The position numbers and the translations under genes were made by a program. Below, one piece after another: positions 1-64,000 of a DNA stretch of 64,000 bases (positions within the stretch are counted from its first letter, which is position 1; each line of letters begins with the position of its first letter). The DNA lies in contig OZ076411.1 in NCBI GenBank assembly GCA_964187785.1, positions 54,312,001-54,376,000 on the forward strand, read 5' to 3'. Source of the stretch: Amphiscolops sp. MND2022. Its lineage: Eukaryota. The notes under the pieces were generated by a model that did no database searches, was not told the DNA's origin, and worked only from the letters and a program-made list of their open reading frames with translations.

Positions 1-382
1 ATTGATCACGAATATTCCAGATTTTTGCAGCTGTGGATAGATCTGGTCAGATCTGTTTATTCTTGGGCAGTAAACAATAGCTGCAATTCTGTTCGGATAT
101 TCTGAAGGACCTGAAGGAGTTCCTCTAACGACAGAGGCTTGCTGTTGGTACTAGTGTGCTCGGAAAATGAATTACTAATAACGTCGTTCCGGATCAAATT
201 TTCTCGATGTGGCAGGAAGTTCGATAATTTGACGTTGAACTGATTTCGGGTGTTCACTGAATGAGGGTTGAGGCTCTGGCCTGGTATTGCACGAGAACAC
301 GTTGCGATAGCTGCCGCTGTTGTTGTTTGTGTAGGGTTTTCAGGGCGTGATAGAGGGAGCTTGCGCCGAGGATGAAGATTAT

Positions 383-528
383 TGTCGTGAGGGAAAACAC
401 TACTTGCAGGATGTTTCTATTTGATACGCATTGATCTGAAGCATACATACAACATTTGGGCTGACATAAATAACACAACGACATTATATACCAGTATTAT
501 TAACTACGTTTATATTACATTCATAACA
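383..528 (-). repeat. 3' LTR of Gypsy element copy 1
   Basis: tgtcgtgagggaaaac...tacattcataaca, adjacent to the PPT. Confidence 0.88.
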
Positions 529-550
529 TTCCTTCCCGCTTCTGAAGTCT

Positions 551-1490
551 CTAGTTCGTCGCCAACACAAAATCGCCCAGGTATGAAGGCGGTTTCCTGT
601 TCCTTGCCCAAAGTCGCAATGGGGGAGCAGGAGAGTCTGGACTGGTTTGAGATTTCTTTACTGGTTTCACAGATTCAGGTGGCTCACACTGGGTTCCGAT
701 GTGGGAGTCAACGTTAGTCTCCTTGTCTCTGCACTGATTGCCTGGTTGCGAGGTCGTTCCTTCGTTGTCCACATCCGGCGGTCGTCGAGAGAGGTCCCTG
801 GTAGAAACCCTGTCAACTCGCCCATCGCCAAAGGAGACTGGTGCAAGGTGAAAGAGGTTTTTCTCGGATATCTGTAGAGGCACAAATGGAGCTTGGTCTT
901 TTGCCCTTACAAATTTCGGAGGAAAGCGAGTGTCTCTGCCTTGAGCCAAGGTAGAAGGACGGATCAGCGGCTCACCGCGTTTGAAACAAAAGAAGCGGCC
1001 ATGCGGACTCTCTTTGGTGACTGTATTGATGAGTGTCCGGATCGACGAGAGCGTTGATGGTAGGACATTTTTCCAGTCAGAGAGTGGGCGGTTAGCGGAG
1101 TGTAACAGGCACTGAACGGCATTCCACACAATTCCGTTGTAGCGTTCGTTTTGGCCATTGTCTTGAGGATAGTAGGGCGTAGTTTTGGAGGTCGCGGAGG
1201 TTTTGGCGGCGGAAGTTTTGGGATTCCGATGACACGAACTGTGTGCCCCGGTGGGAGTGAATGAGCCCACGGGTTCCGAAGATGGTAAAAAGTGTCGAAA
1301 GACATTTGATGATGCTACTAGACGTGATGTTCCGGAGAGGGAAGGCGAACATAAACCTACTAAGCTTATCCACCACTGAGGGAAGGTATTGGTTTTTGCT
1401 TCGAGTCATTGGTTTAGGGCCAACAATGTCGATTGATGGTCGCTCCCAAGGTTTGGAGGACTGGATATGATCGCTGCTGGGCAGCCGCAA
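551..1490 (-). pseudogene. Frameshifted retroviral-type (rve) integrase
   Basis: KPWERPSIDIVGP, VVDKLSRFMFAFP, IHSHRGTQF (second catalytic D reads H), YYPQDNGQNERYNG, C-terminal RNRKPPSYLGDF; split over ORFs 1092-1490 and 551-1270. Confidence 0.9.
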
Positions 1491-1499
1491 ATGTGCGGT

Positions 1500-2090
1500 T
1501 TCTGAGAAAACGGCTGCTTGGCCGCAGCTATAGTTGAAGATTCAGCGCTGCGAAAAGTTTCGAAAAGTCACTGGATAGTTTGACTGTACATGCAAGCAAT
1601 ATGCAACTATCGATGTCGGCCTTGGAGTCTTAAAGCTCCAATTGTGTTGCCCGAATGTCATCAGACCTGAACCCTGATATTAAAGCGTCTCGTACCAGAT
1701 AATCTTTATGTGCTTGGACGGTCAGACTGGTGCTTTCGCAGTTTTCAACAAGTTGTTTCAGCCTCCAGAAAACTGTACGATGGATTCGTTGTTCTTTTGA
1801 CTGGCACTGAGCATTTGATGACGGGCAAAGAGCACTCTTGTGGGCTTCACAATCTGCCTGTCCATTGTTCTCAGTGAGTCTGCAAACGTTGCAGAACTTT
1901 CGAGGAGTGTGAAATAGTCGGAGCCGACAAAAGTACGAAGGAAAACTAATTTGTCAGCATCTTCGGTGGTGCCATTGACACGTAAACCTTCCTTGAAACA
2001 TTTTCCCCCTCTTCCACTTCTCGGGAGACGGATTTGGTGGCAAGTCGATTGGTTTGAACTTTATGAGAGACTGAAGAAAGAATACAGCGC
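1500..2090 (-). pseudogene. Degenerate Gypsy gag
   Basis: Manual translation: DKLVFLRTFVGSDYFTLLE...RVLFARHQMLSASQKNNESIVQF...KDYLVRDALISG; contains stops and frameshifts. Confidence 0.7.
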
Positions 2091-2299
2091 ATAGACAATG
2101 GCTCCGAGGAACTTAAGAAAGTATTGTAGTAGCAGAAAGGTCAACAGCTACGAGGAACCTAAGAAAGTACTGTAGTAGCAGAATAGTGAAGTCATATACC
2201 TGGAAGACAGTTTGAGTGACTTAGCGCTGACAAATGCAATGACCACAACAACACTGGTTTGTTTGAGGGTGACCTCGTTTGTGGATCTGGGGGCAGAAG

Positions 2300-2796
2300 G
2301 CTTTCGGAAGCACTCGATTCTTTAAGATAGAGCGAATTCCACTGATTGCCGGAGGTGGATGTCGTCTCTGGTAGTATTTTTTTCGCCGCTGTAGATGCTT
2401 CGGGACATAACTCTGAAGAGCCACAGGCGATCGTTGCTGCATTTAAGGAGTCGATTTAATGCCTTGGCTTGGTAAAGGGATGTTTAGCCGGGAGGAACCG
2501 CGATAACGAAGGTTCTGAGTGCAACTTCAGAGGCTGCTACAGCAAGGCCGGAGATGTCCCTGGCAAGAGTTTGAGTGTTCCAGGTTTGTAAGTCGTTGCT
2601 TCCGACGAAGAGCACGATCAGATCGTACCGACCTTTTGCAGGTAAGGAGGGTATCACGTCTTCAACTTGTACACCTGGTAGGACGAGGATATTGAAGTTA
2701 GGGAATGTCAGGTTCCTTGTGAATCCGTGATAATTAGGGTACGAGTGGACGAGTTCTTGAAGAGGTGATAACGCATGAGGAATTATTAAAAAGAAT
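2300..2796 (-). pseudogene. Degenerate SGNH/GDSL hydrolase-like ORF inside the LTR element
   Basis: YDLIVLFVGSNDL (block III GxND) in the copy-2 ORF 7794-8168. After a frameshift the sequence continues to RDDIHL (block V DxxH). The block I region is degenerate (FLIIPHAL). Confidence 0.7.
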
Positions 2797-2942
2797 TGTC
2801 GTGAGGGAAAACACTACTTGCAGGAAGCTTCTTTTTGATAAGCATTCATCTGAAGCATACATGCAACAATTAGGCTGAAATAAATAAAACAACGACTTTA
2901 TATACCACTATTAATAACTACGTATATATTACATTCTTAACA
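2797..2942 (-). repeat. 5' LTR of Gypsy element copy 1
   Basis: tgtcgtgagggaaaac...tacattcttaaca; no canonical PBS adjacent. Confidence 0.85.
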
Positions 2943-3886
2943 GTTATGCATGAAGCAATCAAATTTGTTTAATCACACGTGATAAATTTATCAAAAATTT
3001 CTATTCATTAAGTTTGTCACAACACTATATATATGCATAGTGAAAAATGTCAACCTTTTTTGCTCAAGAGGTTTCCATCAACCCACTTGTTCGAAGGTCA
3101 TGTAGAATTGCTGAAAGAGTTTTAGCGAGTTGTCCCGTTGGTTTTATTAAGTGAAACTACTGTTTGCTACTTAAGTTTTAAGTTCCTTTTAAGTTCCTCC
3201 AGGAGTAGCCCTATATTCACCAGTTTCGTTTCTAGTGGATACTTGTTAAGTTAGGTTAGGAGAGAGAAAAAGACTTACATCTCTTTCGAGACCAATTTAT
3301 TACCACACGCTTTTGCTATATTTGCATACCTTACAAGTACAACAAATTGAGAAGGAACGCACATAATCCGTTTGAAAATTTTTAGACAACAAAAAATTTT
3401 CTAAAATTTTCATGTTTTCATTGTCGAAGCCACCGATGATATTGTGACGGAAAAGATAATTGACCATTTTGGCAGCTCTTATGAAGAAAGTTTTTTGATG
3501 TGATAAGGTTGAGTATCCACAGTACAGTGTTAGTATAGTACAGTGTTAGTACAGTATTGTGTTAGTTTCATTGTGTCAGTCATTCTCACTCTAGGAAATT
3601 GCTTACTCAAGGCGAATTCGATTCTGCTGGAGTCTCGAATTTCCGTGTGGTTTTTGATTTTGGTGATAAAGAACGAGTTTTGCGGTGACCATTTCGTCAG
3701 TTGTCTTGGGGTTGGCTCAGGCCTTGCAATCACTTTTGCGGCGTAGCTTTCATGTTGTTTGCTGCAGTTGTTTCGTCTTCTGACGATGGTTTATTTTGGG
3801 GTTCAGATCTCAAGTAAATTCCTCTATGGATTCCTTCATTTGAAGGATCACACTTTTCAGAGTCTTTTGGTCACATCTGTCCAGAA

Positions 3887-4832
3887 CAGGGAATTCGAAT
3901 CGAATTCGATTATTCCGTCGAATAGTCAAAGCTTCGCGTTGCTTTCGAATGTCGATTCGAAGCTTCGAACAGTTGTTGAATATCGAATCGAATATCGAAT
4001 AAATCTTGCGAATAATGAGATATCTCTTCGAATATCGAACATTGTTCGAATAATTTTCACAAATTACAATAAGGAATAATGCAAGCAAAAATATTGGGTT
4101 GCACATGACCGGAAATAGTAAATGGCGGATCGTTACGACCGTCGAAGTAAGGCATACGGTCAATTTTACGTGGACCTTAAGGACAACATCCCTTCCAATT
4201 GGCGAAAATGCAATAAATGCTCGCATTTTTTGCAATGCAAATCAACAACTACAACTTCAATGATGAGTCATTGGAAATTATGTTCGACTAAAGAGAACCA
4301 AAATCCGAATCAACCTGATGATGTTAGTGAGATACAGATACAACGAACTTCTTCGTCGCAAGTTCACTATGGACTGCATGAAGCGGCGGCCCTTGTTTAT
4401 GAAGATCACTTCCCTACTACAGCTGTCGCAAACACCAAAAATTTGTTCAACAAGGGTCTTTGTTGCATTTTTGAAGGATCAGTTCAGCGAACATATAACT
4501 GCTGACAGTGACACCAGTGCCCATGACTATGCGCCAACCGAGGCTCTTACCCTGATTGAGTACTTACGTTCTGGAAATGTCAAGAATGACAGTTTCGACA
4601 TAAGTGAGCATTTACCAAACTTTAAGCCCACTAGCGTTGACCCGGAACTGCTATTTTCACTTGCTCGCATATCAAAAACTCACTTACAAGCCAGAACACT
4701 GCCAGAAACTCTCGCTTGAAATGTATTTCTATCGCAAAACTCGCCACTGTTTCCAAGGAACACAAATAAATTTACAGATAATCCGACTTTTCGAAATTGA
4801 AAAAGGCAAAATGTCGAAGGTTCGTACAACTG
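3887..4832 (+). mobile_element. Internally deleted hAT DNA transposon remnant
   Basis: Starts cagggaattcgaatcgaattcga with many TCGAA subterminal repeats. BED-finger-like RKCNKC...MMSHWKLC (ORF 4122-4505). hAT dimerisation-like KPTSVDPELLFSLAR...RTLPETL (ORF 4318-4719). Right end and TSD (gtccagaa/ctacagaa) are degenerate. Confidence 0.7.
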
Positions 4833-5693
4833 CTACAGAATATTGAGGACTTTCATGTTTTTAAGTGAAACTCCCGACATGAAACAGTTTGCATGGAACC
4901 AACTGCCACATGTGTCACATTCTATTCCATCAAATACGTTAACAGAACACCTTTTGCAGTGTACTTTTTTCACATTACTTTTTGTCATGTTCGATTGCTG
5001 TTCAACACAGGTCTCCGCTTACCTGAAAAAAGAGACACTTAAAAAACTAGTCACTACAACCACGGTAGCTAAACCAGGTCGCTGTTATTAGTCTCAAAAG
5101 TCACTCGGTTGTTCTTTTCTTCGAGCTTCTCTCCCCCTGACAGCCTATTATTGGGGTGTCATTGTTGTGTAAGCTTTTTCAAGTTCCTCAGATTATTATG
5201 GGAAATAATTCGAAATGTTCCGAGTTCAACGTTGCCCCTCAAATGGAAATTGGAATCGACTACAATGGTGGGTAGCCGTCTTTTTCTTTTCGGCAAAAGA
5301 TCGCTGGCTACATTGATCACGAATATTCCAGATTTTTGCAGCTGTGGATAGATCTGGTCAGATCTGTTTACTCTTTGGCAGTAAACAATAGCTGCAATTC
5401 TGTTCTGATATTCTGAAGGACCTGAAGGAGTTCCTCTAACGACAGAGGCTTGTTGTTGGTACTAGTGTGCTCGGAAAATGAATTACTAATAACGTCGTTC
5501 CAGATCAAATTTTCTCGATGTGGCAGGAAGTTCGATAATTTGACGTTGAACTGATTTCGGGTGTTCACTGAATGAGGGTTGAGGCTCTGGCCTGGTATTG
5601 CACGAGAACACGTCGCGATAGCTGCCGCTGTTGTTGTTTGTGTAGGGTTTTCAGGGCGTGATAGAGGGAGCTTGCGCCGAGGATGAAGATTAT

Positions 5694-8252
5694 TGTCGTG
5701 AGGGAAAACACTACTTGCAGGATGTTTCTATTTGATACGCATTGATCTGAAGCATACATACAACATTTGGGCTGACATAAATAACACAACGACATTATAT
5801 ACCAGTATTAATAACTACGTTTATATTACATTCATAACACTCCTTCCCGCTTCTGAAGTCTCTAGTTCGTCGCCAACACAAAATCGCCCAGGTATGAAGG
5901 CGGTTTCCTGTTCCTTGCCCAAAGTCGCAATGGGGGAGCAGGAGAGTCCGGACTGGTTTGAGATTTCTTTACTGGTTTCACAGATTCAGGTGGCTCACAC
6001 TGGGTTTCGATGTGGGAGTCAACGTTAGTCTCCTTGTCTCTGCACTGATTGCCTGGTTGCGAGGTCGTTCCTTCGTTGTCCACATCCGGCGGTCGTCGAG
6101 AGAGGTCCCTGGTAGAAACCCTGTCAACTCGCCCATCGCCAAAGGAGACTGGTGCAAGGTGAAAGAGGTTTTTCTCGGATATCTGTAGAGGCACAAATGG
6201 AGCTTGGTCTTTTGCCCTTACAAATTTCGGAGGAAAGCGAGTGTGTCTGCCTTGAGCCAAGGTAGAAGGACGGATCAGCGGCTCACCGCGTTTGAAACAA
6301 AAGAAGCGGCCATGCGGACTCTCTTTGGTGACTGTATTGATGAGTGTCCGGATCGACGAGAGCGTTGATGGTAGGACATTTTTCCAGTCAGAGAGTGGGC
6401 GGTTAGCGGAGTGTAACAGGCACTGAACGGCATTCCACACAATTCCGTTGTAGCGTTCGTTTTGGCCATTGTCTTGAGGATAGTAGGGCGTAGTTTTGGA
6501 GGTCGCGGAGGTTTTGGCGGCGGAAGTTTTGGGATTCCGATGACACGAACTGTGTGCCCCGGTGGGAGTGAATGAGCCCACGGGTTCCGAAGATGGTAAA
6601 AAGTGTCGAAAGACATTTGATGATGCTACTAGACGTGATGTTCCGGAGAGGGAAGGCGAACATAAACCTACTAAGCTTATCCACCACTGAGGGAAGGTAT
6701 TGGTTTTTGCTTCGAGTCATTGGTTTAGGGCCAACAATGTCGATTGATGGTCGCTCCCAAGGTTTGGAGGACTGGATAAGATCGCTGCTGGGCAGCCGCA
6801 AATGTGCGGTTTCTGAGAAAACGGCTGCTTAGCCGCAGCTATAGTTGAAGATTCAGCGCTGCGAAAAGTTTCGAAAAGTCACTGGATAGTTTGACTGTAC
6901 ATGCAAGCAATATGCAACTATCGATGTCGGCCTTGGAGTCTTAAAGCTCCAATTGTCTTGCCCGAATGTCATCAGACCTGAACCCTGATATTAAAGCGTC
7001 TCGTACCAGATAATCTTTATGTGCTTGGACGGTCAGACTGGTGCTTTCGCAGTTTTCAACAAGTTGTTTCAGCCTCCAGAAAACTGTACGATGGATTCGT
7101 TGTTCTTTTGACTGGCACTGAGCATTTGATGACGGGCAAAGAGCACTCTTGTGGGCTTCACAATCTGCCTGTCCATTGTTCTCAGTGAGTCTGCAAACGT
7201 TGCAGAACTTTCGAGGAGTGTGAAATAGTCGGAGCCGACAAAAGTACGAAGGAAAACTAATTTGTCAGCATCTTCGGTGGTGCCATTGACACGTAAACCT
7301 TCCTTGAAACATTTTCCCCCTCTTCCACTTCTCGGGAGACGGATTTGGTGGCAAGTCGATTGGTTTGAACTTCATGAGAGACTGAAGAAAGAATACAGCG
7401 CATAGACAATGGCTCCGAGGAACTCAAGAAAGTATTGTAGTAGCAGAAAGGTCAACAGCTACGAGGAACCTAAGAAAGTACTGTAGTAGCAAAATAGTGA
7501 AGTCACTTACCTGGAAGACAGTTTGAGTGACTTAGCGCTGACAAATGCAATGACCACAACAACACTGGTTTGTTTGAGGGTGACCTCGTTTGTGGATCTG
7601 GAGGCAGAAGGCTTTCGGAAGCACTCGATTCTTTAAGATAGCGCGAATTCCACTGATTGCCGGAGGTGGATGTCGTCTCTGGTAGTATTTTTTTCGCCGC
7701 TGTAGATGCTTCGGGACATAACTCTGAAGAGCCACAGGCGATCGTTGCCGCATTTAAGGAGTCGATTTAATGCCTTGGCTTGGTCAGGGATGTTTAGCCG
7801 GGAGGAACCGCGATAACGAAGGTTCTGAGTGCAACTTCAGAGGCTGCTACAGCAAGGCCGGAGATGTCCCTGGCAAGAGTTTGAGTGTTGCCGGTTTGTA
7901 AGTCGTTGCTTCCGACGAAGAGCACGATCAGATCGTACCGACCTTTTGCAGGTAAGGAGGGTCTCACGTCTTCAACTTGTACACCTGGTAGGACGAGGAT
8001 ATTGAAGTAAGGGAATGTCAGGTTCCTTGTGAATCCGTGATAATTAGGGTACGAGTGGACGAGTTTTTGAAGAGGTGATAACGCATGAGGAATTATTAAA
8101 AAGAATTGTCGTGAGGGAAAACACAACTTGCAGGAAGCTTCTTTTTGATAAGCATTCATCTGAAGCATACATGCAACAATTAGGCTGAAATAAATAAAAC
8201 AACGACATTATATACCACTATTAATAACTACGTATATATTACATTCTTAAGA
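5694..8252 (-). mobile_element. Gypsy-type LTR element with SGNH ORF, copy 2
   Basis: Duplicate of 383-2942; LTRs at 5694-5839 and 8107-8252 (terminal CA mutated to GA); same frameshifts as copy 1. Confidence 0.88.
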
Positions 8253-8704
8253 GTTATGCATGAAGCAATCAAATTTGTTTAATCACACGTGATAAATTTA
8301 TCAAAAATTTCTATTCATTAAGTTTGTCACAACACTATATATATGCATAGTGAAAAATGTCAACCTTTTTTGCTCAAGAGGTTTCCATCAACCCACTTGT
8401 TCGAAGGTCATGTAGAATTGCTGAAAGAGTTTTAGCGAGTTGTCCCGTTGGTTTTATTAGGTGAAACTACTGTTTGCTACTTAAGTTTTAAGTTCCTTTT
8501 AAGTTCCTCCAGGAGTAGCCCTATATTCACCAATTTCGTTTCTAGTGGATACTTGTTAAGTTAGGTTAAGAGAGAGAAAAAGACTTACTTCTCTTTCGAG
8601 ACCAAATTATTACCACACGCTTTTGCTATATTTGCATACATTACAAGTACAACAAATTGAGAAGGAACGCACATAATCCGTTTGAAAATTTTTAGACAAC
8701 AAAA

Positions 8705-11700
8705 TTTTTTTTTTCAATTTTCATGTTTTCATTGTCGAAGCCACCGATGATATTGTGACGGAAAAGATAATTGACCATTTCGGCAGCTCTTATGAAGAAA
8801 GTTTTTTGATGTGATAAGGTTGAGTATCCACAGTACAGCACACTGGTTACTCCAGTCCTCATTTCTCGAAGATTTTTTTCGGAAACGAATGTACGTTGAA
8901 CAATCATAATTATAGCGCCCATTAATTAAATTAGTCAGCATAACGAATGTCAAACGCTCTATATGGTGACAAAGTGGCAAAACTTGATTGATTTTAAGTT
9001 GAACTTAATAGCTCTGTTGATGGCCAAAAACCCAACGGAAACAAGGTTTTTGAAACGCTCCATTTCTTTCAATCTTGTGATGTCGGGAAACCAACCCGGA
9101 ATACAATATATAAGGATGCAGAGCACCACTGCCCGATACAGGTTTAATTTTGTTTTGTACGCGAAAGGGTATTGAAGGGGATTCTTGGTTTCATAGCATA
9201 AAACGCTCTTCTCGTTTTGTTAAGTTGAATTTCAACATGACTGACCCATTTAAGATCATTCGAAATATTCAAATCCGAACCTTTATGTAATTTCACATTC
9301 TCCAACGCTTAAGTAGATCCTAAAAACACAATCGGTTGACCTTTAATTGCCAAGCAACAATCGGATCATTCTCGAGGAACCATTTCAATTTTTACGTGTG
9401 GGATGCGATCACCAATTTAGCTTCGAAGTAGATCAACAAGATCACTTTCCAAACCAAATCTAAAGAGCTTAGACAAAAGAATTAAATGAGAAACTTTGTC
9501 AAATGCTTCTTCATAATCCACGTGAATAGGGAACGTGCAGTAAGTTTTATGGCGATGGATATTTTCAATAAAAAATATCAACTGGAGTACTGAGATTTTT
9601 CGACTGAAACTCAAACTGCTGGGGATGAAACTGTATGTAATGTTTTGTACAGGAAAGAAAACATTATTCATTCGAAGATTAGGAATACTTTTGGTAACAA
9701 CCTAATGGGACGGTAGTTACTGAGTATATTCCCCGGATCTCTTTTGTGTACTGGACGAACATATGCCACATTCCAAACGTCAGGATAGACACGCGTGAAC
9801 AAGACAAAAGCAAATAAAGGATAGAAGAGGTTCGCTGGAACTTCCGGACACAATTTCAATGTTTTGGCGGTAAGCAATTGGCTTTTGTAATTGAGGAATC
9901 TTTCAGCTCTAAAATCAGCTTTCGTATTGTGACAGTCTTTAACGAATTCAGTATGTCAGCCAACTCCACAGAATTGTAGTTTTCGAAAGACAAACATTGA
10001 AGGCATTTGCTATTTGCTTACCCCCAGAATAGGAATATATATTCTGTTTCATGACTGTGGTAGGATGTTGTTCAGGATGTTCAGCAAACGAAAGCAATCA
10101 GTGAGAAAATTCATTCGCTCTCCACCAATGAACAATAGGCGATCCTGTTCAGCAGAGGTGTCGAAATCATGCTGTAGACTTTCGACGTTTTTAAATTTAT
10201 TTTTAGTAGAATTTTTCACATGCTTTCTTTTTGCAGTGTTCATTTTATTTAGGCAAAGGACTGTATGAGACGAGTAATAGAAAGGATTACCAGGGCGTTT
10301 TTCTTTTTTCTCCAGAAAGACGATGCAATATTTGTCCAGAGAAATTTGTTGAATTCGTTTACATTGACAGGAGAAAGACAAGAACTGAAAGCAAAATGAG
10401 ACCAGTTGTTTTTTTTAAAAAATAGTGATTCAAGAGGCTTAGATATTGCGAATTCAAAAGAATTTGATCTAGGGCAAGGATATTCACCAACTTTGAAATT
10501 TATGAGATATTGATCACTCAAAATGTCTTGTTTCGTTATTTGTAATGAGATAGGATAACTATGGTCACTACAGAGAATCTTGTCGAGGGTATTTCCATCA
10601 CAATGAGTACTTTCAGCAAAAATTAGAGGTCGTAAGCCCCAGTTGGAAAAGAGCTGTAGATAATCTTTTTCTCTGATGCAATTACTATACATTAGATGCC
10701 AATAAGCATTCGGAAGTTTAAAATTGCCTAGAACATATAATGAAAGACAGTAAACACTCAAGGGATACTTTTGTTCCATGGAACGAGTAGCTGTTTAAAA
10801 GTAGGGTTGCCATACACTCTACAGACACTTCGTGCGGACTAGGATATGGCAAAGAAACAAGTATGATTAGAGCCATCGTTTTTTCACTGAGGCAAAGAGC
10901 TATAGCAACAGCAAAATCGAAGTCATCGAGGTCAATTTCATTAGCTAAAAAACTGCAAGTAGTGCGAAAAAGAATGGCTACACCGCCACGAGGACCCTTA
11001 ACTCTATCTTTTCTTGCAACAGGTTTAAAGCATCCAACCTGCGTATATTGTGCATAATCCTTCCACCAAGTTTCGGTAAGGAACAGAACATTTATCATTT
11101 CAGAGTTAAAGAATTCTAAGAGTTGGCATTGTTTGGTTTTGGAGTCGAGGTCTTGAACATTTTTGAGTAGGTTGTTCGCGTTGACATGAAGTCATTTAGA
11201 ATTTTCATCTGCCAGTTTAATTGATTCTAGGTGTGATCGGATATCAGCAAAGGAGCAAGTGTCATCTATTTTATCGCCGTTAAAAAGTAGGTTCAGATCT
11301 CGGATTCTGAAGAAATTCCTATCAAACCCTTCCTGAATGAAGTCAAATTTTAGTTTCAGAAGTGATTTTTCTCTTTGTCTGTCAGTCCATTTAAGTTTCG
11401 TTTTGACGAAATAAGTAGTTCGTTTCAAAAAGTGAACATTTGCCAATAGCAGTCGCTTATCATGTTCACAGTCGAATTGTCAAGATGTGCCATTAGCCTC
11501 GCAAGACGGGAAGGATCCAATGGTGAGCCACGAACCCTATGGTTCAAGTACCTGCCAGATGACATCGCAAACACACAACTTTTGATACTGCACATTCATG
11601 TACCTGTTTGTGCGATACAACAGACAATTCTTGATACCGCACAATTTTTGTTCACTTGCAGGTACTTTTCGCGGTGCTATATGTACCCGATGCTGAACCA

Positions 11701-14700
11701 CTTCTACCATGAATTGCAATTGTAAATACATCAACCAAGTCTGATCATAAGCAATCAATCTCAATTCGGTTCTTCATTCCTACCCAACCTGTTTTAAAAT
11801 GTTGTGGGCCTAGCAGCTTCCCAGACGATGCCATCTACGTAACAAGAGTATGACTTCCCCACTTTTCTGGAGCAGTTCGAAGCAAGAGTCAATGCCCAAG
11901 GATTTTCTGACTGCCTTTTGGACAAAATCAAAGCAAAACCTCAAAAAGACGTGGAGACGAATGGCGAACGTGTCAAGCGAGAGAGGGAAGAAGCAGATCT
12001 AGCCAAACTCCAGTACAAGGTGAAGCGCGAGCTGGTTCAGTGCCTTAACAAGGCAAAAATCATTTTCATCAGAGGGCACAACCCGAATGGGACTGCAGCC
12101 TGGACAGATTTGACGAAGCTCCACAAAGTAACTGAACGGCCTCGTGTTCAGTCATTGATGACACAGCTTACTGTTCTCAAGGTGACATCAGGGGAGAAGG
12201 TGACTGACTACCTCACCAAAGCAGAAGGGTTCTAACTGGATCTGGTTGAAGCGGGGGAAGTGGTTTCTCAAGGTCTTCCAAGTGACTTCGAGAGTGTGAT
12301 GGCAGTCCTCAATTCCGTCACAGCAAAGGGGTACTACGAGATGAAGCAGGGCTTGGACAACTTCGCAGCAACAGGGGTCTCAGTGTTTCCAGCGAGACAT
12401 CGATGACAGCCCTTCACTCAGCCGGGAGGAAGCTTCCAACGTGCTTGAAGTGTGGAAAAATGGGTTACCGAGCTGAAGACTGCCACAGTCGGGAGACGAG
12501 GACTTGCTTCAACTGTGGTCAGAGGGGGCATCTCACTTCATCTTGCAGGAAGTGACAGCAAAGAAGCTCAAGTGGAGGATGTGGCTCGGGTCAATCCAGC
12601 AACCATTCATCAGCGGACTTCTTCAGCTTCGGGGCTTTCAGGGTTGGTTGCTACGACAAGAGGAGCATTGAGCTTCTCATTGGCTTTGGAAGCATCGGCT
12701 TCATGATCAAGAACAAGGAACTCTTCTCCGATCTGGACGAGGGATTTCTGGCAGACGTATGCAACGCTAACAGCAGTCGTTCAGAGATCAGAGGACGCGG
12801 GACAGAACGATGCTTTGTGAAGGACAATACAGGCAGTTCTTGTCTACTGGAACTGAGGCATGCCTTCTGGATGCCATCCTACGCGAGGAATCTGATGTCA
12901 GTCAAGCGATTGACGTACAAGGGGGCATTGATCCAGTTCAAAGACGACCCCCAACCATCAAGATGCCCAATGGAACTGTTGTGCCAATGATGACAAATGA
13001 CAAACTTTTCAGTGTGATGGCTGAACTTGTGGAGACGGGGTCACTGGCAATGATGTCTCACACTATCAAGCACTGGCATCGAGTGATGGGGCACAACAAC
13101 TGGTACGATGTGGCAAAGTTGCAGCACGAGGTTGTGGGCATGAACATCTCTGGCTCCGAAAAGAAGACGAACTGCAACATCTGCTGCACCGAGTAGGCGA
13201 AGCGGGCATCCATTCCGAAGACCTGGGGCACTCGAGCGAAAACGAAACTGGCTATCGTTCACCCAGACGTTCTCGGACTCATTCAGCAGGAGACCCACGA
13301 GGGTTTTCGCTATGCAGTGGGCTTCATCGACAATTATAGCAATTTCGGGGCAGTATTCCCAATGAAGTCAAAGGATGAGGTCACAGCAAAACTACAACGA
13401 TTCTTCATCGATTTTGGCAGGCCTGGCACCTCGATCTCAGACGGGGATCTCGTGTTCAAGTCAAAGCAGTTCAGTGACTTGTGCACCTCCAATGGCATCA
13501 AACAGAAGTTCTCTGCTCCCTACATACCCGGGGAAAACGGCAAAATTGAGCGAGCATGGAGGGATCCCAAAGCAGTTCTGGCCTTTTGCTCTTACAAGTT
13601 CCATCTACCTGAAGAATCGATCAATCCACTGGGCGCATGGCAAGACCCTTTTGAGATGCTTCACGGAAGCAAGCCTGACCTTTCACATCTTCACGTGTTT
13701 GAGTGCCAGTCGTTTGTGCTCAACGAAGTCAGGAAGAAGCTGGACAGCAATGCACGGGAAGCTATTCTACTGGGATACTCGGTAAATTCTAAGGCATATG
13801 TGGTGGCCTCAACAGACGGGTCAGAGGCAAGGGCACGAAAGGTCTGTGTATCACCAAACGTCAACTTCAACGACGATGCATTTCCTCACCAACGTGGTTT
13901 TGTAGTCACCCAAGAGGAGAGCGAGGACGATGATGCATCTCAATGGGATATTGTTGATCTGAAATTGGGGTCAGATGAAGAATGCGAGGCCACTTCTACG
14001 AAAACCCATGCAATCCAGGGCCAATCAGAAGTTACCATCAATCCAGATGAAGGGACACTCAATGTACAGACAGTAGAATAGCAGTGCAGCAAATGACAAC
14101 CAGGTGTTCGGATAGGACTCGAAGGGCGCCTCAACCTTTCGGCGGCTATGTGACAGGGAGACATGCACTTCACTGTGATGCTTTGACTTCAAGCGGCCTT
14201 CCAAGCAATACAGCAGACGCCCTTGCGGATCCCAACTGGAAAGCAGCGATGGACAGAGAGTTCAAATCACTGGAAGAAAATGGTGTCTGGGAGTTAGTCA
14301 AGCCACCAGCAGAAAAAGGCATTTTGCTCACAAACTAGACGACGAAGGAAACGTGGTTAAGTACAAGACACGATTCGTGGCACGGGGGTTCACGCAGACG
14401 CCAGGCATTGATTTTCACGACACCTGCTCACCAAGCTTTCTGCACTCAGAACTGTCCTGGCATATGGGTTGAAGCTGTGTATGCATTTCAATCAGATGGA
14501 CATAAAGACAGCCTACTTGATTGCACCAACTCAAAAAGACATCTACATGGTGCAGCCAGAGGGGTATCAAAAGGGTAAACAGATGGTGTGCAAGCTTAAA
14601 TGGTCATTTTATGGACAGAAGCAGTCGGGGCGCAATTGGTTTGAGTGTCTCTCTTCTCATCTCTTTGAGCGTCAATTTTAAGGCATCAGTTCACGATCAT

Positions 14701-15600
14701 TGCTTGCTGACTCTGACGAGGAGTGATCACAAGTGCTGGATAGTGATCCGGGTGGATGATATTCTCTACGGGTCAACAGACAGTCAATTCACCACGTGGC
14801 TCAATGACAAGACGAGTCAGCGGTTCAACATTGGCGAAAGCGGTTCTCTGACGTGGTTCTTGTTAATTCCCTTTCAAGTGGGGTGACGGTTCGCTAACAA
14901 GGAAGCATCAGGGGTATGTAAGCAACCCACTTCGCGAACACGGTATAGGCGAGTGCAAGGCAGCTTCAACACCACTCGCAGACAAGCTGGAGCTGACGAA
15001 AAATCAAATGCCAGAAGACGGATCGGATGAGCATTCGCAAATGATGAGACATGACTACAGATGCCTAGTGAGTAGCATTGCTCACCTCCCATTGTCCACT
15101 CGACCTGACCTGGCATTCTCAGCCTACCTATTTTCTCAATTTCTCAGCAACCCTGGATTTTCTCACTGGCAAGCAGCGAAGCACGTGTTACGCTACCACA
15201 GAGGCACAACTGACGTGGGCACCACTTTCATGAAGTGCGATGATACAGGACTAAATGGGTACACGAAGTCATACTATGCCAGCTGCAAGGACGATAGACG
15301 AAGCATCACTGGTTTCTGCTTCAACGTGGGCAGTGGGGCAATATCCAACACAAACTTTTTTAAAACGAATAAAACTTCGAAAGGACGGGGGAGAGGAAGA
15401 GATTTTGGAAGAGTGCTTTTTCTACCAAGCCTTGTCGAGCGTTTGACATAACTGGATGGGACTTTCAATTTATTCATCAAAGCAGTTACAACTTTAACGT
15501 CATCATTGCTCTCCTTCACATTATACAACGCAACTCATTGAGAAGCAGTGGAGTCGTAGTCACGTTCGTCCATCGATTTTCGAGCAAGCGAAAATTGACT
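8705..15600 (-). mobile_element. Degenerate CR1/L2-group LINE, ORF1 interrupted by a Copia element
   Basis: ORF1 pieces (RSTRLGRK...PRPFEVLF / LLLANVHFLK...KWTDRQREK). APE endonuclease (FLTETWW...RGGVAIL, 10718-11098). RT (SNYRPIRLL; YEEAFDKVSH, 9417-9877). C-terminal KTFFIRAAEMVNYL and an A-run at ~8705. The 5' boundary is approximate. Confidence 0.85.
11463..15350 (+). mobile_element. Ty1/Copia retrotransposon, 3'-truncated and degenerate
   Basis: TG-starting 5' LTR ~11463-11799. Copia-like PBS gttgtgggcctag (~11801). gag with CLKCGKMGYRAEDC knuckle, GAG-pre-integrase WHRVMGH, integrase FIDNYS...NGKIERAW, RT NQMDIKTAYL/KQSGRNW/RVDDIL. Ends at the start of RNase H (GSGAIS). Confidence 0.92.
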
Positions 15601-16182
15601 TGATGATCATCAGATACACCTAGAGTGGAACTTGAGTACTTATTAGATAATGGATTGACAATAATTCAGTAGTTAACGCCATAATAAATTCATCTGGGGA
15701 GTTTTACGAACGCGTGGAAGACTATACACAAACATCTGTTACGCATCAGGTATAGTTATTAGGTTTAGGGAATTAAGTTTTATTCATCATATCTTTTTAT
15801 GATTCATGGTTTGTTTAGGTACCAACGGCTCATCACATCTACAATCAAGAAGCCAACTTGACATTCGCAGAATTTGAAAATGAGGTTGAAGAGGACAGTT
15901 TCTCCGTCAAAGATTATTTAAAGAATTTTAGGACTTCGTCAGCTGACGTTTTCATTGGGCGCATCTCAAAGAATTTTCTACAGAATCGTCTACTTGCTGC
16001 AAAACACTCTCGCAACGTATTTCTCATCAAATATTTATTTTTGATGAACTAACATTTACGTTTCTACGGTTTTCTGTTAACATATTTTGGTTTAAGAAGT
16101 TAATTTTTTATTCCTGAGCGTTTTATGAAGGTATGTGATCTCATACAGCAGTAGAATTGCGTACAGAGTAAGCGATGAAAAG

Positions 16183-16625
16183 CAGGCATTTCGGACTCGG
16201 GTCCGGGTTTTCGGGTTCGGGTCGGGTTTTTTGGGTGTTCGAGAATTTTCGGGCTCTCGGATCGGGTTCGTGTATCGTAAAAGTTTTGGGTTCGGGTTTC
16301 GGGTATCAAAATCCGGGTATTGGGGTATGTCTGTCTGCTTTCTCGTTCTGTTTTTTCTCGTTTTAATTTTTGTATATCGCATTTTGTATATTAAAGTGTG
16401 CAACTCTCAACGGTTCATTCTATGCCACTTTGCTCACATTTCGTTTCTGAGCAGCCTTTTGTTCATCTTTTGTTATAATATCGTTAAGTTCTAATACTTA
16501 AACTCTGTTATTAATAGTTTTCAACATGAGATTTTGATTAGAAACATCCATTTCCTCCTCGTTGTTGCTTCTGAAAATTTTCGGGTTTCGTTCGGGTATT
16601 TGAAAAATTTCGGGTTTCGGATTCT
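16183..16625. repeat. Non-autonomous DNA-transposon-like end with CGGGTT subterminal repeats
   Basis: caggcatttcggactcggg followed by many ttcgggtt motifs (16190-16325, 16580-16620); the other terminus was not found. Confidence 0.4.
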
Positions 16626-18590
16626 TTGACAAGTCTTCCACTTTATATTTGAGTCCTCTTACATTCCAGGTGGCTATTTTGAAGGTCTGTTTTAGGTTCT
16701 GACTTAGGTCATCACACCGCTCATCCATCGAAGACCTGAGTCTCAAAAATTTTGAAACAAACAGAAAGACCAAACAACAATCTGATGGTCATAAATATGT
16801 ATGCACCGTGCATGGGATTAGTGGACAAGGATGAATCTCAAGGCAGAAATGTTTTATATCCACCTAAATGAAGCCTTCAAGAGATTCAGAGGCATGGACT
16901 GCATGATAACTGGAGACTTCAACGCCAAGCCTGACAAGCAAGCCAGTACTGAAGCCATAGGTGCGCATGCACGAGACAACAGGAACAAAAACGGCGAATA
17001 TCTCCTACATTTTCTATGCGAAAACAAACTTATGCCTCAAACAGCATTTTCAAGCATAATGCGTGTCATATAACAACATGGGAAGGATGGATTAACAACA
17101 GAAAAGTCAATAATCAGATAAATTTCATCCTTCTGAGATTCTCAAGAAAGCATTCGATTTTAAAGGCGAGATCGTTTATTGTGTTCAGTGTATAAACTGA
17201 TCACAGACTGGCTTTAACGACCCTCAGAAGAGCAAATGATTTCGAAAGAAACAAAACACAGAAGATCAGCGCAAGGTCAGAAAATAAAGTATTATCAACT
17301 TCGCGGTCAAAGAAACATAACATTATAGAGAAAATGTCGCAGTGTAAAGATGGGGAAAAGTTGAAAGATCTGATTAGGTAGAAAGCCAGAATCACAAATT
17401 GCATCAAAAGAAGAACTGGATATCTGGAAACGGACACCATGCTTGATGAAGCGAAGGAGATCATGAGAACAAAAGACAACGCGCAATCCTCACTTGTCAT
17501 CAAAAAAGTCCTGAAAAAGAGAAAAAAGAGAGTGAAAGAACACAAAGCAATTGAAAAACGGACAAAGCACTTCAGTGAACAGTTCTATTGTGAACGGTGC
17601 CAGTCGATAAGTGCAGGCCAACCAACGTCAGTAGAAAGTTCAGAGGTTGCCAAAGCAGTTGTCAAACTGGAATCGGGAAAGCTCCTGGGTCGGATGATCT
17701 TACGGCCGAAGAACTGAAGGAAATGGATCTACAACTGATAGAATGCAAACTGAATGAGTTCATCAACAAGAAGAAAGACAAAACTCTGACAGAGGGGTAT
17801 CAAATACCAATTGATAAACCGGGCAAGGATGCTACGAAACCAGAGAACTACAGACCAGTAACGCTGCTATCAGTCTGGAAGAAGCTACTCTCAGAGATCG
17901 TACTCCAAAGAATTAATCCCATCAGTGAGCAATCGTTATCCAACACGCAAGTTGCATATAGACAAAATCGATCCACTGGCGACGTAGTACTTGGGCACAA
18001 ATACATGCTAGCCGGTACTATGGGCAAAGTGTTTAACAAATATTGTGTCGGCATAGACATGTCTAAGGCTTTCGATAATGTCATCCGAAGCAAACTGATT
18101 CATATACTGAGAACCAGAGGTGTTGAAGACAAAGAACTAGATCTGATCCAGCTGCTGTTCTCAAACACTACACTCCAGATAAAAAGACGAAAACAGAAAG
18201 GAAGCTGTTTCGAAACCAATAAAAGCGTATTCCAAGGGGACGGACTGTCGCCAAGGCTGTTCACTGTTTACATGGACGAAGCGCTTAGAGAAATAGATCA
18301 GTATCTCACTTCCGATCACAGCTATGCAGCCGAAGGAACGTTGTGCCACACGGACAGGATTATCAAAACCACACCGCCCCCAGTATCCCAAAACACTTGG
18401 AATTTGCAGATGATGTGGACTTTCTCTGCGAATCCGAAGAGCAGGCTGAAAGTGTCGTCAAAATAGCAAAAAGTCCTAGACGAGCTGAATTTGCAAGTAA
18501 ACGACACAAAAACAGATTTTCCAATACCACAGAGACACAGACCTCAGGAAAATCAAAAAATCAGGAAACATTCTCGACGAAGGAGCTGAC
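16625..18590 (+). mobile_element. Degenerate RTE-like LINE with an inverted 5' segment
   Basis: Plus strand: LMVINMYAP, MITGDFNAK, RNKNGEYLL; RT ENYRPVTLLS, GIDMSKAFD, FQGDGLSPRLF, LEFADDVDFL. The N-terminal FKIATWNVRGL lies on the minus strand (16625-16773). Confidence 0.85.
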
Positions 18591-19040
18591 TGCTGAAAAG
18601 TGAATTCCAATTCCGAGCTCTTGGAATTGACTCAATACTCAATTGCAATTCCACCAGATACTCAATTTTCAATTCCACTAAAACTCAATTAATTGAAATC
18701 TTCGCTTGATTTATGTTTTCGTTCAAAAACATCTTTGACTTCATCAACTTTAGAGTTAATTGTTAAGAAGAGAACTTGAATTAACTAAGTTGAGTAAAAA
18801 TCCAACTAGATCCTGTATGGAATATCAGACACAAAGTCGCATTCAAGCAATATAATGATATATCTGTATGATGAAAATACGGTTCGATTTCTGGATAGAT
18901 TTAAGCTGGAGAACGTCTCCGGGTCTTGTGCAGGTGCCCACAATTATTAATTGCAATAAAAATAACATTTAAAATCTCAAAAAACAATTATTTGAAAATT
19001 AGACACTTCATGGAACAATTATTGCAATAATTGGCAAAAA

Positions 19041-19388
19041 TTGGCAAATGAAAACATCAGTTGTCAAAGCATAAATTCAGACAAAATTGATAAAAATCTG
19101 CCCAAAAATAAGGAACCCAAAGATTCATTCAGTAGCGTTGACGACTTCGTTGACCGGATTCAGGTCCCACAGTCTCTTGTTCGACATCAGAAACAGCTGT
19201 TTGCTCTTTGCTTCCCAGAATCATCCGACATTGTCGCATATATTAATTTGAATAAATTTCAAAACGATTCCTCAAAAAAGTGGAAAAAATTATTGAATTC
19301 GTTTGCAGACCACGAGTTGTTCAATTTGAAACAACATCAAGTGAAATATTTTGGAAGAAATGTGTTTTTGTACTTTGTATATTTATAA
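19041..19388 (+). other. Small unknown ORF in repeat A (copies at 21374-21688 and 23708-24019)
   Basis: 103-115 codons open in all three copies, with an in-frame 3-nt deletion in copy 3. TTG start only; no recognisable domain. Confidence 0.35.
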
Positions 19389-19409
19389 AGCTTGAAAGCG
19401 CTCTTCACC

Positions 19410-20238
19410 TTATGATAACCTGGACCGTCTTTTCTCACTACTTCTTCCCCGCGAACCCGGCTGTCTTATCGCACGCCTCACTCCTTGAGGCTGATATTGC
19501 GCACCCAGGCGCTGAATTCGCTCTTCCTCGGCCTCCTCGACCTTCAGTGTGGTGATCATCAAAGCTGCTGGCCCTGGTCCTGTCAATACACAGTGTGCGG
19601 TCAAGGAGGAAAACAGGACCACATCACCGGGCTCCTGGATGCAGTACGCTATATGTTCCCGGAATTGCAGCAAGTCATCCCGGAGCGTACTAGGCAGGGA
19701 ACGAAGCCTTTCCAACGAAGGCACGATGCGTTGAATGCAGAGGGTCTTCACCTCGCGTGTGCGAGTGGTGAAGGACCACAACTTTCTCCCCCTTTTCAGC
19801 TGGCTGACAATACTTCCTCCCGGGTTGGAGTCTATGTGCCAACCACTCCATGCCCAATCACCACTTGCAAGGAGTGAGACGTGCTCGATGGAGTGCCCGC
19901 CAATACCTTGGACAACCTCCACATACTGCTCTCCTAGCGGGTCCGGGTATAGGGCCTCATATCGCCAGGGAGCCTCTGGAAGACCATCGAAAGCAGCGTC
20001 CTTCATCCGTGTGCCCTTGAAGGTTGCCAGAAGCTAAGCTGCTTCTCACTACGGAAACAAACAGCAACCCTCCTCGCTGATCCGTTGGTGTAACGCAGCA
20101 CCGGATTGCCACGTATAATAATGGGGATGTTCTGTTTCCTCAAGAAATCCGTTATGCCCCCTCCCTCACCCGAGTCAAAGGAAGCCTCCCCGACTCTAAC
20201 TCCAATGTCAGGCTTAATGCAGCCTCAAGCTCATTCAT
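19410..20238 (-). pseudogene. JmjC-domain ORF copy 1, frameshifted
   Basis: Same JmjC motifs as copy 2. ATG at 20238, but a 5-bp duplication (aagct aagct, 20031-20040) breaks the frame. Confidence 0.85.
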
Positions 20239-20339
20239 CTCTAAAATAGCAAACTTGAATCTTTCTTCTTGTATATTTGTGGTTGGAATTGTGATTTATA
20301 ACTTTTAGTTGAAAACGAATTTTTGAGTTCATACAAGCT

Positions 20340-20681
20340 GGTTGGGCCGAAGTAGGTCGAAGGAACGGGATCAAAAATCAGAGTTAGTCCTCAGGTCGAC
20401 ATATCAAATTTTTGAATGGGATCGAAACAACTCGGATAGAAATTTTTATAACGTAGTCAGATATGTTCACATACCCCTAGTGCCCTGAATGCAGGAGCGA
20501 AGCGAAGCGGTGCCATATGGCCATGCCTCAATGTTGCTACTTGGCGAAGGGAGCGAAGCGACTGAGCCATACAACAAATACGATAAAATTCGACCGGATT
20601 CCATTCGATCCCTGCCATTCGATCAAAAGGTTCGACCTCTGTCCTTTCGACCAGAAAAATTCGACCTATTTACAGCCATCC
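20340..20681. mobile_element. MULE-like MITE (second copy 22669-23015)
   Basis: GG...CC ends with imperfect TIRs (ggttgggccgaagtaggtcgaa vs ggatggctgtaaataggtcgaa), 9-bp TSD atacaagct, internal inverted TCGACC repeats. Confidence 0.7.
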
Positions 20682-21742
20682 ATACAAGCTCACTGTGACA
20701 ACGCGCTGAATGCTATCTTTGTTTGATTGACCTTTCCCAACCCCATTCATTCTCATTCCTTTTGCTGAATACATGTTTTACGTTGCCTATTTGTTGTATA
20801 GACCGAATTGACCGAGGTGTTTTGCCAATGCATACAACATCTTTGTTAGCCAATAAGCTTGCAGTTACATAACTCCAATTGCATCATACTCTGTCATTTG
20901 TGAACTGTCTTGAACTGCAAAAACATGCAAAACGCAATAATCTTTTGATTTAATAAAGCTTTAAAACTTCAACTCAGTTTTGTTCGAGACTCTTCAGCAG
21001 AAATCATAATCTTACTTCCTGATAGTGGTCAGGTGGTCCGCCATTCAAGAACCAAGGGCGAGACTACTTCGCAAGCTACAAACGAAGTATTCTCGCAAAC
21101 AACAGAGGGACATCGGCGCGAACAGACATTGTCAACATGAAACTATTTATTAAGTTTATCACAAGAATTAGGCTTGAGCAGGGAAAAGTCGAAACGAAAT
21201 TCTAGATAAATAGATTGTAAGTGAATATCCTCGAATGTGGGCATGTCACGACCAAGTTTGTTTCGAGGTCATTGTTAGGCGAGTTGTATACGCCAAACAT
21301 AGTACGATTATTGAGAATACGAATTAACCGGATGATGTTACTTTGAAACATATATTGCAATGATTGGCATTAATTGGCAAATGAAAACATCAGTTGTCGA
21401 TGCATAAATTCAGACAAAATTGATGAATGTTTGCCCGAAAATAATGAACCCAAAGAGTCATTCAGTAGCGTTGACGACTTTGTTGACGAGACTCAGGTCC
21501 CACAGTCTCTTGTTCGACATCAGAAACAGCTGTTTGCTCTTTGTTTCCCAGAATCATCCGACATTGTCGCATATATTAATTTGAATAAATTTCAAAATGA
21601 TTCCTCAAAAAAGTGGAAAAATTTATTGAATTCGTTTGCAGACCACGAGTTGTTCAATTTGAAACAACATCAAATGAAATATTTTTGAAGAAATGTGTTT
21701 TTGTACTTTGTATATTTATAAAGCTTGAAAGCGCTCTTCACC

Positions 21743-22534
21743 TTATGATAACCTGGACCGTCTTTTCTCCCTACTTCTTCCCCGCGAACCCGGCTGTCTT
21801 ATCGCACGCCTCACTCCTTGAGGCTGATATTGCGCACCCAGGCGCTGAATTCGCTCTTCCTCGGCCTCCTCGACCTTCAGTGTGGTGATCATCAAAGCTG
21901 CTGGCCCTGGTCCCGTCAATACACAGTGTGCGGTCAAGGAGGAAAACAGGACCACATCACCGGGCTCCTGGATGCAGTACGCTATATGTTCCCGGAATTG
22001 CAGCAAGTCATCCGGGAGCGTACTAGGCAGGGAATGAAGCCTTTCCAACGAAGGCACGATGCGTTGCATGCAGAGGGTCTTCACCTCGCGTGTGCGAGTG
22101 GTGAAGGACCACAACTTCCTCCCCCTTTCCAGCTGGCTGACAATGCTTCCTCCCGGGTTGGAGTCTATGTGCCAACCACTCCATGCCCAACCACCACTTG
22201 CAAGGAGTGAGACGTGCTCGATGGAGTGCCCGCCAATACCTTGGACAACCTCCACATACTGCTCTCCTAGCGGGTCCGGGTATAGGGCCTCATATCGCCA
22301 GGGAGCCTCTGGAAGACCATCGAAAGCAGCGTCCTTCACCCGTGTGCCCTTGAAGGTTGCCAGAAGCTGCTTCTCACTACGGAAACAAACAGCAACCCTC
22401 CTCGCTGATCCGTTGGTGTAACGCAGCACAGGATTGCCACGTATAATAATGGGGATGTTCTGTTCCCTCAAGAAATCCGTTATGCCCCCCTCCCTCACCC
22501 GAGTCAAAGGAAGCCTCCCCGACTCTAACTCCAA
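21743..22534 (-). CDS. Stand-alone JmjC Fe(II)/2-oxoglutarate dioxygenase-like ORF (263 aa), copy 2; start codon uncertain
   Basis: SGWHIDSNPGGS (HxD), GRKLW (2OG-binding Lys), CIQEPGDVVLFSSLTAHCVLT (distal His). Intronless. No in-frame ATG near the 5' end (the ATG of copy 1 reads ATT here). Confidence 0.72.
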   Translation of the reverse strand: MELESGRLPLTRVREGGITDFLREQNIPIIIRGNPVLRYTNGSARRVAVCFRSEKQLLATFKGTRVKDAAFDGLPEAPWRYEALYPDPLGEQYVEVVQGIGGHSIEHVSLLASGGWAWSGWHIDSNPGGSIVSQLERGRKLWSFTTRTREVKTLCMQRIVPSLERLHSLPSTLPDDLLQFREHIAYCIQEPGDVVLFSSLTAHCVLTGPGPAALMITTLKVEEAEEERIQRLGAQYQPQGVRRAIRQPGSRGRSREKRRSRLS

Positions 22535-24208
22535 TGTCAGGGTTAATGCAGCCTCAAGCTCATTAATCTCTAAAATAGCAAACTTTACTCTTTCTTCATG
22601 TATATTTGTGGTTGAAATTGTGATTTATAACTTTTAGTTGAAAACGAAATTTTGAGTTCATACAAGCTGGTTGGGCCGAAGTAGGTCGAAGGCACGGGAT
22701 CGAAAATCAGAGTTAGTCCTCAGGTCGACATATCAACTTTTTGAATGGGATCGAAACAACTCGGATAGAAATTTTAATAACGTAGTCAGATATGTTCACA
22801 TACCCGTAGTGCCCTGAATGCAGGAGCGAAGCGAAGCGAAGCGGTGCCATATGGCCATGCCTCAATGTTGCTACTTGGCGAATGGAGCGAAGCGACCGAG
22901 CCATACAATAAATACGATAAAATTCGACCGCATTCCATTCGATCCCTGCCATTCGATCAAAAGGTTCGACCTCTGTCCTTTCGACCAGAAAAATTCGACC
23001 TATTTACAGCCATCCATACAAGCTCACTGTGACAACGCGCTGAATGCTATCTTTGTTTGATTGACCTTTCCCAACCCCATTCATTCCCGTTGCTTCTGCT
23101 GAATACATGTTTCACGTTGCCTATTTGTTGTATAGACCGAATTGAACAAGGTGTTTTGCCAATGCATACAACATATTTGTTAGCCAATAAGCGTGCAGTT
23201 ACATAACTCCAATTGCATCATACTGTGTCATTTGTGAACTGTCTTGAACTGCAAAAACATGCAAAACGCAATAATCTTTTAGTTTAATAAAGCTTTAAAA
23301 CTTCAACTCAGTTTTGTTCGAGTCTCTTCAGCAGAAATCATGATCTTACTTCCTGATAGTGGTCAGGTGGTCCGCCATTCAAGAACCAAGGGCGAGACTA
23401 CTTCGCAAGATACAAACGAAGCATTCTCGCAAACAACAGAGGGACATCGGCGCGAACAGACATTGTCAACATGAAACTATTTATTAAGTTTATCACAAGA
23501 ATTAGGCTTGAGCAGGGAAAAGTCGAAACGAAATTCTAGAAAAATAGATTGTAAGTGAATATCCTCGAATGTGGGCATGTCACGACCAAGTTTGTTTCGA
23601 GGTCATTGTTAGGCGAGTTGTATACGCCAAACATAGTACGATTAATGAGAATACGAATTAACCGGATGATGTTACTTTGAAACAATTATTGCAATGGTTG
23701 GCATTAATTGGCAAATGAAAACAGTTGTCAATGCATAAATTCAGACAAAATTGATGAAAGTTTGCCCGAAATTAATGAACCCAAAGAGTCATTCAGTAGC
23801 GTTGACGACTTTGTTGACGAGACTCAGGTCCCACAGTCTCTTGTTCGACATCAGAAACAGCTGTTTGCTCTTTGCTTCCCAGAATCATCCGACATTGTCG
23901 CATATATTAATTTGAATAACTTTCAAAATGATTCCCCAAAAAAGTGGAAAGATTTATCGAATTCGTTTGCAGCCCACGAGTTGTTCAATTTGAAACAACA
24001 TCAAGTGAAATATTCTTGAAGAAATATGTTTTTGTACTTTGTATATTTATAAAGCTTGAAAGCGCTCTTCACCTTATGTTACTTTGGTCGTCGCGAAATC
24101 GGGGCTCCAGATACATACGAATTGAAACGAAGATCCGAATTATCCCGATGCGAATTAACCGGAGTTAACTGCAACTATTTTTTGCATCGAATGAACGTTT
24201 CAGAAGTG

Positions 24209-25809
24209 ATGTGTTCTGGGGGTTTCATATTCGAGTACCAAGCAGTCATTCTGGCTGGCGGGAAAGGTAATAAAATTAGAGATTTGGCTGATCATTGCCC
24301 CAAGTGTTTACTTCCAGTGGCTAACAAACCACTGCTGTTTTACCCCTTAAATTTAACTTTGTCTTTCGGCTTCAGTGAAATTGTTGTAATTGTCCAAGAC
24401 TCCGAGCATCGTCAGGTAGAAGATTACATTCGACAAGAGTTTCCCAATTGGAAGTCTTCAGGTATCAAATTGGTAGAAGTAAGTCCGAATGATGACCTTG
24501 GTTCCTTGGAAGTAATTGTTGACCATAGAAAAAGCATTCTTTCGGATAGCTGCCGTGATCTTTTTGTTTTATCGTGCGATGTTATCACTGATGTTAATTT
24601 ACAAAACTTCGCTAATATTCACCGTGGGAGTGATTCAATATTGACATGCGTACTCGCTGACGGATCCGCTAAAATAGGAAAACTGCAGAGTGTTGGACCC
24701 AAGCGGAAACACAAGAGAAATATTGGTGATGTTGTTGGAGTTGAAACAGAAGGTAATCGATTAGTACTCTATCACCCTCTGGAAAACGTAGAAGAGAAAA
24801 TCACTGTTCCTAGTCTTGCATCAGCGGAAGGAATCTTCCAAATACTTCCCAAAACTTTAGACCCTCACATATACATTTTGTCTAGAGAAATTGTTGATTT
24901 CATCGCTGACCAACCCAAACTCCGAGAGAATATAACTCGAATCAAGTCCGAATTGATACCTTACCTAGTGAAACGAAGCATTCTCAAAAAAGTGGACAAA
25001 ACTGCAATCAGGGGACAATCAGACGGAGACCAAAAGGTGAGACTGTTTGGATTCTCTAATATATCCGGTATTATATGAAACAGTAATTTTTTCATTATTT
25101 CACACCATAGTCGCGATTTTTTTCAGTTCAAATATTCAAATATTTTCCTGTAGTTGCAATATGCAAACATTCAATAAAGTAGCCACTTTCTCGATACTCA
25201 TTTGAGTCGATTGCGAACTTTTTGAATACAGTTTTTTGTCATTTCGAAACAGTAAGTGTATAAGAAGCAAGTCGAAAAAAATCACTGTTTGATGTTCAGG
25301 ATGTGATGTCTCGACCAGTCAGATATCTCATGTCAACTGAAGACCAGTTTGTGTGGCGAGCGGATTCCTTAATCAATTATTTCGAAGCTAACAAGGCTGT
25401 TACCGAATCCATAATAGCGAATAGCACTTTCTCTAATGCCACCTTTTCCTCTTGCAAGGTGAAACCCAAAAGAGTAGCCTCTAATATTGTTGGAGAGAAC
25501 ACCTGTTTTGCTGATAAATCTGACGACGCCGCGACGGGTAAAGGAGGTAGGAAAAAGTTGACCATTGAAAAGTCCGTTTTTGGTAATAATTGCACGGTGG
25601 GGAAATCAGCTGTCATCAGCAATTGTGTCATTTTTGATAATGTGAAAATCGGAGATGGCTGCAAATTGACAAACTGTGTGCTGGCTTCATCCTGTACCAT
25701 CGGAGACAATTGTGATCTTTCCAGTGTCGTGGTAGCTGCGAAGGAAGACGTCGCTTCCAAAACAAAATTGTCAAACGAAACGATCAAACAAACTGCTAAT
25801 TTTCAATGA
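24209..25809 (+). CDS. EIF2B3: Translation initiation factor eIF-2B subunit gamma; exons 24209-25036 and 25300-25809 (~445 aa)
   Basis: EYQAVILAGGKG...PKCLLPVANKPLLFYPL nucleotidyltransferase-like N-terminus and C-terminal hexapeptide beta-helix (SVFGNNCTVG...CVIFDNVKIGDGC). Phase-0 GT-AG intron 25037-25299. The start could alternatively be the ATG at 24191. Confidence 0.9.
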
Positions 25810-26290
25810 ATGAAATTTTAATCTTGTAATCAATGTTCACGGGATGGGCTTGAAGATTTGAAAAATACTTTCTCACTATTTCTTTTCGAATTCAGCTTCA
25901 GCTAAAAAGACTTTTTATTCTTGTACGTCAAATTTGAACTTTTACTACCGCATTTCCACGGACTGTTTATTCGAGAAATAACCGCCCACATGTAAAATTT
26001 TTATGGCCATGATAGAATTGCGAGCGATTCTCATCTCGCAATCATCTGTCGAAATTGTTCAACCTTTTCAATGGAAGTACTTTTAGTATACTTTTAACTA
26101 TGCACCAAAAATGTTTAAAAGGTCGCCCCATCACCCCCACCCCCTATGCCCTGTTTCGCATGGTAGACTTGGAATTATTTTCAAGAGTATTGGTTATTTC
26201 AGAGTGAATGGAAAACCTAAAGTCGCTGCACAATAGTCTTTTGCGCTGTCATCACAGTTGAATCATCGACAAGTGCTCACATAATACGCA

Positions 26291-27887
26291 ATGGGCTTCT
26301 CAGGGTTCCGAGGTTCTTCCTGGGACCCGAAGCTGCTCATCTCGCAGATGGTGAGTCTACAGAGCATCTACTACAGCACTCTGGGTCTACTGGTGTATTG
26401 CACGTGCCTGCTCTTCCCGAACCACGGCCTCACTCTGCAGCACATCCTTTCATACGACTCTATCAGCGTGTCCTCCCCCTCCGGACGCATCAACGCCAGT
26501 CTCTTCGTCATTAATTCCTTTATCATGTCTGTCGCTATTTGGCAGCTAGTTGGTAAGATACTCTATTCTACCTTCATTTATATGCCACGTTTTATCGAAT
26601 CATGGTTGTCTTTCTTCAACAAGAACCTTTTAATGCCCTACGGCAGTTCATTTCGCATACTGCATTCAATGCAAGTCTTGTTTGACCCCAGAAATGGTTT
26701 TTAGAATGATATTTTGATTACGTTTTTGTATTTATTAATATAATAACAGGAAATTGCCAATGACTTAAAAGGCGTCTAAAGCCTGATATAAACTCTCCAC
26801 TTTTCGTTACAGATTGTTTTTTTCAACTCTGAGAATTTTTTTTTCAGTTTTCGAATTGGCCAAAGGAAACTCGCTTTTGAACTAGGTAGAGCTAGTGTTT
26901 TCTAGGTAGAAGTAAATTATGCACAGACTTCTCGTGCACTCTGGTGTTCTACCATTGGCTGCTTTCGTGGCTTCTGCCCTCTCAGTACTGTGGCTTCCCC
27001 TCTGGCTGGATGTGGTATACTCTGCATGGCGTGTGTGCCCTCATGACCACAGTGCTCGCCGAGTATCTCTGCATCCGAACGGAGCTCAAGGCCAGTGGTG
27101 TCCACGTCGATCATTACATTAAACGAATTCATCATTTTTCTAGCAATCGGTAGAATTCTTGTCCTCATATTGGTTGAAAAAAATTTCTTTCGGAAAATGT
27201 TGCACAGTGCCGAAAAATGTAAAAGGGGGGACACTTTTTGATTTATAAACACGCATTCTGTAGCAAAATAACAAAAAACTCAAAGGGGGGACCCTTTGGG
27301 GACATTAAAAAAATTTCGAAAAAAAGTCTCAGCGCCGAAAAAAAATCGAAAGGGGGGGGGGACTTTAGTCCCGTCCGGGCTTGTATGTAACGTTTAAAAA
27401 GTAAATGAATGCGCTCCCCGTTTGCCTTTAGCGGTCCAGTAGTTTAGTACTTATTTAGTAGTTGAACGTTAATTTTAACGTTCGTCACTTCGAGTCTGTC
27501 TTAAATAAAAAAAAACGAGTGACTGTAATAGTCGGGCTCTTTTCTTAAGAAAAGCGCCGACTAAAAACGGATTGGTGCCGAGATTTTCAAGAATTCAGTA
27601 AAAGAACGGTAGAACTTTGAAAGATTGATCAATTTTTGAACCGTTTGAAACTGGTTCTGAGACTGTGGGGAAATCTTGGTAAAAATGCATTGATCTCATT
27701 TTTCCTTCGATTTTTTTTCAAACCTATGTTAGACCATTAGTTGAAGCTAGATCAAAGTTGGACATCACTGCTCCAGGCTGTGCCAATCTCCAATTCGGTA
27801 TCTACGTCACAAACGTCCACCAACTCCACTCGGGCTGCGGGGACATCTTCCTGTTCTTCTCAGAATGTCGGCGAAAGCGAAGTTTAA
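26291..27887 (+). CDS. SYS1: Golgi trafficking protein SYS1; exons 26291-26552, 26906-27090 and probably 27777-27887
   Basis: FRGSSWDPKLLISQMVSLQSIYY, GRSKLCTDFSCTL, LAEYLCIRTELK-AVPI match SYS1 family motifs. Intron 1 is GT-AG; intron 2 requires a GC donor. Confidence 0.88.
27190..27567 (-). mobile_element. Helentron-associated (HINE/DINE-1-like) non-autonomous repeat, partial copy in SYS1 intron 2
   Basis: Shares gggggacccttt and tgccgaaaaa modules, and the terminal tagtcgggctcttttcttaagaaaagcgccgactaaaaa hairpin, with the copies at 32.5-38.2 kb. Confidence 0.6.
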
Positions 27888-29540
27888 CCTCAAATGTTGA
27901 ATAATTTATTTAGCTATACATCATTTTAGTACTATTTTATTTCTTAAATCGTTTTTCTTTAAATTACTTTATAAATCATTTGCAATACAAGATCGAATTT
28001 GGGGAAATCTTTGTTTCTGTCAAGTCGGTGTCTTTTGACATGAAAATTTTATATAGAGTTCTAGTTCACTCCTAATTTAACATACTTAGCTTATATGATA
28101 TCTTATAACATTTCACGGCTCGTTGCATATCTTAACTCTGTGGTATCTAGAAATTAAAAGGACTCTTGATACCAATTGAAAGTTAGAACAGCTGAAATAG
28201 CTGCTGGTAATTCATTTGGCGTATAAGACAGTAGCACTGCTTCTATATATCAAAGCGTCATTTACCCTTGTTTCAATTGCTTGAGCTTTTCACATGTTTT
28301 TGAAGGTTGCCAACCACTTACTATATTTTTCTAAAACTCTTAAGAACGTTCACGCGGAAGTTTGTTAGTTCGATTTTTATAAGGCTGTCTGAAAATATCA
28401 AAATTTTGATGTTTTGCGGGGTTGAACATGCGTTAGTTCTACTCGAACACGCAGCTGAGACGTCATCAAATTCACTACCATTTCTATGCAAAATGATGTT
28501 AGTCACGTCATGAACTTGAAGCTAGCGTGCTAATTAAGAAGTGCTGATTACATCAGAGGAGAAGTGCGCCGAATAAGAAGAAAGGTGAAAAAGCCGGAAG
28601 GTAACATCCGTGCTACAGGGTCGGCCTTCTTCAAACCATCCGCTGGACCAGCAGTGGAACGTCGCTTAAAAAAACAGTAGTTATCCACGGTGATACATGT
28701 AATGACTGCCTGCTGCCTATAACACCCTATTGTGTAATACACACAGTGTAGGACGTTGAAAATTTGCAAAACGACATTCATATTTGTTTTCCAAAATCAG
28801 TCTGTTATAACAAACTTGATTCCAATTGGCTAATTCCAAAAATTAAACATGCAATTTTAACAAAATAGAAATTCAAAATTAGCATGCGCTATTATCATGC
28901 TACTGGAGAGGAGGAATGAATGAAAATGCTGTTTCGCACAGCAGCGCGAACTTTCAATCTTCATTACCAGCGGCATGCGAGCAGTGGTCTGCTGAGGGAT
29001 TACCAAAATTGAATGTCGATTTGGGAATTTTGAATGTCTGTTTAGAAAATTTAATCTTTCATCTGATTGGTTCGGGACTTTTGAATGTCGTTTTGCAAAT
29101 TTTCAGCGTCCTACACTGTAATAATCACACGTAAGCAGACACCGCGAAAATCTGATAGAAGCAGAAAATAGCATATTTAGCATAATTGGCCAATCACAGT
29201 AGAGCATATTTTGTCGGCGTATTGTGATGAAATCGGTAGCATAATCAGGCGGAAACTCCGTCGGCCAATAAAATTAGACTAATCGCAAGAGAAATTATGT
29301 AATTTTCACACTTTGAAAAATAAGCTTTTTTGCTATTTCAACAGAGAATTTTTGGGAAATATGAATATCGTTCGATGAATTCAATTCTTCAAAAACATCG
29401 TTTTGTATTCTTTTTGGTGATTACCAGAAATTAGCAGATTCTGTAAAAACGAGCAGCATAAATTAGAGTTTAAGGCAGCATAAATTCGCGGTGTCTGCAC
29501 GTAAGCATTTCCGCAAACGGTGCTGTAAGCAAATAAAATA

Positions 29541-31313
29541 CAGTGTTTGTCTAATAAACTAAAGTGTAGCATAACAGCAATCGTTCATAACTCTCGTTAA
29601 TCCAGCCAGGCTCAAACTTACTTGGTTACACGAGTGCGCTTTAGAAAATAGACAAAGAATTGTAAAAGCAAATATGCCGGTTTCATGACATTTCGTCCTA
29701 TACACTTTCAACCTATGCAATTTCAACCGTTGCCATTTCAACCGCTCACAATTTCAACCTTTTGGATTTTCAACTGTCCGCAATTTTGAGCTAAACTAAT
29801 TTTGACTATTTAGTCTTAATTCGGCTGAGCTATTATTCCATACAGTAATTACAAATGAATCAACCAGCCTTAATTAATGGTAATTATTCACGAAGAAGCC
29901 AAAACTACCGGTCGAAATTGCGGACGGTTGAAAATGCAATTGGTTGAAACTGTGAGCGGTTGAAATGGCAACGGTTGAAATTGTGAGCGGTTTAAATGGC
30001 AACGGTTCAAATTGCATAGGTTGAAATTGCATAGGATGAAATGTCCTGACACCAACAAACTTACTTGGTTACACGAGTGGGCTTTAGAAAATAGACAAAC
30101 AATTGTAAAAGCAAATATGCCGGTTTCATGACATTTCGTCTTATACACTTTCAACCTATGCAATTTCAACCGTTGCCATTTCAACCGCTCACAATTTCAA
30201 CCTTTTGGGTTTTCAACCGTCCGCAATTTCGACCTATATTTTGGATAACGGATCCTAATTAGTTACATAATTAGTTTGGTGGGTTTAACTTTCATATATT
30301 TTTAAATTCAAATGTGCTAATTTTTACACCACTTTTGATACGTTTTGGCTTCTTCATGAATAATTTCCAAAAATTACGGCTGTTTGATTCATCAGTTATT
30401 ATTGTACTGAAATAATAACTCAACCGAATTAACACTAAATAGCCAAAATTAGTTTAGGTCGAAATTGCGGACGGTTGAAAATGCAATAGGTCGAAATTGT
30501 GAGCGGTTGAAATAGCAACGGTTGAAATTGCATAGGTTGTGATTGCATTGGATGAAATGTCCTGACACCCAATATGCCACCAGAGACGGTCTTCCAAGAT
30601 CGAGTGCGCCTATTTGCTGCACATAAAAGAGGCGAAGATGCTATTCTTCTAGCACGGCAAATGGAGATCAAAGACGGAACTGCCAAAGACGGGTTCAAGA
30701 AAAGCCATTATCGCTGGCGAAGTTATCGACTTACCTCATGGGGGACCTCACAATACCAAAGTAACCGAAGACATGAGGAAAGCTGTTGAATACAATTCAG
30801 AGAATTGTACTTCGAGTCTGAGAGAAATCAACATGAAGTTGCAGCAGAGATTACCCGAAGCACCTAAAGTGAGTCTGAAAACTATTGAAAGAATACTAGA
30901 CGGGCTGTTCTACACCTTGAAAAAAGTCACAATTTTGCCTTTCGAACGAAATTGTCAAAGTGTCAAAGATTTACGCCGAGAATATGCTGAATGATTTCTG
31001 AAAGATAGAACGTTAGTTGAAAATCATGTTTTCCTTGACGAAACAGGTTTCAATGTCTCAACTGGGAGTGGTACATCACACTAAAAATATTCTGAAACGA
31101 GGAGAAATTGCTTTAAACGTAATAACTCCTGAAAAGTGTATGCAATTGTATAACCATTCTTTTCATTTTCGGTATAAATGCCTCACTGATATGTAACTCT
31201 TGTTTGGCGTTATGTATGTGATTATTGAATGTCCATTTTGGAATTTCATTCTTTCACCTTATTCGCTATTCAATTTAGAATGGCGTTATGCTACACTTGA
31301 AAGACAAACACTG
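29541..31313 (+). mobile_element. Tc1/IS630-like DNA transposon remnant
   Basis: TA-flanked TIRs (cagtgtttgtct...aagtgtagcataac). Broken transposase 30574-31060 with HTH region and VFLDETGFN (first catalytic D). Confidence 0.85.
29679..30569. mobile_element. Two tandem MULE-like MITEs (29679-30053 and 30122-30569) nested in the Tc1 element
   Basis: Long TIRs (ggtttcatgacatttcgtcc / ggatgaaatgtcctgacacc) with TTCAACC subterminal arrays; 9-bp TSD aaatatgcc/caatatgcc around the second copy. Confidence 0.8.
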
Positions 31314-32554
31314 TAGTAACTACTGTTTCTTTGCTTAATGCACATTGGGGATATGCTTTCATGGAATTGATAAGTGACCAATAGGGTGTTTTTGATTTCA
31401 CCAAAGGGTCCCCAGCTTCAATTTTTTGAAATTATGCAACAGAATAGATGCCGAAAAATCGCAAAGGGTCCCCCTTTTTTCACATTTTTCGGCACTGTTC
31501 AAAATTCTCATTTTTCGTTTTTTAATTTTTTTGCAACAGGAAGGATGTTAAAATTCTCGAGTTTTTGAGGAGGATGCAGAGGTTCGAAAACAAGCGCTCC
31601 TGAACTTTGAGCGTTATATCCGAAGTAATTTGCGTTTTACTGAGGAGCCGTGGGATCAGAAGAAGCGCTGGCATTTGTCGCAGCACCCTATATCCGAACT
31701 TCTGAAGCGTTTTCCGAGCACTAAAGGCACCCTTTGGGTGTCTCGAGACTGTTGTGAGCAGAAATTTGAGGCTAACAGCGCCGCTATAGCGTTAGCGAGG
31801 GTGTACAGTGGAAACTAGCGTAATACATATTTAGCGACCGCTTAGCAATGGGTTTTCCTATGGGTCAATTATGTAAACGCGTTATTTTGCATCAAACATT
31901 TCATATCTTATAAATTGTCGCTACAAAACTGATTCCTATCAAAATTGCACATTATTAAATATAATGTGAATTGAACTTTTCACCAAGGATTTTAATTAGC
32001 GATTAGCAACTGTCAGTTAGTGAAGTTATCGATTAGCGATATGTAATTAGCGCTAGCTAGTGATTAGCGAAAAAATAGCGAGTCAAATCTCGGTTAGTGA
32101 GTTAGTTTATGAAAACGTCCTTAGCATATTTTTTGCGCTTTATGAGTCTTGGGTATAGCGCCGACTTTGGCCGTTCCCGGCTTGTTGACGCTTCAAAGTT
32201 TTGATGTTTTTGGGCATTCTTGTAGAGCTAAATATTTTTGATTTTAATAGCAATAGATGAAGTTGCATAGATGGAAACTGCATTGTAGTCTTAGAATTGA
32301 AGTTTTCTGAATTTTCCAGTTGTTTCAAAAGAGTACCCTGCATGCAGGCCTGCAGCATGTTAAAAGTTTCGACAGTACCGACTTTGAGACCGACAATAGA
32401 CTTGAGTATTTATTCATAGCAAAAATTCATTTTAAAATACAAAATGGAGGGACGCCTCATCGAATATTTCTTCCCTGAGATGATTAACACGAAAATAATC
32501 TGCGTACTATATCGACCGCATCCCTTGTGGAACAATTAGCCATTGTTCAAAATA

Positions 32555-33092
32555 AACATGCCGGGAACGGCCAAAGTCGGCGCTATCTCTAAGGCTCAAA
32601 ATTGTAAAAGGGAGACCTTTTCATTCTTTGGGCCTTTTGAAACTCCAGTTGGTTTCAAAATATGGAAAAATATTGAAGGGGGACACTTTGAAGACATTGA
32701 AAAATTCAAAAAAAAATAAAAATGAGATTTTTGAACAGACACAGTGCCGAAAAATGTAAAAGGGAGCCCTTTGGGATTTTTTGACATCTATTCTGTTGCA
32801 AAATATCGAAACAAATGAAGGGGACCTTTTGGTGCAATCCAAAAAATTTCCTAAAAAAGTCTCAATGCTGAAAAAACACCTAGAAGATAAGCCAACGGGG
32901 GATCCTAAGTATGTTTTCGAATTTCTGGACGTCGATTTTGTTTCTTTTTGTTTTGGCCAGATTCTGAGGTTTCGAGTGTGTTGAACTTCCGTAGTTCAAG
33001 TTGTTGAACAAATGAACAAAAAGTGCACCTTATGCGGCTAAACTACCCACTGTACGAGTCGGGCACTTTTCTTCAAAAGCGCCGACTAAAAA
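32555..33092 (-). mobile_element. HINE/DINE-1-like repeat family copy (others at ~34397-35118, ~35208-35966 in opposite orientation, ~37549-38206; fragments at ~31380-31540 and ~32155-32190)
   Basis: Asymmetric ends. One end has subTIR agtcggcgc with a nearby partial inverted copy next to a T-run. The other has gcgccgact plus a short stem-loop (gccgttcccggc). No TSD evident. Confidence 0.65.
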
Positions 33093-35646
33093 CAACCCAA
33101 GTCGAAATGTATTTTTTAACAGTCGGAAAAGGCCCGTGTCTTGAAATGTGGTCAGTGGTAGTTGTTCGTAAGAATTCTGAAAACTCATTGTCGAAGAAGT
33201 TTTATAGAGGCGGTATACGCTCGTTAAGGTTTTTAAAGAAAATACCGAAGTAGACCTTGGTCAAATATTTACAATATCTGCGATTCATTTTCTGTCATTC
33301 ATCAATTTTAGTCTTTCGACCTCATATAGCTCCTGTAGCATGTCTTAAAATGACGTCGTTGTAGAATAAGACGTCATATTCAATGACGTCACATTACGTG
33401 AGATTACTCCAACTTCGTCTGTTGTTCTGAGTACGACACGTTGGCATACGATACGAAAATGGATTGTCGTTTCGTTACCTTTTCACCTTATTTCGTATTT
33501 CCTGTCTTTCAAATGAGGTTTTGTCTTTCTACCGAAAGCGCTCTATTTTTTCACGCATGAAATGGCACGAAGTTAAAAGTTATTCCAATTGCCATACAGC
33601 TATTCGGGGCATCTGATCAATTTGAAGAGCCGACCGAAGTTGCCATCTTGTCTTCCCGTATTTACTAATCCAATTTTTCATACCCTTAGTTACATGTTTT
33701 GCCTATCTACCGTTGTTTGAAAAGAACAGCGTCGTGACTTTTCAACGTGTTTTATTAAAACGCAAAAATAAGATGTTTAACTGTCTTTTTTCCTGTTTGA
33801 TCTCCACACGGTTTAATAATCCAGGAAGTAGACTTTTTGTACAATTCGTTTCTGTGCAGCTATCACCAACTCGTACATTTTATCTGCAGTCTCTTTTCTA
33901 TTCATTCATCAAGCATTCCGTAGGTGAAGCAATTACTGCTTGAAATTGTTTTGGTTTGAACGTTTTAGGCGATTGTCCAGCAGATTTACATAGACAAAAT
34001 TATATTTTTTTTCCAGCAGATTTACATAGACAAAATTATATTTTTTCCAGTCCCGTATTTGTGAGTTTCGTGGTTTTCCGACTTGGCACCCCAATTTTAG
34101 CTAACCTTTTTTAGATACGCGTTTGCTTTCTTCAATAAAAATCCGAAAGATTCTCGACTATTACTGGATTAAATTTTTTCTCGAATTTTTTTGGTGGTAT
34201 AACTTGAAAAGTCGATTTTAGTTTAAAGTACATTCTCTCGGAACTGAAATGAATACACGGGCAATTGCTTCACTTGTGGTGGAGCCAAACGCTGAGTATC
34301 CTCTACGCGTAGTTATGCTATTTTCAAAATTTTTGCTTAGTGGTTTTTCCGTAAAAACTCAAAAACCTTTCAAATTTTCTCATTTTCTAATTTTGCAAAC
34401 TGGGAACCTCCAAAGTCGGCGCTATATCTAAGGCTGAAACAGCGCGGTTTTCAAATATGCGTAGGACGTTTTCATGAGAAAAAGCATGTTTTTGAACCTC
34501 GTCATCCTTAGTATAACGCAATATAGTTCGGATATATCAACAAAAATTCGGACAAAGCGCTTTCCTCCGGATATTACGTCAAAATCTTGTATTGAAAATT
34601 TATTATTTTGAAAAATTATTCTGAAAAATCTCACAATGCCAAAAATTGCAAAAGAGACCCATTGGGCTGGATGAAAATCCAGTTTGTTGCAAAATATCAA
34701 AAAAATGAAGGGGGATCCTTTGGAATTTTTTTTAATTTTCGAAAAAAATGAGAATTTTGAAACTCATAGTGCCTAAATACTTAAAAGGGGAGACCCTTCA
34801 GGCTTTTTGGAACTTTTGTTTGCTGCAAAATGTCAAAACTTGAAGGGGGACCCTTTGAAGGCAAAAAAATCAAAAAAAGTCGCACAGTACCGAAGAAATT
34901 GAAAGATGGTACCCTTCAGTCTCGTCCGCTTTCGCAAATGATCGAAAAAGTCTATGGCTAAAGCAAGAACTCGAACCCGTGACTGCTGGGTTCACCGTGA
35001 ACCGAGTAAAGTCTGTACTAAAAAGTGGTGGATACACAATGAGGTCTGTGGTCTAACGAAAAAAAACTAGCCACTGTAATAGTCGGGCTCTTCTCACTAG
35101 AAAAGTGCCGACTAAAAACTAGCCACTGTAAAAAACTAGCCATGACCAAGATTTGACTTGTTTACTAATTGTTCTGACAATTTCAATTCATTTCAATTTT
35201 TGGACTGTTTTTAGTCGGCTCGTTTTCCTTTTAAGGAAAAATGCCCGACTAAAGTGACATTTTTCTTCAGACCACAGACCTCACACTGATCGGTCCACTT
35301 TTTAGAAAATTCCTGAAACCACCTAAGGCCAAGTCCGGTCAAGGCAAACTTAGTCCAAAGGGTCCCCCTTTCATTTTTTACTTTTTCAAGGAAACCTACG
35401 AAACCGGACGTGCCTAAAGGTCCCTTTTGGATTTTTTTCGGCACTGCGACTTTTTTCCGAAAATTTTTTAATGTCCCCAAAGGGCCCCCCTTCGAGTTTT
35501 TTGAAACAGATTTTGCAACAGATAAATCCAGAAGGGTCCCCCTTTTTGCACATGACGAAGTCAATGTGCATTGCAGTCCAGCTAAGTAAGTTTTTTTTCC
35601 ACTATAGTCAACTTCATAATGAGCGCCTTTTAGATAAAAGCCAAAA

Positions 35647-35712
35647 CCCCAGAGAGATTCGAACCTGCAGCCTCCCGATTGCACGGCATATGTGTTGACC
35701 ACTGTGCCATAG
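35647..35712 (-). other. tRNA-derived (SINE-like) segment embedded in a repeat; not a functional tRNA
   Basis: Pol III A box tggcacagtggtcaa and B box ggttcgaatc; the acceptor stem does not pair. Confidence 0.5.
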
Positions 35713-38638
35713 GGACGTTATTGAACAAAGTTGAACTGTTGAATATATACGCATGCGATTAAAATAATATATACGCATATTAAAATAATCGATGTCTTCG
35801 TCATGTGTTGCGAAGCACCGCTTCGCCTCTGTGTACATTTTTCGGCACTATGCGACATTTTTCGAAAGAAAAAAATTTCATAAATTTTCTGTTTTTTTCC
35901 AGAAAAACGTTTCGCGCTTTTTGAGCCTTAGATATAGCGCCGACTTTACACGTTCTCGTCTTGTTCATCTGTCTAGCGGTTATGGGGACACCTAAAAACA
36001 AGTTTCAAGTACTATTATGTCGACGGCACAAAAATTTTGGTCCAATGAAATAGCTGATGTCGACATAATCCTATCACTGTTAATTTGAGTCACTGTCAGA
36101 AGTTGTTCATTAGATTTTATAGTGAAAAAATTTGGCTTCGAGATAGGGGCGTCCCTGGCCAATTTCGGCTTGTTCCAGGCGTGAAATATTGCTTTTCGGA
36201 AAACGGGGTGATTTTTAGCTGGAAGTTGATATTATATTTGAATATTTGTGGCTGATATTGCCTTTTCTTATTTTGCATTTCATATCTGGTTCTAAAATCT
36301 AGAAATTGTATTCACTGTTGGTGCTTGAAATACATTTCCAGTCTTGATTTACAAACTTGTTTACCTTCACATCTTAGTATTCTTTTGGTGCCTAAAACAT
36401 TCTCCCGCAAAAAAGCCCGTATCCGTAACCAATGACCTTGAGTTATTTCGCAGCATATCGAGCAAACTAATTGTAATATCGAAACAGCAAGTCAAGCCTT
36501 TTTATTGGGCACGAAGTCTCACTGCTGACTTGTCATGATTTGGGTTGTGGAGCAATTGCTGAGTTGATCTGTATCGCAAACATTTTCCATGTTAACTCAG
36601 CAATTGAGCGTTTTCGTTCCTTCATAATACTATTGCAAGAAACTGAAAGCTGGCCTTCTCTTTAGAACGATCAAAAACGACTGAAAAGGAGCTTAATTTA
36701 TTATTCTTGTATTGGTATCAAATAACCTCATGTTTGCCAATATGAAAGAAAATGAGAAGCTTTTTTTCCTGTTGAAAGGTATAGCACATGTCGAAACCAC
36801 ATTTCAGTCTGATGATATTCTTACATTAAATGAGCTTGCAAAGGTGCCCCTGCCTTTGAAAATTTGGTGAACAGAAAAGTTCAACTGTTTTTGGTCGCCT
36901 CCTCAGTTTTAATTTTAGCTGATGCAACGTAGTGACTGCATCTCTGTCTTGCATGAACGCGTTTACCATGGCGTCATACAATCTCAGGCTTGAACAAGGT
37001 CGAAAACTCAAGTGTTATTTTCTGTGGTAATAAATATGATGTAATGTTATTTATAATTTTCATTGGTTTCAACACTACTGCTTCACCGTGAGTAGAAAAA
37101 TGAGCATCGTATATGTGAAACATATTTTGCAAATGATAGTATTTATACAGTTTTGTCGCGTGCCATTAAAATTGTGCACTGTGCATCCGTGTATCCATCG
37201 CAAATCATCGTGCTTCGCAGGGATGGCAGAAATTCACGGGGAAGAAAGTTAATTACACGCTGAAATTCACGGTAACTTAAAAAATACATTTTAAGCTATT
37301 AATTCTGAAAGTTTCTTATTTGAGTGTTACTCAAAACCGGATGGTTCCATTGTGTAAATATCTGAGTAAAAACTGGCCTAATTAAAATTGCAATGGAGTG
37401 AGATATTTACCGAAAAATCAACAAATTGCCTCAAATTTTGATCCTTGATGTGTCGGATTTATGTGAATCCAGTTTTTCACACAAATGCCACAATTTTACA
37501 CGCCGTGAATTTTTGCCATCCCCTGTGCTTCGTATCATCATGTAATGAAACAAGCCGGGACCGGCCCAAGTCGGCGCCATATCCAAGGCTCAAAAATAGC
37601 AAAAAGACTTCCAAGTGTCAAGTATTCGTTTACAGTTTTCGAAAATTTTTTTTTTGAAAAAATTACATACTAAAAAAATGGACCGAGTGGCGCGCCGGGG
37701 CTCGCTACCGCGAGCCCCTGGCGCGCTAACGTCTCACAATGCCGAAAAACTGAAAGGGGGGACCCTTTGAGGTTTTTCAACATCCATTCTGTCGCAAAAC
37801 AAGAAAATTTTTTTTTATTTTCGGGAGAAAATCTCACAATGCCGAAAAAAACTGAAAGGAGGAACCCTTTGGGATTTTCCAACATCCATTCTGTCGCAAA
37901 ACATCAAAAAAAATGCAGGGGGGACCCTTTGCGGAAAAAAAATTTCGAAAAAAAATCCGAAAAAAAATGTCTCGCAGTGCCGAAAAAAATTGAAAGGGGG
38001 GACTCTTTGGTCTCGCCCGGTATGATATGTTACGCGGAAAAACAGGTAAATTCATTTTGGTCCAGTTCGCTAGGCCAAATGGTGCTATTTGACACCATAA
38101 TATTTTGTAGAACTTTTTAGAACTATTTTGGTCAGTTCGTGTGGATAGAAAAAAAAAGAGTCACTATAATAGTCGCGTTTCACTTCATGAAGCGCCGACT
38201 AAAAAATATATATAAAGTCATCGTTTAAGAAATTAGTCTTTTTGATCACCCTCAGCTACATTTGCTTCATTTTTTTTCACAATAGTTGGTTGCAGTTAGC
38301 CTTTCCGCAGTTTTTTCTCAGCAATCTTGGAATCAAATGAATATTTTGGCCAGTTGATACTGGATAGATGAACCGTGTATCCTCAAAATTCGCGTAGATT
38401 TTCGTTTATCGGTCGCATATCGTGCACAATTCACCAATTGATTGATATACACCAGCGAATAAGATCCTTTGAAATGTTATATGGGATTCTTCAAATCTAA
38501 ATTCCTATATGGAATTTAGTTTTATAGCGAATCCTTCTGCATTATAGACATATATTTTAAACAGTTTCATGTAATATTGTTACTTTTTCAGAGAACTTTG
38601 TTTAAAAACTACCGGAAAGCTACAAATACGAATACAAC

Positions 38639-41600
38639 ATGGAATTCTTTTCGGGAAGGCGCCACAGCTTCAAACTGGAGAAATGTTTTGACTTCACACA
38701 GCTGTGAGTATTCATTCGTCTTCTGAAAACATGTCTCTCTCATGGCGGAAATGAGCTTAGGGTGTTTTTACAGTTCGAAAGGAGCTAAAGTTCATCTGAA
38801 GAATGTGTACGCTTGCATGACAATGACTATCGCAGCGTGTGCTTTTGGGGCTGCCATGTACCTTTATGTGATGAAGGTAAGAACAATTTTGTGAACTCTT
38901 TTTATTACAATTCATTATTTTATAATTTTTAGCGTCAAAATAAAAACATCATTTTCTCCGAAGTCAAAATCTCTCACCAAAGTCTTCGAGGCTAAAATCT
39001 GAAATAGTTGAATTGAAAACTACCGGACTTATGACAAGGTTTTTCTTATTTTCTGGGCACTTTGCCTTCACTCTAGGTCGGCCTTCGTGAAATCCAGCCA
39101 CTATACAAACAACCACACGTTGCCCTGCTTCGCTCCTTCATTTGAGACTCTACATTTTTAACGTGGCAAATCACGTTTGTTTTTGTAGGTTTTTAATTGA
39201 GAGATTTGATTGACCTGACACCACTCATTGTAATAAATCGCATGGTACCTAATATTTCGGCGATGTTTTAAATTCAAACTTTGTTGATGAAGTTGTTTCG
39301 AAATGTAAAGATGAAAATGTAACAACATTTAGATGATGAGTTTTCTGCCACTGATTGGGTCTATTGGATCCATCTTCTACCTGAGTGCAACTTCTTCGCC
39401 TCACATGGACATGAAGCGACTGGGCTGTTTGGGATTCTTCGGCGTGTGCAATGGTTAGACCCGTCAAGTATATTGATGCGAAAATTAAAATTACACCACC
39501 AAAGCATGTGGAAATACTTCTCTGTGTACCTTCTGTAGGTTATGAAAATAAACAGATGTTGCCCGTTGAAATTTCATTGAAACTTGTACGCGCAAAGTTT
39601 CTGAAAATATGCTCAAAGTGTTTTTGAGTAAAATCTATCAATCATTGGAGTACCAAACAAGTGGCAGTTAGATGGTACTAAGCTGACAGAAATGCGTCAG
39701 TTCGCAATTTACTTCGGATATAATGTCAATATTTGGATATAGCGTGCTGGGCCTCCCCTTAGTGAAACGCTGTTTACCGAGGATATAGCGTTCTGAGCCA
39801 CGGCGGCCACAGGAGTATTTGGCGGAGATTGTACAAAGGGTGGACCATTTATGTGAGAAGAAAAAAACTTGCCACTGTATTAGTCGTGCCATTTTCTGCT
39901 AACTTTTCATTTCTACTTTGTTACTGCAATGAATTACGCTTCCGCTGACTCAACCCTTCCTGACTTGCTTGCTAACTCTAACCCTTTTCCGATGATTCAA
40001 TTAATATGAGCAGTTTTTCAGGCATGAGCATCGGCCCCCTGCTGGACATGGTGATCAAAATCAACCCGGCCATCGTGTTGTCTGCTCTGGTTTACACCAC
40101 CTTCATTTTCTTCTCCCTCACCCTGGTGGCTCTGTACAGCCAGAAACGCTCGCTGCTCTTCCTGGGCGGCTTCCTGTTCGCCGGCCTCAACATCATGTTC
40201 TGGAGCAACCTGCTCAGCTACATGTTCGGCTTCAGACTGCTCATGGGCGCCGAGCTCTACCTCGGACTGGCTCTCTTCTGCGGATTCATTCTGTTCGACA
40301 CCCAGATGATCGTCTACCGCTATGAGGACATTGGCGAGCGAGACTTCATCTGGTGCGGATCTTTGAGTCTTTCTTGCTGTTATCTCCATTTCGCTATTTA
40401 AAAGATAGAGAAACAGCTGCTCTTTCAAGGTTTTTGAAAGTGGAAATACTTTTAGATGGATGGATTTGTTGAGCGAACACAAAAAGCTTCAGCTGCTATT
40501 AATTGACTATGTATTTGGTTATTCGTCACGTTGTCACAGATCAGTTGGATTGCGCTTTAAATATGTTGAATTATTCAGATATATTTTGATGGTTCCAGTG
40601 GATGGTGAAACCTTTTTTTTTGATTTAGTCAATGATTGTTGAAGTTCTTTCTTGACGGAATGGGTGGTGGTATTGTTTCAGGCACTCCGTGGACCTGTTC
40701 ATGGACTTCTTGAATGTTTTCATTCGTCTGCTCATCCTTCTCTCCAAGAAAGAGGTGTGTATCATTAAATTAAGGTTAATCTGGCTCCGGATTTTGACCA
40801 TCTATCACTGATTCACATTGACCTTGAAAATGACCTCCCATGAAAAAGATTAGCAGTTTTGCCATTGCTAAAACTTCGAAGGCATGTTTGAATGAAACTG
40901 TGCGTTCAGTTAGCAGTACAGCGAATATGACCCATTTAAGTTCAGGAGTAAGTTCAGCAGGGTTGTCATGTTTTAATGTTTTAAAACAGCATCGTAAAAA
41001 ATTTCAAAACATGCGAAAAAACAGGGTAATTGTTTTTTTATATCATAAACTGTCAAATTAAATAACACATTTTCATGACTAAACTTACATAAGAGAATAA
41101 GAAATAAGCTTACATCTTGGTGTTCAAAACGCCGGCAAACTGGCGTTTCTTCATAGGCAGTTGAATCTTTAATTTATAACTTTAAGAAATTAAAGTTTTA
41201 ACTCTTAAAATTTCGTTATTTTCATTTAGATTTTGGTCAAAAAATAAGCAAAAAAACGCTTTTCATGCCAACCCAGAACTTCAATTGTGATCACTGTCTT
41301 TTCAATTGGTTTGCGAAATTTCAATTCCGATGATAGGGCGCATTCAGTATCCCCAAATCCAACAAAATATCATCTGTGTTCGCTATAAATTGAAATTATG
41401 TATTTTTAGGAGTCGGAAAAAATTTTCGACTACTTATGCAATCGTGCTGTTTTTTTTGTTTTTTTTCTCCCGACCTTTTCATGAAAATTTCAAATTTCTC
41501 AAAAACTGTCCATACGATTTTCACGAAATTTTGCACAGTCATTCTACACCCAAAGGGGCCCCTGCGTGTGCAAATACATCAAAATCGTATGGCTGGGATG

Positions 41601-43096
41601 TGAGAAACATAGCCAAAATTAGCCCAAAAATGGCCAAAAAACAGCCATTTTTCGAGTTTTTTTCGATTTTCTCAAAAACTGTCCATACGATTCGAACGAA
41701 ATTTTCTACAGTTATTCTACACCATATTAGAGTCCTATATGTGCAATGGCATCAAAATCGTATGGCTGGGATGTGAGAAACATAGCCAAAATTAGCCCAA
41801 AAATGGCCAAAAAACAGCCATTTTTCGACTTTTTTCGATTTTCTCAAAAACTGTCCATACGATTCGAACGAAATTTTCTACAGTTATTCTACAGCATATT
41901 AGAGTCCTATATGTGCAATGGCATCCAAATCGTATGGCTGGGATGTGAGAAACATAGCCAAAATTAGCCCAAAAATGGCCAAAAAACAGCCATTTTTCGA
42001 CTTTTTTCGATTTTCTCAAAAACTGTCCATACGATTCGAACGAAATTTTCTACAGTTATTCTACACCATATTAGAGTCCTATATGTGCAATGGCATCAAA
42101 ATCGTATGGCTGGGATGTGAGAAACATAGCCAAAATTAGCCCAAAAATGGCCAAAAAAAGTCATTTTTCGATTTTTTTCGATTTTCTCAAAAACTGTCCA
42201 TACTATTCGAACGAAATTTTCTACAGTCATTCTACACCATATTATGGTCCTTTATGTGCCATTTCATTAAATTCGTATGGCTGGGATGTGAGAAACATAG
42301 CCAAATTTAGCCCAAAAATGGCCAAAAAAACAGTCATTTTTCGATTTTCTTACAAACTGTTCATACGATTCGAACGAAAGCGAGTCAGAAGGAAAAAGAC
42401 TTAAGCCGACTCCTTTACCGCATATGCGGCTCTGGTTTTATTCGTTTTCAATTCTAGTTAGCTGAACCGAGCTCGCAAAAGGATTTCTTCAACGAAGTCA
42501 AATCATTTTCTAACGATGGAAATTCCCAAATAATTTAACGTTGAAAACTCCACGATTTCTGAATTAGCTAACTATAATTAGGCCGTTAAAAGAAGGCGAA
42601 TGCTTTTTTTGTCATTATCACTGTTGGATAACGTTAGTGAATAGAGACTGAACGTACATGTATTCGCTATGAATTAAAGTTACACAATTTTTTTCATTCG
42701 TTTTTAGTTTTCGTTAGCTTTGCCGAGAAGATTCCGAAATTTCGTTCACACTTTCAACAAACACTTCAGCTACACGAATTCGTGAATTTTGATCGTTTCC
42801 TAACATCGTTTCCAGGATATTCGCAACACACACAATTTAGTTTAACGATGAAATTCAACTCTCGGATTTTGGAGATAGCTAACGATAATTCTGTCGTCAC
42901 AAGAAAGCGAATGCGTTTTTCCAACGTTACAGAAAGTTAGATAACGTTAGTGAATAGCAAATGCACCCAGAGTGAAATAAAGTGGATGATGACGTTCATG
43001 TTTTTGTTTTATGTTCTTTTTTGATGAGCCATGCGCAATATTTTAACTTTGTGTTTTATTTAACAGGAGAAAAAAGGAAACAACAAACGCAGATGA
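38639..43096 (+). CDS. TMBIM6: Bax inhibitor 1; exons 38639-38703, 38774-38876, 39333-39453, 40022-40352, 40682-40754, 43067-43096
   Basis: HLKNVYACM, KRLGCLGFFG, GPLLDMVIKINPAIV, RSLLFLGG, GFILFDTQMI, DFIWHSVDLFMDF, basic C-terminus. All introns are GT-AG with consistent phases. Confidence 0.93.
41408..42430 (+). repeat. ~172-bp tandem repeat (~5 units) inside a HINE-like element in TMBIM6 intron 5
   Basis: ctcaaaaactgtccatacga recurs at 41498, 41671, 41843, 42015 and 42186. Flanked by aggagtcgg / ccgactcct and the palindrome ccgcatatgcgg. Confidence 0.9.
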
Positions 43097-46000
43097 GCTG
43101 CTAATGCGAAAGGATTGGTGCAGGAAAACTAGCAGAGATTGCTAAAAGAATCTGGAAAACAATTCCAAGAAACTAAGGAAACTAAAATATCCCTAAATTT
43201 AAATAGAAATATTATAAAAGTTACTAGTAGTTGCTTTGATCAATACACTTATTTAGATTGCATTTATTGTGCCTACTACCCTCTGATTGGCTGATATGAA
43301 CTCTGACCTACCTGTTCCCTCTTCGTACCTATTACAGTTGACCTTGAGGTCATCAAATTCAGTGACCTATTCTTTAGTGTCTTGTGGGTCTTAACTTGCA
43401 AACAGTCGATACACTGTTTGATTGACATTCATAATCCGTGCACTCTCGGATATACTTATAGTCCATCTAATGTAATCCCTTGAGGATGATAATTTAAAAC
43501 TAACCGTTTCCCTTTTTTATTTTTAATTCAGTCGTCTTGCACTTAACGACTCGAGAGTGTCGTCTTTTGTAGAGGGAGTTCAATAATGTGTCGATATTTC
43601 GGTAAAACGCTACTTCGAAGTGCAGACAAGGTTTTGCATATTTCTATTGGCTCATTTGTAGTGGAGCAGTGTTTGATGTAAATTAGACTTTGGCGTCATT
43701 GCTTGAATGGCTTGTCTCTGCAAATATGTTGTAATTCGGTAGTAATGCTTGACAGTTGGTACTAATACGTGATTTTACTATCCACCCAAGCAATCAATTG
43801 CTGCTCTATAAAGGTCCAGTATGCTTCATGAATGTCCTGTTGCTCTCGTTTGTAGATTGGCGCAGAGGGATGTCAATTTACAATTGTATGTAGATACAAT
43901 TTTTCAAAAACAATAAATTGTTTTGTAGAAATATAAAATAGAGTTCAAAAAATAGTTGCAAAACAGAAAAAAAATGATCGTTTCAAATAGGAAACAGCGA
44001 ATGAACCCACGTGTTACGTCATACTTAAAGTAAATTTAACAGTCGTGACTGTTGTCGCTAGATTGATGCACAGAAGCTAGCTAATTTTACTATTTCGGAT
44101 GTATGGACGGTCTTCTTGGAAGTTTAAATTTGCTTAAGTTATAATTCTTGCTTCGGATTGTTCTCGTTTGTAAAAGACAATTTCATTTAATATATTAAAG
44201 TCGACAAAGATTTGGACCTACTAGCATTTAGAGAAGTTGTAGCGATTTTGTCAGTGATCGAGGACAATAATAAAACTGCAATTCTTCCAGTCTCGGAGGT
44301 TGCAAAGGGATTAGACAAGTGGCGACAGGTTAGTGAAATAAACTGGAACAGGCCCCAGAGGGTTTAAATTTGAGTTAAATTCGAGAGAAGTTTGGGCGAA
44401 ACTAGATTGAAGTGACGTCGTAGATACTTGCACTTTTATTCAAACAAAAATGATACTGAGGTCAGATAACTGCTGCTTTATATGAATCGCTTCAGAGAAT
44501 TAGAATGTGTACTGCTCACAAGGAAACAATGCTGCGATTAAGGGATACTGGGTTTGGGGCTTGTTAAAATAAGAGTCAAATTTCTCTTATTGTTTATACT
44601 GTTGTTTTTATCTGTTTTCGCCAGACTGGCTGGCATCTATTCCCTTCGCTCACTTGTACGCTATATTAGCCCCTGTCCCTATAACTTGTCATCGCTTTCA
44701 TGGGGACCGATAAAGAGGGCTATTAGCTGATGGTATTCCGTCGAACCTTGGTGTAGACGTGAGGTTAGGCTTGCGGGAGGGGTACATTCAGTGCAGGTGA
44801 TGTCGTTGTCTAGAAAAAGTGGATGACTCACGGAAGGCCACAGTGAGTGTAGGCTCGAGGAATTGGTGGGTTGCAGAGAACCCTACTGAGGCAAGTAATT
44901 AGGGGAATTAGGCGTGCTTCGTCCTCAACCTGCGGGTCGTCATGGGTAGTTGAAGTCTTGTCTTTTCCAGGTGTATGAAGCGAACTATTGTTTTTGCATG
45001 AAGGGCAACAGTATCGTCAAAGGCCACAGAGGGGCAGCAGAGGAAATGATGGAAAGTATCAGCAGGTGTGCCAGTGGAAGAGAAGTCGGTTGAAGGGACA
45101 GCAAGTGACTTTTGATGAGGGACAAGAGGGCACAATTACTGCTAGCGTCGGTTCTTGCGAGTTTAGTCCGCATGTCAGATGTTTCATTTAGTTTGGTCAG
45201 GGAGTCGGCAATGAATTTAATTTGTTGTGCGTAGAATATAAATCTTGACGTGAAGCACTCCAATCCTCATTGCGCTTGATTAGGGCCTCGTTTTCTGTTT
45301 CACGCTCCTGTAGTTGAGAATTGGCTACCATAAAGCCGTCGTACAATTTGGCGCTTTTAGCCCGTGCGTCATTGACTACAGGAATCATATGATAGCATTT
45401 GCATACTGAGCATCTTCAAAAGATGAAGAGTAATAGCGGCGCAACGCAACGAATACGTGCGGTTGCGTCACGATAGGTTAAGAATAAACTAATTGTGACC
45501 GTTGAATCATGTTCGTGGTCATCGCACAATGTGAAGAGTGCTTGTCAAGGAACGCGGATACACCTTCTGAAGGATCAAATAAGTGAAAAAGTATTAGAAT
45601 TGAACGCGGAAACGCGTTCTAGAGCATTTAATGAAGTGAAGAATTGTAAATTTGAATTTATTGCCATGATATTATTTTGACATCCCGGTTGATCCACATT
45701 TATGAAATTGTTAGTCAATATTTAGTTACTTGATTGATTTCAGTTGAAGATATGGAGCAGTTTTTTTGAAATTCAAAAAGACTACGATCCAAATATTACA
45801 AGAACTTTCAAAAATTATAATACTGTAAATTCAATTCATCACATTAAACATAAAGGTCCCCTTCGTCTCCAGTACAATTTGACTCCCTTCAGTTAGTGAC
45901 AAAACTTCTTGCATACTCAAAATCTATATTGGGTTCTAAATTAACGCAATTCCGTTGCACAAAATGGCAGAAGTCAAGTAAAAAAATCTCGAAAACACAA

Positions 46001-49000
46001 AACCACAGAAAGTGGTGAAGTTCAAAAATTCTCACAATTGAACGATTTTCCCTATATGTCTTTTCGTCAAAATTTACCTGTTCCTTCCTTTGTAACTTGT
46101 AATTTTGGCCACCGAAATCCCAGACACACTCCTGAAAACTAGGGAAAAAGGGAATGCCAACTCAAGTTCATCCCTTTCAATGTGAAGCTGCTGTAAGATT
46201 TGTTTTCCTCTTCAAAAGTTTGTTGGAACAGTAATAGCACGTGGCTTCAGGATTCTGAAGGTGCCGTCACGTTGTTACTGGAAGACGTAGCAGCAATAGA
46301 ATTCCTGTTGAATTGCAGAATCGAAATTAATGTGCGGTGAAACTAAGTTTTTGTACTTTGCGATTTGGGAATCCACGGCTCAAAGCCACCCTTAAGAAAG
46401 TACTGTAGTATACCCCTGTTGAATTATCGCTTTTACCTCATTTATGAGCTTCATGTTCATCGTTTGACGCCGCTGATTGAATTCGAATGCTTGTTACTAA
46501 TTCCTTGTTGCCATAGCAGATTTGCCAGCCTTTCAGAAGCTGGCTTTTTCTGTAACTATAAAAAATCTGGAAGGATGTGTGAATCAAAGTTTTATGTTTT
46601 GTGTCATCAAAGATGTAAGAAAATTGAAGTCTAATCTAATCGACCATAGTATTTCGACTGTTTACCAACCTGAAGTTCATATTGCAGGGAAAAGGATCAG
46701 AATTTTCTTCAATTTTTTATCAATCGAATTTTTTGTTCTCAAAAAATGAAGTTGTCTTCACTGGTCAGCGCTTATATGAAACATAAAAGCCGGCTATTGC
46801 AGTCGTTCTAGTTTTTTTTCAATCCGGTCGAAGTGACCAAATAATTTTTCCTTCCAGTCTCTGACTGATCTAAAGACAGCCAGAAGATAGATATAAAGGG
46901 TACGTCTTCGTTTTTTGAAGAAAAATTTTACCCAAAATTGCAAAATCATTTTAGGCCTCGGGATTTATTTGGCCTTGCGGTTTTTCATTTCACAAAAGTC
47001 TCCGTTCAAAAATATTTCCAGTTAGAAATTTTTCCAGCCGAAAGGGGCTTTACCTTATTTACTTCGATCATCTGGTACATAAAAAGATACCTTCACTCAT
47101 GGCATATAGACCCAAACTAACTTTCTGACTACGGCGTATGGTTGTTTGAAAATTATGCGATGGTAATTGTTGTAGTTACGACAAGAGCAATTTTTAGCCA
47201 AAATTGTTTTCCTCACTTCTGACTTACTTGTGCTCAAAATTGTTGAAAAATTTCAAGTTCAATCGACCCCCTGAATTTACTGCAGCATCTAATGTTTTGA
47301 TTTAGAAATAATTGTAAAAAAAAAGAATTTTTCGTTAAAAAAGATGTAAAATTAGGCTTTTTCGAAATTACATGTGATGAGATATGATTTTGAAACAAGC
47401 TCATACGAATACAATTTACATATTCTCGATTCGAAATGTTCGGGAGTTTCTAAACCAAAATTATTTTCCAATCAAAAATTGTGTGAGTGGATCAAAATTC
47501 AAAAAACAAAAATGTTTCGAAAATAGCTCTCGACTAATAAAATGAGCTCGTGAGACTTTAATTAGCCAATGAGATTTGCTCATCCGCATGCTATATTGCT
47601 TCTAATAACTAAAGACTAGACCATTGAAAATGTAGCTTAATCGTTATAAAAGGCATTTGTTCACCAAGGAAAAATGATTTTAGACAGAAACTGCTGCGAT
47701 GAATCGTTAAACTGAAATTAAATCGACGTTTTAATTCAAAAAGTCCTTTCCGCGAAAATTCTGTGCGAACCAGCTGTGATAGTCTATTTGTTCTTCAGTT
47801 TGATTTTTGGACCACTGTAGAGCGCATCCGTACACAATTGGACACGGGACTAATCTACTTTTGCTTTAACTGGTTGAAATTTTTTTAGTCAATTAATTTA
47901 TCGGTTAACTGGTCCGGCTGACGTTTCATCATCCTGATGTCTAAACGGGTTTCCATCACCGTTGGTCTTGTTAGAAAAAAAACATGCAAAATAGATCAGT
48001 CGAACGTGTTTTTCTTGAGTTAGGACAAAAACTTTTAAAAATTTTTGGAAACCCAATACTTTAATCGAGAGAATTGTTTACAAGATCTCTCATCGCGATT
48101 GGTAATGACACGTTGAATTGTTGCCCGAGAATTGTTGTTGAAACTAGCATAAGTAACTATGCTGTTCGAAGCCATGAATGCATATCTTACATGGATAAAC
48201 AGCCAAACTGATAACTTGTGGAGGAACTCGGATACTTAAGCGTCAGCTTCTGGTTTCCCAATAAATGCTAAACTACCCAAGTAGTATCATTTATTCGACT
48301 TCTAATTACTAAAAACTTCAACTCATTCAATCACTACTTTCAAAAGCGTGATCCTCAGAGCTCTTGACGAATTGAGGGGACTCTTTCAGCCTTCACTGAA
48401 AACTACCGAAACAACATTTCCTTCAGCGTCATAGAAGTATCATAATGTCAAGATAGCATTATACACTGAGTTGGAGCAGCTTTGGTTTCTCAAGAGATCT
48501 AGCAAACTTTCTTGAGTCACTCTGCGAACATTGGACAATGCATTGCAACTACTACTTGGCAGGGAGTGGAACAGACCAAAAAGAAGGAACCAGATTGGTT
48601 TTCCAGACGCACCAAGGAAGACATAGTATCGTGATTTTTTACTACTGGACTTTTTATCTCCTGTCAACATTATTCAGTTTTCAAGTTCTATGTAAAAAGC
48701 TTGGCTCGGCACAACAAAAAATTTCTACAAAACTCAAAAAGTTAACGAACCCTTAGAAAAAATGTACATCAAATTTGGTCTTTAAATAATTAAACATGGA
48801 TTCCACGAAAAACTCATCGAAAAACGCCAACTGCAAATTGCAATGAAAAACATCAGAATCAGAAATAACAAGGTTTTTATTAGAACTTGATCGAACTCTA
48901 CAAATAAGTTCGATGTTTCATCTCTAGAACTGTGAAAGTACTCAAAGACAAGTAACCTTCAGCTACTTTTAACCCTCAAAAACAGATCGATTTTTTAAAA

Positions 49001-49423
49001 CCAAAATCGGGCTTCTATGTTTTGTCAAAAAACAATAAAAAAATTCATTCGTCGATGCTGAGTTTTAAAAGTAGCAATAATTTAAGAGAACATCAAAGCT
49101 GAAAAACAAACTTCTAAAGCTGAAAACTGATTTCATGTATGATTTGCTTTTTAAAGAGATTTCAAACAAGATAACGTTTTGATTGTTTTTCTGCTAATTC
49201 TCAAACTTGAGTGGTACAAAAAATGCCAAAGGGTGTCCCGTGGGCTCGGGAAACGTTTCTCTTTGAAAATGTCAAAGATCAAAATTTGGTGGGAAAATAT
49301 TTTGTTTCTGAAAAAATTCACCCAAAAGTGTACATTACCCAAAAAACTTGAAGAGGGAAACCTTTAGGCTCGAAAAACGTCTTCTGCAAATTTGAAACGG
49401 GGAAAACTAAAAAAGAATTTCTC

Positions 49424-52400
49424 TGTGATATGAAAATTTGACTGTGAATGACTCAATGGATTTTTTGAATGAGTTTATCAATGAACTTTTCATTTCAATA
49501 AATTTCATGATGACCTTCTCATTCACGACTTATTCACTTTTTTAGTTCTACTTTGCCTTGACTGGTCAGACATTCCTTGCTCTCAATGAATTATGGACAT
49601 TATCATATAGACTGAATGTAACAAACTATGATGAATGAACATTGACATTACTGAATAAACGCAAGAGATTTGTAACTAAACCCACCTATTTCTAACATGG
49701 CGTCCAACGTGTTCATGGCCCGAATCTACGAAACAACCCTGCAAATCCATTTTGCTCTGCAAAGATACTTTTAGGGGATAAAATTGGGAAACAATTTTCA
49801 AATTTGTGTTTTGGTATTTTCTGAGGGTGTCTAGTGAGCAAACTTCACCACAGTCTAAATATCCATCACATTTGTCTAAATTTCTTTCCAACAAGTCCTT
49901 CCGCCTTTCCTTTTCCATTCATCCGCTTTTTACTCAAAAAACCCCACTTCAAATCGATAATTTATTTGGAAATACAAAACGATGCCAAACAATAGTTCCA
50001 AACCCAAACCAACGCTCGCTCTTCGCAATTTCCAGTTTGTTCAGATTCGCCACATCCACCATCAAATCAAAACGGCGGTTGATAACCAGGACACTTTCTT
50101 TTGCATCCAAAAAGCCGAAAGTGATATTGAACGTCTTCTTTTAGACGCCCACGAGTCCACTACATACTTGATTGACAATGTGCCTCAGGACACCACAGCA
50201 GAACAAATAATGAATGATTTCATGGATCTCCAGGATGAATCCTACGCTGTGATGAGACTTTTAAAAGAAACTCAACTTCAGCATACCACGACAACTGGGA
50301 GCAATTCTCCATCAACCAGCACTGCTGTACCTCCCAACCCACAGTTGTCACCGCAAGTAATAACGGGTTGATCCGACAACAATCAGCACACGTCTCTGCG
50401 CAATGATGTCCAAACGTCAAATGCGAGTTGTCCGAAATTGAGAATTACTCCATTTGACGGTAACCCAATGAACTAGAATCTCTGGTTCGGTTTATTCAAA
50501 ACCTTGATTGATAGTAAACCACTCCACGATGCTGAGAAGATGTTACACTTACAAACGTTGACAGTTGGTCGTGCCAACGAAGCAATTCGCGGCTTCTCAT
50601 GTAACAGTTCGATGTACCAGGCTGCTTTAGATGAAATTGAACACCGTTTTGGACGGCCTGACATAATTGTCAACAGTTTCCTTGACAAATTACGTACTTT
50701 TAAAACGCCAAGTTTCCAAAATCCAACAACATTCATAGAATTCTCTTTGTTTGCGAACAACTTAGTAGAATGTTTCCGTCATTTAGGTTTTGAGAACGAT
50801 CTGAATTCGACAATTTACACTCAAATCGCAGCTGATAAGTTGTCGCTGAATGACCGCCTCCGTTGGAACGAATACATTGTACAAAATCAGATTACACGTG
50901 TAACTCTGTTCGATTTCAACCGATGGTTACAATTTGCACTAGCTTGCGATCGGATGCCAAATGTGACGCAATCCAACCGCCCCAGCAACAATTTCGACGA
51001 CCGTCCTCGTCATAGTGCTCCGTCTTTGCGACCTGACCAACCTAAATGTCCACTCGATAACCAAAACCACTACCTTGGACATTGTGAAACCTTCAAAGAG
51101 ATGTCCGCTGGAAGTAGAAAGAAGAAATGCCTTGAACGGAAACGTTGTTTTATTTGCTTGGATACACATACAGTAAAGGAATGTAAAAGTCAATCTCGAT
51201 GTAAATCCTGCAACGGTACGCATCATACATTGCTCCATGAGCCTTCATCATCCAATGAGAAACGACACCCTAGTCAATCGTTAACTACCATTGATAGCCA
51301 CAACGCACTCAAAGGAATTAAGCCTTCACAACTACTTCAAGTGCTACCCGTATCTGTGAGTTCGAACTATATTACCCTCAACACGTACGCTCTGCTCGAC
51401 ATGGGTAGCACCTGCAGTTTTCTTCTTCAGGACTCAGCCGACAAAATCAATCCTTCTTCTCGACTAGCGCAACCAGCCGAGCATATTTTTGTCAAAGGCA
51501 TTCATAAATCCGTGGAACTTGAGGTACACCCAGTTAGCGTTCAAGTCAAACGTTTCGCAATGGAGTCCCCTGCCACTGACATCAACAACTTACTTGTTGT
51601 AAACACCCTGAAGTTCGATCACGCGACGCCCGCAGTTTTGAACAATTTGTGTGAGAAGTATAGCCATTTGAACGATTTCACATTTCCATCGTTTTCCAAC
51701 AATCAAATCACTATGTTGATAAGAATTCACAACTTCGATTTGATTGTGCCAACTAAAGTTCTCACTGGTCCTCCAAATACACCTAAAGCAGTTGAATGTT
51801 AACTTGACTGGAGCAATACTGGACGAAACAATATCAACACGATTTGCACTTCATCAACGACACTTCACGTCTCAGTCCAGTCTGAAGATGATAAATCTTC
51901 GGATTTGGTGTCCAATTGGTGGCGACTAGAGTCACAAGCCACTTCTCGGGAATTAGCTCCTTCCAAAGATGTCCGCCGCGCCCTAACAATATTGGAAAAA
52001 ACGACCAAACATGTCGATGGTCGTTATGAAGTTGGCCTTCTATGGCAGAAAAACGCTGCATTGCCAAATAATTATGCCGCTGCTGTCAGTCATTTCATCA
52101 AAATTAAAGAAAGACTTGAAAATGACAAAAAACTATTCGAACTTTACTCAAAAACAATTTCCGACGACATTGAACGAGGTTTCATCCGCAAAATGATCAC
52201 ATTGATATACCTGAAACGGGTTAGCTGCTACCAGAACATCCAGTAACTAATCCCAATAAACCGGGTAAGGTCCGCAGAGTTTCGAATGCTGCCGCAAAAT
52301 ATCGAGTTGTTTGTCTAAATGACTTGTTTTTAACGGGCCCTGATCTCCTTGCAAATTTAGTAGGCGTGATATTCGAGTTCCGGGAGAAACCAATACCAAT

Positions 52401-54775
52401 CTCTGCTGATATCGAAGCGATGTATATGCAGATTTCCGTTCGCCCTGAAGATAGAAAATTCTTAGGATTTCTCTGGGGGAAAGACGAAGCTCAAATGTAC
52501 GATTATAAGCGTCATGTTTTCGGGGCAAAGTGTTCACCAACTTGCGCTAACTACGCCCTGCAAAAATGTGCTTCAGATCAAAAGGAATATTATCCAGCTG
52601 TTCACAGAATAATTCATGAAAACTTTTACATGGATGATTTGTTTCTTTCAGTTGACACAATAGACGAAGCAAAGTCTGTTATCAACGATCTCAGAAACGC
52701 TCTGCGACATGGAGGTTTCAATTTATCAAAATGGGTCAGCACTAACATATAATCTCAACTGTTTGCCGAGCGATGGACTTAGAGCGCCTCCAGGTAAACA
52801 AATTTCACATGACCGTGTACTTGGTGTGCATTGGAATTTAAACGAAGACACATTGAGCTCAAAAATGACTCCGATGAACCTCATCAGATGTGACATGACA
52901 CAAAGACAGCTATTGCAGGCAATTTCTTCGATTTTCGATCTTCTTGGAATTGCAACCCCGGTAACTTCCGACTTCGGATGATATTGCAAACTGTTTGGCG
53001 ATCAGCAGAGACAAGGGACGAGCCCTTGACGGCTGAAATGTTTTCCTGTTTGAAACAAATTGCCTCTGAATTGGTCTGCTTGCAACCGCTAGCAATACCG
53101 CGACAATACTTCATTAGCGACCAACAGTCAGTAGACCCTCATGTGTTCCTGTGTCGCCTCATACGCCGCTATATGTGCTGTTGCCTACTTTGTTCTCAAT
53201 CAAGGTGATACACTTAGTGTTGTTTTCGTCTTCGGAAAAAGCTCGAGTCGCTCCCATTGAACAGCAAACTATTACTAAACTTGAATTGCAAGCTGCCCTT
53301 CTGGGATCACGTATCTGAAAATTTATCTGCCGTGAGCATCGCATCACTTTGTCTCGTACTTTGTTTTGGACCGATAGTAGTACTGTTTTGCAATGGATAT
53401 ACGGTTCCGCTAATCGACAGCAATTTTTCGTTGCCAACCGAGTGGCCGAAATTCTTGAAACATCTCAGCCCTGCCAATGGCGACACGTGCCTGGACTTTT
53501 AAATCCAGCTGACGATGGTACTCGTGGGCTCAAAGTTTCTGATTTTACGGTCTCCTCCCGTTGGTTTACTGGACCTGATTTTCTTGCAAAGAAAGAAAGT
53601 CACTGGCCGGTAAATAACATTCCCACTGCACCATGTACCGAAACGGAGGTATTGTTTTTTGCCAAAGCAGACTCTAGACGTTTTCCAGAACCATTATTTG
53701 ATAGCAACCGTTTCTCTAAATGGAATCGCCTCCTCAGATGTTGTGCCTTTGTTCAGAATGCCATAGCTAAACTCCGAAAAACTTTGTCTACGACTGCTAC
53801 TGCTCTCACCGCCACTGATTTGCAGAACTCCCGCATCATTTTATGCGGGCAACAAAGACATCAAGTCGTAGAATCCATTTTCCTTTTGTTCGTCGGGTAA
53901 CCGCTCGGCAAAACTCTCTCCTTTTCTTGATGAAAACAGATTACTTCGATCCCGCAGTCGCCTCGCGAACTCCCAATTTGACTACGCGGTTGAAAATCCC
54001 ATTATTTTGGACGCGAAAGATCCACTTGTCAGACTCTTCATTTTTCAAACGCATTGCGACAACCACCACTCAGGCGTTGAACATACTAGAAATACCCCTC
54101 AACTGCATTACTGGGTTTTTTTGTCGCGCTGTTCTCAGGCAGGTAATAAATGCTTGTCATGCTTGTCGGCGTCAGAAAGCCGCCTGTCTTCCACCTCAAA
54201 TGGCAGATCTTCCCCTGTGCAGGTTTCCTACCGATAAACCGTTTCCGTTCCTTCATTGTGGTCTGGATATTTTTGGTCCTTTTCCAGTTTTCAATTAATC
54301 CACGGATCCAGTGCATCAGAAGCGCTATGGACTCTTGATCACTTGCTTGATAACCAGAGCGGTCCACGTGGAATTAACATACAGGCTGTCTGCGGACTCC
54401 TTCATAAATAGTTTCCGACGTTTCGTCTCTCGTCTAGGATGCCCTCGTAGCATAAAGTCTGACAGGGCCACCAATTTTGTGGGTGCTAACAAAAGTTTGA
54501 ATGAAGCCATCAAAGTCCTGAACTCTTTCGATATTGCCAATTTTTTTGCAGTCAAGGAAATTCATTGGGAATTCAATGCTGCGTCAGCACCACATTTTGG
54601 CGGTGTTTGGGAGCGCCTGATTCGGTCATTCAAAGACTCTATGTATTCAGTCATTGGCTCAAAAATGCTGACAGATGAAATTCTTTTGACAGTTTTTGCT
54701 GAAGTCGAAAGCTTTCTCAACGCACGACCTTTGACGTATGTCTCTTCTGATCCTGAAGATATTGAGTCACTTATT
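49424..54775 (+). mobile_element. BEL/Pao LTR retrotransposon, degenerate and 3'-truncated, copy 1
   Basis: 5' LTR ~49424-49697 (TG...CA, aataaa) followed by PBS tggcgtccaacgtg. gag with triple Cys/His knuckles, protease YALLDMGSTCSF, RT SADIEAMY/FYMDD, Pao RNase H FWTDSSTVLQWI, integrase HCGLDIFGP/KSDRATNF/GGVWERLI. No 3' LTR. The LTR start is approximate. Confidence 0.93.
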
Positions 54776-54914
54776 GAGTCACTTGAAGATACAAATTTCT
54801 CCGCTATGAAATGAGTTGCCTTATTTGATAAAGCTGTTTTGAGAAACGGACTTTCCCATGCAAAAATGGCGGAACGCGAGTAGAAGTTAATTATATATTA
54901 GATCTGTCACAAAT

Positions 54915-55730
54915 TTTCCAACATCACTGAATGGTAGTGCTGAGTTGATACGATAGCTTTGTAGCTCTGGTTTGTTTGGGTATCTGTAACTTTTGCTGTA
55001 TATTTGACGGCAGGTATTGCGTTTTCTGATAACTTGTTGGGTGAAACTTCTTCCTCTGGGTAATCAGAAGGTGTAGTACCAGGTGTATTAAAATTGTTCT
55101 AGTTCTGGAGTGTGGAGTTCTCACATGACAGTCTTCCATCATAAGATTTGTTAAATGGTTCTGGGTTAGCAGTATGGGTTGTTTTGTTTAAGTGATAAAA
55201 TGCTCCAATTTCGCAAACGTCCTCGACATCAGAAGACGCCTTGTTGATCGATGGCGAGTCCGAGACTCCCGTTGGTTTTTTTTCTAGGACGTATCAGTTT
55301 AATTGCTTCAGGGTAAGATGGTTCTTGTGATTGACAAATGATGTTAGTGATGTCGAAGAGTAGAGAGTGATCTCCTTTCTTCCGTTCGAGTGAGAGGTTG
55401 CGGTTCGTGTTTTACTTTGGAGTTACTATTGCTGCAGTAAGGTGTTTGTTTCAACTTTGTCGGGAAACGAATGACCCAGGCGCATGTACGAATCATTTTC
55501 ATCAAATTAGAAGGACGTGTCTTGTCGATTACTGTTACGGGTAACAGTGGTAACAGTGCCGATGCGAATGTGGGTGTTGTGAAGTTGCAGAAAATTGCCG
55601 AGTGCTCTGTTATCTCTTCTATCAATTCAAGTGAACCTGTTGCCTTCTTCAGTTGTACACTGTATTTTTGTGATTCTGCTACTGCGTTGATAGTGGTCAG
55701 TGTTAAGGGTTTCTCAAAAAACATCAAATA
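54915..55730 (-). mobile_element. Fragment of a second BEL/Pao element (RNase H to integrase N-terminus); partial copy at ~63520-64000
   Basis: MIRTCAWVIRF, LAIDQQGVF*CRGRL, MMEDCHVRTPH, TCRQ...SALPFS. Confidence 0.7.
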
Positions 55731-56419
55731 CAGGTATTGAATTAGGTTTAACCCGGAATAGTATTGTTGTACGTTTTTGCACCACTCAAGATCTGAAAAC
55801 TACTAAAGGCACCAGCTGACCGTATGGTAACGAAAACTCTTGAATACGATTTTCAGACTTTATTACACAGCAGGATTCAAAAAAAATTCAGTGAAATTGT
55901 GCTCAAAAAGTTTTTCCTGTTTCCTTCATTGGCCACTTTATACCATTGGGGACAAGATTGTGTCAAAGTGACCGTAGCTTGTTTTGAAACATGCTGAAAT
56001 GCAGTCAGAGACACGACGCGTGCAAAGTTTCGGCCATCATTGTAAAAATCAAAATGAAAGCCCTACTTCTCCTCTTTTGAACGCGCTAAAAGTTTTCGTC
56101 GGACCTGAATAGTTTTTGAGATATTGCGGTTTGAAGTTTTAGCACCAGATTTTTGGGTGGATCTCGAAAATTCTTACTCCAATCCGAGTTAAAGCGTGTT
56201 CCAGTAGTCCTAATTTCTCTTCTTTCTAAATTCAGTCAAGTAAATAAGGCACTACCACTCTTGTCAATCACCGTCCCAGTAGACCGACAGAAGCAAATCA
56301 AAAAGAAAAAAGCTCAACCCACGCTGATCGTTAAGTTGCAAAGATGGAAGCCAGTTCCAACAACACAGTACTACATGTAATAAATTTCTTCATAAGCATT
56401 TCTGTTGTTCACTATTCCT

Positions 56420-57250
56420 ATAACACATGAACACATGCCGCTTTGCCGATTTGTAAAGCCATAGGAATACGTTGCTTTTAAAAGCTACAGGCTCGCTGAT
56501 CGTGGGAACGTCAGGGAAACTTACAGAGGCGCGTTATGAATTTCTTGCTACTTTCACCTAATGCATACTATACTGCCAGTGCCACCGTGCGAAACATGTA
56601 TCCGTTGTTAATTAATCATTGATACCTACAAGAACGCGTGATTCTGCATCAGTGTCGGAGATTCCAGTGTTGACCAAGGAGCCTTGTTTCAAGCGACTGG
56701 GTGCAAAAGCATCGGTAACGGTCACATCCCATACCTTGACAAGTATCATGGTAACACCGTCTGGGCGTTTGCCGTAGGTTTGGTACAGTCTACAGGGTTC
56801 CAGTATTGAAAGAAAGGCGAGAGATCCCAACTTCTGCTTTTAAGTGCTTTTCGAGTTTACCTTGGCGTGTGAAGCGACCGGCACTTTTCGTGCAAGAAAG
56901 ACCTTGTATACCGTCTCAAAGTGGCATGTGTGCTCCAAGGCGTTGTCCAGCAGAAGTATCTATCTGCTAATCGTCAAGCACAAGTCCCAAGGTTTCACAG
57001 GAAACGACGTTCAACAACTGTGGCACGGAGTTACCTTGATGAGTGTTGAAAATTTTCGATCGTTTTTCGTCCTTCTTTGAAATACCTTTCCAAGCAGTAC
57101 TCTGGAACACTGGTTTCATTGGGTCCCATCGATAGGAACCTCCGTTGTGTTCGTAACAACCAATCATTTCTCAAGCGTTCTTGCGAATAAAAAATACTCG
57201 AAGTAGCTGACAAAATGGTCCTTGGGAAATCACGCGCTGGTTGAAGCACG
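56420..57250 (-). mobile_element. 3' fragment of a CRE-clade non-LTR retrotransposon (restriction-like endonuclease type)
   Basis: ETLGLVLDD, GLSCTKSAGRFTR (knuckle), GKRPDG...VWDVTVTDAFAPS (REL), DPRSAS...QRIPMALQIGKAAC; multiple frameshifts. Confidence 0.78.
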
Positions 57251-58028
57251 TGCTGGTTCGCATGATTTACGGAAGCTTCGGTAAACTGGAACAGGTTAAC
57301 ATGTAAACTTCAAGATACGCATCCATTTAAACAACGGTTTCCGTTTTTTTTAAAGTCATCAATTTTCTTCTCCGGTGATTCTGTATATGATGTTCGTTTA
57401 GCGGTGACCTGAGAACGACAAATTTGTCTCACGTTGATCCCCAGGAAGCCTTATTGATATGCAGATAAAGTCGTTGATTGTCGCTTTTGGATGCACCTAC
57501 CCGAAAAATGTATACGCATTTTGATTTTCGATTTTGAGTAGTTTTTTTCCTTCATTTTGTTTTTCAAAAATCGTTCTTCACTGTTTTGTAATTGTCACTT
57601 AATTTTCCGACTGGAATTCCGAACTTCCGTTTGGGTTTCAAAAGTTTTGTCAAGCATGAACTGTCTTTCGAGAGAATTGAATGCGTTTTCAAAGGCTTTA
57701 ATATGTTTGATGTTTTCTTGGTCATGGACTTTCAGCGAGAATACGAAAAACGTGTGAGGCTTATTCGGCGCTCCCCTTGGTACGAACGCCTACTTGACGA
57801 CCTTTATCGTCTGTCGCAATTCAAAAACATGGTAAGCTGCACATTTCGCAGAAATCCGCTGAATATTGTTGCCAAAGGTAATAGGGCGAAGTCCTCCATT
57901 AGATTTCTTCAGCGCAATCAATTTAACACCGAAGAAGTGGGGAGAAGAGGGATTGAAGAGGGAAACCTTTAGGCTCGAAAAACGTCTTCTGCAAATTTGA
58001 AACGGGGAAAACTAAAAAAGAATTTCTC

Positions 58029-61000
58029 TGTGATATGAAAATTTGACTGTGAATGACTCAATGGATTTTTTGAATGAGTTTATCAATGAACTTTTCATTT
58101 CAATAAATTTCATGATGACCTTCTCATTCACGACTTATTCACTTTTTTAGTTCTACTTTGCCTTGACTGGTCAGACATTCCTTGCTCTCAATGAATTATG
58201 GACATTATCATATAGACTGAATGTAACAAACTATGATGAATGAACGTTGACATTACTGAATAAACGCAAGAGATTTGTAACTAAACCCACCTATTTCTAA
58301 CATGGCGTCCAACGTGTTCATGGCCCGAATCTACGAAACAACCCTGCAAATCCATTTTGCTCTGCAAAGATACTTTTAGGGGATAAAATTGGGAAACAAT
58401 TTTCAAATTTGTGTTTTGGTATTTTCTGAGGGTGTCTAGTGAGCAAACTTCACCACAGTCTAAATATCCATCACATTTGTCTAAATTTCTTTCCAACAAG
58501 TCCTTCCGCCTTTCCTTTTCCATTCATCCGCTTTTTACTCAAAAAACCCCACTTCAAATCGATAATTTATTTGGAAATACAAAACGATGCCAAACAATAG
58601 TTCCAAACCCAAACCAACGCTCGCTCTTCGCAATTTCCAGTTTGTTCAGATTCGCCACATCCACCATCAAATCAAAACGGCGGTTGATAACCAGGACACT
58701 TTCTTTTGCATCCAAAAAGCCGAAAGTGATATTGAACGTCTTCTTTTAGACGCCCACGAGTCCACTACATACTTGATTGACAATGTGCCTCAGGACACCA
58801 CAGCAGAACAAATAATGAATGATTTCATGGATCTCCAGGATGAATCCTACGCTGTGATGAGACTCTTAAAAGAAACTCAACTTCAGCATACCACGACAAC
58901 TGGGAGCAATTCTCCATCAACCAGCACTGCTGTACCTCCCAACCCACAGTTGTCACCGCAAGTAATAACGGGTTGATCCGACAACAATCAGCACACGTCT
59001 CTGCGCAATGATGTCCAAACGTCAAATGCGAGTTGTCCGAAATTGAGAATTACTCCATTTGACGGTAACCCAATGAACTAGAATCTCTGGTTCGGTTTAT
59101 TCAAAACCTTGATTGATAGTAAACCACTCCACGATGCTGAGAAGATGTTACACTTACAAACGTTGACAGTTGGTCGTGCCAACGAAGCAATTCGCGGCTT
59201 CTCATGTAACAGTTCGATGTACCAGGCTGCTTTAGATGAAATTGAACACCGTTTTGGACGGCCTGACATAATTGTCAACAGTTTCCTTGACAAATTACGT
59301 ACTTTTAAAACGCCAAGTTTCCAAAATCCAACAACATTCATAGAATTCTCCTCGTTTGCGAACAACTTAGTAGAATGTTTCCGTCATTTAGGTTTTGAGA
59401 ACGATCTGAATTCGACAATTTACACTCAAATCGCAGCTGATAAGTTGTCGCTGAATGACCGCCTCCGTTGGAACGAATACATTGTACAAAATCAGATTAC
59501 ACGTGTAACTCTGTTCGATTTCAACCGATGGTTACAATTTGCACTAGCTTGCGATCGGATGCCAAATGTGACGCAATCCAACCGCCCCAGCAACAATATC
59601 GACGACCGTCCTCGTCATAGTGCTCCGTCTTTGCGACCTGACCAACCTAAATGTCCACTCGATAACCAAAACCACTACCTTGGACATTGTGAAACCTTCA
59701 AAGAGATGTCCGCTGGAAGTAGAAAGAAGAAATGCCTTGAACGGAAACGTTGTTTTATTTGCTTGGATACACATACAGTAAAGGAATGTAAAAGTCAATC
59801 TCGATGTAAATCCTGCAACGGTACGCATCATACATTGCTCCATGAGCCTTCATCATCCAATGAGAAACGACACCCTAGTCAATCGTTAACTACCATTGAT
59901 AGCCACAACGCACTCAAAGGAATTAAGCCTTCACAACTACTTCAAGTGCTACCCGTATCTGTGAGTTCGAACTATATTACCCTCAACACGTACGCTCTGC
60001 TCGACATGGGTAGCACCTGCAGTTTTCTTCTTCAGGACTCAGCCGACAAAATCAATCCTTCTTCTCGACTAGCGCAACCAGCCGAGCATATTTTTGTCAA
60101 AGGCATTCATAAATCCGTGGAACTTGAGGTACACCCAGTTAGCGTTCAAGTCAAACGTTTCGCAATGGAGTCCCCTGCCACTGACATCAACAACTTACTT
60201 GTTGTAAACACCCTGAAGTTCGATCACGCGACGCCCGCAGTTTTGAACAATTTGTGTGAGAAGTATAGCCATTTGAACGATTTCACATTTCCATCGTTTT
60301 CCAACAATCAAATCACTATGTTGATAAGAATTCACAACTTCGATTTGATTGTGCCAACTAAAGTTCTCACTGGTCCTCCAAATACACCTAAAGCAGTTGA
60401 ATGTTAACTTGGCTGGAGCAATACTGGACGAAACAATATCAACACGATTTGCACTTCATCAACGACACTTCACGTCTCAGTCCAGTCTGAAGATGATAAA
60501 CCTTCGGATTTGGTGTCCAATTGGTGGCGACTAGAGTCACAAGCCACTTCTCGGGAATTAGCTCCTTCCAAAGATGTCCGCCGCGCCCTAACAATATTGG
60601 AAAAAACGACCAAACATGTCGATGGTCGTTATGAAGTTGGCCTTCTATGGAAGAAAAACGCTGCATTGCCAAATAATTATGCCGCTGCTGTCAGTCATTT
60701 CATCAAAATTAAAGAAAGACTTGAAAATGACAAAAAACTATTCGAACTTTACTCAAAAACAATTTCCGACGACATTGAACGAGGTTTCATCCGCAAAATG
60801 ATCACATTGATATACCTGAAACGGGTTAGCTGCTACCAGAACATCCAGTAACTAATCCCAATAAACCGGGTAAGGTCCGCAGAGTTTCGAATGCTGCCGC
60901 AAAATATCGAGTTGTTTGTCTAAATGACTTGTTTCTAACGGGCCCTGATCTCCTTGCAAATTTAGTAGGCGTGATATTCGAGTTCCGGGAGAAACCAATA

Positions 61001-63380
61001 CCAATCTCTGCTGATATCGAAGCGATGTATATGAAGGTTTCCGTTCGCCCTGAAGATAGAAAATTCTTACGATTTCTCTGGGGGAAAGACGAAGCTCAAA
61101 TGTACGATTATATGCGTCATGTTTTCGGGGCAAAGTGTTCACCAACTTGCGCTAACTACGCCCTGCAAAAATGTGCTTCAGATCAAAAGGAATATTATCC
61201 AGCTGTTCACAGAATAATTCATGAAAACTTTTACATGGATGATTTGTTTCTTTCAGTTGACACAATAGACGAAGCAAAGTCTGTTATCAACGATCTCAGA
61301 AACGCTCTGCGACATGGAGGTTTCAATTTATCAAAATGGGTCAGCACTAACACATATAATCTCAACTGTTTGCCGAGCGATGGACTTAGAGCGCCTCCAG
61401 GTAAACAAATTTCACATGACCGTGTACTTGGTGTGCCTTGGAATTTAAACGAAGACACATTGAGCTCAAAAATGACTCCGATGAACCTCATCAGATGTGA
61501 CATGACACAAAGACAGCTATTGCAGGCAATTTCTTCGATTTTCGATCTTCTTGGAATTGCAACCCCGGTAACTTCCGACTTCGGATGATATTGCAAACTG
61601 TTTGGCGATCAGCAAAGACAAGGGACGAGCCCTTGACGGCTGAAATGTTTCCCTGTTTGAAACAAATTGCCTCTGAATTGGTCTGCTTGCAACCGCTAGC
61701 AATACCGCGACAATACTTCATTAGCGACCAACAGTCAGTAGACCCTCATGTGTTCCTGTGTCGCCTCATACGCCGCTATATGTGCTGTTGCCTACTTTGT
61801 TCTCAATCAAGGTGATACACTTAGTGTTGTTTTCGTCTTCGGAAAAAGCTCGAGTCGCTCCCATTGAACAGCAAACTATTACTAAACTTGAATTGCAAGC
61901 TGCCCTTCTGGGATCACGTATCTGAAAATTTATCTGCCGTGAGCATCGCATCACTTTGTCTCGTACTTTGTTTTGGACCGATAGTAGTACTGTTTTGCAA
62001 TGGATATACGGTTCCGCTAATCGACAGCAATTTTTCGTTGCCAACCGAGTGGCCGAAATTCTTGAAACATCTCAGCCCTGCCAATGGCGACACGTGCCTG
62101 GACTTTTAAATCCAGCTGAAGATGGTACTCGTGGGCTCAAAGTTTCTGATTTTACGGTCTCCTCCCGTTGGTTTACTGGACCTGATTTTCTTGCAAAGAA
62201 AGAAAGTCACTGGCCGGTAAATAACATTCCCACTGCACCATGTACCGAAACGGAGGTATTGTTTTTTGCCAAAGCAGACTCTAGACGTTTTCCAGAACCA
62301 TTATTTGATAGCAACCGTTTCTCTAAATGGAATCGCCTCCTCAGATGTTGTGCCTTTGTTCAGAATGCCATAGCTAAACTCCGAAAAACTTTGTCTACGA
62401 CTGCTACTGCTCTCACCGCCACTGATTTGCAGAACTCCCGCATCATTTTATGCGGGCAACAAAGACATCAAGTCGTAGAATCCATTTTCCTTTTGTTCGT
62501 CGGGTAACCGCTCGGCAAAACTCTCTCCTTTTCTTGATGAAAACGGATTACTTCGATCCCGCAGTCGCCTCGCGAACTCCCAATTTGACTACGCGGTTGA
62601 AAATCCCATTATTTTGGACGCGAAAGATCCACTTGTCAGACTCTTCATTTTTCAAACGCATTGCGACAACCACCACTCAGGCGTTGAACATACTAGAAAT
62701 ACCCCTCAACTGCATTACTGGTTTTTTTTGTCGCGCTGTTCTCAGGCAGGTAATAAATGCTTGTCATGCTTGTCGGCGTCAGAAAGCCGCCGGTCTTCCA
62801 CCTCAAATGGCAGATCTTCCCCTGTGCAGGTTTCCTACCGATAAACCGTTTCCGTTCCTTCATTGTGGTCTGGATATTTTTGGTCCTTTTCCAGTTTTCA
62901 ATTAATCCACGAATCCAGTGCATCAGAAGCGCTATGGACTCTTGATCACTTGCTTGATAACCAGAGCGGTCCACGTGGAATTAACATACAGGCTGTCTGC
63001 GGACTCCTTCATAAATAGTTTCCGACGTTTCGTCTCTCGTCTAGGATGCCCTCGTAGCATAAAGTCTGACAGGGCCACCAATTTTGTGGGTGCTAACAAA
63101 AGTTTGAATGAAGCCATCAAAGTCCTGAACTCTTTCGATATTGCCAATTTTTTTGCAGTCAAGGAAATTCATTGGGAATTCAATGCCGCCTCAGCACCAC
63201 ATTTTGGCGGTGTTTGGGAGCGCCTGATTCGGTCATTCAAAGACTCTATGTATTTTGTCATTGGCTCAAAAATGCTGACAGATGAAATTCTTTTGGCAGT
63301 TTTTGCTGAAGTCGAAAGCTTTCTCAACGCACGACCTTTGACGTATGTCTCTTCTGATCCTGAAGATATTGAGTCACTTA
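58029..63380 (+). mobile_element. BEL/Pao LTR retrotransposon, copy 2
   Basis: Duplicate of 49424-54775. Confidence 0.93.
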
Positions 63381-64000
63381 TTGAGTCACTTGAAGATACA
63401 TATTTCTCCGCTATGAAATGAGTTGCCTTATTTGATAAAGCTGTTTTGAGAAACGGACTTTCCCATGCAAAAATGGCGGAACGCGAGTAGAAGTTAATTA
63501 TATATTAGATCTGTCACAAATTTTCCAACATCACTGAATGGTAGTGCTGAGTTGATACGATAGCTTTGTAGCTCTGGTTTGTTTGGGTATCTGTAACTTT
63601 TGCTGTATATTCGACGGCAGGTATTGCGTTTTCTGATAACTTGTTGGGTGAAACTTCTTCCTCTGGGTAATCAGAAGGTGTAGTACCAGGTGTATTAAAA
63701 TTGTTCTAGTTCTGGAGTGTGGAGTTCTCACATGACAGTCTTCCATCATAAGATTTGTTAAATGGTTCTGGGTTAGCAGTATGGGTTGTTTTGTTCAAGT
63801 GATAAAATGCTCCAATTTCGCAAACGTCCTCGACATCAGAAGACGCCTTGTTGATCGATGGCGAGTCCGAGACTCCCGTTGGTTTTTTTTCTAGGACGTA
63901 TCAGTTTAATTGCTTCAGGGTAAGATGGTTCTTGTGATTGACAAATGATGTTAGTGATGTCGAAGAGTAGAGAGTGATCTCCTTTCTTCCGTTCGAGTGA

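Follow-up and report, generated by a model that had tools for sequence, protein, structure and literature searches.

Introduction

Protein-coding ORFs can be housed within an LTR, as sag is in mouse mammary tumor virus (review PMC9147501). LTR retrotransposons seldom fix extra genes, and when they do, the gene usually reveals how element and host are in conflict. A Ty3/Gypsy lineage of Phalaenopsis has fixed an ORF for an AlkB-type 2OG oxygenase, which is proposed to counter host surveillance (PMC9289625), and fungal DNA transposons carry TET/JBP dioxygenase genes (PMC12730594). Among host proteins, the JmjC protein Epe1 of fission yeast is an anti-silencing factor that opposes H3K9-methyl heterochromatin (PMC7192584, PMC6576747).

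Here we describe a locus that probably represents a tandem-duplicated BEL/Pao solo LTR from a family whose LTRs carry an antisense JmjC gene, the product of which is a putative anti-silencing nuclear oxygenase. The gene is LTR-housed like sag, a comparison made by description only; however, sag has the sense orientation, belongs to a vertebrate retrovirus and shares neither fold nor role with the JmjC ORF, which is antisense. The Phalaenopsis case shares the fixation of an extra 2OG/Fe(II) oxygenase gene in an LTR retrotransposon lineage, but it involves a plant Gypsy element and an AlkB-type RNA demethylase, in place of a BEL/Pao element with a JmjC-type gene antisense inside the LTR (PMC9289625). 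The fungal case likewise presents a mark-erasing 2OG oxygenase as transposon cargo that expands with its element, although the carriers are DNA transposons and the enzyme oxidises DNA bases and belongs to another 2OG family (PMC12730594). Epe1 is a JmjC protein in the role that we infer for the LTR gene, but it is a large host protein whose action is partly non-catalytic, and the two are compared by their shared domain only (PMC7192584, PMC6576747). Our literature search turned up no earlier description of a JmjC gene embedded in an LTR, and searches of NCBI and UniRef returned no member of the LTR JmjC family.

Results

The window, by which we mean the whole 64-kb stretch of DNA analysed here, is free of any N. 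Blastn of the repeat unit against the window delimits a tandem array whose units are 95-96.5% identical overall. The two full units and partial third described in the initial annotation are recovered by this search. The parts of the array are as follows, with L001 and L002 denoting related loci on other contigs.

19011..24081, no strand: tandem array, 2.17 copies of a 2.33-kb unit
19011-21341: unit 1, 96.5% identical to unit 2 over 2.33 kb
21344-23675: unit 2
23678-24081: unit 3, partial, ~95% identical (95.3% by blastn of the unit against the window)
19232..21124, + strand (element sense): BEL/Pao solo LTR copy 1, with a MITE copy of 342 bp nested in it; identity to the L001 LTR 93%
21565..23458, + strand: solo LTR copy 2, 1894 bp including a nested 347-bp MITE; 94% identical to the L001 and L002 LTRs
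23896..24081, + strand: LTR copy 3, of which only the first 186 bp remain
23459..23895, no strand: non-LTR spacer between LTR copies, 436-437 bp, equivalent to 21125-21564
22669..23015, no strand: nested MITE-like insertion of 347 bp, with a 9-bp target-site duplication (TSD) and imperfect terminal inverted repeats

The array unit consists of a solo BEL/Pao LTR and 436 bp of flank, which were copied jointly by local tandem duplication. LTR copy 2 has TGT...ACA ends and is bounded by a 5-bp TSD, GACAT, at 21560-21564 and 23459-23463; copy 1 also has TGT...ACA ends, and its flanks are the same as those of copy 2. Copy 3 is without a JmjC ORF because its break falls within a few bases of the expected JmjC stop codon. 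No gag-pol is present between the LTRs in the window, where the LTRs alone are left. We looked for a PBS and a PPT in the 436-bp spacer between the LTRs and found neither, and the spacer begins and ends with the target-site duplication; it is therefore flanking DNA and not the internal region of an element. On the same grounds we rejected an array of LTR-internal-LTR elements for the window, whereas true arrays of this kind are present in L002 and L004. A 44-bp piece of another repeat also lies within the spacer. The MITE-like insertion of unit 2 is located ~100 bp upstream of the JmjC start position and corresponds to an insertion at 20340-20681 in unit 1. Since units 1 and 2 share it, the insertion predates the tandem duplication. 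Its empty site is visible in L001, and further copies of the MITE occur in L001, L003 and L004.

Within and beside the array lie the following coding or formerly coding sequences.

21743..22567, - strand: JmjC-like gene copy 2, 274 codons plus stop when aligned to relatives
19410..20238, - strand: JmjC-like gene copy 1, with two frameshifts and the start codon kept
21374..21688, + strand: the "small unknown ORF" of the initial annotation, also at 19041-19388 and 23708-24019, without an ATG start
24191..25809, + strand: eIF2B-gamma (EIF2B3) host gene, with candidate ATGs at 24191 and 24209

In JmjC copy 2, 263 codons are open (21743-22534, - strand) with no frameshift and no internal stop, and the Met codon at which its relatives initiate is gone. 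The aligned pieces of copy 1 are without internal stops, and a 198-aa ORF remnant persists. Both copies are decayed relics that are unable to make the full protein as they stand. The small ORF had been described as converging on the JmjC ORF within ~21 bp, a distance that holds for unit 1 (21 bp) but not for unit 2 (54 bp). Roughly 64 of its codons belong to the flank, and the first 124 bp of the LTR contribute a further 41 or so; Pfam yields no match for it, and its flank half is missing beside other LTR copies. The small ORF is thus a chimera across the LTR insertion junction and probably not a gene. The neighbouring gene, divergent from the JmjC ORF, is indeed EIF2B3. Its first coding ORF extends to 25078, and a second, with the LbH domain, lies at 25303-25809; searched separately and not joined, the two ORFs yielded human eIF2B-gamma as the best PDB match (1e-31) and the domains NTP_transferase and LbH_EIF2B. 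As had been noted, the array stops close to the EIF2B3 start, ending at 24081, which is 110-128 bp before the candidate ATGs.

The initial annotation had offered a mobile cargo gene as one explanation of the JmjC ORF, and this is borne out on other contigs, where Pao gag-pol is bracketed by two copies of this LTR. Dispersed copies that are 88-93% identical sit inside Pao elements on many other contigs. The carrier is a BEL/Pao LTR retrotransposon with the gene inside its LTR, in place of the Helitron, Maverick or MULE that had been considered. In L001, 99.4%-identical 1.6-kb direct repeats surround Pao gag (DUF1759) and pol (Peptidase_A17, RT, integrase, DUF5641), both apparently complete, and each repeat contains a 274-aa ORF on the strand opposite to gag-pol. 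The element has TGT...ACA ends, a 5-bp TSD (GCGTT), a purine tract before the 3' LTR and a TGG-starting primer-site candidate after the 5' LTR; the purine run and the 17-nt TGG-starting candidate are common to L001, L002 and L010. L002 and L004 have the layout of L001, with LTRs that are 98.2% and 95.5% identical, respectively, and all three carry gag (DUF1759) and pol domains between the LTRs. Pao genes are also found in L010, a second lineage that comes from another sample and is laid out alike: its JmjC sequence is ~40% identical, its Pao polyprotein measures 1755 aa (pol 56%, gag 58% identical), and another JmjC begins at the contig end. Solo LTRs with a 5-bp TSD and an open ORF occur at L003 (GTCTT) and L005 (CGAGA), as well as in the window (GACAT).

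The family LTR (~1.6 kb) holds a complete ~274-codon JmjC gene antisense to gag-pol. Because the gene is inside the LTR, a full element has two copies, and one is kept in each solo LTR. The ORF forms a 55% GC island within LTR flanks of 32-38% GC. Overall, the family amounts to 27 clusters and ~97 called sequences, which are spread over many contigs. The dN/dS ratio is 0.29-0.5 in comparisons of copies from young elements (0.29-0.37 between the youngest) and ~1 between old copies. The distant members L007, L008 and L009 (23-30% identical) are single copies with no Pao genes near them, and LTR carriage is therefore established only for part of the family.

From sequence profiles and structural modelling, the ORF is predicted to encode a stand-alone JmjC-fold 2OG/Fe(II) oxygenase whose C-terminal tail is basic and disordered. 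Against Pfam JmjC (PF02373), which has a gathering score of 24, the window ORF attains 22.0 bits (E 2.4e-4) and falls short; its relative P0051 reaches 29.4 bits, above the gathering score, and 11 of 13 close relatives have a match (E<0.1). Among solved proteins, the family profile finds ceKDM7A (2e-6), PHF8 (2.8e-6) and JMJD6 (1.7e-4), in agreement with the KDM7/JMJD6 likeness first seen in the motifs, and its HxD, 2OG-Lys and second His columns align with those of PHF8/KDM7. The HxD...H motif and 2OG Lys reported for the window ORF are conserved across an alignment of 21 sequences, down to 23% identity: H122 is invariant, W121 is invariant or nearly so, and D124, K140 and H203 are each at least 90% conserved. 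The basic C-terminal tail, likewise reported earlier, recurs in most full-length members of this alignment. An AlphaFold model, proposed in the initial annotation as a check, returned a JmjC fold (pLDDT 85, pTM 0.82), which together with the family profile bears out the description of a ~260-aa ORF that is essentially JmjC only. The best 50 matches of the model in the PDB are all JmjC/cupin oxygenases, the great majority JmjC (probability 1.0, E ~1e-7 to 1e-6); the best, at E ~1e-7 and moderate TM values of 0.44-0.54, are JMJD5, JMJD6, FIH, TYW5, JMJD7, PHF8 and KDM7. JmjC is the sole Pfam domain in 13 members, in which Pfam detects no reader or targeting domain (PHD, CXXC, Tudor, F-box/LRR). 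All 71 relatives are at most 321 aa long, making this a small family of ~230-320-aa proteins.

Two groups of known enzymes are closest. The KDM7/PHF8 (and KDM2) demethylases are the best profile matches, with aligned HxD, 2OG-Lys and distal His residues and a shared double-stranded beta-helix. In contrast to them, the LTR protein has only ~274 aa and is without a PHD, CXXC, F-box or other reader domain; it is ~10-14% identical to the solved structures, is not an orthologue, and has its gene in the LTR of a transposon, not at a host locus. The JmjC-only hydroxylases JMJD5/KDM8, JMJD6, JMJD7, FIH and TYW5 are the top structural matches and are similar in size and single-domain build. No sequence orthology to these hydroxylases was detectable, and the LTR family differs from them in its own N-terminal segment and basic tail.

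Discussion

A gene with this placement could serve its element in the following way, where the promoter, poly(A) site and U3 are assigned from position only. The JmjC gene would lie in the U3 part of the LTR and would therefore be copied along with the element. It would probably be transcribed from integrated DNA, leftward and divergent from the element promoter region in the same LTR. The basic tail would probably take the protein into the nucleus, and the action of the enzyme may help the element to withstand silencing by the host. Its likeliest job, we tentatively propose, is to demethylate repressively methylated lysines, or to perform a related oxidation, on chromatin proteins found at copies of the element or close by. 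The more specific picture of an animal BEL/Pao lineage with its own LTR-encoded nuclear JmjC demethylase, divergently transcribed and erasing repressive histone methylation at its own copies, is possible but somewhat unlikely.

A role as a non-histone hydroxylase of the JMJD5/JMJD6/FIH kind is nearly as likely as the chromatin role. The LTR-borne protein would then have as its substrate a protein, or an RNA, of the host or of the element, whose modification would aid expression or replication of the element; chromatin marks would be left aside. We regard this as somewhat unlikely. The protein is without a reader domain (PHD, CXXC, Tudor) and has JmjC-only enzymes as its best structural matches, both of which argue for it, whereas the closest solved proteins by sequence profile are the KDM7/PHF8 lysine demethylases.

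The many truncated or broken copies, together with a dN/dS near 1 among the older ones, would fit a host JmjC gene that was captured once by an LTR, gives the element no benefit and is slowly decaying; the distant relatives away from Pao genes could then represent the host source. Such a passenger is improbable, since the arrangement is kept in two lineages whose pol is only 56% identical, with the JmjC open and catalytic residues retained, and the low dN/dS between the youngest elements also speaks against it. Slightly less probable still is that the host has adopted solo-LTR copies as ordinary, fast-evolving chromatin or hydroxylase genes. Each solo LTR would offer a self-contained gene, and the solo LTRs of L003 and L005 have kept open ORFs, but conservation at a single locus across species is established for no copy, those in the window are decaying, and no annotated proteome contains a family member. 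Finally, the other explanation first offered, in which rolling or re-replication multiplied a lineage-specific host gene at this locus, would account for three head-to-tail units at a single locus but is highly improbable and was rejected, because the unit is a transposon LTR carrying its own 5-bp TSD plus 436 bp of flank, dispersed LTR copies with their own target-site duplications and the copies inside Pao elements lie on other contigs, and TE DNA is directly duplicated on the kb scale at two further places in the same window.

The reading that we prefer is thus a tandem-duplicated BEL/Pao solo LTR with an antisense gene for a putative anti-silencing oxygenase. Annotated proteomes lack a family of stand-alone JmjC proteins, ~260-300 aa in length, whose existence is shown here. 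For genome annotation, this is a warning that such "orphan JmjC genes" and their adjoining small ORFs are LTR content and not host genes. If the proposed function is true, the enzyme would be the first JmjC anti-silencing factor known to be encoded by a retrotransposon, and every leftover solo LTR would be a self-contained gene copy. What is probably the genome of an animal would then contain a chromatin-mark eraser encoded by a mobile element, and the ability of a retrotransposon to actively undo heterochromatin would become testable by descriptive means.

An LTR-borne JmjC gene in BEL/Pao elements

The initial annotation offered two readings of the JmjC ORF, a mobile cargo gene or an amplified host gene, and our data support the first: the ORF lies inside the long terminal repeats (LTRs) of BEL/Pao elements at four loci on other contigs, L001, L002, L004 and L010. 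A search for dispersed copies and their flanks, which the annotation had proposed as a check, returned 27 clusters by word search (~97 called sequences) on many contigs of one ENA assembly. Most of these clusters are 68-93% identical, and two are at ~51%.

In L001, two 1.6-kb direct repeats (99.4% identical) surround two Pao genes, a gag (DUF1759) and a pol of 1386 aa with Peptidase_A17, RT, integrase and DUF5641 domains. Each repeat carries a 274-aa ORF on the strand opposite gag-pol, giving two copies per element. The repeats begin with TGT and end with ACA. Ahead of the 3' repeat lies a purine tract, a TGG-starting candidate primer site follows the 5' repeat just before the gag ATG, and a 5-bp duplication, GCGTT, bounds the whole element. 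No tRNA for this primer-site candidate was found in the window or the loci. The 3' LTR is broken up by nested insertions; an element with PHD and RVT_1 domains is nested in it (L001:4667-7077), and a 44-bp end of that element recurs in the window's spacer at 23467-23510.

L002 and L004 share the L001 layout, with LTRs that are 98.2% and 95.5% identical, respectively. Both also contain LTR-internal-LTR-internal runs with common LTRs (L002:2850-15400, L004:2700-12500), in which another internal region, ending in its purine tract, comes before the right-hand LTR. Whole-element head-to-tail arrays seem common in this genome. Two further loci, L003 and L005, are solo LTRs bounded by the 5-bp duplications GTCTT and CGAGA, and both retain the ORF in open form. 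The flank of the L005 locus (L005:1-4630) consists of tandem 2.2-kb units (99.8% identical) whose ORFs have precomputed matches to Circo_capsid and RNA_helicase (Rep-like), and it resembles a circovirus-like sequence that has been integrated or concatenated.

The same arrangement occurs in L010, a contig from a different sample. Its JmjC ORF is 40% identical and accompanies a 1755-aa Pao polyprotein (pol 56% and gag 58% identical to L001), the purine tract and primer-site candidate are the same as in L001, and a second JmjC copy begins at the contig end, where only its opening codons are present. Since this layout is found despite only 56% pol identity, the arrangement has lasted through substantial element divergence. 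L006, a 1.45-kb Logan contig with a relative 45% identical, has an LTR-start-like motif ~100 bp past the stop codon and no detectable pol; its first 22 bases (L006:1-22) look like a sequencing-adapter remnant. We found no Pao genes and no LTR pair around the distant members in L007, L008 and L009 (23-30% identical); these members may belong to the host, represent the origin of the captured gene, or travel with other elements.

Organization of the tandem array

The repeat array described in the initial annotation is real, and the 64-kb window that holds it contains no N. Two full 2.33-kb units, 96.5% identical, are followed by a partial third copy that is 95% identical. The features of the array are:

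19011-21341, array unit 1
21344-23675, array unit 2
23678-24081, partial third copy (404 bp)
19232-21124, LTR copy in unit 1
21565-23458, LTR copy in unit 2
23896-24081, third LTR copy, truncated
unit 1, minus strand, JmjC remnant with only 198 aa open
21743-22534, minus strand, JmjC ORF of unit 2 (21743-22567 as aligned over the 274 codons of its relatives)

Neither full JmjC copy is intact. Copy 1 keeps its start codon and has two frameshifts and zero internal stops; copy 2 is free of frameshifts and stops but lacks the initiator Met codon found in its relatives.

The sequence GACAT stands on both sides of the second LTR copy. The 436 bp between LTR copies match no Pao interior and contain neither a primer site nor a purine tract, and are thus flanking DNA. 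The array unit is therefore a solo LTR together with its flank, duplicated in tandem; a reading of the array as elements with deleted interiors was rejected because the primer site and purine tract are missing. Both full units carry, at a shared position (22669-23015 and 20340-20681), a MITE-like element of 347 bp with a 9-bp duplication, which was therefore inserted before the tandem duplication. Elements of this type are ~350 bp long, with terminal inverted repeats that are imperfect and a 29-bp tandem repeat in the interior; others are found at L001:7248-7597, L003:11432-11777, L004:2951-3300 and L004:13484-13833, with insertion sites that differ across several LTR copies.

The small ORF of unknown function that faces the JmjC gene was rejected as a partner gene. 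Its reading frame begins in the flank, crosses the insertion junction and takes in the first 124 bp of the LTR. It lacks an ATG and matches no family, and its flank half is not present beside other LTR copies; we take it for a chance chimera.

Two further kilobase-scale direct duplications of TE-rich DNA in the window indicate that local duplication of this kind of DNA is common here and not special to the JmjC gene. One spans 1-3527 and 5312-8838 (3.5 kb, 98.7% identical), and each copy carries a 239-aa ORF with no Pfam match. The other (49348-55393 and 57953-64000) is an 8605-bp unit repeated head to tail at 99.5% identity that continues past the window end. This unit has two ORFs, one of 432 aa with DUF1759 (Pao gag-like) and one with RVT_1, and is another Pao-like element in tandem, without a JmjC ORF. 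Other TE remnants around the array (12810-14081 and 17597-18466) include Copia-type integrase pieces (gag_pre-integrs, rve and SH3_retrovirus) and, immediately to the array's left, an ORF with RVT_1.

The gene to the right was correctly named EIF2B3, with the array ending 110-128 bp before its candidate ATGs. Its two ORFs were searched separately: the first coding ORF finds human eIF2B-gamma at 1e-31 and the second contains an LbH_EIF2B domain. The closest named eIF2B-gamma proteins are just 31-34% identical, so this is not a human contig. The third array copy ends within a few bases of the expected position of the JmjC stop codon, which implies a deletion after the duplication, next to the eIF2B-gamma promoter region. 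Directly upstream of the eIF2B-gamma start, 23896-24191 consists of the truncated third LTR plus flank in the gene's orientation; the upstream region of this housekeeping gene may thus be built from the array. Downstream lies an ordinary host gene, an ORF with the domain of the Golgi membrane protein SYS1 (26291-26704).

A divergent family with a predicted JmjC fold

The window ORF scores 22.0 bits against the Pfam JmjC model, under the 24-bit gathering score; 11 of its 13 close relatives match the model, and a distant relative clears the threshold at 29.4 bits. When 1.84 billion representatives were searched exhaustively with the profile, only 71 relatives came up, all from ENA assemblies or Logan contigs and none from NCBI or UniRef. 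Every one is at most 321 aa long, and multi-domain JmjC proteins are absent among them. A scan of JGI metagenomes found no relative, and neither phmmer nor the close-family profile A2 matched PDB sequences.

Across 21 aligned members, with identities as low as 23%, H122 never varies; conservation is 90% or more at W121, D124, P127, G138, K140, W142, Q189, H203 and V205, and most full-length members have a basic C-terminal tail. AlphaFold gave a pLDDT of 33 with the 13 close sequences only, and a good model once distant relatives were added (50 sequences; pLDDT 85, pTM 0.82, tail disordered). In this modeling check, which the annotation had suggested, JmjC oxygenases are the best PDB fold matches: JMJD5, JMJD6, FIH, TYW5, JMJD7, PHF8 and ceKDM7A lead the list (E ~1e-7, probability 1.0, TM 0.44-0.54, 10-14% identity). 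A viral fold library yielded only generic giant-virus and phage cupins. The family profile matches ceKDM7A and PHF8 at ~2e-6 and JMJD6 less strongly (1.7e-4); the columns for the metal and 2OG line up. The Pfam matches of the relatives, the conserved catalytic residues, the fold model and the KDM7/PHF8 profile match all uphold the original JmjC motif reading, and the protein is a predicted JmjC-fold oxygenase. It is not a member of the KDM2/KDM7/PHF8 group, because it has no reader domains.

Constraint and proposed role

When copies in young elements are compared, dN/dS is 0.29-0.5, and among older copies it is ~0.8-1.4, the pattern expected of a gene that is kept by an active lineage and decays after insertion. 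The ORF has a GC content of 55% and forms an island in LTR flanks at 32-38%.

Oxygenase cargo has been described in other transposable elements: orchid Gypsy elements carry an AlkB-type oxygenase ORF (PMC9289625) and fungal DNA transposons carry TET/JBP genes (PMC12730594). Both are parallels as cargo, whereas here the enzyme family and element class differ and, unlike either, the gene lies antisense inside the LTR. We found no report of a JmjC gene in an LTR or in retroelements in the limited literature searched, and the text of one candidate preprint makes no mention of JmjC.

The ORF appears to lie toward the upstream, U3 side of the LTR, a position from which it would be regenerated in every replication cycle. 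We propose that integrated DNA is the template for its transcription, which would run divergently to the element's own promoter region, and that its basic tail may act as a nuclear signal. The enzyme would oxidize a chromatin protein or another nuclear protein substrate to the benefit of the element. Removal of repressive lysine methylation is our leading, tentative guess for this job; close behind comes a JMJD5/6-like hydroxylase, which we consider somewhat unlikely.
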